64,000 nt of DNA from a bacterium (GCA_043803945.1 JAZDJN010000032.1:12315-76314), one strand, 5' to 3'; positions 1 to 64,000 are shown, numbered from the stretch's first letter. Numbers and translations are program-made. The notes: generated by a model not told the origin, from the sequence alone.

Positions 1-75
1 CTTTTTTCTGACCTCACGCGGTGGATGAGGGAGAGCAATAGTGGAATCGGATCATTTGCGCTTTCGGCGCAGGAT

Positions 76-1184
<1,109 letters not shown>

Positions 1185-1211
1185 TCGTTCAGGGATCCCG
1201 TAATCACGACC

Positions 1212-2219
1212 ATGCCTATACATTCCCATCTCACTCCACGAAAGGTTGTTACGATCCTCGGCCTGCTGAGCGTTCTCTTGCTGATGGTGGGAATTGCTTC
1301 GGTCCTGCTGGGTGCGAGTTCAATTTCTATTGCAGAGAGCTTGAGATCGGTCTTCGGTGCCGGGGTGAGCGAAGATGATCCAACGAGACTGATCATTCTC
1401 CAAATCAGACTTCCGCGTGTGCTGCTTGCTGCGATCATCGGAGCGGGATTGGCGATTGCAGGAGCGACATTCCAGGCGCTGCTCCGGAATCCGCTTGCCG
1501 AGCCATATATCCTCGGCGTGTCGAGCGGCGGAACTGTAGGCGCAGTCGCCGTGATGATGCTTGGCCTTGGGAGCTCGTACCTCACTGTTCCTCTTTTTTC
1601 CTTCATCGGCTCAGGGCTTGTGATGATGCTCGTCTATACACTCGGGCACCGGCGCGGTTTCCTGGATACTAATGCACTTCTCCTCTCAGGCGTAATGGTC
1701 GGTGCATTTTTCAGTGCAATCGTTCTTCTCATCACAGCACTCGTGAATCAGGATATGCGCACAGCCTATCTCTGGCTGATCGGCAATCTCAGTGGTGCCG
1801 ATATGAAATCGTTCTATACCATCACACCGCTCATCCTCTTTGGCTCAATCGGACTACTTGTCCAGGGGCGTTACTTCAATTTTATCGCAACTGGCGAGGA
1901 AACCGCTCTGCACCTCGGTGTAGAAGTAGAGAGGGTCAAGAAAATATCGTATGCCCTCGCTTCACTCATTACCGGCCTCGCAGTCTCTGTCAGCGGTGTG
2001 ATCGGTTTCGTTGGATTGATTGTTCCGCATGTCTGCCGGCTGATTTTTGGGCCCGATCACCGTTTGCTCTTACCGGCTTCACTTATCGCAGGGGCATCCT
2101 TTCTGATTCTCTGCGATCTTCTTTCTCGGACACTCCTGGCTCCGATCGAACTTCCTGTCGGTGTCGTCACTGCCGTGCTCGGCGCACCGGTCTTTATTTA
2201 TCTTCTCAAAAAGAAATGA
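1212..2219 (+). CDS. FecCD/BtuC-family iron-siderophore/heme/cobalamin ABC transporter permease
   Basis: IRLPRVLLA, LLRNPLAEPYILGVSSG, GEETALHLGV, SGVIGFVGLIVPH, ELPVGVVTAVLGAP motifs; hydrophobic throughout. Confidence 0.93.
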   Translation: MPIHSHLTPRKVVTILGLLSVLLLMVGIASVLLGASSISIAESLRSVFGAGVSEDDPTRLIILQIRLPRVLLAAIIGAGLAIAGATFQALLRNPLAEPYILGVSSGGTVGAVAVMMLGLGSSYLTVPLFSFIGSGLVMMLVYTLGHRRGFLDTNALLLSGVMVGAFFSAIVLLITALVNQDMRTAYLWLIGNLSGADMKSFYTITPLILFGSIGLLVQGRYFNFIATGEETALHLGVEVERVKKISYALASLITGLAVSVSGVIGFVGLIVPHVCRLIFGPDHRLLLPASLIAGASFLILCDLLSRTLLAPIELPVGVVTAVLGAPVFIYLLKKK

Positions 2220-2267
2220 ACGGTCGTCAATTCAAAATGAAGGATTGTGTCTCACTCGCGAAAGCGA

Positions 2268-2303
2268 CCTGCCCGCCTTTATGATCCAGAAATGGCAGGC
2301 GGG
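2268..2303. repeat. REP-like GC-rich hairpin
   Basis: Imperfect inverted repeat cctgcccgcc...ggcaggcggg in an intergenic region. Confidence 0.5.
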
Positions 2304-2430
2304 GTGTCCAGTGCCTTGTTCTCAGTTAACCAGCCTTCTGTAAGGCACTTGATTCCCCCGATAGAATACATCGGGACAAGCCGCTTGCGCGGGAATGACA
2401 GTACATCGAATTTTCCAGAAAGGATTGGGC

Positions 2431-3822
2431 ATGGCAGAAAACGAAATCAACAAGAATCATAACCAATCAGGAATAATAATCTCAAACATATTTCGTGAGA
2501 TCACCCAGCCATTCGTTGATCTGATCCATGCCTCACGCGCACTCTGGGGTGCAAACCTCTCCTATTTTTTTGTCGGCCTTGTCTATTTCGGCATCCTGAG
2601 CCTGCTGGCCATCTTCTTCAATGAGTATGTTGGGCTGGACGATATCCATGCCGATCAAATGGTCGGCGTATTGACTGGTGGCATTACACTTGCTATGCTC
2701 TTTCTCGGAGCCACCGTTGATATGATCGGCCCCCGTCGAGCATTCCTGATCGCATTCAGCCTCCTGCTCGTTGGTACCGTACTGCTTGCAGTCGGCCCGG
2801 AATTTGTACAATCGAAGGGGCTCTGGTCATCCTCACACCTCTTTGCGATGCTGGGAATCTTTGTCATCATTCTGGGCTATGGAATTTATCAACCGGCAGT
2901 CTATGCGGCTGTTAAATTTTTTACGACAGAGAAAACGGCCGCCATGGGATATGCAATGCTCTATGCGGTGATGAACCTCGGTGGTTTTCTTCCCGGATTG
3001 ATTTCGCCTCCCGTTCGTCAGGCAACAGGAATTCTTGGTGTATTCTGGGTCTATGCAGCGCTCACGGTACTGGGATTAACGCTCGTCGCCATCGTCCTTA
3101 CACGGAAGGCAATGAACGATGCTATGGAAGAATCCGGATATGCTGCTATCAAAAGGAACGAGGAGAAACGGACGGCTGGGAAGCAGCTGCTCTATTATCT
3201 GAAACATTTTCCTCTCACCGATGTCCGATTTCTCTTTTTTATCTTCATCCTCATTCCGGTGCAAACGTTGTTCGCCCACAACTGGTTAACCCTTCCACAA
3301 TATTGCAGCCGGGCATTCAGCGGGGTGGTCAGCGAGAACTTTGAATTCTTCGTCAATTTCAATCCGATTCTTATCTTTATTCTCACACCGATGGTCGCCG
3401 CGTTGACGGCAAAGAAGAACGTTTACACGATGATGATTCTTGGAACATTTGTCATGGCAATGCCGACATTCATTCTTGCGCTGGGCCCGAACATTTACAC
3501 ACTCTTTGCCTACCTGATTATCATGACAATCGGAGAAGCAATGTGGCAGCCGCGATTCCTCCAATGGGTAGCGGAGATAGCTCCGAAAGATATGACCGGC
3601 ATCTATATGGGCATTGGACAGTTTCCATGGTTTCTTACGAAAATCATTACCAGTCTCTATGCAGGCTGGTTTCTTATGGAGTATTGTCCGACTGGCGTTG
3701 CTCCATCAGAGATGAGTACTCAAACGATGTGGCTGATCTATGGATTAATAGCTATCGTCAGTCCAATAGGATTATTCCTTGCCCGCCGATGGATGATTAA
3801 AGGTCTCACTGCCAGGCATTAA
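2431..3822 (+). CDS. MFS transporter (POT/peptide-transporter-like)
   Basis: About 12 hydrophobic segments, GATVDMIGPRRA motif-A-like loop, YAVMNLGG; start placed at ATG 2431. Confidence 0.8.
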   Translation: MAENEINKNHNQSGIIISNIFREITQPFVDLIHASRALWGANLSYFFVGLVYFGILSLLAIFFNEYVGLDDIHADQMVGVLTGGITLAMLFLGATVDMIGPRRAFLIAFSLLLVGTVLLAVGPEFVQSKGLWSSSHLFAMLGIFVIILGYGIYQPAVYAAVKFFTTEKTAAMGYAMLYAVMNLGGFLPGLISPPVRQATGILGVFWVYAALTVLGLTLVAIVLTRKAMNDAMEESGYAAIKRNEEKRTAGKQLLYYLKHFPLTDVRFLFFIFILIPVQTLFAHNWLTLPQYCSRAFSGVVSENFEFFVNFNPILIFILTPMVAALTAKKNVYTMMILGTFVMAMPTFILALGPNIYTLFAYLIIMTIGEAMWQPRFLQWVAEIAPKDMTGIYMGIGQFPWFLTKIITSLYAGWFLMEYCPTGVAPSEMSTQTMWLIYGLIAIVSPIGLFLARRWMIKGLTARH

Positions 3823-3902
3823 GAGGGATTTTGCTGATACAGACGATCAGTTGAAATAAGAAGATTTCCTCAAGTATTTACTCAGTTTTCAATCTTTTCG
3901 CT

Positions 3903-4047
3903 ATTATTGAAGCATTGCGAGCAAAGCATTTTGGCTGGCGTTATCCCTGGGAGCAGGACCGCTCGCGGGGATACTGGAATGGCAGAAGCTACAATGCTTA
4001 CCTGCTGAAAAAATCAGGCAAGTATATCGTTTTCGTGGGCGATACAT
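3903..4047 (+). pseudogene. Internal fragment of an MBL-fold metallo-hydrolase
   Basis: Frame reads IIEALRAKHFGWRYPWEQDRSRGYWNGRSYNAYLLKKSGKYIVFVGDT, resembling the H...GDT region of MBL-fold hydrolases; no start and no C-terminus. Confidence 0.45.
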
Positions 4048-4089
4048 CATTACAGTTCATTCTCTATCTCAACTAAAGGAGATTCATTT

Positions 4090-4656
4090 ATGAACCCAAC
4101 ACTTCTTGGTGGTATCCTTATCGGTGGCCTTTGCAGCCTCTGGATGCTCGTGTTCGGATATACCGGATGGTACAAAGAGCCTGTGATGATGAATATGTTC
4201 TGGGTTGTTATTCTGATCCAGATTGGTGTGATGATTTGGGGATTGAAGAAAACTGGAGTTGCAAACTCTTATGGCAAGCAGATTGGTGCCGGGACATTGA
4301 TGTCGGTGTATGCAGGCGTGACCCTCTTCTTTGTGTCACTCCTGTTTACCGGTGTTCTCTTCCCCAATTACTTTGAAGAGCTTCGTGCAATGCACACTCA
4401 ACTGTTGCGATCTGCAGGAAAATCGGATGCAGATATTGCATTGGAACTTCAGACAATGGCTGCGATGCAAACACCATTCATCAATGCCATCAGCGGTACG
4501 CTGGGCACAATATTTACCGGACTTATTGTCTCTCTAATTCTTGGGGCTTTTCTTAAAAAGAAAGTGGCAAGGGAACAGCAATCTTCCGCATCACAAAGGA
4601 GCGCCTTATTAACGATCGAACCATTCCCCGAAAAGGAAGGGTTCGTTGGTTTATAG
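4090..4656 (+). CDS. DUF4199-like four-TM membrane protein
   Basis: RBS aaggag; four TM helices with a helical loop (PNYFEEL...); ends LILGAFLKKK. Confidence 0.7.
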   Translation: MNPTLLGGILIGGLCSLWMLVFGYTGWYKEPVMMNMFWVVILIQIGVMIWGLKKTGVANSYGKQIGAGTLMSVYAGVTLFFVSLLFTGVLFPNYFEELRAMHTQLLRSAGKSDADIALELQTMAAMQTPFINAISGTLGTIFTGLIVSLILGAFLKKKVAREQQSSASQRSALLTIEPFPEKEGFVGL

Positions 4657-4664
4657 CAAAGCGT

Positions 4665-6233
4665 TTACTTCTTCAAACGACCGGCACGCTCCGGATCTCG
4701 CACTACCGGCCACTCTCCCGGTTGGCCTGTCCGTTGGTTCACCGGTAAGACTCGCCGATCACGAGGAATGAATTGTGGATCTTCGGAGGCCAGGTATACC
4801 AGGCACGCAATGAGAACAACATTGTTTTTTAACTCATCGAAGACCAATTTATCGTATGTGTCACGATTCGTATGCCAGGTGTAGCCGTAATCCCACGAGT
4901 TCGATCCCAAACCGAATCCCGGAGCGCCTGCTGCATCGAATGAGGCGTGATCAGTACCGCCGCCCGCCGGCATCCCTGGAAAACTCAGTTTGACTTCGCT
5001 TGTTACATCGGAAGGAATACGCGCGATCCAACGTGCAAGAAATTCTGCAGCGTTCATATATCCGGATGAGGAGAGCGAGACAATTCGTCCTGTTCCATTG
5101 TCCTGATTAAAAAGTGCCTGCAGCTTTTCAACAACTTCGGGATGATCTTTCACAAAAGCTTTTGAACCGTTCAGTCCCTGCTCCTCGCTATCCCAGTGTC
5201 CGGTAATGATTGTTCGTTTTGGATTGGGATACACCTGTTTCAGTATGCGCATCGCTTCCATCATCATAATTGTTCCCGTTCCGTTGTCCGTTGCCCCGCT
5301 GCTGCCATCCCAGGAATCGAAATGGGCAGAGAGCATTACGTACTCATCTGATTTCTGAGTTCCACGGATGGTTGCAATTGTATTCATGGCCGGACCCGGC
5401 TCGAGCATTTTGGATTCAGCGATGATACGGAGGATTGGCTTGTTGCTGCTCTCGGTCAGCCGATATACCAGTCCGTAATCTTCAAGATTCAAATCGACTG
5501 TCGGGATCGTTGTCGTATTGGCGCTGAAGATTCTGTAGACGCCATATCCATTTGCCCATTGACTCCCGATGAGTCCGGCCGCTCCTGCGTGTTCGAGTAC
5601 CTGGGCAAGTGTATCTCGTCGAAAACCCGACTTTCGAAGACGTGCATCCCAATTATCCAAGATCGTTTTACGAAGTTCCTTCATTCTGTCGAATTCTGGT
5701 TTCAGTGCAAATTCCTCCCATGTCTTATCTGGCCGGCCTGTCGGCTGAAGCGCAGCCATCAAAACGAATTTTCCCTTAACGGATGGAAGCCATTGCAGGA
5801 ATGCGATAGAGTCCGCTACATCGGGGAAAATCACAACACCGGCTGTCACGCCTCCTTTTTTTGTTGGTGGACACCATGCCAGCATCGTTCCTTCGATCGA
5901 TCGTACTCGCGGCTCCAATAAATCGATATGGGAAATCCCGCGTTCCCATCCCTGCCATTTACCGTACTCTTCATTTTTTGCCGGAATGCCCCAGGCAGAA
6001 TATTGATTGACAGCCCATACATGAGCTTTCATGCTTTGAGGCGTGCCAACGAGACGCGGCCCATGCACATCGAGTAATTGGTGCGCGAGTAATTCAAGCC
6101 TCGATGAGTCCATCGCTGCCTTCCAAATGGCTTTGATGACCGGGTCGTCGGTAGGAAATGTTTGTGCATTGGTCGGCCAGTATACCAGGAGCAGGCTGAA
6201 GACGAGCGTGAATTGTATCCAGCGTTTGATCAT
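4665..6233 (-). CDS. M28 family metallopeptidase (carboxypeptidase Q-like), secreted
   Basis: Signal peptide; zinc ligands SAHFDSWD, GATDNGTG, SEEQGL, NQDNG, TDHASF, WHT..DTYDK. Confidence 0.92.
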   Translation of the reverse strand: MIKRWIQFTLVFSLLLVYWPTNAQTFPTDDPVIKAIWKAAMDSSRLELLAHQLLDVHGPRLVGTPQSMKAHVWAVNQYSAWGIPAKNEEYGKWQGWERGISHIDLLEPRVRSIEGTMLAWCPPTKKGGVTAGVVIFPDVADSIAFLQWLPSVKGKFVLMAALQPTGRPDKTWEEFALKPEFDRMKELRKTILDNWDARLRKSGFRRDTLAQVLEHAGAAGLIGSQWANGYGVYRIFSANTTTIPTVDLNLEDYGLVYRLTESSNKPILRIIAESKMLEPGPAMNTIATIRGTQKSDEYVMLSAHFDSWDGSSGATDNGTGTIMMMEAMRILKQVYPNPKRTIITGHWDSEEQGLNGSKAFVKDHPEVVEKLQALFNQDNGTGRIVSLSSSGYMNAAEFLARWIARIPSDVTSEVKLSFPGMPAGGGTDHASFDAAGAPGFGLGSNSWDYGYTWHTNRDTYDKLVFDELKNNVVLIACLVYLASEDPQFIPRDRRVLPVNQRTGQPGEWPVVRDPERAGRLKK

Positions 6234-6354
6234 AAAAACTCCGAGAGTGATGGAAATAATAATGGTGAATGGAAATACTAGTATAATTCTTTTTACTCAG
6301 ATTGGTTCCATAAGGGAAAATTTATTCATAACAGAACTCGTGTCGCGCCGGCCT

Positions 6355-8343
6355 TCACGATTCATCGAGAAATACCTCTTCCTGTTCGATGTCCCCGCGG
6401 TTCATGAATTCGACTGGACAGCGTGGAAATGATTTGAGTACAATGCTGCCATACGATTTTCGAACAACACGGGAATCGAGAATGGTGATCATTCCCTTAT
6501 CGGTCTTCAACCGGATCAACCTGCCGACTCCCTGTCGTAATTTAATAATTGCCTCTGGCAAGGTAAATTCAAAAAATGGTGTACCGCCGCGCTGTTCAAT
6601 CTGCTCAATCCTCGATTCGATCAAGGGGTGATCAGGGACAGCAAAGGGAAGTTTGGTAATAATCACATGCTCAAGTGCTTCACCCGGAACATCGACTCCC
6701 ATCCAAAAACTATCGAGCCCGAAGAGGACCGAATGGATATCTTCCTTGAATTGTTGGAGTAAGCGGTGACGAGGCTGCTTGCCATCTTGAACAAGGAGCG
6801 TGATCCCTTCTGATTCCAGAGCCTGATGCAGCTGGCCAGCAATCGTCCGGAGGAGTTGAGCATTGGTAAACAGAACAAGAGCGCGTCCATCTGAACGAAG
6901 AATCGCTCTGAGAATCCAGTCTGGCAGTTCTTCTTTATACCTGGGATTATCAGGGAGGGGAATATCTTTTGCAAGAACGATGCGCATCTGCCGCTGGAAA
7001 TCGAATGGTGAATCGAGAACGAGGGATCGGGCACTCCCCGCACCCAGCCGGGATTGAAAATATTCCGTGGATTTATTGATGGAAAGTGTCGCGCTTGTCA
7101 GGATGCATGACATCCCTTCGCGGAAGAGGCGGGCCCCTATACTCTCTGCAATGTCGATGGGAGAGGAGTTCAGATAGATATTGGGATATCGTCCATGGCC
7201 GAATTCCACCCAGCGAGTGAGCGATGGTTCATCGTTATTCATGAATTCATCCAGGACAATTTCCGCTTCCCACAGCAATCGCCGTGCGATCAGGAGTTCA
7301 TCGTTGTTCAAAGAGCTTTTGTCTTCCTGCTCAAGTTCCTTCACTGCTGACTGGAGATCGTGGAGCGGTTTACTGAGGGTGTTTAAAACAAATCGAGGGG
7401 TGCGGATACGGATAGTATTTGACTGGGGATTGGATGAGCGCACTGTAAGCCGGATGGTTTCAAAAAAATCTTCTGCAGATTGCTCGACAGACATGCAGAG
7501 ATCTTTGTGATGTTTTGTCCGGAGTTTTGCGAGAATTCCCTTTTTCGTTTTGGGATTGTAGAGGCGGTGAATGGCGAACAACACTTGTGCCCGTGAGAGG
7601 CTGCTGCCTATACTTGATCCGGCGGCTTGTTCGAGTGTGTGTGCTTCGTCGAAGATGACAAAATCGTCCTTGAAGAGATACCCCTCGGGCAGGTCCAGCA
7701 TTGCATAGAGTGTGAAAAACAAGGCGTGATTCATTATCACGAGATTGGCATCACGAGCCCGTTGCTTCGCCTGCTGGAAGAAACAGTGTCCTCCACAGAG
7801 TTTCGTGCCGCAGGCACCCTTCTCCGAGCAAACCTGCTGCCAGACTGAGGGATCGGGGACAAATCCCAGATTCTCCACATCGCCGTCCACCGTGGTTTTT
7901 GCCCATTCCTCGATTGATGCGAGATCGTTTCGTTCCTCCATCGCAAAGAGTGATTTTTGCTGGTGAAGCGTACTTTGGAGCCGGGTTGTGCAGAGGTAAT
8001 TTTTTCTGCCCTTTAACACAACAGCGAAAAACTCCCTCTCAATCAGTGATCGTACGATGGGAATATCTTTCCGGAAGAGCTGCTCCTGTAAATTTTTCGT
8101 ATGGGTGGAGACAATTGCTTTCCGTTTATTTTCCAGTGCGTAAAGTAAACAGGGTGTAAGGTACGCAAGGCTTTTGCCAACACCGGTCGGAGCTTCTACA
8201 ATAAGGTGTTTCTTCTCTTCGAGTACGGAAGCGATTGCTTTGGCCATCTCTAATTGCTGGGGCCGAAATTCATATCCTTCGAATTTGGAGAGGGAACCAT
8301 CTTCAGAAAAAAATGATTCTATGGATTGATGGAGCTGATTCAT
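6355..8343 (-). CDS. DinG/YoaA-family ATP-dependent DNA helicase
   Basis: Q motif FRPQQ, Walker A EAPTGVGKS, Fe-S cysteines (YLC...C..C...C), FDEAH, TSAT, GVDVPG, QGVGRLIR; start placed at ATG 8343. Confidence 0.93.
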   Translation of the reverse strand: MNQLHQSIESFFSEDGSLSKFEGYEFRPQQLEMAKAIASVLEEKKHLIVEAPTGVGKSLAYLTPCLLYALENKRKAIVSTHTKNLQEQLFRKDIPIVRSLIEREFFAVVLKGRKNYLCTTRLQSTLHQQKSLFAMEERNDLASIEEWAKTTVDGDVENLGFVPDPSVWQQVCSEKGACGTKLCGGHCFFQQAKQRARDANLVIMNHALFFTLYAMLDLPEGYLFKDDFVIFDEAHTLEQAAGSSIGSSLSRAQVLFAIHRLYNPKTKKGILAKLRTKHHKDLCMSVEQSAEDFFETIRLTVRSSNPQSNTIRIRTPRFVLNTLSKPLHDLQSAVKELEQEDKSSLNNDELLIARRLLWEAEIVLDEFMNNDEPSLTRWVEFGHGRYPNIYLNSSPIDIAESIGARLFREGMSCILTSATLSINKSTEYFQSRLGAGSARSLVLDSPFDFQRQMRIVLAKDIPLPDNPRYKEELPDWILRAILRSDGRALVLFTNAQLLRTIAGQLHQALESEGITLLVQDGKQPRHRLLQQFKEDIHSVLFGLDSFWMGVDVPGEALEHVIITKLPFAVPDHPLIESRIEQIEQRGGTPFFEFTLPEAIIKLRQGVGRLIRLKTDKGMITILDSRVVRKSYGSIVLKSFPRCPVEFMNRGDIEQEEVFLDES

Positions 8344-8709
8344 GGAGAAGAGTATACGGAAAAAGTACCTTGCACGGTAGTGTTCATATTTCTGCTGCTT
8401 GGTGAGTAGAAATTGGCAGAGAATATATTCTGGCATTACAATAATCACTCACCAAATTTTCAATGGAGGTTCAACAAGCGGTTGTCATGTATGAATCATA
8501 CGTTATCTTTTCGAACAACGTACATTACAGTATTTCTGGGTAATTGCAGGGAATACGATCGTATCGTTCACTGATGTGGGAGTCATACTCAGGATTTGGA
8601 AGTAGGAATTAAGACCTTCATCAAGTGAATCCATAAATTCCCTGCATCTAGAGCATCAGGAACTGAATAGCCGTAGAATTGGATAGAGTATTGATTTTTT
8701 CTTAAGGTG

Positions 8710-8738
8710 TTGACATCGCGCTGAAATTGCGGTATATT
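8710..8738 (+). promoter_or_regulatory. Sigma70-type promoter for the tRNA
   Basis: TTGACA (8710-8715), 17-nt spacer, TATATT (8733-8738). Confidence 0.8.
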
Positions 8739-8764
8739 TACATCACTTAAAACGATCGCGGGGT

Positions 8765-8834
8765 GTGGTTCGATCCTTCGATTTCACTCAGGATCGAATC
8801 GTGAGTTCATCGAATGATTCGACAAGCTCACCAC
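8765..8834. repeat. Nested REP-like hairpin cluster (TTCGA-xxxx-CTCA family) in the tRNA leader
   Basis: Outer gtggttcga...ttcgacaagctcaccac encloses tccttcgatttcactcagga and an inverted unit tcgtgagttcatcgaatga. Confidence 0.6.
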
Positions 8835-8848
8835 ATCAAGCAAAACAC

Positions 8849-8921
8849 CGCGGGGTGGAGCAATTGGAAGCTCGTCGGGCTCATAACCCGAAGGTTGCAG
8901 GTTCAAGTCCTGCCCCCGCTA
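8849..8921 (+). tRNA. tRNA-Met (initiator, anticodon CAT)
   Basis: CGCGGGG/CCCCGCT acceptor with C1 mismatch; anticodon arm TCGGG-CTCATAA-CCCGA with three consecutive G-C pairs; T arm GCAGG-TTCAAGT-CCTGC; CCA not encoded. Confidence 0.97.
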
Positions 8922-8923
8922 CG

Positions 8924-8966
8924 AAAAACAACGAGCCCAGCCGCAATGCTGGGCACGGTTGTTTTC
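8924..8966 (+). terminator. Intrinsic terminator after the tRNA
   Basis: aaaacaac-gagcccagc-cgcaat-gctgggc-acg-gttgtttt hairpin with A and T flanks. Confidence 0.65.
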
Positions 8967-8989
8967 ATAGTATCCGGACAGAATATGGT

Positions 8990-9037
8990 GTCCTGTTTAC
9001 CCCGACGAAGCGCAGCGTAGTCGGGGCCCCCGCTACA
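8990..9037 (+). repeat. Copy of the tRNA-Met 3' end (TCCTG|CCCCCGCTAC) split by a palindromic insert
   Basis: tcctg + tttaccccgacgaagcgcagcgtagtcgggg + cccccgctac; the outer parts match 8908-8922. Confidence 0.65.
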
Positions 9038-9528
9038 AGTTCTAAAGAAGATCCTTATCGGTGTTCACCCCGTTAACGGGGTAAATCGGTGAGGGTCTTT
9101 AGTTTATATTATGGAATCTCAGGAAAAGTCTGAGGTGTACTGTTGAAGTGATTTTTGAATTGAGTATCAGCCCCTTCCAGAAAAATCAAATCTCAATTTG
9201 GATGTAATTCAGTCCTTTCAAGTAGGTTGTTTTCACCACAAATCTCTTCTCCTTCAGTGTCGCATTGACACTACTCTCAAACATTGCTACATTCATTCCA
9301 CAGTAAGGAGGGAACCGTGCCGCTCCTGCAACAAATAAAATTTTTGTGTTGAATGAGAAACCTCTGGAATCACTGATTGTGATGAAAGAGGTTTTTGTGT
9401 TTTATGAATCCTGAATATTATATCCAACAGGGTATGGCAAGTGGGTCAGAAATTAATAAGAGAAATACTAACTGTTCTGTAACACAACAAGAGGAAGCTT
9501 GTCAACTATACAAATTAGGAGGGCTACT

Positions 9529-10233
9529 ATGGAACCTGAATCAAATCCAACTGCTCCAAATCGGGAGGGAATTACAATTCTGGCTTGGATGATTGTAGGC
9601 ATTGTTCTTGTTAGCATCGCCTATTTCATTCCAGCAGATTCACAAGAACTCTGGCCCAACGTCAATCTCGCATTGCAGATTGCTGGACTCTACCTGCTCA
9701 TCCTTTTAATCTACATACTCCAAAAACCTATCCGGTTGCTGCATGGAGCGCTAATGTGTTTGATTGTGCTCGTCGTAATGGGCTTTACCTTCTTTCTGAC
9801 GTATCGCTTTGAAGATCAAACAAAGTGGCAGGCAGAGCGGCTCCACAAAATTCTTGGTGTAATCAAAGAGGGTATTCGGACTGTTGAAGCACCAAAGATA
9901 TTATTGAAGACACTCGAAGCGTATCATCGCAAACAGATGAAGCAGCAAAAGAATCTTGCTGAAACATTCAAGACCTTATACCCAACAGCAGAGAGTGGAG
10001 TCAATCTGTTCACCAAAGAGTATTTCCCGGATTATTTCTGGTTCGAAAGGACAAGCAATCCTCTTAAAATCTTTGTTCAGTCCATAGAACCAGGAACGAT
10101 TGTTCTGGTTGCCATGGATCAATTTCATGAAGGGAAAAACTCCACCTTTAACAATTATGACGGTCAATCGGGAAGGGTGCAGGTTCGCTACACACTGACT
10201 GAGAAAGGAATAACCCATGTCACAGAAAATTGA
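9529..10233 (+). CDS. Hypothetical membrane protein (3 N-terminal TM helices plus soluble domain)
   Basis: RBS aggagg before ATG 9529; hydrophobic N-terminal half; overlaps the next gene. Confidence 0.7.
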   Translation: MEPESNPTAPNREGITILAWMIVGIVLVSIAYFIPADSQELWPNVNLALQIAGLYLLILLIYILQKPIRLLHGALMCLIVLVVMGFTFFLTYRFEDQTKWQAERLHKILGVIKEGIRTVEAPKILLKTLEAYHRKQMKQQKNLAETFKTLYPTAESGVNLFTKEYFPDYFWFERTSNPLKIFVQSIEPGTIVLVAMDQFHEGKNSTFNNYDGQSGRVQVRYTLTEKGITHVTEN

Positions 10234-11005
10234 ACAAGAGACGGTTCTGCCCGTATCTCGACCTGAATTCGAGAAAGGATTTCTTTGGAAGCTGGGCTTG
10301 ACTACAATTCTAATCCTTCTTCTAGTTGGAGTTGGCAATTACATTGTGGACAACTTTCAATCCCATGGAATTCAGCTAACATATCCGTGGGTCATTGCCG
10401 GGAGTGTGACCATCGGCAACGGACTGAGCCGATTCAGCTATGAAGCTGGAGGTAAGGAGCCAACACCATTGCCCAGCGCTTTACACGCCTGGCCGCTTGC
10501 CTCGGTATTGATATTGTATGTCATTACGCCGACAATGTTCCTCTTTGGCTGGAGACGCAACCGTATCCGGTCTAAAGAACCACGCGAACCCTTACGAGTG
10601 CTTCACGTACTGTATATCGCAGCTGCAATCCCGGTGGTTATAACAGCCATATCGGTTATTCCGATGACCTACATCCACGAAGAGGTCCGATCAAGTCTTC
10701 GTGAGGCACAGGCCGTTCAGGAGCAAAAAGACTTCATCATTAACGAATTGAATCTGATTAAGAACAGGGCTATTGAATATACTCTGCTTCCGAAACAGTT
10801 CAATGGAGGGGATGGATCCTTCAATGGGTATGTGATTCCGCAAGAACTTCAAACGACTCCTCAGAGTATGTATGTAAGTACAGTTAAGGCCGATACGTTG
10901 TTCCTTGAAGCTCGCTCGGTCATGTATCCTGAATCCACGGTCAAAGTAAAAATCAGAATCGATGGTACGTGGTTTGACTGGGAATATGAAGGGAAACTCC
11001 TCTAA
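10217..11005 (+). CDS. Hypothetical membrane protein with a possible pilin-like C-terminal domain
   Basis: Three TM segments, then an amphipathic helix (QKDFIINELNLIKNRAIEY) and LPKQFNGGDGSFNGY followed by beta strands. Confidence 0.65.
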   Translation: MSQKIEQETVLPVSRPEFEKGFLWKLGLTTILILLLVGVGNYIVDNFQSHGIQLTYPWVIAGSVTIGNGLSRFSYEAGGKEPTPLPSALHAWPLASVLILYVITPTMFLFGWRRNRIRSKEPREPLRVLHVLYIAAAIPVVITAISVIPMTYIHEEVRSSLREAQAVQEQKDFIINELNLIKNRAIEYTLLPKQFNGGDGSFNGYVIPQELQTTPQSMYVSTVKADTLFLEARSVMYPESTVKVKIRIDGTWFDWEYEGKLL

Positions 11006-11072
11006 CTGTGTAATGAGGATGGTTTATTCAGAAATAATTAATGACGAATCCTATGGAGTAAAGGAAAAGACT

Positions 11073-11519
11073 ATGGAGAAGATTAGTTTACAATCACTGA
11101 TAAAGAATTTTGACTGGCACTGGCTCGTGGTGAGTTATTGTCTGTTTGTCACGCTACATTTACTGCCAACATTTCTTACCCTTTCCACCCAGCTCTCAAC
11201 CGCTGAGTTTGGAATGGGGGGGAGAGTCGTCTGGGCTGCACTTGGAGTACTCTGTATCAGTTGCTATGTCGGTCTCCGATCGAACGGCTATACCTTACTG
11301 GAAACGGCATGTGCCTCAGTTCTGTACGCCCTTACTTTGTCCCTGTTGATTGGGGATTTGCTGTTTCACTATTCTGTTCGTAATGTTCTTCGGCATGAAA
11401 TACCCTTTATGCTGGTACTGTTTCTTTTCTCTTTGTTTGGAGCCGCATTGGGGGAATGGATCCAATGGAAGAAGCAGATGAAGGCAGCAACAACTGCAGA
11501 GGGGACGGCTGTTCGATAA
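11073..11519 (+). CDS. Hypothetical four-TM membrane protein
   Basis: RBS aagga before ATG 11073; four hydrophobic helices. Confidence 0.7.
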   Translation: MEKISLQSLIKNFDWHWLVVSYCLFVTLHLLPTFLTLSTQLSTAEFGMGGRVVWAALGVLCISCYVGLRSNGYTLLETACASVLYALTLSLLIGDLLFHYSVRNVLRHEIPFMLVLFLFSLFGAALGEWIQWKKQMKAATTAEGTAVR

Positions 11520-11812
11520 TATTCTGTCGATAGTGGATATCATCAATTAATTTCTCTACGGTGAACCTGCTAAATCTGCTAGCAAACCGACGCTCGCACA
11601 CCGGATAGGCGATGTTCAAACTGAGATTGGCTAGAGGTAGAGTGCTCACTCCACGGCTGATTGCTGCAAGGAACGAGTCATTCATAACTTACAGCGGCGG
11701 CTCGCAACGGCGTTTTGCCTCGTTATGTGCCATTTGTCCTGATGGCGTGGATCCTCAATATGAAGGACAAATGCAATGTAAACATGCCAGGGCGGAAAGG
11801 ATTCAAGATCTT

Positions 11813-12436
11813 ATGAAAAAGACATTAATATTCTTCCTTTGTTGTTCGACTCTGCTTTACGGTTGCTACCCATTATCTCCGCTAACGCAGGAAGACTGGC
11901 TTGCACAAAGTTCTTTGCCGGAAAGAGAGATTTTAGTCACTCTTGTCGACGGCTCCGTTATCAAGTCTCAACCTCATCGTTATATCTATACTACTGGGCC
12001 GGCCGACTTCATATATGGTTTTGGAAAACGGAAACATCGTTTCGTTCGCATTGAACATATAGAATTTATTGGCAAGCTGCAATGCGCATCCATCGATTCC
12101 CTCAAGTTAATTGGATCTGTAAATAATAGATACCTAATCTGTTATCTTCCTGACAGTACGGATATTTATTTCCAAGATGGAGATTACATTCTGCTAACAC
12201 CGGATCAACTTCCAGGATTATGGTGTGCAGGAATGCTCAACGTTGATGGCAAACAATCAGTTTTTAGCGGTAGAATCCCAGATGAACGCGTCATGCGCAT
12301 CGAAATGAAGAAATACAATGAGTTACAGACATATCTTTTTTATTGCCGGTGTTGCCGTCGTTGTCGGGATCGTCATCGTCTTAGGCATTCTCTCCTCATT
12401 CCAACCCAAGTTAAGGAATTTGGATTTTTAGTATAG
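11813..12436 (+). CDS. Hypothetical lipoprotein, probably frameshifted near the C-terminus
   Basis: MKKTLIFFLCCSTLLYGC lipobox; removing one T from the T6 run at 12336-12341 gives a hydrophobic tail FIAGVAVVVGIVIVLGIL. Confidence 0.65.
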   Translation: MKKTLIFFLCCSTLLYGCYPLSPLTQEDWLAQSSLPEREILVTLVDGSVIKSQPHRYIYTTGPADFIYGFGKRKHRFVRIEHIEFIGKLQCASIDSLKLIGSVNNRYLICYLPDSTDIYFQDGDYILLTPDQLPGLWCAGMLNVDGKQSVFSGRIPDERVMRIEMKKYNELQTYLFYCRCCRRCRDRHRLRHSLLIPTQVKEFGFLV

Positions 12437-12455
12437 AATCTATGCAACGATCTAT

Positions 12456-13192
12456 TGTCCCTCTTCAATTGTCCATCCGAACTAAAAATTCCAACCTTTA
12501 CAACTCAACCAGGTAGCGATTTCGTAAACCGAGAATAGCATAGAAGAAGATTTTATTGATTGGGACGAGCGAAAGGTGCGGGCATGTTATTCGCAGGGCA
12601 ATTTGTCGTCTAAGAAGTAAATGAATTCCCCTCAACCCACAAGGGCAATAGTCGTACGGTAGATTTACTTAAATGTTTCTTACGCGGCTTTTCTGAGATA
12701 GAAATGATGAAGCCCGTTCGCTACGGCCACTCTATCAATCTCCCCATTGGCTTGGACTTTTCTCGGTTCAGGTGAGTCTTTGTTCAATCCCAGGTGAGTC
12801 CGTTGATTGTTGTAATAGTGAATGTATCGTCTCAAAGATTCCAGCAAATGACGTTCATTCACGATGATCAATAGAAAGCATTTCTCACTCCAATACAATT
12901 TGAATCCCTGTTGATGCCATCGGAGAACAGTTTCTGGCTTGATGATCAGCAATGTGCTTTTCCAAGAGCTATAGATGTTTGCCAGAACGCAGAAGAAGAA
13001 TCTATCGGAAGGTCTTAGTCGAGGTTTAGGAGATGTGCGAGTCAATATTTCCAGTTGCTTTCTCAGATACACGATTTCAAGCTGGAGTTGAGTTCTTGAT
13101 TTGAGGAATCCGAGACAGAATGATAGGAAAGATCTGATCATGTGAGCTTTTACCCTGGCAATTGAGAAAGGACAAAGGTATAGATTTCAGAG
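12456..13192 (-). mobile_element. IS relic copy A (rve integrase-core transposase, IS481/IS3-like), internally deleted; one terminal IR missing
   Basis: IR tgtccctcttcaattgtccatccg at 12456; ORF 12680-13141 joins the N-terminus (LRKQLEIL...IIKPETVLRWH) to the C-terminus (YYNNQRTHLGLNKDSP...GLHHFY). Confidence 0.85.
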
Positions 13193-13309
13193 TGATAAAA
13201 CTCTAAGGATCAGTGTACCTATCTGAATAAATTCTTCCCAACAAACCTAACCCTGTTGTTGTGTTGCATCTGGCAGCGAATTTCGATATTTTTTATGCAT
13301 ATTATGTTT

Positions 13310-13392
13310 GGAGAGCTGGCAGAACAGCTATTGCATCGGTCTTGAAAACCGCCCTCTACAAGAACTTCGGAGTTCGAATCCCTCGCTCTCCG
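13310..13392 (+). pseudogene. Degenerate tRNA-Ser (anticodon TGA)
   Basis: Perfect acceptor GGAGAGC/GCTCTCC plus G73, loop CTTGAAA, long variable region and TTCGAAT; but D-loop GG is missing and the T stem is mispaired (CGGAG/CCCTC). Confidence 0.75.
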
Positions 13393-13596
13393 CAACAGTT
13401 TCCTCGCTGAGCATGAAGGTTTATTTTTCAGCGGAGATATATACGAGAAATTGCATCGGGGTGGGGTCCATCTCAATCCGATACTCGTTCTCGATTGAAT
13501 CTCGCTCATAAGCGGGATTTTTTATTTGCACATCGAATGTTGGCTGTCCAGTTCTGCTGCTGAAGTCCCAGTGCCACAAGTCGGAGATAGTTATTT

Positions 13597-15588
13597 ATGG
13601 ACTCTCAACTCTTCCGCAAGTTCGACCTGACGCGCCCTCTTCAGATAGTCCCTCCCATTGAAGAATGGTGCGGTAGTGACGAAAAAACTATGCGTTCCGG
13701 TTTTCAAAACCTGATCAACATGGGTGTAAGCGGCTTTGTGACAAACGTGAAGCTCGAAAAGTACTTGACCGATGAAACCTCCTGGGACGTGCTTCGGCGG
13801 GGAGTGAAACTGGCTCACGAAATGGGTCTCAGAGTCTGGATCTATGACGAGAAAGGGTATCCCAGCGGAACTGCGGGAGGATTGGTGCTTGAACAGTATC
13901 CAAAGGGTGAAGCGGAGGGGCTGATACGGGCATTCAACGACGATGGTACCGCACGTTATAAAGTTGTCAAGCTGTTTGAAAATACCCACGCCACTGCAAA
14001 TTTTTTCGAGAAGCGTCATTACATCAACATCCTCGATCGGGAAGCTGTAGCGAGATTCATCAACGTAACGCATGAACGCTATGAACAGGCTCTCCATCCG
14101 ATCGGAGAGTATATCGAAGCATTCTTTACCGACGAGCCTTCTTTGATCTCCACGTACGTGCCTGCGGGACTGGATTACCCGAAGACGATTCCCTGGCATG
14201 AGAGTCTGCCGCAGATATTCCGTTCACGATATGGATACGATCTCATGCAACACTTGGAAAGCCTGTTTGTCAATACCGGGGAAGTCGATAGGAAAATCCG
14301 ATGCGATTTCTATGAGATGATTGCACAACTGTGTTCGGAGATATATTTTGGACAGCTGCAGAACTGGTGCCAGTCCCACAACGTGATGTCGAGCGGTCAT
14401 CTTCTTGGTGAGGAAACGCTCGTGTGGCAGACACTCTTTGACGGTGATCCATTTCCCTGCTATAAACGATTCGATCTCCAGGGCATCGATATGATCCTCT
14501 CTGATCCAGAGAGGATCATGGAAGACAGAGAACCTTTCTTTCTGGTTCCAAAGGTTGCTGGTTCTGCGGCGCGGCTTAATGGCAAGCGACGAGTCATGTG
14601 CGAGACCAGCGACTTCTTTGGTTTGATGGGAGGACGTCACGCCTCTCTGGAACAAATGAAATGCACTGCGGGCGTCCTCATGAGCCTCGGGATTACAGAT
14701 TTCACAAGTTATTACAGTGTTTCTCTTCGGCCAGATCAGCCAGCAGATCATACACTAAAGTCACGACGCTTCTCCGTTGAAGAATACCGGCAATATACTG
14801 ACTATGTGAGCTGCGTAAATACGATGTTCGGTGAAGGAATAGTTGCCCCACGGACTGCCGTTCTGCATCCAATGGTTTCGCTCTGGGCGAACTTCACGCC
14901 GCCAACGCGCTCCATGTACGAACTTCATCCAAGCGAACGGATTCGCCTGATCGATGATTCGTTCGCGAACCTTTGCCGCAATCTGCTGCAACATCAGGTG
15001 GAGTATGATCTCATTGATGAACGGAGTCTGATTGAGGCAACAGTGAAGGAGAAATCCTTGTGTATTGGGGAACGCCAGTATGAAGTTCTTGTTCTCCCGC
15101 CCATGGATACGATTCGGCAGCGAACACTGGAAACAATTCATCGGTTCGTCCGACAGGGAGGCTCGGTCTTTGCACATTCGCTCCTACCTGAGTATGCTGC
15201 AGAAGGACCTGACAGAGACAACGATATCAGGAAGCTCGTTCGTGATATCATTGCAAGGGGTGGTTTTGGAGGAGCAACACAGAGCACAACACCGATCCAC
15301 TACCTGATTCGTTCCCGTGTACCGCCTCTTTGCCATCTTACTCCATCCACATTGAGTGTTCTCTGCACAACCATCTCGCGAAAGGATGGGCGTTCCTATT
15401 TCCTGGTTAACTACTCGTCCCGAGAGTATACCGGCATCTGCACATTCCGATCGGTGGGGAGTATGCGTGCCCTTGATCCCGCATCGGGCAAGGAGCGTGT
15501 ACTGGAATACAAAAACGTTGACAGAGCAAGCACTCAGGTATCATTGACAATGCCCCCGTTCGCATCACTCTTTGTGATATTTCACTGA
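13597..15588 (+). CDS. Glycoside hydrolase, GH106 (alpha-L-rhamnosidase)-like, no signal peptide
   Basis: VWIYDEKGYPSGTAGG, FFTDEPSL, GHLLGEE and GIDM motifs, then a class I glutamine-amidotransferase-like domain (YEVLVLP). Confidence 0.7.
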   Translation: MDSQLFRKFDLTRPLQIVPPIEEWCGSDEKTMRSGFQNLINMGVSGFVTNVKLEKYLTDETSWDVLRRGVKLAHEMGLRVWIYDEKGYPSGTAGGLVLEQYPKGEAEGLIRAFNDDGTARYKVVKLFENTHATANFFEKRHYINILDREAVARFINVTHERYEQALHPIGEYIEAFFTDEPSLISTYVPAGLDYPKTIPWHESLPQIFRSRYGYDLMQHLESLFVNTGEVDRKIRCDFYEMIAQLCSEIYFGQLQNWCQSHNVMSSGHLLGEETLVWQTLFDGDPFPCYKRFDLQGIDMILSDPERIMEDREPFFLVPKVAGSAARLNGKRRVMCETSDFFGLMGGRHASLEQMKCTAGVLMSLGITDFTSYYSVSLRPDQPADHTLKSRRFSVEEYRQYTDYVSCVNTMFGEGIVAPRTAVLHPMVSLWANFTPPTRSMYELHPSERIRLIDDSFANLCRNLLQHQVEYDLIDERSLIEATVKEKSLCIGERQYEVLVLPPMDTIRQRTLETIHRFVRQGGSVFAHSLLPEYAAEGPDRDNDIRKLVRDIIARGGFGGATQSTTPIHYLIRSRVPPLCHLTPSTLSVLCTTISRKDGRSYFLVNYSSREYTGICTFRSVGSMRALDPASGKERVLEYKNVDRASTQVSLTMPPFASLFVIFH

Positions 15589-15904
15589 ACACTTACCCGA
15601 CTTGGCGATAGCTGGTCGTAGATCTCAATGTTCACCGTCGGCTTCTTGAGCAAAAGAAACTCTTGAATCTGATTGTGAAGAAGCCACTAGATACAAGATT
15701 AACGTTTGCAGAGATCGATTACTCCCAACGAGGATTTATATTTCTTCTTCTTGAAGTGAGTTGTTTGTCCTTCCCGGGAGTGCGTTATACGAGACGACAA
15801 CCGACCAAAGCATGAGAAGGCAGGATCTCCAAGAAATATCTTGAATGTCGGTTTGAAGGAAGAGGGAATATCTTTCTCAAGAAAGCTGGAACGATTTAGC
15901 CCTA

Positions 15905-16360
15905 ATTAGTGGAGCTCCCCAGAGAGGATTATCATTCGCAATCTGTTTGATCAGATTGATTTGCTCTTGTGGGATTGTTGGTCTACCGAGCGATGATTTG
16001 CTTTTCCATCTCCAATACAATTTGAATCCCTGTTGATGCCATCGGAGAACAGTTTCTGGCTTGATGATCAGCAATGTGCTTTTCCAAGAGCTATAGATGT
16101 TTGCCAGAACGCAGAAGAAGAATCTATCGGAAGGTCGTAGCCGAGGTCGAGGAGATGTGCGAGCCAATATTTCCAGTTGCTTTCTCAGATACACGATTTC
16201 CAGCTGGAGTTGAGTTCTTGATTTGATGGATCCGATTCAGAATGATAGGAGAGATTTCATCATGTGAGTTTTGCCCTGTTAATTGACACAGAACAAAAGT
16301 ATCGATTTCAATTTGAATTTATTATTATATTGTACACGGATAGAGTTTTGACAAGGTACA
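15905..16360 (-). mobile_element. IS relic copy B (5' part of transposase plus terminal IR)
   Basis: About 125 nt identical to copy A; ORF 15877-16194; IR cggatagagttttgacaaggtaca ends at 16360. Confidence 0.85.
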
Positions 16361-16477
16361 ACCAATTTGTGATGTTCTGCCAATCGATTCAGCCTGCGTT
16401 GGCAGAATGCTACAAAACCAGGATCCAGCATATTCACTGCAGGCAATTAATGTATCTGGTATGTATTTTCCTCAAGA

Positions 16478-17923
16478 ATGAATAATTCCTCTAAGATGAA
16501 GCCACCCGGCCGGAACGATCCCTGTTACTGCGGCAGTAATAAGAAATATAAACACTGTCATGGTACGAGTACGGTTTTACCCTCCGAAGCAGTTTATTCA
16601 AGAATCCGACGACTCGATTGGGAATCTGCATCTCTCCTTTTGAAATTTGCCCGGAGGAAATATGGCGAGGATTTTCTAGAGGAGGCATGGGAGGATTTCC
16701 GGTTAGCCGATGGTACTCCGTTCGATATGGATGGTCCGGAGGCCGATGCTTTCACACGGTGGTCTCTGTTCAACTTTAAACCGGGAAGGGATACAACTGT
16801 AGCGGAACTGTTCCTCAATGAAGCTGGTACAAGAATCGACCGTGATCTCTATCGATTCATCGAAAGCACGGCAAACTCACCGTATTCTTTCTATCAGGTT
16901 CTGGAGGTTCAACCAGACGAAGGACTCTCCCTCCGGGATATTCTGCGTAGGTGCGATGTGAATGTGAAGGAACGATCGGCATCGAAGATTCTCCAGCCTG
17001 GCCATATTACTCTTGCCCGTGTCGTCGAATTGGATGGTATCCACTTCTTTATGGGGGTTGGTGCAGATGTCATCCAGCCCGGATTACTCGATAAAGTGCT
17101 GACATTGAGGGAATTCCTGAAGCAGGAGGCCTCGTCGGAGCAAAATTCCATTTCCACTGAAACACTTCTGGAAAAGGAAGAGGTTCTTCGCGAGGTGTAT
17201 TTTGATATCAGCGATATGCAGAGAAGGCCTCCGAAGATTCAGAATACGGATGGCGATCCACTTGTATTTTGTACACTGACGTATGAGATCCCGTCGTTGG
17301 AGATCGCCTTTCACGCACTGAAGGATCTTGAACAAAAGGTCTTACCGCGAGAGGATGAGGCATTCTTCGACGAGGCCGAGAGAGACAAAGCGGGGCGTCC
17401 AATGGAGATTCTCCTCCATTGGCTTCGAAAGGGACACAAGGGCGGATTTGGAGATAACACAACGCTTGCAGCATTGAGGATCTCTAAAAGGAAACTGGTC
17501 GTTGAAGTCAATTCCGAGCGTCGCGCTAAACGCATTCAGAAAGAGATCGAAAAGCGACTCGGAGATGAAGCAGTTCTCCTTCGTACGGAAACCCGGTCAC
17601 ACGAAAGCATTTTCAAAGAACTGGAGAATTCGAAGGAGGAGCCGCGTCCAAATTCGGAACATGACCGGCTGATGAAGGAATCGCCGGAGGCCAGGGATAT
17701 CATGAAGCAGATGATGGATCAGCATTGGAAATCCTGGCTTGAAGAACCGATTCCCGCCTTGAGAGGAATGACGCCCCGTATCGCTGCCAAAGATCCGGAA
17801 GGCCTCGAACTTCTCGGGTCGCTACTCATGGATTTTGATTTGCGAAATCAATCTGTAGAGGATGAATTCCTGAAGGTCAATACGGCTATGCTGCGAAGAG
17901 AGTTAGGATTGGAGCATGAGTAG
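16478..17923 (+). CDS. SEC-C motif (Zn-binding) domain protein with a C-terminal Xre/MbcA/ParS-like segment
   Basis: GRNDPCYCGSNKKYKHCH at the N-terminus; WLEEPIPALRGMTPR near the C-terminus. Confidence 0.8.
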   Translation: MNNSSKMKPPGRNDPCYCGSNKKYKHCHGTSTVLPSEAVYSRIRRLDWESASLLLKFARRKYGEDFLEEAWEDFRLADGTPFDMDGPEADAFTRWSLFNFKPGRDTTVAELFLNEAGTRIDRDLYRFIESTANSPYSFYQVLEVQPDEGLSLRDILRRCDVNVKERSASKILQPGHITLARVVELDGIHFFMGVGADVIQPGLLDKVLTLREFLKQEASSEQNSISTETLLEKEEVLREVYFDISDMQRRPPKIQNTDGDPLVFCTLTYEIPSLEIAFHALKDLEQKVLPREDEAFFDEAERDKAGRPMEILLHWLRKGHKGGFGDNTTLAALRISKRKLVVEVNSERRAKRIQKEIEKRLGDEAVLLRTETRSHESIFKELENSKEEPRPNSEHDRLMKESPEARDIMKQMMDQHWKSWLEEPIPALRGMTPRIAAKDPEGLELLGSLLMDFDLRNQSVEDEFLKVNTAMLRRELGLEHE

Positions 17924-17959
17924 GACGCAGAAGCATAAGCGTTCTGCTTGATAATCCAT

Positions 17960-19180
17960 TCAGTTCAGTTTTTCGATGGCTTTTATCGCATGAACCGGTC
18001 TTGGATTACTTTTCGTGAACACTTTCATATCGTTTGTCTTTTCAATTGTCACAAAGCTCTCATCAATCTTTCCATTGCTATCGATAATCCTCGAGAGATC
18101 CAATTTCAAATACTCCGCGATGAAGGGATACACTGCAGCACGCTTTGACACTCCATAATCATGCCCTTCTTTTGGGAAATGGACATTCTGAACCAGATCC
18201 TCCACACCATAAAGCTTGTATACTTTTTTAATGTAAGGGTATTCGACTTCGGGATTATTTTTGGTCCAGTCAGCTCCATCTGAAATCAGCAAGAGAGGTT
18301 TAGGAGCGAACAACGCTGCAATGTCGGCGTTGTTTGTAAGATGGTACGCGCTTTGGTGAATCGGCATCCCGCTTTCGCAGACACACCCACCGAAAAAATG
18401 AGATGAGACCATAACAGCCGGCACACTCACAGATACTCTCTTGTCAACTGCGGCCAGGAGAAATGTCTGCGTTCCGCCGCCGGAAGCTCCGGTAATACCA
18501 ATCCTTTTTGGGTCAACGTTTTTTATGGAAAGCAGGAAATCAACAGCGCGTATGCTGTTTAACAATTGATACTTGAGCTCTTTCCGGAAACTGTTGTGCG
18601 ATTGCGGGAATTTGTAATTTTCAAATTGCGTTGATTCTCCCCAGCCGATCATGTCGTACGAGAAGACGATTGCACCCATTCGTGCAAATGCGGCACAACG
18701 GATTTGTTGATCTTTCCTGAATCTCCCACCGCCGCTAAGGGAATCGGGCATGAAATGACCGTGCGGGCAGAGGATTGCGGCATAGGAACCTTGGTTGGTG
18801 GTTGGCCGATAGAGATTTCCAGTGACAAAAAACCCTGGCATGCTTTCAAAGGCAACATTTTCTACGGTGTAACCGTCATAAGATCGTTTGGAAGTCAAGA
18901 TTGGCTTCAAAGGTGTCTTTGCTGGGAGTGGATCGAGTTCGGCACTGATGAGAATCTGTTTGCGGATGTTGTTGGCCCTTGTTTCCCATTCGATGCTGTT
19001 TGAATATGTTCCTGAGAAGTTGATCAGTTCCTGTCTTCCTTGTTCTTCAGTGAGAAATTTTCCCTGTCGCAATGTTGCTGCATCCTGTTTCACTTGCGTA
19101 TAGGAATTATTGAATAAGAACATCCAGACGAGGATAACCTGAACATGATGTACTCGAGTCAGCTGGAGTAATGTTTTCAT
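17960..19180 (-). CDS. Alpha/beta hydrolase, acetylxylan-esterase-like, probably secreted
   Basis: CPHGH, YDMIGWGES, nucleophile elbow GASGGGTQT, GHDY. Confidence 0.85.
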   Translation of the reverse strand: MKTLLQLTRVHHVQVILVWMFLFNNSYTQVKQDAATLRQGKFLTEEQGRQELINFSGTYSNSIEWETRANNIRKQILISAELDPLPAKTPLKPILTSKRSYDGYTVENVAFESMPGFFVTGNLYRPTTNQGSYAAILCPHGHFMPDSLSGGGRFRKDQQIRCAAFARMGAIVFSYDMIGWGESTQFENYKFPQSHNSFRKELKYQLLNSIRAVDFLLSIKNVDPKRIGITGASGGGTQTFLLAAVDKRVSVSVPAVMVSSHFFGGCVCESGMPIHQSAYHLTNNADIAALFAPKPLLLISDGADWTKNNPEVEYPYIKKVYKLYGVEDLVQNVHFPKEGHDYGVSKRAAVYPFIAEYLKLDLSRIIDSNGKIDESFVTIEKTNDMKVFTKSNPRPVHAIKAIEKLN

Positions 19181-19373
19181 CTAATTCCTTGAATATCTTC
19201 GTAGAAAAATGATCCTGTGTAAATTAGGCAGATATTTGCCTATCTGCCACAATTATGCAATATGACAGGGAGAGTTTCTTTATCAGCCCCACTTTGTTTG
19301 TGGGTTTGGGACGGACATTCCAAATTTACAAAACAAGGTTGAGGCTAATGCTTTCTTAAACATAAGGTCTAAA

Positions 19374-19484
19374 AAAAATAACGAGCCAGACCGTAAGGAG
19401 GGTTGGGCGCAGTTGTTATAGTGATGTCCCGACAGAATATGGTGTCCTGTTTATCCCGATGTTGTATCTCGGAATCCCGCTGCA
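19374..19484 (+). repeat. Degenerate copy of the sequence downstream of the tRNA-Met (8924-9037)
   Basis: aaaataacgagcc...gttgtt...gacagaatatggtgtcctgttta...cccgctgca; the 23-mer gacagaatatggtgtcctgttta is identical to 8977-8999. Confidence 0.75.
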
Positions 19485-19524
19485 GGCTCGGCCGATATTT
19501 ATTGACAGTAATCTGTTCCTGCAA

Positions 19525-19779
19525 CTAAACGATTCGTAAGTTGATGCCAAGAAAATCGATATCCTTCGTTGGTCTGGCATTATGAATATTGTAGGCAAGA
19601 AGAAGAAAACCACCTTTCAGCACAAACTTGTCGGCATGCTTTGATTCAGCAAGGCATGCAAGAAAGCGTTCCTGTATGTAGCGAAGTAAAAGGAAATTGA
19701 AATCGAGGTTATCTCGTTCAGCAAGATTCTTCAAGCGAGCCAGTACGGAGGCAGCCGTATTTGTTGGATTCTGTTTCAT
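19525..19779 (-). pseudogene. Truncated AbiEii-family nucleotidyltransferase toxin (N-terminal 84 aa)
   Basis: SVLARLKNLA...YIQERFL...FVLKGG...RPTKDIDFL, followed by a premature end. Confidence 0.85.
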
Positions 19780-20003
19780 CCCACAAGAGCTTTTACATAT
19801 TGACGAAGGATCCCCTTGACTCTGCATACTTCAGCGTATTTGATGAGCTTAGTCAGATCCCGGTTCCGATGCTTAAGATATTCCTTGAGTCCTTCGAAGG
19901 CAAGATCTTCTCCAAGCGTGTTGCGAAATCGAAAGGAATCGCAGATGGTTTTCTCCGGACCGTAGACTCGGATGTGTCCGGTTTTGGCATCATGTTGTTC
20001 GAT
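19776..20003 (-). pseudogene. C-terminal fragment of an AbiEi-family antitoxin, cut by IS copy C
   Basis: Reads IRVYGPEKTICDSFRFRNTLGEDLALEGLKEYL...VCRVKGILRQYVKALVG*, paralogous to the C-terminus of 21750-22349; ATGA overlap with the toxin relic. Confidence 0.85.
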
Positions 20004-20959
20004 TGTCCCTCTTCAAAAGTCCATCCGAATCAATATTCCAACATAAACCACACATCAGCGGGGGATTTCATAAACTGAGAATCGCCTGGAAGAAGAATTC
20101 AATGATGGGGAAGAACGAAATGTGTGAGGATGGTATATTCCGGGAAGTCTGATGTCTGAGAAAGAAATAGATTACCCTCGACTCATGAGGGCAATCTTCC
20201 TAAAATAAATTCCTTAGTGTTTCTTACGCGGCTGTTCTGAAGTAGAAATGATGGAGTCCGTTCGCTACGGCTACTCTATCAATGTTTCCGTCGGCTTGGA
20301 CTTCTCTTGGTTCGGGTGAGTCTTTGTTCAATCCCAAGTGAGTCCGTTGAGTATTGTAGTAGTGAATGTATCGTCTCAAAGATTCTAACAAATGACTTTC
20401 ATTCACGATGATCAATAGAAAGCATTCCTCAGTTGTTGGGTGGACCATTCAGAAGTAGGATGATCAGTCACATTGAAGTGAATGATTGTTCTTCTGTCGT
20501 GGGAAAGGAAGACCAGGACGTACAGGAGTCGAAAAGTGATCGTCGGTACAACAAAAAAGTCTAAAGAGAGGATTTTCATTCGCAATCTGTTTGATCAGAT
20601 TGACGTGCTCTTGTGGGATTTTCGGTCTGCCGAGTGCTGATCTGCTTTTCCATCTCCAATACAATTTGAATCCCTGTTGATGCCATCGGAGAACAGTTTC
20701 TGGCTTGATGATCAGCAATGTACTTTTCCAAGAGCTAAAGATGTTTATGAGAACGGTGAAGAAGAATCTATCGGTAGTTCGCAGTCGAGGTCGAGGAGAT
20801 GTGCGAGTCAATATTTCCAGTTGCTTTCTCAGGTACACGATTTCAAGCTGGAGTTGAGTTCTTGATTTGAAACATCTGAGAAAGAACGATAGGAGATCCT
20901 AATCATGTGAGCCTTTGGCCTGTTAATTGACGCAGAACAAAAGTATCGATTTCAATTTG
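20004..20959 (-). mobile_element. IS relic copy C, doubly deleted; second IR missing
   Basis: IR tgtccctcttcaaaagtccatccg at 20004; ORF pieces 20224-20448 and 20464-20838; keeps the rve segment LDFFVVPTITFRLLYVLVFLSHDRRTIIHFNVTDHPTSEW. Confidence 0.88.
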
Positions 20960-21753
20960 TTTGTTTTGTGAAAAGCGGTCCACTGTATTTCCTTGGTGGA
21001 GTCACTCTTAAAGGTATCGCTGAAGATCATTTGCCGGTCCTGGAGAGGAGTGCTCCTGGTGCGGAATGTTAATCGTATCGCTTCAGCCAGCATCTCTGCG
21101 GCAAACGATTGATGCTGTGCCAAATGGATCACATCGTAGAAATCCTTCATTCGACTCGAGACAACATTAAACCGGATAATTGCCTCAAACTTTTCAGCTA
21201 TCGCGGATTCCAATGAATAGACCATGATATGTGGCGAGGGAAAATCCAGCATTGCCGGATACTCAATCTCGAGTGGACCAGCAGTAATCTTATCGCCAAA
21301 TCCTACATCAATTTGGAGAACGTTTCTTGCTCCTCCAATAGAACACCGGATAGCTGCGCGAAGGCCGCCGTACTCAGCTTGTTCTGCAATATGTTCTACA
21401 GCAATCGAGGTCGTATCAAACGTCACACCATCATCTGCGGTGATGGCTGCAATTTCTTCCATTGCAGATTTCATACTGTCAATATCATTCTTAACGCCTG
21501 AGCAGAGAAAGTCAATATCCTTCGTTGGGCGGTGGTTGGGCATTTGGTGGGTCAGGAAGAGCAGGGCTCCTTTAAGGATGAAGTTGCTTCGATACTGTGA
21601 AACAGAAAATCTATAGAGCAGTCGTTCCTGTGCATATCGAATAAGAACACGATTGTAATCCTGGCCGGTTTTCCTGGCAATGTTCAACAGTCGAGCTCGA
21701 ACCGATGCACCAACATTTGTTCGATGTGGTTCCATTTCTTTCTTTACGCTCAT
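20923..21753 (-). CDS. AbiEii/AbiGii-family nucleotidyltransferase toxin, C-terminus replaced by IS sequence
   Basis: FILKGA, RPTKDIDFL, QIDVGFGD, IAEKFEA, SRMKDFYD; the last codons lie inside IS copy C. Confidence 0.88.
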   Translation of the reverse strand: MSVKKEMEPHRTNVGASVRARLLNIARKTGQDYNRVLIRYAQERLLYRFSVSQYRSNFILKGALLFLTHQMPNHRPTKDIDFLCSGVKNDIDSMKSAMEEIAAITADDGVTFDTTSIAVEHIAEQAEYGGLRAAIRCSIGGARNVLQIDVGFGDKITAGPLEIEYPAMLDFPSPHIMVYSLESAIAEKFEAIIRFNVVSSRMKDFYDVIHLAQHQSFAAEMLAEAIRLTFRTRSTPLQDRQMIFSDTFKSDSTKEIQWTAFHKTNKLKSILLFCVN

Positions 21754-22349
21754 GAGACCATTGCTTTGATGTATGGGAGAATAATCGTTTTTACGCGGCA
21801 AACGGCGGCAAATTCATTGAGTTTCTTTATGTTCGAGTCTTTGCGTCGGAGATAATTCTTGAGTGCTTCGAGTGCAAGATTTTCACCGATCTTATTGCGG
21901 TATCGGAACATATCGCAAATTGTTTTTTCTTTGTTATACATGCGAACGATTCCTGCAGAAGTTCCAATTTCTTCAATACCTGCTCGGTAGAATCGCTCCG
22001 GGTAGTAGAAGAAACGGATCGGTGGAAATGCAATTTTGGGAGGTTTATCAGAGAGCGGAATTGCAACATAGATCTCTGATGGCACAAATGTGGAGAGGCC
22101 ATAATGAGCGATGGCTGACGCAAGTGCAATGATTCCTTTTGGGACCGCGTGCGAGACTTCTACTAGACTGGCATTTATGTCGGTGGATATGTTAATCTCC
22201 GGCAGTTTGTAAAGGCCAGATTTCACTTTTTCAATTTGTCCTTCCTGGACCAGTCTGGCGATATCCCTCGTCTGGAATGATGCGGCTCTTAGCTCGCTCA
22301 TTCGGGCAAAGCCGCCTTTTCGCTTGAGATATTTTAGGATATTGTTCAT
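21750..22349 (-). CDS. Type IV toxin-antitoxin AbiEi-family antitoxin
   Basis: N-terminal wHTH (GQIEKVKSGLY), ASAIAHYGLST, YNKEKTICDMFRYRNKIG; ATGA-coupled to the toxin. Confidence 0.9.
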   Translation of the reverse strand: MNNILKYLKRKGGFARMSELRAASFQTRDIARLVQEGQIEKVKSGLYKLPEINISTDINASLVEVSHAVPKGIIALASAIAHYGLSTFVPSEIYVAIPLSDKPPKIAFPPIRFFYYPERFYRAGIEEIGTSAGIVRMYNKEKTICDMFRYRNKIGENLALEALKNYLRRKDSNIKKLNEFAAVCRVKTIILPYIKAMVS

Positions 22350-22605
22350 TTCTCTGCCTGAATCATTTATCCTGTTGCTGAGATGTACTTACAGAATATT
22401 CGATTCATATGCAAGATGCAAAAGCCTTATAACGAATTTTCCTATCCAAATAAAGGGGAAGGATTGAATTCACAATGGGAAGGAAGCTCTTCCGACTATC
22501 GTTCCTCTCGGGGATAACGGATTATGACAATTATCTTAGCTCTTCCAAAATAGATTGACAGAGCAAATCTTTAGGTATCAGTCGCTTTTTACAATCGTGT
22601 GTACT

Positions 22606-22655
22606 TCCTGCTCTCGCTACAAAAAAGCAACGAGCCCGACTTAAATGTCGGGCTC
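22606..22655 (+). repeat. attR-like copy of the tRNA-Met 3' end plus terminator
   Basis: tcctgctctcgctac matches tcctgcccccgctac (8908-8922) at 13/15, then aaaaaagcaacgagccc as after the tRNA, with hairpin gagcccgac/gtcgggctc. Confidence 0.7.
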
Positions 22656-22727
22656 AATTATTTCGATGGTTTCTGATCCTATAATTACCAGTCACTCATC
22701 GTAAAGTTTCTAAGATTATTACCAGAC

Positions 22728-25700
22728 TTATCTCCTCTTTCTGAAATACTCCTTTACTCTATCCCCTGCATGCTCAAACACAATATAAAGCACTGGAATG
22801 ATGATGAGGGTAAGCACCGTTGTGGCGGTCAATCCACCGATGACAGCCCGGGCTAACGGCGACCACGTTTCGGAACCCGAACCCATCTCAACAGCGAGCG
22901 GAACCATCCCAAGAATTGTCGTTAATGCCGTCATCAACACCGGCCTCATTCGTGCCTTACAGCCGAACTCGACTGCTTCATACAGATCCATGCCATGATG
23001 CCGCTGTTGATTGATGTAGTCCACGAGAACGATTCCATTGTTCACGGCGATCCCCACAAGCATCACAATGCCGACAAGCACCATGACGCTGAACGTCGTT
23101 CCGGTGATCGCGAGAAATATAAAGACACCGATGATTGAAAGGGGGACGGTAAACATGATAATGAATGGATCTATGAAGGATTCAAACTGAGAAGCCATAA
23201 TCATATAGACAAGGAGAATTGCGGCGATGAACGCAAGGCCTAAATAGAAGAATGCTTCCTGCTGATCTTCGGCAGTCCCACCCACGATCACCTGATAGTC
23301 CGAGGGAATAGGAGTGTCGGCAATAATCTTATTGATGGCACTGACAGCAGTGGAAAGGTCTATACCGGATAATCCGCATCCCACCGAGACATACCTGTTC
23401 TGATTTTCTCTGTAGATCGATGGATTCGATTGCTCCTCCACGATGGTCGAAATGTCCTTCAATTTGATTCTGCCGCCTGTTGGCAGTGCCAGTTCGATCT
23501 GTTCCAGCGACTCTCTTTTGTTCCGGTACTCCTTTGCAAACTGGACATAGATGTCGTACTCATCTCCCTTTTCATGATACTGAGAAGCTACTCTGCCCTG
23601 AATGGCGGTTGAAATATTACCTGCAACCTGCAGTGTGGAGAGATTGTAATAATTCAACAGATCTTTGTTCAGGTGAACCTGCAGCTCCGGCGTCGTCTCT
23701 TTGGTGTTTAACGAAATATCGACCAGGCCTTTGACTTTTTCTAATTTGGATTTCAATTCATTGGCAAGAGTCTTGGCACCTGTGATATTAAATCCAATAA
23801 CTTTAATTTCAATTTCTCTTTCGGTAGTAATCATACCACCTTCCTGAAAGACATACGTGATGCCGGGCATCTGGTCGAATCGCTCACGCAATTTATCCTG
23901 GATGGCAAATTGTGTAGTTGTTCTCTTCTCCCGTGGAGTCAATTTTACCATGACCTCTATCGTGCTTGAGGTGACTCCGAACGCACCAAGGCCTTCCCGT
24001 TCACCATAAAAGATTGCCAGCGATTCAAAATCTTCTTTGCCGATGGTTTCTTTAATAATATCTTCAATGCTGTACGCATATATTCTTGTTTGTTCAATGG
24101 GAGTACCCGACGGTGATTCCATGACAGCATAGATCATAGCTTGATCTGATTTTGGCATAAATTCACCGCCAAGAAATGCCGCTAATCCACACGAAAGTAC
24201 GAAGAGGATGGTAACGGAGATTAATACCGTCTTTTTATGATAGATAGACCAGTGCAACGTTTTGCTATAGTTATCGGACAGCTTCAGTAACCAGGTGCCC
24301 ATTCTCTCCTTAATTCTTGTAAAAAGGTTTTCTGCTCTCTTCGTTTCTAGTTTCAGGATTCTGGTAGACATCATTGGCACTAATGTCACGGCAACTATTA
24401 ACGATACTGCCAGGCTGTACGATATTGTCAGCACCATGTCCTTGAACAATTGCCCGGTGATATTGGGCACGAATAACACCGGAATAAACACTGCAATCGT
24501 CGTCAGGGTCGAAGCGGTAATGGCCATGCCGACTTCGGTGGTACCAATATTCGCGGCATCCATGAGATTCTTTTCCATCTCATGGTGGCGGTAAATGTTC
24601 TCGAGCACCACGATCGAATTATCTACCAGCATCCCAATAGCAAGTGCGAGACCGGCCATCGAGATGACATTCAGTGTGACATTTGCCGCGTACATGACGG
24701 CGAATGTTGCAATGACAGACACAGGAATTGAAATTCCCATGATGATACTGCCGCGGATATTTCTTAAGAAGAAATAGATGACGGCAAACGACAAGACAAA
24801 GGCAATAATTGCAGAATCCCGCAGGTTACTCACAGACATCAGAATGAAATCCGACTGATCAAAAATGGGGACAAATTTCGTTCCCTCCGGTAATATCGCT
24901 TCAATCGAAGGGATCGCTTCTTTTACTTTCCTGCTTGTGAGAATAGTATTGGCGTCGGATTGTTTCATGATGATCAACATTACGCCTTCACCGTAATCTG
25001 CCCTGACCTCGTTTGTATTTTCCTTGTATCCATCTTCTACCACGGCAACATCGCTGACGTACACTGGCACTCCGTTTTTGTAAGTCAGAATGGTCTTCTT
25101 AATTTGTTCGAGGGAGGCATATTCGCTCAACACCCTGAGGTTATAGTTCTTTTCTCTCGTTTGAATAGTACCGGAAGGCTGCAGGCTGCTGCCGAACTGA
25201 ATTGCCTGCGTCACATCATTGGGGGATAAATTGTAGGACGCCAGCAATACGGGATTGATATTCACATTGATGCGCCTCTGTGAACCTCCCATCGTCTCAA
25301 CCGATGCAACGCCATCTACTCTCTCCACCAGCGGCTCGATTTTTTCTTCGGCTAATCGTCGTAGTTCGGCGGGGCCGAGATAGGGAGAGCTTATGCTGTA
25401 ATAGCTTATCGGCATCATCGAGGGATCGAACACAAAGACCAGTGGCTCTGAAGCATCAGCGGGTAAGTAATCTCTGATATAATCCAGATTCTTTCTGATA
25501 TCGTTTTCCGCCTGGTCCATATCGGTTCCATACCTGAATTCAAGAGTAACAATCGAGTTCCCTTTGGAAGACTGTGAAGTGACTTTTTCGATATTTTTAA
25601 CAGACGATACTGCTTCTTCGATCGGCCTGGAGATCAGGGTCTCAATATCATCGGGACCGACACCTGCGTAACTGGTTATGACCCCGGCAATGGGGAAGGT

Positions 25701-25820
25701 GATGTCCGGAAAAAAATCGATTTTCAATTGTGAAAAGGAAAAGAAGCTGAAAAGGATTATTACCGCATACACCATCATTAGCGTAATTTGTCGTTTGAGA
25801 GAAAATTTCGTGAGCAGCAT
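22728..25820 (-). CDS. RND efflux transporter permease (AcrB/AcrD/AcrF family)
   Basis: 1030 aa; GMLVDNSIVVLENI, ASTLTTIAVFIP, GIAVNNGIVLVD, RMRPVLMTALTT. Confidence 0.95.
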   Translation of the reverse strand: MLLTKFSLKRQITLMMVYAVIILFSFFSFSQLKIDFFPDITFPIAGVITSYAGVGPDDIETLISRPIEEAVSSVKNIEKVTSQSSKGNSIVTLEFRYGTDMDQAENDIRKNLDYIRDYLPADASEPLVFVFDPSMMPISYYSISSPYLGPAELRRLAEEKIEPLVERVDGVASVETMGGSQRRINVNINPVLLASYNLSPNDVTQAIQFGSSLQPSGTIQTREKNYNLRVLSEYASLEQIKKTILTYKNGVPVYVSDVAVVEDGYKENTNEVRADYGEGVMLIIMKQSDANTILTSRKVKEAIPSIEAILPEGTKFVPIFDQSDFILMSVSNLRDSAIIAFVLSFAVIYFFLRNIRGSIIMGISIPVSVIATFAVMYAANVTLNVISMAGLALAIGMLVDNSIVVLENIYRHHEMEKNLMDAANIGTTEVGMAITASTLTTIAVFIPVLFVPNITGQLFKDMVLTISYSLAVSLIVAVTLVPMMSTRILKLETKRAENLFTRIKERMGTWLLKLSDNYSKTLHWSIYHKKTVLISVTILFVLSCGLAAFLGGEFMPKSDQAMIYAVMESPSGTPIEQTRIYAYSIEDIIKETIGKEDFESLAIFYGEREGLGAFGVTSSTIEVMVKLTPREKRTTTQFAIQDKLRERFDQMPGITYVFQEGGMITTEREIEIKVIGFNITGAKTLANELKSKLEKVKGLVDISLNTKETTPELQVHLNKDLLNYYNLSTLQVAGNISTAIQGRVASQYHEKGDEYDIYVQFAKEYRNKRESLEQIELALPTGGRIKLKDISTIVEEQSNPSIYRENQNRYVSVGCGLSGIDLSTAVSAINKIIADTPIPSDYQVIVGGTAEDQQEAFFYLGLAFIAAILLVYMIMASQFESFIDPFIIMFTVPLSIIGVFIFLAITGTTFSVMVLVGIVMLVGIAVNNGIVLVDYINQQRHHGMDLYEAVEFGCKARMRPVLMTALTTILGMVPLAVEMGSGSETWSPLARAVIGGLTATTVLTLIIIPVLYIVFEHAGDRVKEYFRKRR

Positions 25821-25834
25821 GGGTTCATTTTCCC

Positions 25835-26941
25835 CTATTCAATGACATTCACAGATTGACCATCTTTAACGATATTCTGTCCGACAACGATGACAGAGTC
25901 GCCGATTGCAAGTCCATTGGTAATTTCTATCTGCCCGTTGTTGGCGATTCCCGTTTTCACCTCTTTCAGTTTAGCTTTGTTCTGTTCGATTACAAAGAGA
26001 AAGAATTTTTTCAAAGTGTGTTGAAGTCCTGTCTCCCTGTTGATGATGATTTCGGTCTGGGGAATCAATGCCGTCTCGGGAATCACCAGGCGATTAGCAA
26101 TGTTCTGAGTCTCGATAAAAAACTCACCGAATAATCCAGATTTAAGACTTCTGTCATTTGAGAGAAGTACTATTTCAACTTCCAGTGCCTTGGATGTCTG
26201 ATCGATAGCGGTATTGATTTTATTCACTCTGCCGGAGAATTCTCTTCCGGTGAGGGTTGGGAATTTGATAAGCACTCGCTGGCCGAGTTTCACCGATTGA
26301 ATATCAGCGCCGGTTAAATTTATTTTGGCCTTCATTTTCGAAGGTGAAATGAGTTGCACCACAGGCTGGCCCATCATCAGCGTTTGATTTTTTTCGACAT
26401 AGACAGCTGCAGCAATCCCATCGAAGGGTGCCTTAATCAACGTATTCTCCAACTGCTCCTTTGCCTGCTTTGCCATCGATGTTGCCTGATCAAAGGCATG
26501 TTCGGCAGTCTCCTTTGCTGTTCTCGCCTGATCGAATTGCTGCGGGCTGATCGCTTTTTCTGAGTAGAGTTTACGCATCCGTTCATAATCACTGGCGATC
26601 AGTTTTGCCTGTGCTTCGGCGGTTTTTAACGCGGCGTTCGCAATTTCCAGCCCCTGTTGCATGATGTCATTTTTCTGTTCAACAAGAATTTGGCCGTTCG
26701 TAACGGCCTGTCCCGGTATGATATGAATGTATTCTACCCGTTCCGCAACTTTGCTGTACAGGATAACATCCTCATCGCCGGCCACCGAACCTGTCGCCCT
26801 GATATATTGTGAGATGGATTCAGATTTGACGATGTACTTTTTTATCGGTACTGTTTTCCCGACCTGTTTTTCTTCTGATTGTGAACAGCCGGCAAGCAGC
26901 AATGCCAGCAAGGAAAAGAAAAGTGATAGTTTGTAACTCAT
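25835..26941 (-). CDS. RND periplasmic adaptor (membrane fusion) lipoprotein
   Basis: RBS gaggag; lipobox LLAGC; alpha-hairpin, IKAPFDG, GLAIGDSVIVVGQ. Confidence 0.92.
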   Translation of the reverse strand: MSYKLSLFFSLLALLLAGCSQSEEKQVGKTVPIKKYIVKSESISQYIRATGSVAGDEDVILYSKVAERVEYIHIIPGQAVTNGQILVEQKNDIMQQGLEIANAALKTAEAQAKLIASDYERMRKLYSEKAISPQQFDQARTAKETAEHAFDQATSMAKQAKEQLENTLIKAPFDGIAAAVYVEKNQTLMMGQPVVQLISPSKMKAKINLTGADIQSVKLGQRVLIKFPTLTGREFSGRVNKINTAIDQTSKALEVEIVLLSNDRSLKSGLFGEFFIETQNIANRLVIPETALIPQTEIIINRETGLQHTLKKFFLFVIEQNKAKLKEVKTGIANNGQIEITNGLAIGDSVIVVGQNIVKDGQSVNVIE

Positions 26942-26955
26942 GGTCTCCTCGAACA

Positions 26956-28302
26956 TTATTTCCAGATATTCTCTAACAGCCCGACTGATCTCAATAACGC
27001 CAGCTGGCTCACATTGTAGCGGTACACTCCCTGAAGATACTCAGTATTGCTTTTAGTATAGAGCAGTTGAGCATTGAGAACATCCAGCTGGTTGCTCATG
27101 CCCTGTAAATAAAGCAGGTTGGATATCCTCAGACTTTCTCTGTACTGCTCAAGCGTCTCTTTCAGGCTTTGCAGACTTTTTGATGTTTCGATATAGTTAT
27201 AATAGCTCTGTTCAACATCCAGCTCTATGCCCTGCTGCGCTTGTTTGACAAGCAGTCCCATCTGATCGGATTTCATTTTCGCAATCTGATAATCGAGAAC
27301 CCGCTTTCCGCCCTCCAGGAGAGGCCACGAAATTGAAAGTGTGATCGATTTCGACCTGATATAATCGGACCAGGCAACCCGGGCGTTATCAATCGGGGCA
27401 GAGTGATCGACGCTGCCGATAAGTGTGACGGAGGGGGTGAACTGTCCGAGTGCAAGATGTTCGCCGGATTTTGCCGCCTCCTGCTGATACTGCAGCGCTT
27501 TCATATCGTTTCTATGCTCGTTGGAAAGTTCTTTAAAATGTTCGAGCGGTACGGTAGAATACTCGTTGAGAAATTCCATTTTCTCCAGGCTGTCGACAAC
27601 AACCAGCGAATCGGTGAGCGGAAGATCCAGAAGGCCCTTCAATCGTTGGAAGGAAAGTTTATAATTTGATTGCGCAGATTCGAGAAGGGGGAGAGTCGAT
27701 GAATATTGTGCTTTCGCCCTTTGATAATCCAATTCAGTCGCAGTCCCGGCATTATAGAATTTCTGAACCTGATCCAGATTATGTTTTGCTACCATGACGG
27801 CTTCATCGGTGGATCTGGTTAACTCACCGGAAAGAATAATGCCATAGTATGCCTGCATCGCGTTCAGAACTGTTTCTTCTTTTTTCCCCTGTAATTCTTC
27901 AGCTAACGATTTCTTTATTGAATTCTGCATGGAATGATTCAACCATCTGCTGCCGCCGGTCAGAATAGGCAATGAAAGGCTCAACGCATGCTGGAAGGTG
28001 TACGGAGTTCCCACTACAAACCGCTGGCCCATAAAGACGAAGACCGGAAGTTCGATATTATTCTGTGCCAATCCCTGATAGCTTAATGAAGGCAGGAAAT
28101 AGGAGAGCGATTTCCATGTTTCCAGATTCTGGATATCATACTCAAGTGATTTCAATTTCAGGCTGAGATTGTCCTTCAAAGAACGATCAACAACATGTTT
28201 CCATGACAGAAAGATAATTCGCTTCTCAACTTGTCCATGCACCGTCGCCAGGGAAAGCGACAGGATGAGCAATAGGATCCAGGAAATTCTGCTTCTGATC
28301 AT
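26956..28302 (-). CDS. TolC-family outer membrane efflux protein
   Basis: Signal peptide; two OEP repeats (YNAGTATELD, YLQGMSNQLDVLNAQ); in an operon with MFP and RND. Confidence 0.9.
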   Translation of the reverse strand: MIRSRISWILLLILSLSLATVHGQVEKRIIFLSWKHVVDRSLKDNLSLKLKSLEYDIQNLETWKSLSYFLPSLSYQGLAQNNIELPVFVFMGQRFVVGTPYTFQHALSLSLPILTGGSRWLNHSMQNSIKKSLAEELQGKKEETVLNAMQAYYGIILSGELTRSTDEAVMVAKHNLDQVQKFYNAGTATELDYQRAKAQYSSTLPLLESAQSNYKLSFQRLKGLLDLPLTDSLVVVDSLEKMEFLNEYSTVPLEHFKELSNEHRNDMKALQYQQEAAKSGEHLALGQFTPSVTLIGSVDHSAPIDNARVAWSDYIRSKSITLSISWPLLEGGKRVLDYQIAKMKSDQMGLLVKQAQQGIELDVEQSYYNYIETSKSLQSLKETLEQYRESLRISNLLYLQGMSNQLDVLNAQLLYTKSNTEYLQGVYRYNVSQLALLRSVGLLENIWK

Positions 28303-28323
28303 AGCGGGTACCTCAATAATTCC

Positions 28324-28581
28324 TCAAGAAAGAAGTTCTTTATAAAAATTATCCCAGAGCGAGTTCTGGCTTAACCTGCTGTAGTCGATCATCATTTTCT
28401 CGAAAAAGAACGTATTGATGACTTCAACGAAAAGTTGTTCCTTGCTTTCGAAGTAATGATAGAAGGCTCCCCTGGAAAGTCCGATAGCCTTAACAATTTC
28501 GTTCATTGTCACTTCTTTGAAGCTCTTATGAAGGAAGAGGCAGAAGGAGGCTTTGAGGATATGTTCTTTGGAATCGCTCAT
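28324..28581 (-). CDS. TetR/AcrR-family regulator, short (85 aa; HTH without a full ligand domain)
   Basis: KEHILKASFCLF...VTMNEIVKAIGLSRGAFYHYFESKEQLF. Confidence 0.8.
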   Translation of the reverse strand: MSDSKEHILKASFCLFLHKSFKEVTMNEIVKAIGLSRGAFYHYFESKEQLFVEVINTFFFEKMMIDYSRLSQNSLWDNFYKELLS

Positions 28582-28600
28582 ATACCGACCGTTCGGTATA
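28581..28600. promoter_or_regulatory. Probable TetR operator
   Basis: Palindrome TATACCGA-ccgt-TCGGTATA touching the TetR start codon. Confidence 0.75.
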
Positions 28601-28656
28601 TAAAGTTTAATTATTCTTATACTAGGATTCAAGAAATTATTCCAAGGAATCCCTGT

Positions 28657-29645
28657 TGTCCTACTTCAAAAGTCCCTCCGGGCTAGAAATCTGTCATTAA
28701 TCGTACGATCAGGTAGCGATTTTGTAAACCGAGAACAGCATAGAAGGAGAATTTTTTGATGTGGATGAGCGGAGTGTGGGAGTATTTTACGTGAAGGGCA
28801 GTTTATTTCCTGAGAAGGAAATGGATCACCCTCGACCCACGAGGGCAACATTCGTAATAGATTCCTGAATGTTTCTTACGCGGCTTTTCTGAGATAGAAA
28901 TGATGAAGCCCGTTCGCTACGGCCACTCTATCAAACTCCTCATTGGCTTGGACTTTTCTCGGTTCAGGTGAGTCTTTGTTCAATCCCAGGTGAATCCGTT
29001 GATTGTTGTAATAGTGAATGTATCGTTTCAAAGATTCCAGCAAATGACGTTCATTAGAAAGGATTTCAGCGGAGTGATTCTTGAGAAATGTCTTCCAGGG
29101 TTGCCCGGTTGCTCTTTTGGATTTCTTGGGCATGTATCGCAGTACGGTAGATTCTGAAATATCAAATCTGAGTTTAAGCATCTCGCCGTGAACACGTGGA
29201 GCTCCCCAGAGTGGGTTTTCATTCGCAATCTGTTTGATCAGATTGATGTGCTCTTGCAGGATTGTTGGTCTACCGAGTACTGATCTGCTTTTCCATCTTC
29301 AATACAATTTGAATCCCTGTTGATGCCATCGGAGAACAGTTTCTGGCTTGATGATCAGCAATGTGCTTTTCCAGGAACTGAAGATGTTTGTGAAAATGGT
29401 GAAGAAGAATCTATCGGTAGTTCGCAGTCGAGGTCGAGGAGATGTGCGAGTCAATATTTCCAGTTGCTTTCTCAGATACACGATTTCAAGCTGGAGTTGA
29501 GTTCTTGATTTGAAACATCCGAGAAAGAACGATAGGAGGGATCTAACCATGTAAGCCTTTGCCCTGGTAATTGAGAGAGGACAAAGGTATCGATTTCAGA
29601 TTGAATTTACCACGTCATACGTGGATGGCGTTTTTACGAGGTACA
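28657..29645 (-). mobile_element. IS relic copy D, both IRs present; nonsense mutation and catalytic core deleted
   Basis: tgtcctacttcaaaagtccctccg (28657) ... ggatggcgtttttacgaggtaca (29645); ORF pieces 29299-29550 and 28876-29181. Confidence 0.88.
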
Positions 29646-29647
29646 GG

Positions 29648-30874
29648 CTAACGCTGAGTCCCGACGCTCAGCCCTGCTTTGATCGCTGCAACTGCTCCAC
29701 GATTTCCTCTGATGCCGCTCCAATTGTAGATGCACATATAACGGCATTTTGGATCCGATAACGTTCGAGTGATTGCTACGTGCCATGCCTCTTCGTCCTC
29801 TGTCCCCATGAGCATCCACTCCACGGCGCCCCAGAAAGAGGCGTCGCTCTTCTGCAGAACCCTCTGTACACCTCTATCTTGTGAAGGGTCAGCTGCATGT
29901 CTGTAGAAGCTCCATCCGGGACAGGCGAATGTGTTGAGCGCGGCGTCGTAGAGCAACTCCTCCTCTTTCCAACCACCAACATGCGTAAACAACTTCTCCC
30001 GCGGCACACCGAGCTCTGCTGCCAGAGCACACAGGTCGTCGAGGTGGCGCCGGACGATTTCAGCCAAGTCTTTTTCCTGTAGGGCTCCACTCTTCGACAA
30101 ACCGGCCGTCGTGACGGCTGCATAGCCACTCGCGACTACTCCGCGACCCGGTACCTGATCGGCCTTCAGTTCCTTCTGAGGATCCTCATTCTCAGGTCGG
30201 TCGAGAAGATCGTTCCCATTCGGATAGTAGAATGCGTTCACTCCAATTGAACTTTCCCATCCGAGTTTGATGCCGATGAGCAATGATTTCTTCTCATCAG
30301 GCAACTGCTTCCACCACTCAAGGACCAGGGGAATGAGAACTCGCATCTCATCATGACAGGCTTGGCGGTAGGGGGGACTCATAAGATTCGGGGGCGGGAG
30401 GACCCGGATCTGTCTTCCCCAATTCCGCCATGCTATTTTCATCGCGTGCTCAGGACCCCAACCCGTCCACTCCACATTCCACTGGTTCCGGGGATTGTAG
30501 CCATCACGCCCGGGATCCCACCAGTTCCAGAGGTCGGGGCGGGCTTCCCACCATTGTTCACCGTCAAGCTGCACGACTACCGGGATGTCGTATTGTTGCG
30601 CAAGAGAGAGAAATTCGAGTACGCGGGACTTGCATCGGTCACTGGGCTCATTCAGATATGAGAAAATTGCTCCAATACCTAAGCGAACATGAGCGGAACT
30701 CTTCGGGCTCTGAAGCTGTCGAACCTGTTCAAATACCTCCTCGTATTGTTCGCCCGGTATGATATTGACAACAAGGTACTGTTGTCTTGCGACGGCATCG
30801 CGTTGAACCGATAATAGGAAGAAAAGAATAACGAGTGCGGTCAGAACACCGTGTCTCCATTGTTGACGGGTCAT
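29648..30874 (-). CDS. Hypothetical secreted protein (Trp-rich, possibly a glycoside-hydrolase-like barrel)
   Basis: Signal peptide; WWEARPDLWNWWDP, GIKLGWESSIG, WGAVEW, IYNW; long uninterrupted ORF. Confidence 0.7.
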   Translation of the reverse strand: MTRQQWRHGVLTALVILFFLLSVQRDAVARQQYLVVNIIPGEQYEEVFEQVRQLQSPKSSAHVRLGIGAIFSYLNEPSDRCKSRVLEFLSLAQQYDIPVVVQLDGEQWWEARPDLWNWWDPGRDGYNPRNQWNVEWTGWGPEHAMKIAWRNWGRQIRVLPPPNLMSPPYRQACHDEMRVLIPLVLEWWKQLPDEKKSLLIGIKLGWESSIGVNAFYYPNGNDLLDRPENEDPQKELKADQVPGRGVVASGYAAVTTAGLSKSGALQEKDLAEIVRRHLDDLCALAAELGVPREKLFTHVGGWKEEELLYDAALNTFACPGWSFYRHAADPSQDRGVQRVLQKSDASFWGAVEWMLMGTEDEEAWHVAITRTLSDPKCRYMCIYNWSGIRGNRGAVAAIKAGLSVGTQR

Positions 30875-31051
30875 AGGCGTCAATGAATTTTGTGTGATTT
30901 GAAGATCGTATTCACAAGTCCGATACTCGATTTCATCCTTCTCAAAAGGATTAAGTAAATCGTCATAATCTATTGACTCTTAGCGCGTACCCTAGTATAA
31001 CTATATGGAGAGGAAGAGTCAAATGACTTGCAGGGGGGCGAAGAAAAGCGG

Positions 31052-31278
31052 TGTCGCTCTTCAAAAGTCCATTCGCACCATGACCGCATAATGAACCATC
31101 CAATCAATATTTCCAGCTGGAGTTGAGTTCTTGATTTGAAGAATCCGAGATAGAACGATAGGAGTGATCTAATCATTTGTGCTTTTCCTCTTTGCCATGA
31201 TAGTTGACATAGAACAAAAGGATCGATATCAATGAAATTCACTATTTTTGTATGCGGATGGAGTTTTGACGAGGCACA
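31052..31278 (-). mobile_element. IS relic copy E (MITE-sized, 227 bp, both IRs)
   Basis: tgtcgctcttcaaaagtccattcg ... cggatggagttttgacgaggcaca; contains only MIRSLLSFYLGFFKSRTQLQLEI. Confidence 0.85.
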
Positions 31279-31488
31279 GAGGATTCTGAATACCCTATTA
31301 AAGGAATACCGAAACATAGATAAGAATAGTCACAGCTCAGATATCAATTTTCATATTCTGAATTCACTACGTCCATAAAAAATAGTTACTCTAATATTCA
31401 AAGAACAAATTCGCATTACATTCCGCTTCCCAATCAAATGGCTTCTTGTTTCTCTCAGTCTGCTCATTTCGAGAACTAAAAAATTAAC

Positions 31489-31517
31489 TTGACAATGAAA
31501 TAGAAATGGTTTAAAAT
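31489..31517 (+). promoter_or_regulatory. Sigma70-type promoter of the glycan locus
   Basis: TTGACA (31489-31494), 17 nt, TAAAAT (31512-31517). Confidence 0.8.
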
Positions 31518-31545
31518 GTAACCGGTTACATTGTAACCGGTTACA
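31517..31545. promoter_or_regulatory. Tandem LacI-family operators
   Basis: Two perfect TGTAACCGGTTACA palindromes (31517-31530 and 31532-31545) with the central CG typical of LacI/GalR sites, overlapping -10/+1. Confidence 0.9.
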
Positions 31546-31579
31546 TTTCACTCCTGAGACTCGTACCTTGAGCCCTATT

Positions 31580-32596
31580 ATGAAGATGAGAGAAAAAATC
31601 ACAATTCATGAAGTTGCGAGAAAAGCTGGTGTCTCCGTAGCAACTGTCTCTCGTGTCTATAATAATAGTAATCTGGTGACTGAACCGACAAAGGAACTTG
31701 TCCGTCAGGTTGCAGCAAAGTTACGATACACACCAAGTGTGTCTGCACGAAATCTTAGCAAGAGAAGCACGGAGACGATTGGTCTCCTTCTCCCCGATAT
31801 GCATGGCGAATTCTTCTCTGAGATCATTCGTGGCGCTGATAGTGTTGCACGTGAGTACCAATACCATCTGCTGGTGTCTAGTTCCCATAGCAATAAAGAA
31901 GAGCTCTTTTCCGCAATTCGGACGATGGATGGACGCGTCGATGGACTTGCTATTATGTCTCCACATCTTGATGGTGAAATTCTAAATCATCATGCACTTC
32001 AAGTAATACCAACCGTAGTTATGAGTGCGTCAAAACAAGTTGCACTGCATGATACCGTTAAAGTCGATAATCTCGGTGGAGCAAAGCAGGTCATAAAACA
32101 TCTCCTTGAAAAGGGGCATCGGAAGATCGCCCTGATTAAGGGTGAATCTGGGAATGAAGATTCTGAAGAACGATTTATTGGTTGCCTGAAAACCATGAAA
32201 GGTGCAGGATTGACATTCATTAAGGAGTACATTCTTGATGGAGATTTCACTGACACAAGTGGTTATACGGTTGCTGCAGATCTCCTGAAGAGAAGGGAAC
32301 GGCCTACCGCTATATTTGCCTTCAATGATGAAATGGCAATCGGAGTGTTGCGACTCTTGAGAGAAAAAGGTTTGAAAGTCCCAGCAGATATAGCGGTTGC
32401 CGGTTTTGATGATATCCAAATCTCCAAATTGATCCATCCTTCTCTAACAACGGTCCATGTCAATATCAGCGAACTTGGTTCCAGGTCGATTAAACTTATC
32501 CTGAAGAAATTAAACTCTGAAAAAGAGCGAGAAAAACATTTACACCTTCTCCTCCCAGCATACCTAATTGTCAGAGACTCGACGAGAAAACAGTAA
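31580..32596 (+). CDS. LacI-family transcriptional regulator
   Basis: TIHEVARKAGVSVATVSRV HTH; PTAIFAFNDEMAIG, VAGFDD, PSLTTV. Confidence 0.96.
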   Translation: MKMREKITIHEVARKAGVSVATVSRVYNNSNLVTEPTKELVRQVAAKLRYTPSVSARNLSKRSTETIGLLLPDMHGEFFSEIIRGADSVAREYQYHLLVSSSHSNKEELFSAIRTMDGRVDGLAIMSPHLDGEILNHHALQVIPTVVMSASKQVALHDTVKVDNLGGAKQVIKHLLEKGHRKIALIKGESGNEDSEERFIGCLKTMKGAGLTFIKEYILDGDFTDTSGYTVAADLLKRRERPTAIFAFNDEMAIGVLRLLREKGLKVPADIAVAGFDDIQISKLIHPSLTTVHVNISELGSRSIKLILKKLNSEKEREKHLHLLLPAYLIVRDSTRKQ

Positions 32597-32680
32597 GGAA
32601 TGTTTTGAAGTGTTTAAGGTTGCTCGTACGTTTTCGAATCAAATATTTCTTTTTCAATTCACACTTAATAGGAGGAAGCA

Positions 32681-34498
32681 ATGAAAAATTTCGTGCTAGT
32701 TGTTTTTTTTCTTGCCTTAATTCTTGCAGGGACAACAACTCTCCTTGCACAAACGGTGTGGGACGATCCACTATCGTTGACGGTAAAGAATGCAACGGGA
32801 GCTGTCACCTTAGACGGCAAGCTCGATGAGTCGGATTGGGCGGGTGCACCGACGCTGGTATTTGGGATGGGAGCGCATTTGAAGAAGCTGGTTGGTGAGT
32901 ACACGGTGACGAGCAGCGCTGATGTGAAGAATGGGTTCGACGATGCGGGAGTGAAGTATTACATACCGCATAAGGACAGCACGGTGACGAGGGTGAAGTT
33001 TTTACGGAAGGGGACGAATCTGTATATCGGCATCCAATCGAATGACAAGTCGATCTGCAAGTTTGATTGGGAAGGCGATGGCATGTTCATGAAGATCAAG
33101 ACGTTGGCCGGACAGGAGAAAGAGTATAAGCTGTATTGGCAGAACATCGAGGCGAACAAGGATACGATACGGTATGAGGAAGGAGTCGCCGGATCAGGAG
33201 ATGGGAAGGGATACCTGTTGACCGGCAGCACGGTGAACGACACGGCAAATACAGACAACGGATATACAGCGGAGATGGTGTTACAGTTGGACAAGTTGGG
33301 GTATGCGTCGACGTTGACGAGCGTTCAGTTGCTTATCAACATATTTGATCCGGATGGATTCAAGCATCCGATGAGCTCGTGGCATCACACGATAGGGTCG
33401 TTTTACAAGTCGTGGTGGGGGAGTGAATGGGGAGGAACGATGAGAACACTGAACTTCACAGCGGAGCCCTTTGATGATCCACCCTCATTGACGGTGAAGA
33501 ATGCGACGGGCGGTGTTACGCTTGATGGGAAGTTAGACGAATCGGATTGGACGGGTGCGCCGACGCTGGTATTTGGGATGGGAGCACATTTGAAGAAGCT
33601 GGCTGGTGAATACACGGTGACGAGCGGCGCTGATGTGAAGAATGGGTTCGACGATGCGGGAGTGAAGTATTACGTACCGCATAAGGACAGCACGGTGACG
33701 AGGGTGAAGTTTTTACGGAAGGGGACGAACCTGTATATCGGTATCCAATCGAATGATAAGTCGATCTGCAAGTTTGATTGGGAAGGCGATGGCATGTTCA
33801 TGAAGATTAAGACGTTGGCCGGGCAGGAGAAGGAGTATAAGCTGTACTGGCAGAACATCGAGGCGAACAAGGATACGATGCGGTATGAGGAAGGAGTTGC
33901 CGGATCGGGAGATGGGAAGGGCTTTCTGCTGACCGGCAGTACGGTGAACGACACGACAAATGTGGACAATGGATATACTGCTGAGCTGATGCTCCAGCTC
34001 GATAAGCTTGGCTATGCCACATCGTCAACGACAGCCCAGGTATCGATTGACATATTTGATCCGGATGGATTCAAGCATCCGATGAGTTCGTGGCATCACA
34101 CGATAGGGTCGTTTTACAAGTCGTGGTGGGGAAGTGAGTGGGGAAGTGCGTATCGGACACTACTCCTCAATAATACCACAGATGTTCGAGATGAGGTCGC
34201 CCTGATCCCGGACGTCTTCTCGCTCTCCCAGAACTATCCAAATCCGTTCAATCCTAGCACAACGATACAGTATGGCATTCCCGAACGGAGTACTGTGGCA
34301 TTGAAAGTCCATGATGTTATTGGTCGTGAGATTGCTACGTTGGTGAATGAAGAACTTCCTGCAGGGACACACCGCATAACGTTCAATGCATCTACGTTAG
34401 CCAGTGGATTCTATTTCTATCGGCTGGTAGCAACTCCTAGAAGCTCTCCGCAGAAGGAACCGTTTATTACTGTAAAGAAATTATTACTCATCAAATGA
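32681..34498 (+). CDS. Secreted T9SS cargo with two near-identical CBM9/DOMON-like domains
   Basis: RBS aggagg; signal peptide; VTLDGKLDESDW and GYTAE motifs twice; C-terminal SQNYPNPFNPST...KKLLLIK type A CTD. Confidence 0.8.
   Translation: MKNFVLVVFFLALILAGTTTLLAQTVWDDPLSLTVKNATGAVTLDGKLDESDWAGAPTLVFGMGAHLKKLVGEYTVTSSADVKNGFDDAGVKYYIPHKDSTVTRVKFLRKGTNLYIGIQSNDKSICKFDWEGDGMFMKIKTLAGQEKEYKLYWQNIEANKDTIRYEEGVAGSGDGKGYLLTGSTVNDTANTDNGYTAEMVLQLDKLGYASTLTSVQLLINIFDPDGFKHPMSSWHHTIGSFYKSWWGSEWGGTMRTLNFTAEPFDDPPSLTVKNATGGVTLDGKLDESDWTGAPTLVFGMGAHLKKLAGEYTVTSGADVKNGFDDAGVKYYVPHKDSTVTRVKFLRKGTNLYIGIQSNDKSICKFDWEGDGMFMKIKTLAGQEKEYKLYWQNIEANKDTMRYEEGVAGSGDGKGFLLTGSTVNDTTNVDNGYTAELMLQLDKLGYATSSTTAQVSIDIFDPDGFKHPMSSWHHTIGSFYKSWWGSEWGSAYRTLLLNNTTDVRDEVALIPDVFSLSQNYPNPFNPSTTIQYGIPERSTVALKVHDVIGREIATLVNEELPAGTHRITFNASTLASGFYFYRLVATPRSSPQKEPFITVKKLLLIK
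32762..34145 (+). repeat. Intragenic tandem duplication, period 711 bp
   Basis: Unit 1 starts at 32762 (DDPLSLTVKNATG) and unit 2 at 33473 (DDPPSLTVKNATG); long identical DNA stretches. Confidence 0.95.
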
Positions 34499-34510
34499 TG
34501 GTATCGTATT

Positions 34511-34544
34511 GAGCTGCAGAATGGGATTTTTCATTCTGCAGCTC
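34511..34544 (+). other. 13-bp perfect stem-loop without a U-tract (mRNA stabiliser or weak terminator)
   Basis: gagctgcagaatg-ggattttt-cattctgcagctc. Confidence 0.65.
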
Positions 34545-34630
34545 TCATATTTAATGGAATGGTTCTTGTGAAGAGTGCAGTTGTTTCATCGGATATCACT
34601 CTTAATTCTTGAAAGGAGGCCACCCATCTT

Positions 34631-36553
34631 ATGAGGCCCTGGAATATCCTTTTTTCGATACTAATCGTATGCATTTTGACTGTAGGTGTCACTCGAGGAC
34701 AAATGATGAAGAGAACCGATGCCCTCTGGGCTCGAGTCGTTCCTGCTGGAACAGTGACTGTTGACGGCAAACTCACTGAATCTGCGTGGGCGAAGGCCGA
34801 GTCTACCGTGATCCGGTATGATCCATCTAACTCAAATAATATCCCCGGGAGCGGATGGAAGTCGGAGCGGTCAGGTGGAAGCTGGAACGGAACGGTGACC
34901 GATCCAACAAGGGCTGTCATCAAGTTCTTAATACAAGGCGATGAGTTGATCCTTGGAGTCTTTGTCTCCGACAGTTCTGTCGGTGGAGGATTGTTCAATG
35001 AATGCGATGGTCTCTTGATGAACTTGCGTGACCATGCCTCGCCAAACCTTCCCGCCCCTCCCTTTGAATACGGTTATGCTTGGGTCACAGAAACGTGGGG
35101 GGATCCAAACGCTGGTAATGTGAATGCCAGTCCGATTTATTTTGGCCCGGTGAAATCCGACCGGTCGATCTATACCGGAGCAACCCAGGTGCTGGGAGTT
35201 TCGAATGATGACAAAAACGGCGGGACAAGTATCACTGCAGATCAAGGTTACACCATGGAAATTCGTTTCAATTTGCCGGCGAGAGGTTACAACGTCAATA
35301 AGCCAGGTGGTGAGATCATTGAGTTCACCCTCTCGGTCTATGATGCAGATTGGCAGTGGCCATATAACGATTCGAAGTTTTACGGAAATCGGGTCTGGTG
35401 GCAAGGACAGTGGGGAAATAGTGATACCTGGAATGTTGGAAGGATCTACGTACGTCAGGATGTTACAATATCGACAACTTCTCTGCCGGTGATTGGTCCT
35501 GATCTGATAATCCCCAATGGAAAAAATCATCCGGCACCAACCATCGATGGGAACCTGACAGAAGGTGTGTGGAAAAAAGCATCAAGTTTTCGCATTACCT
35601 TCAATGATAGCACACTGAGAAAATCCTATCCAGGTGTTGGTCCATGGAGGAGCGGACAAACCCAACCGGTGTTGACCGGTGCCATAGGAACACCCCCGGT
35701 ATTAGATCCTGGAGATGCCGTTTTCAAGTACTTCTTCATTGCAGATACCCTGTACTTAGGTATAGATGTGAACGATCAGGTTGTCACTTCGATTGAAGAT
35801 TATGATCGGTGGGATGCCGTGCGTCTGATGATCAGTTCTCGCGACTCGCTTGAAAAAATTGATCACGTCCTCCTCACACGGATGTTAACGGTTCGGTTTG
35901 ACAACATGGGGAAAATACAGCTCCGAGATTATCTCCAATACCTCGATTCTCTCAAGTATGCTCGTGCAGCATTGAAGATGAAATCTGGAACGACTATTAA
36001 TGATCCAACGGATGCCGATGCAGGATACACTATCGAGATGGCCATTGCCCTCTCGCCGTTTGGCTATCCGGCTGGCCGGGGTGATGGTGTGCTCTTCCTT
36101 GGCGCAACGTTGATGGATGGGGATAAATTCTCGAATGCTGCCGATGATTATGGTACGCGTGCATGGTTCATGCGTGAACATGACCGGAGTTCTGCACCAG
36201 CCTGGTGCTATATGGATCCTAACTCTGTCATCACGTCTGTCGTTGAAGAAACCTCGGTATCACCAGTGCGAGAATTCAGATTACTGGGAAATTATCCGAA
36301 TCCGTTTAATCCGTCCACTACTATTCTCTATGAAATTCCAGATGAAGGTCTAGTAACACTCATAATATACGATGCTCTCGGGCGAATAGTGGAAAAGTCA
36401 AACGCAGGATATCAGAACACGGGTACACACTCTCTCCTGTTTCACGGCCAAGCACTAAGCTCTGGTATCTACTTCTATCACCTTGAGCTGCAGAATGTAC
36501 GATCGACGACTTTAGTGCGTACCTCTCCCGGTAAAATGATTCTTGTAAAATAA
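34631..36553 (+). CDS. Secreted T9SS cargo with two divergent CBM9-like domains
   Basis: RBS aaggagg; signal peptide; VTVDGKLTESAW, PTIDGNLTEGVW, GYTMEIRF, GYTIEMAI; GNYPNPFNPST CTD. Confidence 0.8.
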   Translation: MRPWNILFSILIVCILTVGVTRGQMMKRTDALWARVVPAGTVTVDGKLTESAWAKAESTVIRYDPSNSNNIPGSGWKSERSGGSWNGTVTDPTRAVIKFLIQGDELILGVFVSDSSVGGGLFNECDGLLMNLRDHASPNLPAPPFEYGYAWVTETWGDPNAGNVNASPIYFGPVKSDRSIYTGATQVLGVSNDDKNGGTSITADQGYTMEIRFNLPARGYNVNKPGGEIIEFTLSVYDADWQWPYNDSKFYGNRVWWQGQWGNSDTWNVGRIYVRQDVTISTTSLPVIGPDLIIPNGKNHPAPTIDGNLTEGVWKKASSFRITFNDSTLRKSYPGVGPWRSGQTQPVLTGAIGTPPVLDPGDAVFKYFFIADTLYLGIDVNDQVVTSIEDYDRWDAVRLMISSRDSLEKIDHVLLTRMLTVRFDNMGKIQLRDYLQYLDSLKYARAALKMKSGTTINDPTDADAGYTIEMAIALSPFGYPAGRGDGVLFLGATLMDGDKFSNAADDYGTRAWFMREHDRSSAPAWCYMDPNSVITSVVEETSVSPVREFRLLGNYPNPFNPSTTILYEIPDEGLVTLIIYDALGRIVEKSNAGYQNTGTHSLLFHGQALSSGIYFYHLELQNVRSTTLVRTSPGKMILVK

Positions 36554-36560
36554 GCGAGCA

Positions 36561-36591
36561 GCCGGAGGAGTTCCTTTCAACGTCCTCCGGT
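36561..36591 (+). other. Intergenic stem-loop before the TBDR
   Basis: gccggagga...tcctccggt, with a T-rich stretch further downstream. Confidence 0.55.
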
Positions 36592-36624
36592 TCTTGATCC
36601 ATTTTTCATTTTTTTGAATAGCCT

Positions 36625-39300
36625 ATGAAGAGTGCTTTGAGGTCTGAATCACGCTCCTTTTCGTTCCAGTTCCCAATTGTATTACTCTTTTCTCTAGTAC
36701 TTGGTCTGACTCCACTACAAGCAGACACGAAAGGGAAATTGGCAGGAAAAGTCGTTGATAAAAAAAATGAACCTCTTATCGGAGTGAATATCCTCCTGGT
36801 GGGGACAACTCTGGGAAGCGTCACTGATCTTGAGGGGAACTATGTCATCCTGAACATTCCCCCGGCACTCTATCAGGTACGGGTAAGCAGCATTGGTTAT
36901 AGCCCACAGGTTGTGAGCGAAGTGCGCATCTCAGCAGGTCAAACAACCACGATTAATGTAACACTCTCTGAACAAGCTGTCACATTGGAGGAGGTGGTTG
37001 TCAAGGCAGAAAAACCGATCGTCGATGTACGACAAACGAGCTCTGTTGCGATCCTCGGTAAGGACCAGATTGCAGTTCTTCCTGTACAAGACCTGAACGA
37101 TATTGTAAACCTTCAGGCGGGTGTCGTCGATGGACACTTTCGTGGGGGGCGTCTGGGTGAAGTGCAATATCAGGTTGATGGAGTTTCTGTGAATAATCCG
37201 TTTGATAATTCCTCCAGCGTAAAACTCGACAGATCGGTGCTCCAGGAGGTCCAGATCATCAGCGGGACGTTTGATGCTGAGTATGGACAGGCAATGAGTG
37301 GTGTTGTGAACGCCATCTTGAAGAGCGGTTCGGAGGATGCGTTTGAGTGGAATGTGGAACTTTACAGCGGCGATTATATCAACTCTGGCAAGACAGAGCG
37401 ATTCCCGTTTATTAACCGGATTGATCCTCTGGCTATTCAGAGCTATCAAATCAGTCTAAGTGGGCCAACAGGATTAGAGAAGACTACTTTTCTTGTAGGT
37501 GGCCGATATTTCAATAATGCGGGATGTCTCTTTGGTGAACGACGGTTTGTGCCAGGCGATGTGAATGATTTTCAGAGTTATCGATTCCACCCGACGGGAG
37601 ATGGAAAACAGGTTTCCATGGGTGATGCTGAAGAGCTCTCCGGACAATTAAAAATTTCCAATCGCTCACTCGCTGGAATTCAATTAGGTTATCAAGCGAT
37701 CGGCAATGTGATCAAATCCCAATTCTATTCCCACGCTTTTCGCTTCAATCCCGATGGCGCAAAGAAGCAGCGAAGTGTCTCACTGAGCCATGGCATTGAC
37801 GCCACGCATTCCCTATCGAACACATTGTTTTATACTGTGAGCCTGCGTCAAAACTACTATCGCTATACGGATTTTGTCTATGAGGATTTGTTCGATCCAC
37901 GTTATGTGCAGTATGGTTTTCCCAAGGGAGATCGGAATTACGAAGTAGGTGCTTACGTTCAGGGAGTCGATCTGAGCAGATTCAAGCAGGAAACCTCTTC
38001 TTGGATTCTGAAAGCCTCCTTAACAAACCAAATTCAACGCTATCATCTCTTGAAAGCGGGTGCTGAATTTCAGATTTCGAAGATCATCTTTGGTCCACCT
38101 GGGTCATTGGTGCCGACAACTGTGAATGGTGTCCAGGTCCTCGTGCCGATTATCGACAGTCCTGATTATCCGGGATTGAGATCGTATCATCCTCTAATGG
38201 GCTCGGCCTTTATTCAGGATCGGATTGAGTTGGAGGATTTCCTTGTCCGGATTGGTGGGCGGCTCGAATATTTTAATGCTCGATCGGAATTGCCCGGTGA
38301 TTTGCAGAATCCTGCAAATGCAATTTCCGGTGCACCTACTTCGAACCTCAGACCGATAAATCCGAAAATGATTTTTGCTCCGCGGCTTGGCATCTCCTAT
38401 CCCATCACTGATCAGGGATCGATTTTCTTTTCCTATGGACATTTCTATCAGATGCCAGGTCTCGGACAGCTCTTTTCCAATTCTGACTATACGATCTTGA
38501 AAGACTTGCAGGCAGGCAGCATCTCATTTGGCGTTATGGGTAATCCCAATCTTAAACCAGAGTTTACGACGCAATATGAAGTCGGGGTGAAGTCTCAGCT
38601 CTCTTCAAGTCTGGGATTTGATTTTAGTATCTACTATAAAGACATCCGCGACTTGCTTGGAGTGGAATTCGTCTCTACCTATACGGCTGCCGAATACGCA
38701 CGCTTGACGAATGTTGACTTTGGTGAAGTCGAGGGATTCACTCTCGCAATTGATTATCGGAGTGGTGAATTGCTGAGTGCGAGTGTGGATTACAGTTACC
38801 AAATTACGACGGGGAATTCAAGCGATCCGCGCGAAACGGCGACTCGTGCTGCTGGCGGCGAAGATCCTCGCCCGCGGAAAGCTCCGTTAGCATGGGATCA
38901 ACGGCATACGCTCAATGCAAATCTCATCATCTCTGAACGGGAAAATTATTCAATCACCGCTCTTGCCCGATTTGGATCGGGACAACCCTATACACCGACG
39001 GTCTTGAGCCGGCTTGGTGCTAATCTAGAGACGAATTCAGGTCGGAAGGCGACTTTCCTGGTAGCGGATCTCCGCGCTGAAAAATCACTTGACATCTTTG
39101 GTGTACGATGTAGTCTCTTTCTCCGGGTGTTCAACCTTTTTAATACCCACACAGTGAATGGATTTGTGTTCACGGATACGGGTAGCCCTGATTATACGCT
39201 GAATGTCGCAGGGAATGCTTCTCTGCTCCTCGATCCAAGTCGCTACTATCCACCCCGTCGTATAGAACTCGGATTTTCTATGAACAGTATTAGCCGGTGA
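36625..39300 (+). CDS. TonB-dependent receptor with an N-terminal carboxypeptidase-regulatory-like domain (non-SusC type)
   Basis: GKLAGKVVD...PLIGVNI, LEEVVV, plug HFRGGR...YQVDG, GTFDAEYGQAMSGVVN, PRLGISYP, GNPNLKPE, PRRIELG. Confidence 0.92.
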   Translation: MKSALRSESRSFSFQFPIVLLFSLVLGLTPLQADTKGKLAGKVVDKKNEPLIGVNILLVGTTLGSVTDLEGNYVILNIPPALYQVRVSSIGYSPQVVSEVRISAGQTTTINVTLSEQAVTLEEVVVKAEKPIVDVRQTSSVAILGKDQIAVLPVQDLNDIVNLQAGVVDGHFRGGRLGEVQYQVDGVSVNNPFDNSSSVKLDRSVLQEVQIISGTFDAEYGQAMSGVVNAILKSGSEDAFEWNVELYSGDYINSGKTERFPFINRIDPLAIQSYQISLSGPTGLEKTTFLVGGRYFNNAGCLFGERRFVPGDVNDFQSYRFHPTGDGKQVSMGDAEELSGQLKISNRSLAGIQLGYQAIGNVIKSQFYSHAFRFNPDGAKKQRSVSLSHGIDATHSLSNTLFYTVSLRQNYYRYTDFVYEDLFDPRYVQYGFPKGDRNYEVGAYVQGVDLSRFKQETSSWILKASLTNQIQRYHLLKAGAEFQISKIIFGPPGSLVPTTVNGVQVLVPIIDSPDYPGLRSYHPLMGSAFIQDRIELEDFLVRIGGRLEYFNARSELPGDLQNPANAISGAPTSNLRPINPKMIFAPRLGISYPITDQGSIFFSYGHFYQMPGLGQLFSNSDYTILKDLQAGSISFGVMGNPNLKPEFTTQYEVGVKSQLSSSLGFDFSIYYKDIRDLLGVEFVSTYTAAEYARLTNVDFGEVEGFTLAIDYRSGELLSASVDYSYQITTGNSSDPRETATRAAGGEDPRPRKAPLAWDQRHTLNANLIISERENYSITALARFGSGQPYTPTVLSRLGANLETNSGRKATFLVADLRAEKSLDIFGVRCSLFLRVFNLFNTHTVNGFVFTDTGSPDYTLNVAGNASLLLDPSRYYPPRRIELGFSMNSISR

Positions 39301-42300
39301 GTATTTCCATGAACAGACGCTTTGGATGCAAGAAAACACTTGTCCATCTCCTTTTTATCGTTGGATGTGTTGCGCCTGGATTTGGACAGATCCGTACTCC
39401 GGTTCCAGAATCCCAGCGCGGACGCATCGACGCAGAACGATCGGGAATGCATGATGCAGCGAGTATACGTACTGTTTTCTATAACTTTGGCATGGTGGGC
39501 GATTATCCGCCCGATCCGGGTAATGTCGATCTGAGCGTATTCCACTCGGTGGAAGTGCCAAAGGGATTGGGTCTCAACTACAGCGATGGCATTACGCCAT
39601 TTGTCCTTGCAAAAGTGCGGCAGCGGAACGGGGTCAATGCTTATATCATGGAAACGGGATTTCGCGAGCGTCAACAGTGGAGTCCATATACACGACGGGT
39701 GATGAGGTTTGAACCACGGCCGGGTTATATGCAAGCCGACCCCGCCAAGAACATCAAGCGATCGCTCGCATTAAGCAGTGATAAGCGCACCTGGCCTGAT
39801 GAATGGATAGACAAACTCGAAGACGTTACCGATCCGGGATGGAGAGGATCGTGGAACGGCTATTTTGGAAAACGCCCTGCCGCCGATCAAGAGAGCTTCT
39901 TCGTTATGGATGATAATTTTTATGATGCGTGGGACTTCTATCCCGATAGCAGAGATACAACGAGACGGGGTCTTGGTTTGCGCGTGGAGGTTCGAGGATT
40001 TCAATGGTCCAATCCACAGGCAGCCAATGTCATCTTCTGGCACTACGATATCACCAACGAATCCACAACAGACTACAATGATAACATCATCTTCGGTCTC
40101 TACATGGATTCCGGTGTGGGGGGCTCGGCACTTTCATGCGATGGTGTGTATGAATCGGACGACGATAATGCATACTTTGACAAATCCCTCGGCCTTAATC
40201 TCGTTTATACCTGGGATAAGAATGGTCATGGTGTTGCGTTCAATTCCAACTGCGCAACGAGCGGTTTTCTTGGATATGCATATTTGGAGACACCCGGGAA
40301 TTCGACCAATGCAATTGATGATGACGACGATGGGATTCTCAATGAGAAGCGCGATGGTGGACCGGGTCAATTAATAACCGGTCAGGCAGCGATCATGGCG
40401 TTTGTCGCTTCACACTATGACACTGCAAAGTTTCAAGCCGCCTATGGGAAAATTGAGGATCGACCAGCGTTTCGTGCAGGCAAATGGTGGACAGGTGATG
40501 AGGATATGGATTGGGTTGCCGATCTTCATGACACTGGTGTTGATGGGATTTTCAATAAGGATCATCCAGATGTCGGGGAGGGAGATGGAATTCCAACTGC
40601 GGGTGAACCCAACTTCGATCAGACAGATCTCCATGAATCCGATCAAATTGGCCTGACGGGATTTAAGATGAATCGCATCGTTGCCGGTCAGGGTACTCCC
40701 AATCCGCAGGTGGATGACATTGTCTTTTTTGATGATGGTCATGCATGGCCGAAACAACAGTATGAAATGTGGACTGACCCTGTTCAAGAGAAACGATTTG
40801 ATGCTGCACTGGTAAGCAACTATAACATTGGATTCTTTTTTGCCTCGGGGCCGTTCAGACTCCTTCAACAAAAACGTGAACGTTTCAGTCTGGCTCTAGC
40901 CTATGGCAACGACCTCGACGAGTTGAAGCGTACCGTCAAAGTTGTGCAGCAGATTTACAATGCAAATTATCAGTTTGCTGTTCCTCCACCGCTCCCGACC
41001 GTTCAGGCGGAAGCTGGCGATGGGTACGTCCGTCTCTCATGGGATGATGTTGCTGAACGTGGTATCGATCCCGTGACGGGTTTGAATGACTTTGAAGGAT
41101 ATCGTGTCTATCGTTCCACTGATCCAACTTTTCTTGATCCGAAACTTATCTCCAATGCGAGGGGGACGGGTCCGCTACAGGGCAGTAATGGAAGACCCAT
41201 CGTTCAATTTGATCTCAAGAATAGTTTCAGGGGATTTTCCTCGCTTGCCGTTGAGGGTGTCCTATACTATCTGGGTGATGAGACGGGTATTACGCATACC
41301 TGGATTGATACAACGGTGACTAACGGAATCCTCTACTACTATGCAGTGACAGCCTACGACCACGGCGCCGATACTCTTGATTTTCACTTCTATCCTTCGG
41401 AGAATCCAATCAGCGTTACACAGGATGTTCGAGCAGGTATCGTCTTACCACCCAACGTCGCCCAGGTGCGACCGAATCAACGTGTGATGGGCTATCAACC
41501 TGCCGGTGCGAATGAAGCTCTGCGTCGTTCAGGTACAGGTTCCGGTTCGGTGAAGTTAAAAGTCTTGACATCATCGCTTGTGCCGAATAATCATACTCTC
41601 TTGATCAAGTTTAGAACGAATCATCCCGACAGTATCAGGGCAGACTACTACGAGATGATCGACAGCACGACCAATACACTGCTGATCGGTCAAGGCACAG
41701 ATCTGATGGGAGAAGGCATTGGTCAGGTTGGTGCCGGAATTCAACCGATCATTGCTACACCCTTAACGACTTCGGTCGATACCCTTGCGAGTCAGTTCTT
41801 ACCATCTGGTAAAACAAATGTGAAATTGAAATTCACCTATCAGCCAGTTGTCTCTCCAAATCGGAGGAGGTCCGGTTATCCGGCAAATTTGACAATAACC
41901 TTTTCCGATACACCGCTCGATACGACACTTCAGGGCATTGGAAGACCACGCAAACCGGTAAAATACAGCATTGTCGCAATCGATTCGAATAAATCGATTC
42001 CTTTAAAGAGTCAACTCTTCGATCGTGACAACGACAGCACGTTGAGTCGGCCCGGGGAGTATATCGATGTCGTCACTTACTTGCCGGAAGCACTCACATC
42101 GGCAAAGGTCACATGGCGCATTCAGATCGATACCACTCGCATGCCTTCCGGTAGTCAGATCATCATCCCTTGCACAGGAGATCAATTTACCGCCGTTATC
42201 AATAAACCATTCGGTGAGGGAGATGTCTACGCATTCACGACAGTGGGTGAGAGTATTGATAAGGACAAAGCAAAGCAAGAGTTTACCGGTGAGCCCTATG

Positions 42301-42596
42301 TTGTTCCGAATCCGTATGTCGGTTTTTCGAGCTTCGAGCCGGAGCGTTTTGCAGTATCGGGGCGCGGAGAGAGGCGTATTGAATTTCGGAATCTTTCCAA
42401 GCAATGTACAATTCGGATCTTTACCCTTCACGGCGATCTCGTCCAAACACTCTACCATGATGGATCAATGGCAGGTGTTGTCGCCTGGAACTTACGCACG
42501 AAAGACAATTTAGAGGTAGCACCCGGTCTCTATATCTTTCATGTGGAAGGAGGTGAGCTGGGGACGAAAATTGGGAAATTTGCTATTATTAAATAG
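39297..42596 (+). CDS. Large secreted protein with acidic Ca-binding-like loops, an FN3-like domain and a T9SS-like CTD
   Basis: Signal peptide; DDDDDGILNE and DRDNDS; PPPLPTV...LSWD...FEGYRVYRS...YYYAVTAYD; C-terminal VVPNPY...IRIFTLHGDLV...WNL...PGLYIFHV...KFAIIK. Confidence 0.8.
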   Translation: MSISMNRRFGCKKTLVHLLFIVGCVAPGFGQIRTPVPESQRGRIDAERSGMHDAASIRTVFYNFGMVGDYPPDPGNVDLSVFHSVEVPKGLGLNYSDGITPFVLAKVRQRNGVNAYIMETGFRERQQWSPYTRRVMRFEPRPGYMQADPAKNIKRSLALSSDKRTWPDEWIDKLEDVTDPGWRGSWNGYFGKRPAADQESFFVMDDNFYDAWDFYPDSRDTTRRGLGLRVEVRGFQWSNPQAANVIFWHYDITNESTTDYNDNIIFGLYMDSGVGGSALSCDGVYESDDDNAYFDKSLGLNLVYTWDKNGHGVAFNSNCATSGFLGYAYLETPGNSTNAIDDDDDGILNEKRDGGPGQLITGQAAIMAFVASHYDTAKFQAAYGKIEDRPAFRAGKWWTGDEDMDWVADLHDTGVDGIFNKDHPDVGEGDGIPTAGEPNFDQTDLHESDQIGLTGFKMNRIVAGQGTPNPQVDDIVFFDDGHAWPKQQYEMWTDPVQEKRFDAALVSNYNIGFFFASGPFRLLQQKRERFSLALAYGNDLDELKRTVKVVQQIYNANYQFAVPPPLPTVQAEAGDGYVRLSWDDVAERGIDPVTGLNDFEGYRVYRSTDPTFLDPKLISNARGTGPLQGSNGRPIVQFDLKNSFRGFSSLAVEGVLYYLGDETGITHTWIDTTVTNGILYYYAVTAYDHGADTLDFHFYPSENPISVTQDVRAGIVLPPNVAQVRPNQRVMGYQPAGANEALRRSGTGSGSVKLKVLTSSLVPNNHTLLIKFRTNHPDSIRADYYEMIDSTTNTLLIGQGTDLMGEGIGQVGAGIQPIIATPLTTSVDTLASQFLPSGKTNVKLKFTYQPVVSPNRRRSGYPANLTITFSDTPLDTTLQGIGRPRKPVKYSIVAIDSNKSIPLKSQLFDRDNDSTLSRPGEYIDVVTYLPEALTSAKVTWRIQIDTTRMPSGSQIIIPCTGDQFTAVINKPFGEGDVYAFTTVGESIDKDKAKQEFTGEPYVVPNPYVGFSSFEPERFAVSGRGERRIEFRNLSKQCTIRIFTLHGDLVQTLYHDGSMAGVVAWNLRTKDNLEVAPGLYIFHVEGGELGTKIGKFAIIK

Positions 42597-42662
42597 TGGA
42601 TGAAGAGTGTGCTGGATCATCCTCAACGACGGAAAGGGCCAGTGGATATCAGACGAGAGCAT

Positions 42663-43688
42663 ATGAATAAAACATTTTTCTATCGCTGTACAGTGTACCT
42701 GACTTTCTGTTGCAGCCTCGTTGTGATTGCATTGCAGAGTCAGACTAAGACAGGAACAACTGTCGGACAATTCCTGCTCATAGAACCGAGTGCCCGCATC
42801 GCTGCGATGGGAAATGCCGGCGCCGGGGCCTTGAACGAAGTGCAGGCAGGATATTATAATCCAGCGGTATGGGGAACGCTTGAGCGATCAGGTGTTCAAT
42901 TCACTCATAGTCTCTGGCTAGCCGATATTACTTATAACTATGCAAGTGTCGGCGTTAAGACAGGCTCACAGGGAGCGGTTGCGGTGACCTTTACATCACT
43001 GAGTTCAGGTGAAATCGATGTAAGAACTGTTGAACAACCGCTTGGCACGGGCGAACGATATTCGGTCACCAATATAGCGTTGGGATTAGGGTATGGCTAC
43101 CGTTTGAGCGATCGATTCTCCGCAGGTATTACACTGAACTATATTCAGGAAACAATCTGGCATAGCTCGCTTGTTGCAGTTGGCCTGAACTTCGGAACGC
43201 TCTTTCGTGTGACAAGCGATGACCTTTACCTTGGGGCAAGTCTTTCGAACTTCGGAACGCGGGCCAGATACAGTGGGACGGATTTGCGAATCCGGTTTGA
43301 TGGCAATCCATCAACATACGGAGATAACAGTAATCTGCCCGGTGAAGTTTATACAGAAGAATACCCTTTACCGATCCTCTTTCGGGTTGGGCTTAGTTAT
43401 CCTCTTAGGATCGATTCGAAAAATCATCTGTATGTTGCGATCGATGCACTTCATCCGAGCGATAACACGGAGAGCATAAACGTCGGTCTCGAATGGACGT
43501 TTATGGAGATTGTTTCGTTGCGTGGAGGATACCAACAACTTTTCCAAAGGGATTCAGAGATAGGGCTCACCCTGGGAATGGGCCTTCACTATGAGTTCTT
43601 TAGTGTTCCGCTACACCTCGACTACGCCTGGGCAAACTATAAACAGCTTAAAGAGACACAGCGCATCACATTTGGCTTACAATTCTAG
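42663..43688 (+). CDS. PorV/PorQ-family outer membrane beta-barrel (T9SS shuttle-like)
   Basis: FLLIEPSARIAAMGNAG, YYNPA, alternating beta strands, LRGGY, C-terminal Phe (FGLQF). Confidence 0.85.
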   Translation: MNKTFFYRCTVYLTFCCSLVVIALQSQTKTGTTVGQFLLIEPSARIAAMGNAGAGALNEVQAGYYNPAVWGTLERSGVQFTHSLWLADITYNYASVGVKTGSQGAVAVTFTSLSSGEIDVRTVEQPLGTGERYSVTNIALGLGYGYRLSDRFSAGITLNYIQETIWHSSLVAVGLNFGTLFRVTSDDLYLGASLSNFGTRARYSGTDLRIRFDGNPSTYGDNSNLPGEVYTEEYPLPILFRVGLSYPLRIDSKNHLYVAIDALHPSDNTESINVGLEWTFMEIVSLRGGYQQLFQRDSEIGLTLGMGLHYEFFSVPLHLDYAWANYKQLKETQRITFGLQF

Positions 43689-43749
43689 AATTCCTTAGAT
43701 TGTTGGAAGGAAAGCGTATTGTTCTCTATTTCTAGAGAGGAAAGCAAGA

Positions 43750-46143
43750 TTGTTTAAGACGAAGTATGGCTATTTTTCTTCGAACGGAAAAGAATTCATC
43801 ATCACAAATCCCCAGACACCTCGCCCCTGGGTGAATGTCATCAGCAATGGTGACATGGGCTTCATTCTTTCTCAAGCAGGTGGTGGATACAGTTGGCGAA
43901 CGAATGCACAGATTAATCGGCTGACACGCTGGGAGCAAGACATTGTTAAAGATGAATGGGGAAAATTCCTTTATATCCGTGATGCACAAATCGGAAAACT
44001 ATGGTCTGCAGCGTGGAAGCCATGCTGTGTAACTCCCGACTTCTATGAAGTCCACTATGGTGCGGGATATGCCACTATCCTCTCACGGCTAAATGGAATC
44101 CAGACGGCATGGACAATGTTCGTTGCTCCTGATGAACCGATTGAGCTATGGAAATTAATCGTTACAAATACTTCAAAAAAAAATCGGACGTTACAGCTCT
44201 TCACGTTCTTCGAATGGTGTCTCGGTGCTGCACCGGATTGGCATCGAGAGTTCCATAAATGTTTTATCGAGACGCAGTATGACTCTTCCATGAATGCCAT
44301 TCTTGCCACTAAGCGATTATGGGAAGTTCCTTCTGGACAGGGACACTGGAACGTGGCGTGGCCTTATATTGCATTTCATTCTGTCAATATCAAACCCGCG
44401 GCGTTTGATTGCAGTAAGGAAAATGTCTTGGGCCCTTACGGCACACCGAGTCGACCACTCGGGATCACATCGGGTCGTTTGAAGAAAGCGTCGGGAAATT
44501 ATCACGATCCAGTCGCATCCCTGCACGTTAATGTCGCCTTGGCACCCGGGCAAAGTAAGACACTCATTTTTACACTCGGTGCATCGGCCAATAGGGATGA
44601 AGTCAGGGCTCTCACAAAAAAGTATCGTTCTATTCCAAACGTGGATGCTGCACTTGAGAAGGTTCAGCAACGATGGAATACGTTGCTCTCAGCCTCACAG
44701 GTGAAGACACCCGATGCGTCGATGAATATACTACTGAACCACTGGCTTAAATATCAAGCTATTGCCGGCCGCCTTTGGGGGAGGACTGGCTACTATCAAG
44801 CGGGAGGTGCCTATGGGTACCGGGACCAACTGCAGGATAGCCAGATCTTTCTTTCCGTTCAGCCGGAGAGGACGAAGGAACAAATCCTCCTACATGCACG
44901 TCATCAATTCAAAGACGGCACCGTCTACCATTGGTGGCATCCTCTTTCCGAGGTTGGATACTCCACGGCGATGACAGACGATCTCCTCTGGCTTCCCTTC
45001 CTTGTTAATTCTTATTGGGAAGAAACAGGGGATTCATCAATCCTCGATTGTAAAGAGCCGTTTGTTGATGACCACGAACCATCCTCGCTCTACGATCATT
45101 GCTTTCGCGCTATTGAAAAAACACTTTGCCGGGTCAGCCCTCGAGGGCTTCCGCTCATTGGCGCCGGCGATTGGAACGATGGCTTGAGTGCCGTTGGCCT
45201 GAAATGGAAAGGGGAATCAATATGGCTTGGCGAATTCCTCTATTACATCCTCAAGAGATTCGTGAGAATTACAGCGATTTATGGAGATGCTGCACGGTCG
45301 GAACAATATCTCCGGGAAGCGGAAAAACTCATCTATGCGATTAATCAATATGGATGGGATGGCCACTGGTATTTCTATGGAACAAAAGACTCGGGAGAGA
45401 AGATTGGATCGCAAGAAAATAAGGAAGGCCGCATCCATCTTAATCCTCAAACGTGGGCAATCCTTGCCGATATTGCAGACGGACCACGGGCGTCGGAAGT
45501 CCTTGATGTAATCTTTAAGAATTTAGAAAGTGAAGCTGGCCCTATTCTGCTCTCGCCAGCGTATCATACGCCGGATGAATACATTGGATATCTGACACGG
45601 TATGCACCAGGTACACGAGAGAATGGAGCCACCTACACTCATGCCGCAACATGGGCAATTATTGCCGCTGCGAAACTTGGAGAGGCTGAAGCCGCATATC
45701 GATTGTTTTCAAAAATTAATCCAATCGTGCGCGGGAGTAAACCCGATCACTATTGCGTTGAACCTTATGTATCCCCAGGAAATATTGATGGTCCCGATTC
45801 TGAATTCTATGGTCGCGGAGGATGGACCTGGTACACTGGTTCGGCTGCTTGGCTTTGGAAATCGGGTATGGAATGGATCTTAGGAGTTCGTGCCACTCCT
45901 GAAGGACTGCTCATTAAACCATGCATTCCAGCACAATGGAAAGAATATTCAGTGAAACGGATATTCCGTGGCGCAACGTATCGCATTGCTGTCTCAAATC
46001 CTAATCGTGTCAATCGAGGTATTGTTACTGTCCTTGCTGATGGTCAACCATTGGAAGGATTTCAGCCTGCAGATGAAGTTGTACTCCCACTCTATCCGCC
46101 CAGTTCAAATCATGAAATCACGGTAGTCCTTGGTAAAGAATAG
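43750..46143 (+). CDS. GH94 glycoside phosphorylase, cytoplasmic
   Basis: TPRPWVNVISN, YQAGGAYGYRDQLQD, DDLLWL, GDWNDG, RENGATYTHA, EPYV, WTWYTGSAAW. Confidence 0.93.
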   Translation: MFKTKYGYFSSNGKEFIITNPQTPRPWVNVISNGDMGFILSQAGGGYSWRTNAQINRLTRWEQDIVKDEWGKFLYIRDAQIGKLWSAAWKPCCVTPDFYEVHYGAGYATILSRLNGIQTAWTMFVAPDEPIELWKLIVTNTSKKNRTLQLFTFFEWCLGAAPDWHREFHKCFIETQYDSSMNAILATKRLWEVPSGQGHWNVAWPYIAFHSVNIKPAAFDCSKENVLGPYGTPSRPLGITSGRLKKASGNYHDPVASLHVNVALAPGQSKTLIFTLGASANRDEVRALTKKYRSIPNVDAALEKVQQRWNTLLSASQVKTPDASMNILLNHWLKYQAIAGRLWGRTGYYQAGGAYGYRDQLQDSQIFLSVQPERTKEQILLHARHQFKDGTVYHWWHPLSEVGYSTAMTDDLLWLPFLVNSYWEETGDSSILDCKEPFVDDHEPSSLYDHCFRAIEKTLCRVSPRGLPLIGAGDWNDGLSAVGLKWKGESIWLGEFLYYILKRFVRITAIYGDAARSEQYLREAEKLIYAINQYGWDGHWYFYGTKDSGEKIGSQENKEGRIHLNPQTWAILADIADGPRASEVLDVIFKNLESEAGPILLSPAYHTPDEYIGYLTRYAPGTRENGATYTHAATWAIIAAAKLGEAEAAYRLFSKINPIVRGSKPDHYCVEPYVSPGNIDGPDSEFYGRGGWTWYTGSAAWLWKSGMEWILGVRATPEGLLIKPCIPAQWKEYSVKRIFRGATYRIAVSNPNRVNRGIVTVLADGQPLEGFQPADEVVLPLYPPSSNHEITVVLGKE

Positions 46144-46144
46144 C

Positions 46145-48376
46145 ATGAAAGGAAGACGAAATTCTTTGCTACCAATAAGCTCAACACTACAATACCTTCC
46201 AGAGCGACGCTCGAAGCGTCGCGTCATTGCTCAATGGTTCATTCTCGTCTTACTGCTTATGAATTTCCCAAGCATTGTATTTGCTCAGGGAATGACATTT
46301 TCCATTATTTTTGATGATGACCCGGGTTCAACTGTCTATCGTGATGCCTCGTGGGGATACGCTAATGGAGGAGATTATCTGCGTCTTGCAGGTGCGGGCG
46401 ATAAATTACCACTTGAAACCTCACAGCACTATAGTGGAACAATGTGCGGTGTTCTTGACTATCGTCATGCAACGAATGGAATGTGGGAAATGTTCATCGC
46501 AAGCAACTCGTGGCAATCTCGAGATTTCTCGAGCTATGATAGCCTCGTCTTTTATGTGAATGCTCCTTCGGCAATTCCCGATAATGAACTCCCTCGTCTA
46601 GGTCTTGAAGCCTCGAATAGCGCAAAGAGCGCAATCATCACACTTTCACAATACCTGAGATTGGATGGTTCCACGGTGACATGGCAGCGTGTCAGTATTC
46701 CCTTCAACGCCTTTGAGCCGTTCGGAAGCTTCTCCCTCTCAGCGTTCAAGGCCATACGATTCCTCGCTGGTGGAGAGACCTCTGCAGAACGAACTCTCTG
46801 GATTGATTACATCGGCGCTGTTAAGAAGGGAGCTGTTCTGCCACTCCCGACACTTTCGGATCAGCAACTGCTTGACTCTCTTCAATATAAGGCATTTCTC
46901 TTTTTCTGGAATGAAGCCAATCCATCCAACGGGTTGATTCGAGATCGTAACACGATCACATCATCGGCCAGTATTGCTGCCGTTGGATTTGGATTGACTG
47001 CTATTGCCGTTGCCATTGACCATGGATGGATCACGCGTGACGCCGGACGAGATCGAGTCCTGACAACGCTGAGAACGTTTTGGGAAAAACCGCAGGGGAG
47101 TACTCCGAGCGGAACGATCGGCTACAAAGGATGGTTCTACCATTTCCTTGATATGAATACTGCAACTCGATTATATTCTCCTTCATGGAAGAGTGAACTC
47201 TCATCCATTGACACCGGGCTGTTACTCGCAGGGATTTTATTTTCCCGGGAATATTTTACTGGAAGCGACAGCATTGAAGTCCGCATCAGATCATTAGCAG
47301 ATTCAATATCCAATCGGATTGACTGGCAATGGATGATGGACGGCGGTTCATCGCTGACACATGGATATACTCCTGAAAACAATATGCTCCCTTACCGCTG
47401 GATTGGGTACAGCGAAGCGATGATTCTCTATATTCTTGGAATGGGATCGACCAAAAATCCGGTACCACCGTCTGCATGGAATGCCTGGACCAGTGGGTAT
47501 TCCTGGCTAACTCATTATGGATATTCGCATGTGAATTTTCCCCCGCTGTTCGGTCATCAATATTCACATTGTTGGATCGACTTTCGCTCGATTGCAGATG
47601 GTTACATGCGAGAGAAAAAAATAACATACTTTGAAAACTCCCGCCGTGCAACATTAGCCAATCGTGCTTACTGCATAGCGAATCCTTCAGGATTCCAAGG
47701 TTATGGAGCGACAATCTGGGGACTTACAGCGTGCGATGGACCAACGGGATATAATGCCCGAGGTGCACCTCCAGCGCAAAACGATGATGGAACCATTGCT
47801 CCGACTGCAGCGGCAAGTTCAATGCCGTTCGTACCGAACGAGTCGATCACAGCCATGCAGGCAATGTATACACTCTATGGTCCACAATTGTGGGGGAGAT
47901 ATGGTTTTGGTGATGCTTTCAATCCGACGAAGAACTGGTTCGGATCGGAGGTGATCGGCATCGATCAGGGTCCGATTATTATCATGATCGAAAATTATCG
48001 GACAGGTAAAGTTTGGCAAACATTTATGAAAAATCCTCAAGTGAAGTTGGGATTATCCTCAGCAGGATTTCAACCACTACCAACTGCTATTAATGAACAC
48101 ACGCGGATCCCACAGACAACGATGCTTCATCAGAATTTTCCAAATCCATTTAATCCTTCAACTACCATTCGTTATACCCTTAACGATCCGGGTCAGGTGA
48201 CACTCTCAATTTTTAATGTGATGGGTCAACTCGTGGGGCGGATGACGCACGAGCATTATACGGCAGGAGAATATCAATTCCAGTGGGAGGCAATGAACAA
48301 CCCAAGCGGTATCTATTGTTATCAATTGCAGCATGGTGTGACGTCTCTGACAAAACGTATGATACTTCTTAAATGA
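46145..48376 (+). CDS. GH144 endo-beta-1,2-glucanase-like enzyme with an N-terminal CBM-like domain and T9SS CTD
   Basis: SIAAVGFGLTA, GWFYHF, ELSSIDTGLL, GYSEAM, PLFGHQYSH, WGLTACDGP, GIDQGP; HQNFPNPFNPST. Confidence 0.88.
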   Translation: MKGRRNSLLPISSTLQYLPERRSKRRVIAQWFILVLLLMNFPSIVFAQGMTFSIIFDDDPGSTVYRDASWGYANGGDYLRLAGAGDKLPLETSQHYSGTMCGVLDYRHATNGMWEMFIASNSWQSRDFSSYDSLVFYVNAPSAIPDNELPRLGLEASNSAKSAIITLSQYLRLDGSTVTWQRVSIPFNAFEPFGSFSLSAFKAIRFLAGGETSAERTLWIDYIGAVKKGAVLPLPTLSDQQLLDSLQYKAFLFFWNEANPSNGLIRDRNTITSSASIAAVGFGLTAIAVAIDHGWITRDAGRDRVLTTLRTFWEKPQGSTPSGTIGYKGWFYHFLDMNTATRLYSPSWKSELSSIDTGLLLAGILFSREYFTGSDSIEVRIRSLADSISNRIDWQWMMDGGSSLTHGYTPENNMLPYRWIGYSEAMILYILGMGSTKNPVPPSAWNAWTSGYSWLTHYGYSHVNFPPLFGHQYSHCWIDFRSIADGYMREKKITYFENSRRATLANRAYCIANPSGFQGYGATIWGLTACDGPTGYNARGAPPAQNDDGTIAPTAAASSMPFVPNESITAMQAMYTLYGPQLWGRYGFGDAFNPTKNWFGSEVIGIDQGPIIIMIENYRTGKVWQTFMKNPQVKLGLSSAGFQPLPTAINEHTRIPQTTMLHQNFPNPFNPSTTIRYTLNDPGQVTLSIFNVMGQLVGRMTHEHYTAGEYQFQWEAMNNPSGIYCYQLQHGVTSLTKRMILLK

Positions 48377-48393
48377 GAACAGGGAAACAATCG

Positions 48394-49785
48394 ATGACCG
48401 GTAAAAGATTTTTCCTAGTATCATTCGTTGTCCTCTCTCTTCTGTGTTCTCTGAGTGTTGCTCAGCAAAAAACGAATTCTCTGAAGACAGACCCTTTCCT
48501 CAATGAACTGCACTATCGTACATTTCGGTGGTTTTGGGATGTCACCGATCCATCCACCGGATTGGTACCTGATCGCTGGCCGACACTCACGTTTTCGAGT
48601 GTGGCTGCAATAGGATTCGGATTGACAGCCTATGGTGTTGGTGCCGAGCATGCATACATTCCACGGGATTCGGCTGCAATGCGTGTGCTCGCTACTTTAG
48701 AATTTCTGTATAAACTGCCGCAACATGCAAAGGCCGATGCCATTGGCGGGTATCAGGGCTTCTTTTACCATTTCCTAAAGCTCGATTCTGGACATCGACT
48801 GGATGCTCGCGATGAGCTCTCCACAATCGATACGGCATTGTTGATTGCCGGAGCGTTGTTCTGTCAGTCTTATTTTGATCGTCCAAATAAAGCGGAACGA
48901 AGAATCCGCGCGCTAGCAGATTCACTCTACCGCCGGGTGAATTGGAAATGGTTCCAGGTGAAGGGATCGTTGCTTTCCATGTCCTGGACACCGGAAGGAG
49001 GATATAATCCCACACGCTGGATGGGCTACAGTGAGGGGATGATTCTCTATATTCTTGGATTAGGATCTCCAACCTATCCATTGCATCCAGATGCTTGGAA
49101 GGAGTGGACAAGATCGTATGTCTGGTCTTCGTATTACGGACCTCCCTTTGTGAGTTTTGGACCGCTCTTTGGGCATCAATATTCACATTTGTGGATTGAT
49201 TTTCGTGGGATTCAGGATGATTACATGAAACACAAGGGAATTGATTATTTTGAAAACTCGCGCTGTGCAACGTACTCTCAACGAGCTTACGCGACTGAAA
49301 ATCCGAAACACTACAGCGATTATTCGGCAAGGATCTGGGGATTATCAGCTTGCGATGGACCCGCCTCTACAACGATGGTTATCGATGGTGTTAAGAGAAC
49401 ATTTGTAGGTTATGCAGCAAGAGGATGTTCCGTCGATTGGACGAACGATGATGGAACGATTGCACCGACGGCTGCAGGTGGATCGGTGATGATTGCACCG
49501 GAAATCTGTATTCCTGCATTACAAGCGATGAAGGAACAGTACGGTGCTAACCTCTATACAACTTACGGATTTCTCGATTCCTTCAATCCTTCATTCCGAA
49601 CACCTGACCATCCGGATGGATGGTTCAATAAAGACTATCTGGGAATCGACCAGGGGCCAATCTTGCTCTCGATTGAGAATCTGAGAACTGAACTAATTTG
49701 GAAGCAGATGAAAAAAAATCCGTACATCATCCGGGGATTGAAGCGAGCGGGGTTCTCAGGAGGGTGGTTGGACAAGAAGAACTAG
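48394..49785 (+). CDS. GH144 (glucoamylase-like) beta-1,2-glucanase, probably periplasmic
   Basis: Signal peptide, no CTD; SVAAIGFGLTA, ELSTIDTALL, GPLFGHQYSH, DDGTIAPTA, GIDQGP. Confidence 0.9.
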   Translation: MTGKRFFLVSFVVLSLLCSLSVAQQKTNSLKTDPFLNELHYRTFRWFWDVTDPSTGLVPDRWPTLTFSSVAAIGFGLTAYGVGAEHAYIPRDSAAMRVLATLEFLYKLPQHAKADAIGGYQGFFYHFLKLDSGHRLDARDELSTIDTALLIAGALFCQSYFDRPNKAERRIRALADSLYRRVNWKWFQVKGSLLSMSWTPEGGYNPTRWMGYSEGMILYILGLGSPTYPLHPDAWKEWTRSYVWSSYYGPPFVSFGPLFGHQYSHLWIDFRGIQDDYMKHKGIDYFENSRCATYSQRAYATENPKHYSDYSARIWGLSACDGPASTTMVIDGVKRTFVGYAARGCSVDWTNDDGTIAPTAAGGSVMIAPEICIPALQAMKEQYGANLYTTYGFLDSFNPSFRTPDHPDGWFNKDYLGIDQGPILLSIENLRTELIWKQMKKNPYIIRGLKRAGFSGGWLDKKN

Positions 49786-49796
49786 AGTATTCAATC

Positions 49797-52436
49797 ATGC
49801 CTCCCTTCCACTTTGTTATCAACGGACAGACTCCCCGATCGCTATTCTCTCTCAATGGACTCTGGTTTATTGAACCATCTTTCTCCGATGTTCCCCCTGA
49901 GAAGTATACCCATACTCTCCCTGTACCTTCACTTGTTGATACTGCACGTCCTGAGTACGATTGGTCTCTTGCTACAGGCCATTGGTACTGCACGGAGTTC
50001 TCCCTTGATGGAATCATACCGGAATCGATCGTCTATCTCAAAATTGAACAGGCGATGTTTGGAACACAGGTGTGGATGAATAGAACTTCTGTTGGTGGCA
50101 GCATAAGCTGCTACACCTCGCAGGAATATCGTATCGATCACTTGCTGAGTCGAGCAGGACTGAATTCACTGGTCATCAAAGTGGGCGATCGCGCAACGCT
50201 GCCACCAGCAAGTGCCGTCGGCAATGATCAGGAACGGGAATCGTTCATCCCCGGGATCTGGGGTGATATCTGGCTTATTGTGTGTGGGAGTACACGCGTG
50301 GTAGCCACGCAGGTCATTCCACACATTCGAACGACAGAGATTGAAGTGAGACTGACACTCGAACACCTACTTCATAAACCGGGCCGCAGTTCCGTCGTGA
50401 TGCGGGTCTTCGAACACCAAGGAGGCAAACAAGTATCGAGCCTTACTATGGAAGAGATTATTATTTCTCCAGGCCTTCACACGCTCCAACAGAGTGTGCA
50501 TATAGAGAGAATGGAAGAATGGTCGCCTGAACATCCATTCCTCTACGATCTCACCATCGAGCTGATTGTAGATGGAATTCCCACAGACTCACAAACTACA
50601 CGGTTTGGCATGCGAGAGTTTACTATCGCTGGTGGTGACTTCCATTTGAATGGTAAGAAGATCCTCTTGCGTGGTTCGAACATTGCTTTCCATCGATTCT
50701 TATCTGATCCACAGAGGCAACTCTTGCCGTGGAATATGGAGTGGGTGAAACGTCTGCTCATCGATATTCCAAAAGAGCATCACTTCAATTTTTTCCGGAT
50801 CCATCTCGGTCAGGCATACAATCGTTGGTATGATTTGGCTGATGAGTATGGAATCTTGATTCAGAATGAATGGCAGTTTTGGCGGGCGTCTGGAGAAAAA
50901 GAGCAAATTGTCAAGGAGTTTTCCGCTTGGTTGAGGGATAATTGGAACCATCCCAGCATCATTATATGGGATGCATTGAATGAGTGTATGGAACCACTCA
51001 TCGAACAAGAAATTATTCCACTTATAAAGGACCTGGATCCGACGAGACCGTGGGAGCCTAATGATCTTAAGGATCATCACGCCTACATTTACTCCTTAGG
51101 GCCGATCTTACCAGAGCAACGCTTTGGCTTTTCAGATTCCATTGCCACACTGGAATCTCAAACCTCGCCTACGATCGTCAACGAGTTTCTCTGGTGGTGG
51201 TTAACTGATGAGGGAGAACCCACAGTCCTGATGAACGGTGTTATCGAGCGGTGGCTTGGAAATTCCTGGACACGAGAGAAACTCCTACAACATCAGGCGT
51301 GGCTTGCGCAGGAACTCATTGAGCTATTCCGGCGCATAGAAGTGGATGCAATTCAACCATTTGCCTATCTCGTTAATGGGAGGGGGGCCACTGCTCATTG
51401 GTTTTTGGGTGATATCGCCGAGCTTCGTCCAAAGCCAATTCTCACAGCGATAAAGAATGCCTTTGATCCATTTGGAGTCAGTATTGAGCTGTGGGATCGC
51501 CACTTCTTCCCTTGTGAGCGCCGTACGATAACTATCCATGTCTTCAATGATTACAGGGAACAAGTATACGGAATACTCGATGTGAGCTTCGTGGATCAAG
51601 GCTCCCGCGAGTTTTTGGTGTACCGACAAGAGATCACTCTTGCTGCCACAACTCATCAAAAAATATCCATCGAACTCCAGTTCCCGGAACAACTGGGTAC
51701 ATGGAGCTTCAGAGCGCGAATACTAAACCACCGCGGATCCTTGAGGTCACAGAGCGTGAAACCAGTCCACCTCTTTCTTCCGCAGCGAAGTTCTGATAAG
51801 ACTGTGAGAGATACGGTGTTTCTTCTCGATTCAACCTTAGAACTCGGCACATTCCTTGAATCGATGAACGTTCGTGTTGATACTAAGGGGGAAGGCGATC
51901 ACACCCTTTATATGATCCATGGCGAAGAGCTGTTGAGCAGTACATTCGTTTCGATACGAGACAGGCTTGCTGCATCGGTACAAAGGGGAGCATTACTTGT
52001 TCTGCTGGAACCTGAGCATGGCACGGTAGCGAGGAATCGTGCGGAGGTCTTTGATGATCTCTCCATCGATTTTATCCGACGCGATGATCTTGATAAAGGG
52101 GGATACGATTCATATGTTTTCCTTGAACAGAGATCCCATCCCCTCTGGAAGAATTTGACACCTGATCATTTCCGACTTTTCAATGGCGGGCTTGGAGGTG
52201 AGATTGTTTCTCAGCACGATATGATTATCGAAGCTCCCCATACGGTGCTTGCTCGATGTGGCCTTGGACTGAAAGTTGTGGCAGCAGCGGTAATTCCTTA
52301 TGGGATGGGAAAAGTCCTCGTCTCCAGGCTGCAAGTGCGGGGAAGGCTGCTTCATCAACAGCACTCGACTTCCCTCTATGATCGACATGCCGATCCCGTT
52401 GCACAGCAGCTAATCTTGAATCTCTTGGAATGCTAG
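49797..52436 (+). CDS. GH2-family glycoside hydrolase, no signal peptide
   Basis: SLNGLW, GIWGD, WSPEHPFLY, FGMREF, LNGK, WNHPSIIIWDALNE, IVNEF. Confidence 0.85.
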   Translation: MPPFHFVINGQTPRSLFSLNGLWFIEPSFSDVPPEKYTHTLPVPSLVDTARPEYDWSLATGHWYCTEFSLDGIIPESIVYLKIEQAMFGTQVWMNRTSVGGSISCYTSQEYRIDHLLSRAGLNSLVIKVGDRATLPPASAVGNDQERESFIPGIWGDIWLIVCGSTRVVATQVIPHIRTTEIEVRLTLEHLLHKPGRSSVVMRVFEHQGGKQVSSLTMEEIIISPGLHTLQQSVHIERMEEWSPEHPFLYDLTIELIVDGIPTDSQTTRFGMREFTIAGGDFHLNGKKILLRGSNIAFHRFLSDPQRQLLPWNMEWVKRLLIDIPKEHHFNFFRIHLGQAYNRWYDLADEYGILIQNEWQFWRASGEKEQIVKEFSAWLRDNWNHPSIIIWDALNECMEPLIEQEIIPLIKDLDPTRPWEPNDLKDHHAYIYSLGPILPEQRFGFSDSIATLESQTSPTIVNEFLWWWLTDEGEPTVLMNGVIERWLGNSWTREKLLQHQAWLAQELIELFRRIEVDAIQPFAYLVNGRGATAHWFLGDIAELRPKPILTAIKNAFDPFGVSIELWDRHFFPCERRTITIHVFNDYREQVYGILDVSFVDQGSREFLVYRQEITLAATTHQKISIELQFPEQLGTWSFRARILNHRGSLRSQSVKPVHLFLPQRSSDKTVRDTVFLLDSTLELGTFLESMNVRVDTKGEGDHTLYMIHGEELLSSTFVSIRDRLAASVQRGALLVLLEPEHGTVARNRAEVFDDLSIDFIRRDDLDKGGYDSYVFLEQRSHPLWKNLTPDHFRLFNGGLGGEIVSQHDMIIEAPHTVLARCGLGLKVVAAAVIPYGMGKVLVSRLQVRGRLLHQQHSTSLYDRHADPVAQQLILNLLEC

Positions 52437-52437
52437 A

Positions 52438-53715
52438 ATGAAAATACTTCTGACGATATCTACAACCGTTATCTTATTTCTCCTGGCAGGCTGTCAGCGA
52501 GAACGGAGTGATGTTGAGGTCTTGAAGTTTTGGGCTTTGGGAAACGAAGGGGAAAACGTTCAAAAGCTCATACCGGCGTTTGAGCAAAAACATCCTCATA
52601 TCAAAGTGATCGTGCAGCAAATACCCTGGATCGCCGCACACGAGAAACTCCTTACAGCCTTTGCTGGAAATTCACTTCCGGATCTCTGTCAGCTCGGCAA
52701 TACCTGGATCCCTGAATTCTCTTCACTTGGTGCCTTGCATCCCTTAAATTACCTTGTGAGTCAATCATCGATTGTTCGTGCAGATCGGTACTTTGAAGGG
52801 ATATGGGATTCGAATCTCATCGACTCAATCGTCTTAGGGATTCCATGGTATGTCGATACGAGGGTGCTGTTCTATCGCAAGGACATCTTGACTCGGGCAG
52901 GATTCCCAGAAGGACCTCGAACATGGCAAGATGTCATTGATGCGTCTGAGCGCATCGTGAAATCAGACACTTCCGGCAAGCGCTATGCTATTTTCTTCCC
53001 AACGAACGAGTGGGTACCCTCTGTGCTTCTGGGGCTTGAAGCAGGATCGTCGTTGCTCCGTGAGAACACTACACGGGGAGATTTTTCAGGGAGGGAATAC
53101 GCCAAAGCTTTCAACTATCTCCGTTTATTTTACAAGAAACACTATTCACCTTCTTCGATGCAGGAAGTTAGTAATGTCTATCAGGCATTTGCAGAGGGAT
53201 ACTTTTCCATGTACATCACCGGTCCATGGAATATCGGGGAGTTTCAGCGACGCCTGCCTCCTGAAATACGACCTCATTGGATGACAACACCACTTCCAGG
53301 AGCAAGCAAGGCGCGTCCCGGTCTCTCTCTCCCGGGAGGTTCAAGCTTGGTGATCTTCTCATCCTCTCTTCATAAGTCGGCAGCTTGGGAGTTGATCGAA
53401 TACCTTTCTTCACCATCCACTCAGCATTCATTCTATCAGATCACAGGAAATCTCCCAGCGCAACGCGACGTGTGGAATGATACCTCCTTTACTAAAAATC
53501 AGTTGATGAGAGCGTTCTACATACAATTGCAGTATGTCAATGCACCACCGAAGATTCCTGAATGGGAACAAATTGCAATGAAGCTTCAGGAGTACGCTGA
53601 AATAGCCGCTCAACCAGAGAGATTGGATAATGAAATATTAAAAGAATTAGATCGTGAGATCGACCGTATTCTCGAGAAACGTCGATGGCTGTACAAAGAG
53701 GGAAAGCTGCGGTGA
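52438..53715 (+). CDS. Sugar ABC transporter substrate-binding lipoprotein (CUT1)
   Basis: Lipobox LLAGC; PDLCQLGNTWIPEF, IPWYVDTRVLFYRKD, GPWNIG, GGSSLVIF. Confidence 0.92.
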   Translation: MKILLTISTTVILFLLAGCQRERSDVEVLKFWALGNEGENVQKLIPAFEQKHPHIKVIVQQIPWIAAHEKLLTAFAGNSLPDLCQLGNTWIPEFSSLGALHPLNYLVSQSSIVRADRYFEGIWDSNLIDSIVLGIPWYVDTRVLFYRKDILTRAGFPEGPRTWQDVIDASERIVKSDTSGKRYAIFFPTNEWVPSVLLGLEAGSSLLRENTTRGDFSGREYAKAFNYLRLFYKKHYSPSSMQEVSNVYQAFAEGYFSMYITGPWNIGEFQRRLPPEIRPHWMTTPLPGASKARPGLSLPGGSSLVIFSSSLHKSAAWELIEYLSSPSTQHSFYQITGNLPAQRDVWNDTSFTKNQLMRAFYIQLQYVNAPPKIPEWEQIAMKLQEYAEIAAQPERLDNEILKELDREIDRILEKRRWLYKEGKLR

Positions 53716-53717
53716 CC

Positions 53718-54614
53718 ATGAGGATGAACTCAAGGAGTGTGCGATGGAATATGGCCTTCCTCTTTCTGGCACCGGGATTGGGTGCTTTGTTCTTCTTTTT
53801 TTACCTCCCTGTGGTTGCTGCCTTTGTGCTGAGCTTCACGGATTTTGATATCTATGCTCTCGGGAACATTAGCTACATGCGGTTTGTTGGATTGAAGAAC
53901 TATTTGACACTCCTTCAGGATCCGCTCTTCTGGAAGGCACTCATCAATACCCTCTATTTCGTCGTGGTAGGAGGGCCCCTTTCTGTTTTTGTGTCCCTCG
54001 CAGCAGCATTGCTGGTTAATTCAAAGCTGGTTCGATGGAAGAGCTTCTTCCGATTTTCATACTTTGCACCGGTGGTAACGACGCTTGTAGCTGTGGCCAT
54101 TGTCTGGCGGTATATCTATCAACCGCGGTTTGGTATTCTTAACTTTCTCCTTGGACAATTCGGTGTCCCGCCTATTGATTGGCTTGGTGACCCTGACTGG
54201 GCAATGCCTGCAATCATTCTCCTCGCAGTGTGGAAAAATTTTGGTTACAATATGCTCATCTTTATCGCTGGTCTGCAAAACATCCCCGAGGAACTCTACG
54301 AAGCCGCCCAAATCGATGGTGCTTCAGCAATCCGCCAATTTACCCAAATCACTCTCCCCCTGCTGGCACCGACATCACTCTTTGTGGGATTAACGACCAT
54401 GATTGGATATTTCCAATTGTTCGCTGAACCTTATATTATGACGCAGGGTGGCCCAGTGAATTCCACCTTGAGTATCGTCCTCTTGATGTATCAACATGGA
54501 TTTCGTTGGTGGAGCATGGGGTACTCTGCGTCGATAGCATTTGTCCTTTTTACCATAATTTTCATGGTCTCACTCCTGCAATTGAAGTTTCAGAAGAGAG
54601 GAGAAACTGAATGA
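53718..54614 (+). CDS. Sugar ABC transporter permease (MalF-like)
   Basis: FVGLKNY; EAA loop ELYEAAQIDGA. Confidence 0.94.
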   Translation: MRMNSRSVRWNMAFLFLAPGLGALFFFFYLPVVAAFVLSFTDFDIYALGNISYMRFVGLKNYLTLLQDPLFWKALINTLYFVVVGGPLSVFVSLAAALLVNSKLVRWKSFFRFSYFAPVVTTLVAVAIVWRYIYQPRFGILNFLLGQFGVPPIDWLGDPDWAMPAIILLAVWKNFGYNMLIFIAGLQNIPEELYEAAQIDGASAIRQFTQITLPLLAPTSLFVGLTTMIGYFQLFAEPYIMTQGGPVNSTLSIVLLMYQHGFRWWSMGYSASIAFVLFTIIFMVSLLQLKFQKRGETE

Positions 54615-55420
54615 AACGGATTCTCATAGTGATCCTCCTTTGCCTGATCAGCATTCTCACGTTGACTCCATTGCTGTGGATGTTTACGGCTTCCATAATG
54701 CCCGCAGGCAGCACAAGTACTTATCCACCGAGGTTACTCCCTCAACAGATTACATGGGAACACTATTTGGTTCTCTTTACCCGGTTGAATCTTGGCAAGT
54801 ATCTTCTCAACAGTATTCTTATTTCCCTTGGAGTTACGCTCATTTCGCTTATCGTAAATTCTATGGCAGGCTATGCGTTTGCTAAATACCGTTTTGCGGG
54901 AAGGGATAAGCTCTTTCGCTTTCTACTTGCCTCGATGATCGTTCCCGGCCAGGTCACAATGCTGCCTCTCTTCTTAATGCTCAACAAACTTGGATTTGTG
55001 AATACGTACTGGGGAATCCTTATTCCGGGAATGGCAAGCATCTTTGGAATTTTCATGATCCGCCAGTATGCGCTCTCAATTCCTGATAGCTTGATTGAAG
55101 CGGCGCGGATTGACGGTGCCGGAGATTTTCAGATCTATCTCACTATCGTGCTGCCTCTCTTCCGGCCAATTCTCGCGACACTCGGTCTCTTTACCTTCAT
55201 CGGAACGTGGAACGATTTTCTCTGGCCGCTTATCGTTATGACTGACGATTCGATGTACACAATGCCCGTAGCAATCGGAAACCTCATTGGTGAACATGTG
55301 CCCGATACAGAATTGATGATGGCAGGCTCGGTCTTGACTGTATTACCAATTCTCATCGTCTTTGCGGCTCTGCAGAAATTCTATATTCGGGGGATCATGG
55401 CTGGGAGTGTAAAAGGATGA
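54611..55420 (+). CDS. Carbohydrate ABC transporter permease (MalG-like)
   Basis: AGYAFAK, LIEAARIDGA, WNDFLWP, ends GSVKG. Confidence 0.94.
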   Translation: MKRILIVILLCLISILTLTPLLWMFTASIMPAGSTSTYPPRLLPQQITWEHYLVLFTRLNLGKYLLNSILISLGVTLISLIVNSMAGYAFAKYRFAGRDKLFRFLLASMIVPGQVTMLPLFLMLNKLGFVNTYWGILIPGMASIFGIFMIRQYALSIPDSLIEAARIDGAGDFQIYLTIVLPLFRPILATLGLFTFIGTWNDFLWPLIVMTDDSMYTMPVAIGNLIGEHVPDTELMMAGSVLTVLPILIVFAALQKFYIRGIMAGSVKG

Positions 55421-55431
55421 GAACGAGAGTC

Positions 55432-55676
55432 TGTCCCTCTTCAAAAGTTCATCTGGGCCAGAATCCCATCATGAACCACCCGATCAGGGAGCGATTTCGT
55501 AAACCGAGAATAGCTTGGAACTGGAGTTGAATTCATGATTTGAAGAATCCGAGCCAGAACGATAGGAGAGATCTAATCATGTGAGCCTTTGCCCTGTTAA
55601 TTGACACAGAACAAAAGTATGTGTTTCAATTTGAATTTACTATGATTGTACGCGGATGGAGTTTTGACGAGGCACA
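55432..55676 (-). mobile_element. IS relic copy F (MITE-sized, 245 bp, both IRs)
   Basis: tgtccctcttcaaaagttcatctg ... cggatggagttttgacgaggcaca; keeps gcgatttcgtaaaccgagaatagc and the first transposase codons. Confidence 0.85.
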
Positions 55677-55854
55677 AGGTAAAATTTTTATCAGCATGAT
55701 ATATTAATCGAGGATTATTATCCTCTCCTGAAGCTGGCGCGCATACAAATCCTATACTCGAAGGAAGACACCAACATTTTAGATTTATGAGATTACAATA
55801 ATATCATTTCATAGATTTTTGAAAGGATTGTGACTGAAGAAAATAGCGGGCCCC

Positions 55855-55934
55855 CCGCTCGCCCGACTTTCGTCGAACGGTCGGGCAGGCACTACTCTGG
55901 AGGCCGTTTCTGAAAAGATTCGGCCTCTTTTTTT
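55855..55934 (+). terminator. REP-like hairpin followed by an intrinsic terminator
   Basis: gcccgac...gtcgggc, then gaggccg...cggcctc followed by T7. Confidence 0.55.
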
Positions 55935-56730
55935 CAAGACTCCGACTTGAACCTGCAATTACTTTTCGTGATTTGTAGGGCGGAGCAGATGTCCGGGCTC
56001 CAATGGAGTGCGTTGGTTCTCGCTCAGTTTCGTGTCTCCCTTGTTCTCATCCCTCGAAAAATCATTGCTCCGCTTTCACGTCGACCATCGAGACTAGCAT
56101 TCTTGGTAAGACTGTGATCGGCCGAAACTCAAAGGAGATTGAACTCTTACACAATCAACGCTTATTCGGTATGGGATACAACTCGTCTGATTTCAGTCCT
56201 GCCTACTCGATCCACTGCTCCAACTCACTGCTTGCAGGGAATCTCTAACATCTTCATTCAGAAATATTCAGATCCATTTTATAGAATTTCTGTCCGCACT
56301 TCAAGCCACATACATTTCGACCGTTGCCCATTTCCCTGTGGTTTCCCTGCATTGCCTTTCATTGTTGAATGTGATAGCTTAAAAGTAATCCTCTCAATCG
56401 TTACCCACATAAGGGTGGTCTCCACGAAGGAGAAGCCAATGAAGTCACAAAAGAAATTATCCTCTTTTTCGAATCTCGGTCAGCATCTAACCGATACTGA
56501 ACGGAATCAACTTTCTCCTGGAATTGAGACCGAAGGGCACAATGAAAGAGGCAAAGCATGAAAGAGGCAAAGCCGTTCGGGTCAGCTTAGATACCAAGGG
56601 AAGGAAGGGAAAATGTGTAAGTCTCGTTGTCGGCCTTCAGCAACATTCGACAACCATGAAAAACTTCGAGATATGAATTATGCGGTCAAATAGAACGTGG
56701 ATGTGAGGTCTGCTTGGCCAATGAGAACAT

Positions 56731-56781
56731 TCTCAACAATTCCTGACAAATTCTGACGGTTTCCTGACAATAAACTCGACA
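56731..56781 (+). promoter_or_regulatory. OmpR/PhoB-type direct-repeat boxes upstream of the histidine kinase
   Basis: TGAC cores at 56744, 56754 and 56765 (10-11 nt period). Confidence 0.6.
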
Positions 56782-56822
56782 GGATTCGTTATCTTTATCC
56801 TGAATGAATTGACATCTTGCCC

Positions 56823-58985
56823 ATGATCGGTGGAGTGCTGAAGCCCAGACTGCGAAAGCGCGTCGTGACGATATTCGTCATTGCCGTACTGTTTCCCTGC
56901 ATGTTTCTCGGTTACCTGGGGCTCAAGTCTATCAAGCAAGAAAAGCAGTGGCAACAACAGCTTTTGCTAGAAAACCTCAAGAGATCTCTTTCGTTGGCGG
57001 TTGACCACATTGAATCTGCTTTTGATGATCAGATCCGCGCCTCGTTCCGCCAACTCTCGTCTCCTCGTCAACTGACTGCGAGTCACATCACTTCTCTCCG
57101 AAACTTCAGCACCCAATCTTCTCTCGTGCAAGGGGTGTTCTTCCTCGATAACAACTTACGCGTGGTTTTTCCCAAGACATTTCGGGACGCAGGTGTCGAT
57201 GAGATGAAAGACTGGAGCACGTTGCGTCTCCAGGAAAGTGAGTATCTCCGCGCCGGAGATCTTTTTGAGGTTCGGGGGAAACTTGATGAAGCTCTAATAG
57301 AATATCAGCGAGGCTTTTCCTCCAGGCTGTCCAAGCCCCTTCAAGGCGCATTTCTCTCACGCATTGCCCGGTGCCAGTTCAAAAAGAACGACTATGGGAA
57401 TGCCCGAAAGACCTACCAGAGAATAATCGACGAGGATTACAATCAGTTCTACGGCGAGGGAGTGCCGTACGTTCTCGTGGCTCATCTGCAGCTTCTCGAG
57501 ATAGTGGAAAAGAATAGTTCCTCTGCGGCAATGGGCAATGAGCTGCTTAATTTCTACAAGATGCTCGTTGAGCGGTACGATAGATGCGAACGTGCGCAAT
57601 ATGCATTCTGCCTCAATCAGGTGAAATCGAGGTTGGCGCGTCAACAGCACTCTTTTTCCCAATCTCAACAAGCGGCATTGGATTCGATTGTTGCACTTGA
57701 AAAAGAGATTGGTTATGAGCAACGCTTCCGTGAAATGCTTCTGGCAACAATAGTTCCGAAAATCAGACAAGACCTTGACTCGCGAGGAGAAGGAAATTCC
57801 CGATTCAGTGATCTCCGGGAGAAAAACGAGATTCGATATTTCTCCGCGAAATTTGACAGTGCTCTTTGGACCACTGCAGTGCGTGCCAACGATGATGAAC
57901 AATCCTTCATCAGGTTTGTTGGTTTCAGGATGCGGCAGAATGCGCTCACGGAGGCTGCTCTGTCGGTGCTGAAAAAATCCCAGCCAGGCGAAGATGTTCG
58001 CATCGCTCTGATTGATGCGGCGAACAGCATTCTTGCTCCATCGGAATTGGCAACAGCATCAGTCGTGTTAACGCAACCGTTTACGCGGTTTGAACAGCTC
58101 GCTTCAGGAACCAAGCTGGCATTGGTTGCGAGGGGGGAGGATCCTCTTGAGGCGATCTCCTCGAAAAGTCTGCTTATCTACTACGTCCTTCTCGGTTCGG
58201 TTATCGTGTTGATTGGGCTTGGGATAGTCTTCATCCTGCGGGACATCTCACGTGAGGGGCGGATTGCGGTGATGAAATCGGAGTTCATTGCCAACGTTTC
58301 CCATGAGATCAAAACTCCTATCGCCACAATTAGAACACTTGCGGAGAACCTGAACGAGGGCTGGGTCACGGGACAGGAACAACAGCAGGAGTACTTTCAT
58401 TTGATCGAACGTGAAGCCGAGCGCCTCACCCATCTGGTTGAGAACATTCTCGATTTCTCACGAATCGACAGAGCGAAGAAAACATATCGTACAGAAGTCA
58501 TTTCCATTCGCGATGCAACGAAGAAGGCGATTGATCGCTTCCGTTTGCTCGTCGATGGGCAAGGAGTCGTCATCAAAGAGAACATCGAGAGCAATTTGCC
58601 ACCGTGTAATCTGGATGTAGAGGCGTATGAACAGGCATTGCTGAATCTTCTCGATAACGCCGTCAAATATTCTCGCGATGAAAAAGTCGTTGAGGTTTCT
58701 GCCAGCCTTCAAGAAGATTCTATCGTCGTCACGGTGACCGATCACGGTATTGGAATAAGCAAGAAGGATAGTGAGAGGATCTTTGACAAGTTTTTCCGCA
58801 GTCCGCTGCCGGATGGGAGAAAAATCCCGGGGAGTGGTATTGGCTTGACCCTGGTGAAGGAGACCATCGAGGCGCACGGAGGTACAATCAAGGTGGAAAG
58901 TGAAGTCGGCAAGGGAAGTACGTTTACGCTTTCGTTTCCGCTCTCAAATGGTAAGACTGAAGATCAAAGAATAGCACACGGATGA
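56823..58985 (+). CDS. Sensor histidine kinase with a large TPR-containing periplasmic domain
   Basis: Two TM helices; H box VSHEIKTP, N box NLLDNAVKY, G1 DHGIGI, G2 GSGIGL; TPR-like helices (SRIARCQFKKNDYGNARKTYQRII). Confidence 0.93.
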   Translation: MIGGVLKPRLRKRVVTIFVIAVLFPCMFLGYLGLKSIKQEKQWQQQLLLENLKRSLSLAVDHIESAFDDQIRASFRQLSSPRQLTASHITSLRNFSTQSSLVQGVFFLDNNLRVVFPKTFRDAGVDEMKDWSTLRLQESEYLRAGDLFEVRGKLDEALIEYQRGFSSRLSKPLQGAFLSRIARCQFKKNDYGNARKTYQRIIDEDYNQFYGEGVPYVLVAHLQLLEIVEKNSSSAAMGNELLNFYKMLVERYDRCERAQYAFCLNQVKSRLARQQHSFSQSQQAALDSIVALEKEIGYEQRFREMLLATIVPKIRQDLDSRGEGNSRFSDLREKNEIRYFSAKFDSALWTTAVRANDDEQSFIRFVGFRMRQNALTEAALSVLKKSQPGEDVRIALIDAANSILAPSELATASVVLTQPFTRFEQLASGTKLALVARGEDPLEAISSKSLLIYYVLLGSVIVLIGLGIVFILRDISREGRIAVMKSEFIANVSHEIKTPIATIRTLAENLNEGWVTGQEQQQEYFHLIEREAERLTHLVENILDFSRIDRAKKTYRTEVISIRDATKKAIDRFRLLVDGQGVVIKENIESNLPPCNLDVEAYEQALLNLLDNAVKYSRDEKVVEVSASLQEDSIVVTVTDHGIGISKKDSERIFDKFFRSPLPDGRKIPGSGIGLTLVKETIEAHGGTIKVESEVGKGSTFTLSFPLSNGKTEDQRIAHG

Positions 58986-59058
58986 CACTGATGTTGCACG
59001 ATCTCCACTGATAATCGATCTGCGACAGATACGTGCGTATTCTGTGTCATCTTTGTGC
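58975..59058. repeat. Degenerate inverted-repeat element of short CACGGAT/CACTGAT units
   Basis: cacacggatgacactgat...cactgat on the left; complementary ctgtgtcatctttgtg on the right. Confidence 0.45.
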
Positions 59059-59143
59059 GAAACCATGAAACATAATTTAATCAGTATTGATATTTATGGG
59101 ATCACTTCTCATAGCGAAGGAGCCACCCCCAAGCAGGAGCGTT

Positions 59144-59827
59144 ATGCCTACAATTCTACTTGTTGAAGACGAAGAAGCAATGCTCAAAGGCCTGCGCGAT
59201 GCTTTTGAGCACAATGGTTTTACTGTGCTGGCTGCGAAGGACGGTGAAACCGGCCTGCGACTCGCCGAAGACCATGAGCCGGATATTATCATCCTGGATG
59301 TGATGCTGACGCGGATTGACGGATTCGACGTTTGCCGCACGCTGAGGAAGCGCGGGGTCGCGGTTCCCATAATCATGTTGACTGCTCGTGCTGAAGAGGT
59401 TGACAAGGTGGTGGGGCTTGAGATCGGGGCAGACGATTACGTCACCAAGCCTTTCAGCATGCGTGAGCTCCTGGCGCGTGTCAAAGCGCATCTGCGGCGA
59501 ACAACGGAGAAAGTGATAACACTCGACCATTACGAGTTCGGCAATGTCAAATTGGATTTTGCCGCATTCAAAGCTTTCAAAAACAAAAAGCAGATTGACC
59601 TGACCTCTACAGAATTTTCACTCCTCAAGGTTTTGATCAAACATCGCAATGAGGTGATCCCTCGTGAAAAGATTCTGAACGAAGTATGGGGATATGAGAC
59701 GTATCCGAGTTCTCGCACAGTCGACAATCATATCCTCAACTTGCGCCAGAAGCTCGAAGATAATCCGCAGAAGCCGGAGTACATACTTACGGTTCATGGG
59801 TTGGGATACAAGTTTGTGGGAAAGTGA
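59144..59827 (+). CDS. OmpR/PhoB-family response regulator
   Basis: RBS aggag; ILLVEDE, LDVML, MLTAR, GADDYVTKPF; wHTH RTVDNHILNLRQKLE...VHGLGYKF. Confidence 0.96.
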   Translation: MPTILLVEDEEAMLKGLRDAFEHNGFTVLAAKDGETGLRLAEDHEPDIIILDVMLTRIDGFDVCRTLRKRGVAVPIIMLTARAEEVDKVVGLEIGADDYVTKPFSMRELLARVKAHLRRTTEKVITLDHYEFGNVKLDFAAFKAFKNKKQIDLTSTEFSLLKVLIKHRNEVIPREKILNEVWGYETYPSSRTVDNHILNLRQKLEDNPQKPEYILTVHGLGYKFVGK

Positions 59828-60045
59828 TTAAAAGAAAGTGAGATGGTAGAAGGGAGACGATAGATGAAAGACGGGAAACGGGAGAAGGGAGACGGAAAAT
59901 TAGAAACGTGCGAGAGGAAAACTGCATGAACTTTTGGCGTTTTTGGCGGTCTTGGTGGTTCATCCTACAAGCTGGGAGGGAGTTGCACTCCCGACCTTAC
60001 CAGGAGAGACGAGAGATGAGAGATGAAAAATGATTCAGAGAATCT

Positions 60046-60195
60046 TCTCTCTTAGAACGACTGAGTCCCGCCGAACATTAATAGGGAAAGACCCTGGGAC
60101 TAGGAGGGAGGTCCACCTCCTCTCTTCTAGAGCGACAGTGTCTCGCCGAGCATTAATAAGGAAAGACCCTAAGACTGGGAGGGAGGTCCATCTCC
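60046..60195 (+). repeat. Imperfect tandem duplication, 75-bp period, inside a purine-rich low-complexity spacer
   Basis: cattaata(g/a)ggaaagaccct...gggaggtcca(c/t)ctcc occurs at about 60076 and 60151. Confidence 0.7.
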
Positions 60196-60293
60196 CGGCC
60201 TTAACAGGAAAGCAGATAAGACGTGAGGCGACAGAAGTGAGATGGAGAGGAAATCTGCGTTAAATTCTTTTTCATCAGTCTCCCAGATAATTC

Positions 60294-60331
60294 TTGACAT
60301 GAAATTGACAATCATTTACATCGATCGGACA
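60294..60331 (+). promoter_or_regulatory. OmpR/PhoB-type direct-repeat boxes upstream of the TPR/propeller gene
   Basis: TTGACA 60294, TTGACA 60305, TTTACA 60315, CGGACA 60326 (period 11/10/11). Confidence 0.65.
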
Positions 60332-60404
60332 ATGGCAGGTAAGCCATAAAGTATATTGTAGTGAACTTAATTCACTACAAGCGAACCGTTTGAGGAGATA
60401 CTCC

Positions 60405-62447
60405 ATGAAAAGAATCGCGGGAATCTTTCTGCTTGCACTGGCGCTGTGCGCTCCGATAGCAATCGCTACTGCACAGCAAAACAAGGCCGAGCAGATGTAC
60501 CAACAGGCGTTGTATGAAATGGAAGGGAAGGGGGACTATGCAAAGGCCATCGAGTCGCTCAAGCAGCTTATGACTCAATTCCCCAAAGAGAAAACGACCG
60601 CGGCAAAGGCGCTGCTGAATATTGGCCGTTGCTATGAAAAGCTGGGCAGTGCAGAGGCCCACAAGGCCTACGAGCGCGTGGTGCGCGACTTCGCCGACCA
60701 GGCCGAGATTGTAGCACAGGCGCGTGTGAGGCTGGCGGCACTTGGCGGTCCCGGTGGCGCCGGGGGGCTCGTCACACGCCGGGTTCTCACAGACGCCTCC
60801 GGCGTCGATGGGATCTTAACCCCGGATGGCAAGTACATCAGGCGCCTGGAACAGAGAACGGGTGACGTCGTCCAGTTCGACGTTGAGAGCGGTCAGACGA
60901 GCCGCATCAGCAACAAGGGACTACAAAGCAAGAGGTTGTATTACGTCGAGGGCTACGCGTTCTCGCGCGACGGAAAACAAATCGCATTCGACATCGAAAC
61001 CTTTGACTCGACTAAGAAGAGTTGGGGCAATCAGCTACGGATTAGAAACCAGGACGGCTCGAACCTCCGAATCCTCTACAGCGAGACCGCTGTCCAGCCG
61101 TTCGACTGGTCGCCTGACGCAGGGTCCATACTTTCACTACGCAACGTATCCGGCGAGGCGAACAATCAACTGGTGCTCATTGCGACAGCCGACGGCTCGG
61201 TGCGCGTCCTGAGGAATATCGCGGCGGCCTGGTACATGTTGACGAAAGCCAGGTTCTCGCCCGATGGGAGATATATCGCATTCAGTCTGGTGAATGAGGG
61301 CCGCCCGGCCCACGGCGACCTCTATGTAATGACCACTGATGGTCGCAATGAGGTGGTGGTCGCCGGGCATCCCGCTGAAGACCAGTTGCTCGATTGGACG
61401 CCGGACGGGAATAGCCTGCTCTTCCTCAGCGACCGATCAGGGACGTGGGACATCTGGACCATCCGCATCACCGGGGGGAAACAGCAGGGAGAACCGGAAC
61501 TCCTGAAGAAAGACTTCGGCAGGTACTCACAGGTTCTTGGCTTTGCACCCGACGGTTCTCTCTATTACAGGACGATCACTCCCTCAGGTCGCCTCTACTT
61601 CGGTGAGATCGACATCGAGACGGGCAAGGTGCTCGTGCCGCCCGCGCCGGTCACGACAAGGTATAACGGTCCCCCGGCAAGGATATCATGGTCACCCAAC
61701 GGCAGGAGCTTGCTCTACGTTTCGCTCGGACTTGCCATCGGTAACGGGAACAACAACCTCACGATCCGGTCCACCGAAACCGGGGAAGAGCGATTCCTGT
61801 CCACCAGTCTTCGCAACGTGTGGGATATCTGCTGGGCGCCCGATAGCCGTACTCTCCTCGCCTGGGGGATGACGGTGGGGGGCAACGCCCAGTTCCGGGT
61901 TGACGCTGAAACAGGTGGGATCACCAAGCTGGCAAATGGTCGCTGGGCCCCCAGGATCTCCCGGGATGACAAGATCATGGTGTTTATGGCTGGGGGTGGG
62001 ATCAGAAGGCGCAACCTCGACACCGGTGAGGAGTCGGCTATTGAAAAAGTAGGAACAAGCTCTTATGCCGACGTCTCGCCGGACGGGCGGGAAATTGTGT
62101 TCCAGAAGGATAGCTCTATAAAGATCGTGTCCCTCAACGGAGGGGAGCCACGGGAGCTATTTCGCAGCTTGCAGTACAACGTGCTGAGGTGGACGATGGA
62201 CGGTCGCTACATCATTGCTCAGGCCCTCGATAACACGACGGGACGATACGCCGCGAGCAGTGCAATCTGGATGATTCCGGTGCAGGGCGGGACGCCGTTG
62301 AGACTGGACCTCAACATCCCGAAAATGGAAAACTTCGCGCTTCATCCCGACAACCGCCACTTTGCATTCAGTGTCAATGAGGGTGCCAAGAACGAGCTGT
62401 GGGTGATGGAAAACTTCTTACCGAAGGAGGTTCGAGAAAAAAAGTGA
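60405..62447 (+). CDS. Secreted protein with N-terminal TPRs and TolB/PD40-like beta-propellers
   Basis: RBS gaggag; signal peptide; AKALLNIGRCYEKLG TPR; repeated FSRDGK, WSPD, FSPDGR, WTPDG, WSPNGR, VSPDGR. Confidence 0.88.
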   Translation: MKRIAGIFLLALALCAPIAIATAQQNKAEQMYQQALYEMEGKGDYAKAIESLKQLMTQFPKEKTTAAKALLNIGRCYEKLGSAEAHKAYERVVRDFADQAEIVAQARVRLAALGGPGGAGGLVTRRVLTDASGVDGILTPDGKYIRRLEQRTGDVVQFDVESGQTSRISNKGLQSKRLYYVEGYAFSRDGKQIAFDIETFDSTKKSWGNQLRIRNQDGSNLRILYSETAVQPFDWSPDAGSILSLRNVSGEANNQLVLIATADGSVRVLRNIAAAWYMLTKARFSPDGRYIAFSLVNEGRPAHGDLYVMTTDGRNEVVVAGHPAEDQLLDWTPDGNSLLFLSDRSGTWDIWTIRITGGKQQGEPELLKKDFGRYSQVLGFAPDGSLYYRTITPSGRLYFGEIDIETGKVLVPPAPVTTRYNGPPARISWSPNGRSLLYVSLGLAIGNGNNNLTIRSTETGEERFLSTSLRNVWDICWAPDSRTLLAWGMTVGGNAQFRVDAETGGITKLANGRWAPRISRDDKIMVFMAGGGIRRRNLDTGEESAIEKVGTSSYADVSPDGREIVFQKDSSIKIVSLNGGEPRELFRSLQYNVLRWTMDGRYIIAQALDNTTGRYAASSAIWMIPVQGGTPLRLDLNIPKMENFALHPDNRHFAFSVNEGAKNELWVMENFLPKEVREKK

Positions 62448-62667
62448 AAAGAGTGACGAGCAGTACGTCACATTCTCGCTTGGTGGGACCATCTCGTTAT
62501 ATGAAGGGATGTGTGTGAGTCATGAAATGGAGCGACTATGATTCGTAAAAGACGATCAAGACGGATAAGCCGATAGCTTTCTGGCACCTAGCCTTTTGGA
62601 GTCTCGACAGCACTGAGATTATCAGTCATCCCGAGAGCAGCTTCGTTGGACTTACCTAGCGCGCCTG

Positions 62668-64000
62668 CTAGGAAGCCAGTTGACAACCCCCTGTTTTGAT
62701 AGTAACCGGGGAATGAAGTCGGGTTCTTGATGACCCGACGGAAGAAAGTGTGCCATAACTCATCCTCGATCGACTTCGGAGGACCGAAGCAAGGATTAGG
62801 GTGAGGACAAAGAAAATAAAAAGACTGTTTTGTGTCTGAGAGGCCATCAGCGTCAAATTGGCCAATGCAGCTGCCATTGCAAACTGAAAGAGCACCTTGG
62901 AAGAACCGAAGTAGCGAGCTTTGCGGGCACCGAAGCGCATGAGCCTGGCGATCCGGTGCTCGACTACAACTCGTGTTCTGTAAATCGTGCGGAAGATGTC
63001 TGTTCTTTGGAAAACCTTAGCATCGGTGACGAGGCCTTCGTGCTCATGCACGAGCACCGACCGGTAAGGCGTTGTCTGTTTCAGGCACTGAGTCCGCAAT
63101 GTGCAGGCGCCGCATTGTTTGGGCGCGAAGCGATAACTCTGATACGCGAACGTTCGCCCTGTGCGCTTTTTCTCCGTGCGTCGAGAGTAGGTCTGCGTCA
63201 CCTCTCCGGCAGGACAGCGGACCTCTGAGTGCTCGATGTCGATGTGGAAGTCTTCCTTGGTGAAGCGTCCAGTACGGGGCAGCTGAGCTACGGGTGCAAC
63301 GAGCGTGTATGGTATCTCTGCTTCCTGAGCATCAAGCCGTGCTTCGATTGTGCCGTATGCGCCATCACCGATGACGGTCGTGACGCTCAGTCCGGTCTTC
63401 TCGGCACTCTCGTCTATCAACGCCTGGGCATCCTGGCTGTCATGGGCGTTAGCCGGGATGAGATCGACAGCAGTGATGATCTGACTCGACGGTTCGACAG
63501 CCAGAGCGCCCTTGTAGCCGTTAAAGCATTGGCTCACGCTTTTTCGGCCGTGACGCATCTCGGTGTCGTGCACACTGACGATGCGGTCTTGGGCTACACC
63601 TTGCGTGATTTTCGCCGCACCCGTATTGGTCCGTTCTACATCCTGGGCGAGTAAGCGCCGTAGGAGACTGCTGGCCTTAACGACTTCGATGGACTCGGGA
63701 CTTTCTTGAGTCAAGTCTGTGAGTGCTTCCCGAGCAAGAACGAGCGTCCGTTCACAGTCGGCGACCAGGCAGTCGAGTACACTTTGGCGCTCGTCGGGAT
63801 TATCCCAGTTGATGGAGGCAAAGCTACCCTTGAAACTCTTGGCCACGACGTAGCGACCGAGGTCATGGCCTGTGGCAAACTCCTCGGCACTCTCGTGAGC
63901 AAATGCACAGAGCGCATTGATGAGCAGGCGCAAAGCCTCTGCCAGCATGTTATAGGTATCTTCGACTGCGCCACGTCCGAACATCGGTGTCGTATCCAGG
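62668..64000 (-). mobile_element. IS1182-like DDE transposase (5' end outside the window)
   Basis: LDTTP at the window edge; IVSVHDTEMRHGRKS...FNGYK, GDGAYG, CPAG...C..C.LR..C, YRTRVVVEHRIA. Confidence 0.85.

Follow-up and report, generated by a model that had tools for sequence, protein, structure and literature searches.

A recurrent cassette of a TonB-dependent receptor, a protein with a variant type IX secretion domain and a PorV/PorQ-family barrel in a β-1,2-glucan locus

Organization of the locus

The window analyzed here is a stretch of 64,000 nucleotides of bacterial DNA, and all coordinates count from its first letter. Its positions 36625-43688 hold a trio of genes encoding a TonB-dependent receptor, a large protein termed X here, and a barrel of the PorV/PorQ family. 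The trio lies inside a LacI-controlled β-1,2-glucan locus (GH144, GH94, ABC importer), and the LacI-family gene at 31568..32596 likely regulates this locus. The features are as follows:

31568..32596, + strand: LacI-family repressor (Pfam LacI and Peripla_BP_3)
32681..34498, + strand: CBM9-like surface protein whose type IX secretion system (T9SS) C-terminal domain (CTD) is a canonical type A (PF06452 CBM9_1, PF18962, TIGR04183; tail NYPNPFNPST)
34631..36553, + strand: another surface protein ending in a canonical type A CTD (PF18962 and TIGR04183 over cut-offs)
36625..39300, + strand: TonB-dependent receptor with SusC-like N-terminal extension, plug and barrel (PF13715 CarbopepD_reg, PF07715, PF00593)
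39309..42596, + strand: protein X, unannotated and secreted, 1095 aa, as in the database record (alternative GTG start 39297)
39420..40973, + strand: X head (about aa 38-555), galactose-mutarotase-like β-supersandwich with Asp-rich loop insertions (VIA-align on the predicted model)
40986..42248, + strand: X stalk: FN3-like domain at about aa 560-690, then other β-sandwich domains at about aa 710-980 (AF2 secondary structure)
42291..42593, + strand: X CTD (aa 995-1095), a variant T9SS CTD with VVPNPY, an insertion of 15-22 aa and a GKFAIIK end (alignment)
42666..43688, + strand: PorV/PorQ-family outer-membrane barrel (NF033709, 193 bits, cut-off 90; alternative ATG 42600)
43750..46143, + strand: GH94 phosphorylase (PF17167 and PF06165)
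46130..48376, + strand: GH144-type (PF10091) glucanase with type A CTD, surface or secreted (PF10091 and PF18962 over cut-offs)
48373..49785, + strand: second GH144-type enzyme, without CTD (PF10091)
49698..52436, + strand: GH2-family glycosidase (PF00703 and PF02836)
52438..55420, + strand: ABC importer for sugars, made up of a solute-binding protein and two permeases (PF01547, PF00528 twice)

The three ORFs that an earlier note on this DNA had described within 36625-43688 are present, at 36625-39300, 39297-42596 and 42600-43688, all on the + strand. The note had also described translational coupling of the receptor and X through a GTGA overlap. This overlap exists (GTG at 39297-39299, TGA at 39298-39300), but ATG 39309 is the likelier start of X and leaves an 8-nt gap to the receptor gene in place of the overlap. 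Translation from this ATG begins MNRRFG... and yields the signal peptide that had been described. For the barrel gene, ATG 42666 is the probable start, given that the consensus of its orthologs opens with about 22 aa of signal peptide.

Similarities of the neighboring products were examined in the window and in 80 related loci from Ignavibacteria, Rhodothermales, Eisenbacteria, Krumholzibacteriia, Calditrichaceae, Kryptoniota and genomes labeled as Fibrobacteraceae. A LacI-like gene covering more than half of the query occurs in 38 of these 80 loci, many of which end at contig ends, and a homolog of the 34631..36553 product, again covering more than half of the query, in 55. The latter product matches PF06452 CBM9_1 below threshold (21.2 bits, cut-off 23.4), as does the GH144-type glucanase with a CTD for PF21582 CBM30 (24.7 bits, cut-off 27). 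The second GH144-type enzyme matches PDB 8xul (E 7e-150) and the endo-β-1,2-glucanase 5gzh (E 3e-43). The GH94 protein is nearest to the GH94 domain of cyclic β-1,2-glucan synthase (PDB 8rf9, E 4e-166; cellobiose phosphorylase, 1e-128).

Protein X, its CTD and the barrel

A Pfam search of X returned no family at E≤0.01. X has more than 2257 relatives, and those with a source name among the best 120 listed are called hypothetical; the family comprises 3907 representatives of 50% identity clusters. We modeled X of the window (pLDDT 84.7, pTM 0.77) and a paralog from a pectin locus (pLDDT 79.2). The AF2 model of X is nearly all β. Its predicted head is closest to 9ju0 (Z 20.4, rmsd 3.0, 261 aligned), 1lf6 (Z 19.4) and 2cqs (Z 17.1), with weaker matches to 5h3z (Z 15.6) and aldose epimerases (Z about 13). 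The predicted head of the pectin-locus X has the same β-supersandwich (Z 19.5), and sequence similarity between the two proteins is confined to the FN3 and CTD parts. Both modeled heads share this β-supersandwich with the N-domains of GH15, GH94 and GH65 and with the aldose epimerases, and the fold is typical of carbohydrate-active proteins. The acidic loops of the earlier note correspond to Asp-rich stretches at about aa 330-350 and 397-445, and its FN3-like domain is found in the model at about residues 560-690. Foldseek matched the stalk to FN3/Ig chains, and there is a weak match to the FN3-like chain 3mpc. The head may bind substrate; its fold, which is both that of aldose 1-epimerase and that of non-catalytic glycosidase N-domains, by itself neither shows binding nor speaks against catalysis. 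X has no conserved lipobox: the signal-peptide Cys is not kept in orthologs, most of which end A-Q.

The tail of X (VVPNPY...KFAIIK) differs, as had been noted earlier, from those of the locus's three other cargo proteins, which read N[YF]PNPFNPST. These three neighbors match type A CTD models; X has no match to TIGR04183 or PF18962 at E≤0.01, and its 13 paralogs have none at E≤1e-5. The type B CTD (PF13585 CHU_C and the NCBI type B model, which we take to be TIGR04131) is absent among the X matches. Based on sequence, the X CTD is likely a distant homolog of type A CTDs, since three jackhmmer rounds merge both families (164 proteins). Its database similarities are weak and restricted to the CTDs of PorZ and PorU: the PorZ CTD model NF052228 (E 6.4e-4), which is the only NCBIfam match of X, and the PorZ/PorU structures 6za2 (E 0.029) and 5m11 (E 0.034). 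The CTD of a paralog superimposes on the PorZ CTD (5m11) with Z 10.6 and rmsd 2.9 over 89 residues at 24% identity. The closest, if weak, likeness of the X CTD is to the CTDs that PorZ and PorU retain, and we infer that it may be kept after export and not cleaved.

The window barrel belongs to the NF033709 family, as do all 14 triad barrels of the genome (142-213 bits; cut-off 90). It scores below the equivalog models of PorQ (NF033711, 96.8 bits, cut-off 220) and PorV (NF033710, 87.2 bits, cut-off 250); the 14 triad barrels all fall short of both equivalog cut-offs. The term PorV/PorQ-like, used in the earlier note, therefore holds at the level of the family, not of either equivalog. Elsewhere the genome encodes a canonical PorV (308 bits) and a canonical PorQ (243 bits); its 19 PorV-like matches are the 14 triad barrels and five others that include canonical PorV, PorQ and a PorV2-like barrel. 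A tree of the barrels does not resolve those of the triads into a clade separate from PorV and PorV2; the label requires two changes, and a single origin is compatible with the tree.

Solved T9SS complexes that include PorV exist. Complex prediction with barrel residues 23-340 and X residues 980-1095 gave ipSAE values of 0.91, 0.92 and 0.92 against 0.00 for the best control, values that express likeness, not actual or lasting binding, and may in part reflect the predictor's memory of solved PorV complexes. The runs had at least 88% of contacts in common, with a partner pLDDT of at least 74. An ipSAE of at least 0.32 that also exceeds each control by 0.20 is the pass mark of the tool, attained for 116 of 157 solved complexes and 2 of 215 mismatched pairs. 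Anchoring of X at the surface by its own barrel is supported in silico, and the suggestion of a private barrel for X gains support from the predicted docking of the CTD on this barrel.

Recurrence of the cassette and absence of SusD

In this genome, which is 100% complete, there are 13 strict receptor-X-barrel triads and one reordered copy. It encodes 14 variant-CTD proteins, 13 of them directly before a barrel, and gaps between X and barrel are 0-34 nt where starts are unambiguous. All 14 carriers are clustered with a receptor and a non-canonical PorV/PorQ-family barrel, in line with a separate CTD subfamily for the tail of the large protein. Where the flank of an orthologous locus is long enough, a receptor gene lies directly upstream of X in 60 of 61 cases and a barrel gene directly downstream in 70 of 71; both exceptions are split BLAST segments. 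Twenty further barrel loci from four other genomes comprise 15 strict triads, two reordered copies, one X-barrel pair without an adjacent receptor (L113) and two lone, low-scoring barrels. In the reordered copies the receptor remains beside the barrel. The receptor-X-barrel arrangement is far beyond chance. A literature search for a published description of this triad found none, and it is apparently undescribed in print.

The prediction that clades of the large protein track adjacent CAZymes was borne out: the best 80 relatives are all in β-1,2-glucan loci, and paralogs lie beside pectin, PL6, fucoside and other genes. The label of a glycan-uptake triad is too narrow: some triads have contexts that are not clearly glycan but of peptidase or amino-acid genes, with an M28 peptidase in one case, an M19 dipeptidase and NamZ in another, and a racemase and a TRAP-type transporter in a third. 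The receptor-X-barrel set is a generic, reused cassette with diverged heads that would serve other substrates here and in several phyla of the FCB group, the majority of them without SusD in the genomes examined. Median identity across loci is 59.9% for X and 50.8% for the receptor, with X higher in 46 of 49 loci; in this X departs from SusD, when that is compared with SusC. Across 29 triads, Mantel correlations were 0.81 for receptor and barrel, 0.78 for receptor and CTD, and 0.66 for CTD and barrel (each p=0.0002), as expected for co-inherited genes with or without protein contact.

The receptor fails the SusC/RagA model TIGR04056 (93.7 bits, cut-off 368.25), to which only its N-terminal extension and plug align. 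SusD HMMs searched against the whole genome gave at best 20.5 bits for PF07980 (cut-off 23.1) and no match for PF14322; by these two models the locus is SusD-less, as had been claimed, and so is the genome. SusD is likewise absent from four of five other triad genomes. One cultured member of Rhodothermales has SusD genes as well as triads in its genome, and the triad is therefore not simply a SusD replacement; of the proposal that X substitutes for SusD, the premise of a SusD-less organism stands, but the coexistence in Rhodothermales speaks against it as a general account. The T9SS core is present in this genome (PorU 1001 bits; SprA above cut-off), and SprA is above cut-off in five of five other triad-bearing genomes. 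Three checks that the earlier note had named as able to overturn its proposal were run and came out in its favor: the triad is conserved, SusD models have no match to X, and no catalytic domain was found in X.

Interpretation and comparison with known systems

On balance, we consider it probable that receptor, X and barrel constitute one outer-membrane nutrient-capture unit, in which the T9SS exports X, the barrel anchors it and X binds substrate for the receptor. Here the binding of CTD to barrel is predicted by complex modeling, whereas CTD retention, ligand binding and coupling to the receptor are steps that we infer. After export by the T9SS, the variant CTD of X would be neither cut off nor replaced by a lipid anchor and would stay docked on the downstream barrel, which would tether X at the cell surface. 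The head on its FN3/Ig stalk would bind β-1,2-glucan fragments released by the T9SS-exported GH144 and hand them to the co-encoded receptor. Imported products would then pass to the periplasmic GH144 and GH2 enzymes, the ABC importer and GH94.

A bolder version, which we hold only tentatively, is that the three proteins form a stable machine, with the head as a substrate-loading lid and the barrel as a permanent subunit, as an independent, T9SS-built answer to the job of SusD. If this were true, Ignavibacteria, Rhodothermales, Calditrichota, Eisenbacteria, Krumholzibacteria and their neighbors would rely mainly on this machine to import glycans and peptides, and it might predate SusCD in the FCB group.

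It is rather unlikely that X and its barrel are instead a free-standing surface glycan-binding protein of the SusE/SusF type, which concentrates polymer and is co-regulated with, but physically separate from, the receptor. Receptor contact aside, the data for the capture unit fit this equally well, a long FN3/Ig stalk could keep the head off the membrane, and the pair at L113 shows X and barrel without an adjacent receptor. However, the receptor is directly adjacent in 13 of the 14 copies of this genome and beside the barrel in reordered copies, receptor, CTD and barrel diversify together, and X is conserved to an unusual degree, which points to more than one fixed protein partner.

We regard it as improbable that X is an enzyme anchored at the surface, from a family not yet described, such as a glycanase, lyase or epimerase on a mutarotase-like fold, that processes polymer before import. 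The fold is common to aldose 1-epimerases and to polysaccharide lyase and glycosidase domains, and X is very highly conserved; some of its acidic and aromatic residues never vary, E195, D202 and W182 among them. On the other hand, Pfam and structure comparison of both models matched no second, catalytic domain, neither a catalytic-domain family nor an (α/α)6 or TIM module, and the locus already contains a T9SS-exported GH144 endo-glucanase. The same head fold occurs in loci for substrates as chemically unrelated as pectin and β-1,2-glucan, and a scaffold therefore fits better than one catalytic chemistry. Slimmer still is the chance that the private barrel is a transient shuttle or chaperone for a very large cargo, after which PorU cleaves the CTD and X is LPS-attached or released. 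In its favor, the founding member of the barrel family is a shuttle (PMC5562754), iterated searches tie the X CTD to the ordinary CTD family and PorU is encoded in the genome. Against it, other large type A cargo in the same loci has no private barrel, the X CTD lacks the NPFNPST motif and has a family-specific insertion, its database similarities are only to two CTDs known as retained, and a merely transient step would hardly justify the expense of 14 barrels paired strictly 1:1 with 14 cargo proteins.

Returning to the capture unit of receptor, X and barrel, the triad suggests that abundant environmental FCB lineages without SusD mount a capture protein by type IX secretion and private PorV-like barrels. 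If so, receptor, variant-CTD protein and PorV-like barrel together would be a marker for substrate-utilization loci in these phyla, a large Pfam-less protein family would gain a role, and the uses of PorV/PorQ-type barrels would widen from secretion-machine parts to general surface anchors. Roseithermus sacchariphilus would then be a cultured organism for testing the triad.

SusC/SusD is the textbook model of polymer uptake in Bacteroidota, and PUL prediction tools key on this pair. Like SusC/SusD (RagA/RagB), the triad places the gene of a TonB-dependent transporter, which has an N-terminal extension, right in front of that of a substrate-specific surface partner, in regulated CAZyme loci with many paralogous copies per genome for different substrates, and the partner keeps one head fold in both modeled proteins despite diverged head sequences. 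Its receptor falls below the SusC/RagA cut-off. Unlike SusD, a lipoprotein with an N-terminal Cys and a TPR-like helical fold, X is an all-β supersandwich to which SusD models have no match, has no conserved lipobox, carries a T9SS-type CTD and is accompanied by a third gene for a PorV-like barrel. BtuB-BtuG of Bacteroides and TbpA-TbpB of Neisseria also pair a TonB-dependent transporter with a dedicated surface capture protein, and the Neisseria Slam translocon is a third outer-membrane barrel gene serving the surface protein TbpB. BtuG and TbpB are lipid-anchored lipoproteins, whereas X would be held by protein-protein contact between its T9SS CTD and a PorV-like barrel.

Among T9SS cargo, type B CTD proteins have cognate PorP/SprF-like barrel genes adjoining the cargo for surface anchorage, for example SprB-SprF and PG1035-PorP (PMC9143113). 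The triad shares with them a cargo-specific outer-membrane partner gene beside the cargo, but its CTD class and its barrel family (PorV/PorQ) differ, and type B systems have no TonB-dependent receptor. Closer to X are the PorZ:PorQ and PorU:PorV sub-complexes, which anchor surface proteins (PMC5562754). In Porphyromonas gingivalis, a T9SS substrate with a kept, atypical CTD is held 1:1 by a PorV/PorQ-family barrel (PMC5562754, PMC10947112). The resemblance of X to these proteins is weak at the level of the CTD, and its docking on the barrel is predicted. PorZ-PorQ and PorU-PorV are single-copy parts of the secretion machine; here, 14 cargo-barrel pairs per genome, each clustered with a receptor, coexist with separate canonical PorV, PorQ and PorU, and their barrels pass the family model only.

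The β-1,2-glucan locus and its three-gene module

The triad of the window consists of a receptor gene, the gene of the large secreted protein X (a name used here also for its paralogs) and a gene for an outer-membrane barrel, in that order. The ORF coordinates and strands proposed for the three genes in the earlier note were borne out, and the GTGA overlap between receptor and X that it described is present in the sequence.

Features of the β-1,2-glucan locus in the window
36625-39300, + strand: TonB-dependent receptor (CarbopepD_reg N-terminal domain, plug and barrel, by domain matches)
39297/39309-42596, + strand: X, a protein of 1099 or 1095 aa lacking any Pfam match at E ≤ 0.01
42600/42666-43688, + strand: PorV/PorQ-family barrel (NF033709, 193 bits, cut-off 90)
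49698-55420: GH2 enzyme and an ABC importer for sugars (two permeases and a binding protein), in which the operon continues past the triad
In the same locus: LacI repressor
In the same locus: two surface proteins with type A C-terminal domains (CTDs) and CBM9_1, above the cut-off in the first and slightly below it in the second
In the same locus: GH94 enzyme, nearest to the phosphorylase domain of cyclic β-1,2-glucan synthase (8rf9, E 4e-166)
In the same locus: a pair of GH144-type enzymes, one bearing a type A CTD and the other, CTD-less, matching endo-β-1,2-glucanase 5gzh (E 3e-43)

Judged by these matches, the genes around the triad are a complete β-1,2-glucan pathway, with the GH2 enzyme and the ABC importer predicted to complete the path of β-1,2-gluco-oligosaccharides from the outer membrane to the cytoplasm. 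The receptor scored 93.7 bits against the NCBI SusC/RagA model, below the membership cut-off of 368, and the barrel lay far under the cut-offs of the PorV and PorQ equivalog models. Of the NCBIfam models, only that of the PorZ CTD matched the window's X, and weakly (E 6.4e-4). As the start of X, the ATG at 39309, 8 nt past the receptor stop, is likelier than the GTG at 39297, because the signal peptide opens there and the database record of the protein (P0002) has 1095 aa.

Other parts of the window hold a 411-aa ORF without a Pfam or NCBIfam family (29648-30883, - strand), which separates the LacI gene from an RND efflux operon, and a terminal stretch (60001-64000) with a GC content of 0.55-0.56 against about 0.47 in the remainder and a DDE transposase gene (62668-63984, - strand); this stretch may be foreign or mobile DNA.

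In the simplest account that fits the data on this module, and the one towards which we lean, the T9SS (type IX secretion system) would export X, a private barrel would keep X on the surface in the manner of PorZ and PorQ, and X would act as the substrate-capturing partner of the receptor, the role that SusD and surface glycan-binding proteins have in Bacteroidia. Retention by the barrel has in silico support from a predicted complex; export and capture we infer from the order of the genes and their co-diversification, from the fold of the head, and from a T9SS being present and SusD absent.

Copies of the module within and beyond the genome

Local searches of the window's own genome (5.54 Mb, 100% complete) took the C-terminal 110 residues of X and the barrel as queries. 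The X-type tail occurs in 14 proteins, 13 of which are encoded directly after a TonB-dependent receptor and directly before a PorV-like barrel. In copies with unambiguous starts, X and barrel lie 0-34 nt apart. Between receptor and X the gaps measure 2-36 nt, apart from a single gap of 202 nt. In the remaining copy (L093, contig C87, near 29 kb) X is followed by two other genes, the receptor and the barrel. This reordered module, with X first and the receptor directly before the barrel, was also seen at two loci of other genomes (L108 and L116); the adjacency of receptor and barrel thus persists in all three despite the shifted X. No Pfam family was found in the 14 X proteins (E ≤ 0.01 for the window's X, E ≤ 1e-5 for the other 13). 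All 14 triad barrels passed the NF033709 family model (142-213 bits), the only PorV/PorQ model that they passed. A canonical PorV (308 bits, adjoining PorU), a PorQ (243 bits) and a PorV2-like barrel are encoded separately, and the T9SS components PorU (1001 bits) and SprA are present. No SusD was found anywhere in this genome, so that an absence first noted for the locus holds for the whole genome.

The paralogous triads lie beside pectin genes (GH28, GH88 and UxaE), PL6 lyases, a cluster of GH95, GH29, GH97, GH88, a heparinase-like protein and an alginate lyase, or a 3-keto-disaccharide hydrolase. Other triads neighbour an M28 peptidase, an M19 dipeptidase accompanied by NamZ, or a racemase alongside a TRAP-type transporter. 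The earlier label of glycan uptake is therefore too narrow for the family.

Three of the 13 triads have, next after the PorV-like barrel, another and larger barrel (511-522 aa) whose similarity to the FadL/Toluene_X and BamG families is weak (36-64 bits, under the cut-offs) and which may be an optional fourth member of the module:
L083:9491-11026 (contig C81)
L088:10653-12221 (contig C75)
L091:6421-7962 (contig C56)

At another locus (L085:4374-6107, contig C104), an M19 membrane dipeptidase ORF carries a Por_Secre_tail-like stretch at residues 116-189, internal and ahead of the peptidase domain and not C-terminal, which may be a gene-calling artefact. An AAA_21/DUF4276 pair adjoining another triad locus (L089:1955-3733) and an AbiEii-type nucleotidyltransferase toxin gene in the window (20923-21801, - strand) resemble small toxin-antitoxin or defence elements that accompany uptake loci.

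Sequence searches returned more than 2257 relatives of X, the best 120 of which are 60-75% identical and, where named by their source, are called 'hypothetical'; an exhaustive search gave 3907 representatives of 50% clusters. The best 80 genomic loci are all orthologous β-1,2-glucan loci, from records titled Ignavibacteria, Rhodothermales, Eisenbacteria, Krumholzibacteriia, Fibrobacteraceae, Calditrichaceae, Kryptoniota and others, including the cultured Roseithermus sacchariphilus (Rhodothermales), whose strain MEBiC09517 has the orthologous locus at CP030158.1:2685201-2708410. The earlier note had set conservation of the triad across lineages as a check, and among those of the 80 loci with adequate flank the receptor lies directly upstream of X in 60 of 61 and the barrel directly downstream in 70 of 71, the two exceptions (one receptor, one barrel) being split alignment segments. 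GH144-like genes occur in 55 and GH94 genes in 44 of the 80 loci, many of which are truncated by contig ends. Twenty more PorV-like loci from four other genomes comprised 15 strict triads, two reordered ones, one X-barrel pair without a receptor and two lone low-scoring barrels. Within the window's phylum, at least 137 of 301 sampled genomes hold an X-family relative (E ≤ 1e-20), two candidates having been scored per genome so that counts are lower bounds; by this count such a relative occurs in no or hardly any genome of some large families (0/63, 0/22 and 1/16) and in all genomes of others (16/16 and 7/7). SprA was found in all five triad-bearing genomes checked, SusD in Roseithermus only.

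Over 29 triads, the pairwise distances of receptors, X proteins and barrels correlate strongly (Mantel r 0.66-0.85, each p = 0.0002), and the cassettes thus duplicate and diverge as units. These correlations show joint inheritance of the three genes, not contact, and a tree of the barrels neither supported nor refuted a single clade of triad barrels. That X is a free-standing binding protein without receptor contact is an unlikely alternative to its capturing substrate for the receptor.

Head fold and C-terminal domain of X

The AlphaFold2 model of the window's X (pLDDT 84.7, pTM 0.77) begins with a signal peptide, followed by a large β domain (about 38-555), the FN3-like domain that had been suspected (about 560-690), further β-sandwiches (about 710-980) and a C-terminal sandwich (995-1095) with a low-confidence loop at 1004-1019. 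In an all-against-representatives structural search, the head matched the galactose-mutarotase-like β-supersandwich of GH15, GH94, GH65 and GH116 N-domains and aldose epimerases, best 9ju0 (Z 20.4, rmsd 3.0, 261 aligned), 1lf6 (Z 19.4), 2cqs (Z 17.1) and 5h3z (Z 15.6). The X of the pectin locus in the same genome (785 aa), similar in sequence to the window's X in the FN3 and CTD parts only, was also modelled (pLDDT 79.2). Its head shares the fold of the window's X (9ju0, Z 19.5), it has a single FN3 domain (Z 10.1), and its CTD resembles that of PorZ (5m11, Z 10.6, rmsd 2.9 over 89 residues, 24% identity). Both models thus predict an X built from a supersandwich head, a stalk that varies in length and a distinctive CTD. 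PDB sequence searches with X and its family profile gave marginal matches only, an ESM Atlas search returned unnamed clusters only, and whole-model Foldseek found generic FN3/Ig chains with poor TM-scores and was uninformative on the head.

Across the 80 loci X has a higher median identity (59.9%) than the receptor (50.8%) or the barrel (51.6%), and it exceeds the receptor in 46 of 49. Conservation of this degree is out of the ordinary for an accessory protein that binds substrate. That X is a surface enzyme of a new family is quite improbable in our view; the structural search of the model matched no catalytic module.

An alignment of the 14 X tails with the window's three ordinary type A tails bore out the claim that the tail of X differs from those of the other cargo proteins. 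X tails share VVPNP, an insertion of 15-22 residues, '...CTIRIFT..G.LV', a Trp past the central Gly and a GKFAIIK-like end, and lack the NPFNPST motif. No type A or type B CTD model matched them, and sequence similarity in curated libraries was weak and confined to the PorZ and PorU CTDs. A reading of X as a lipoprotein (IVGC in the signal peptide) was rejected because that Cys lacks conservation. The idea that the barrel is a substrate channel like FadL was dropped in view of its PorV/PorQ family and strict pairing with CTD proteins.

Complex prediction with barrel residues 23-340 and X residues 980-1095 gave ipSAE values of 0.91, 0.92 and 0.92 against 0.00 for three controls, with at least 88% of contacts in common between runs and partner pLDDT of at least 74. 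The pass mark (ipSAE at least 0.32 and 0.20 above every control) is met by 116 of 157 solved complexes and two of 215 mismatched pairs. Because solved T9SS complexes including PorV exist, part of this score may be family memory of the predictor; the prediction supports the likeness of the interaction, short of proof. A barrel acting only as a transient shuttle for X, as its PorV kinship might suggest, is the least probable alternative.

Relation to known systems

We found no description of this module in the openly accessible articles covered by our search, passages of the Caldithrix abyssi genome paper included. What is new is the union of a TonB transporter with a surface partner and a T9SS CTD-barrel anchor, both kinds being known; the finding matters to the fields of polysaccharide utilization loci and of the T9SS. 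The likeness to SusC/SusD would lie in the mode of working, given the role proposed for X, and the difference in membership: X fails every SusD test, including the SusD HMM, a hit to which the earlier note had listed among possible refutations, and the receptor fails the SusC model. With PorZ-PorQ and PorU-PorV the module shares the predicted anchoring of a surface protein on a barrel, and it differs from them in that this arrangement is here multiplied 14-fold and attached to nutrient receptors.
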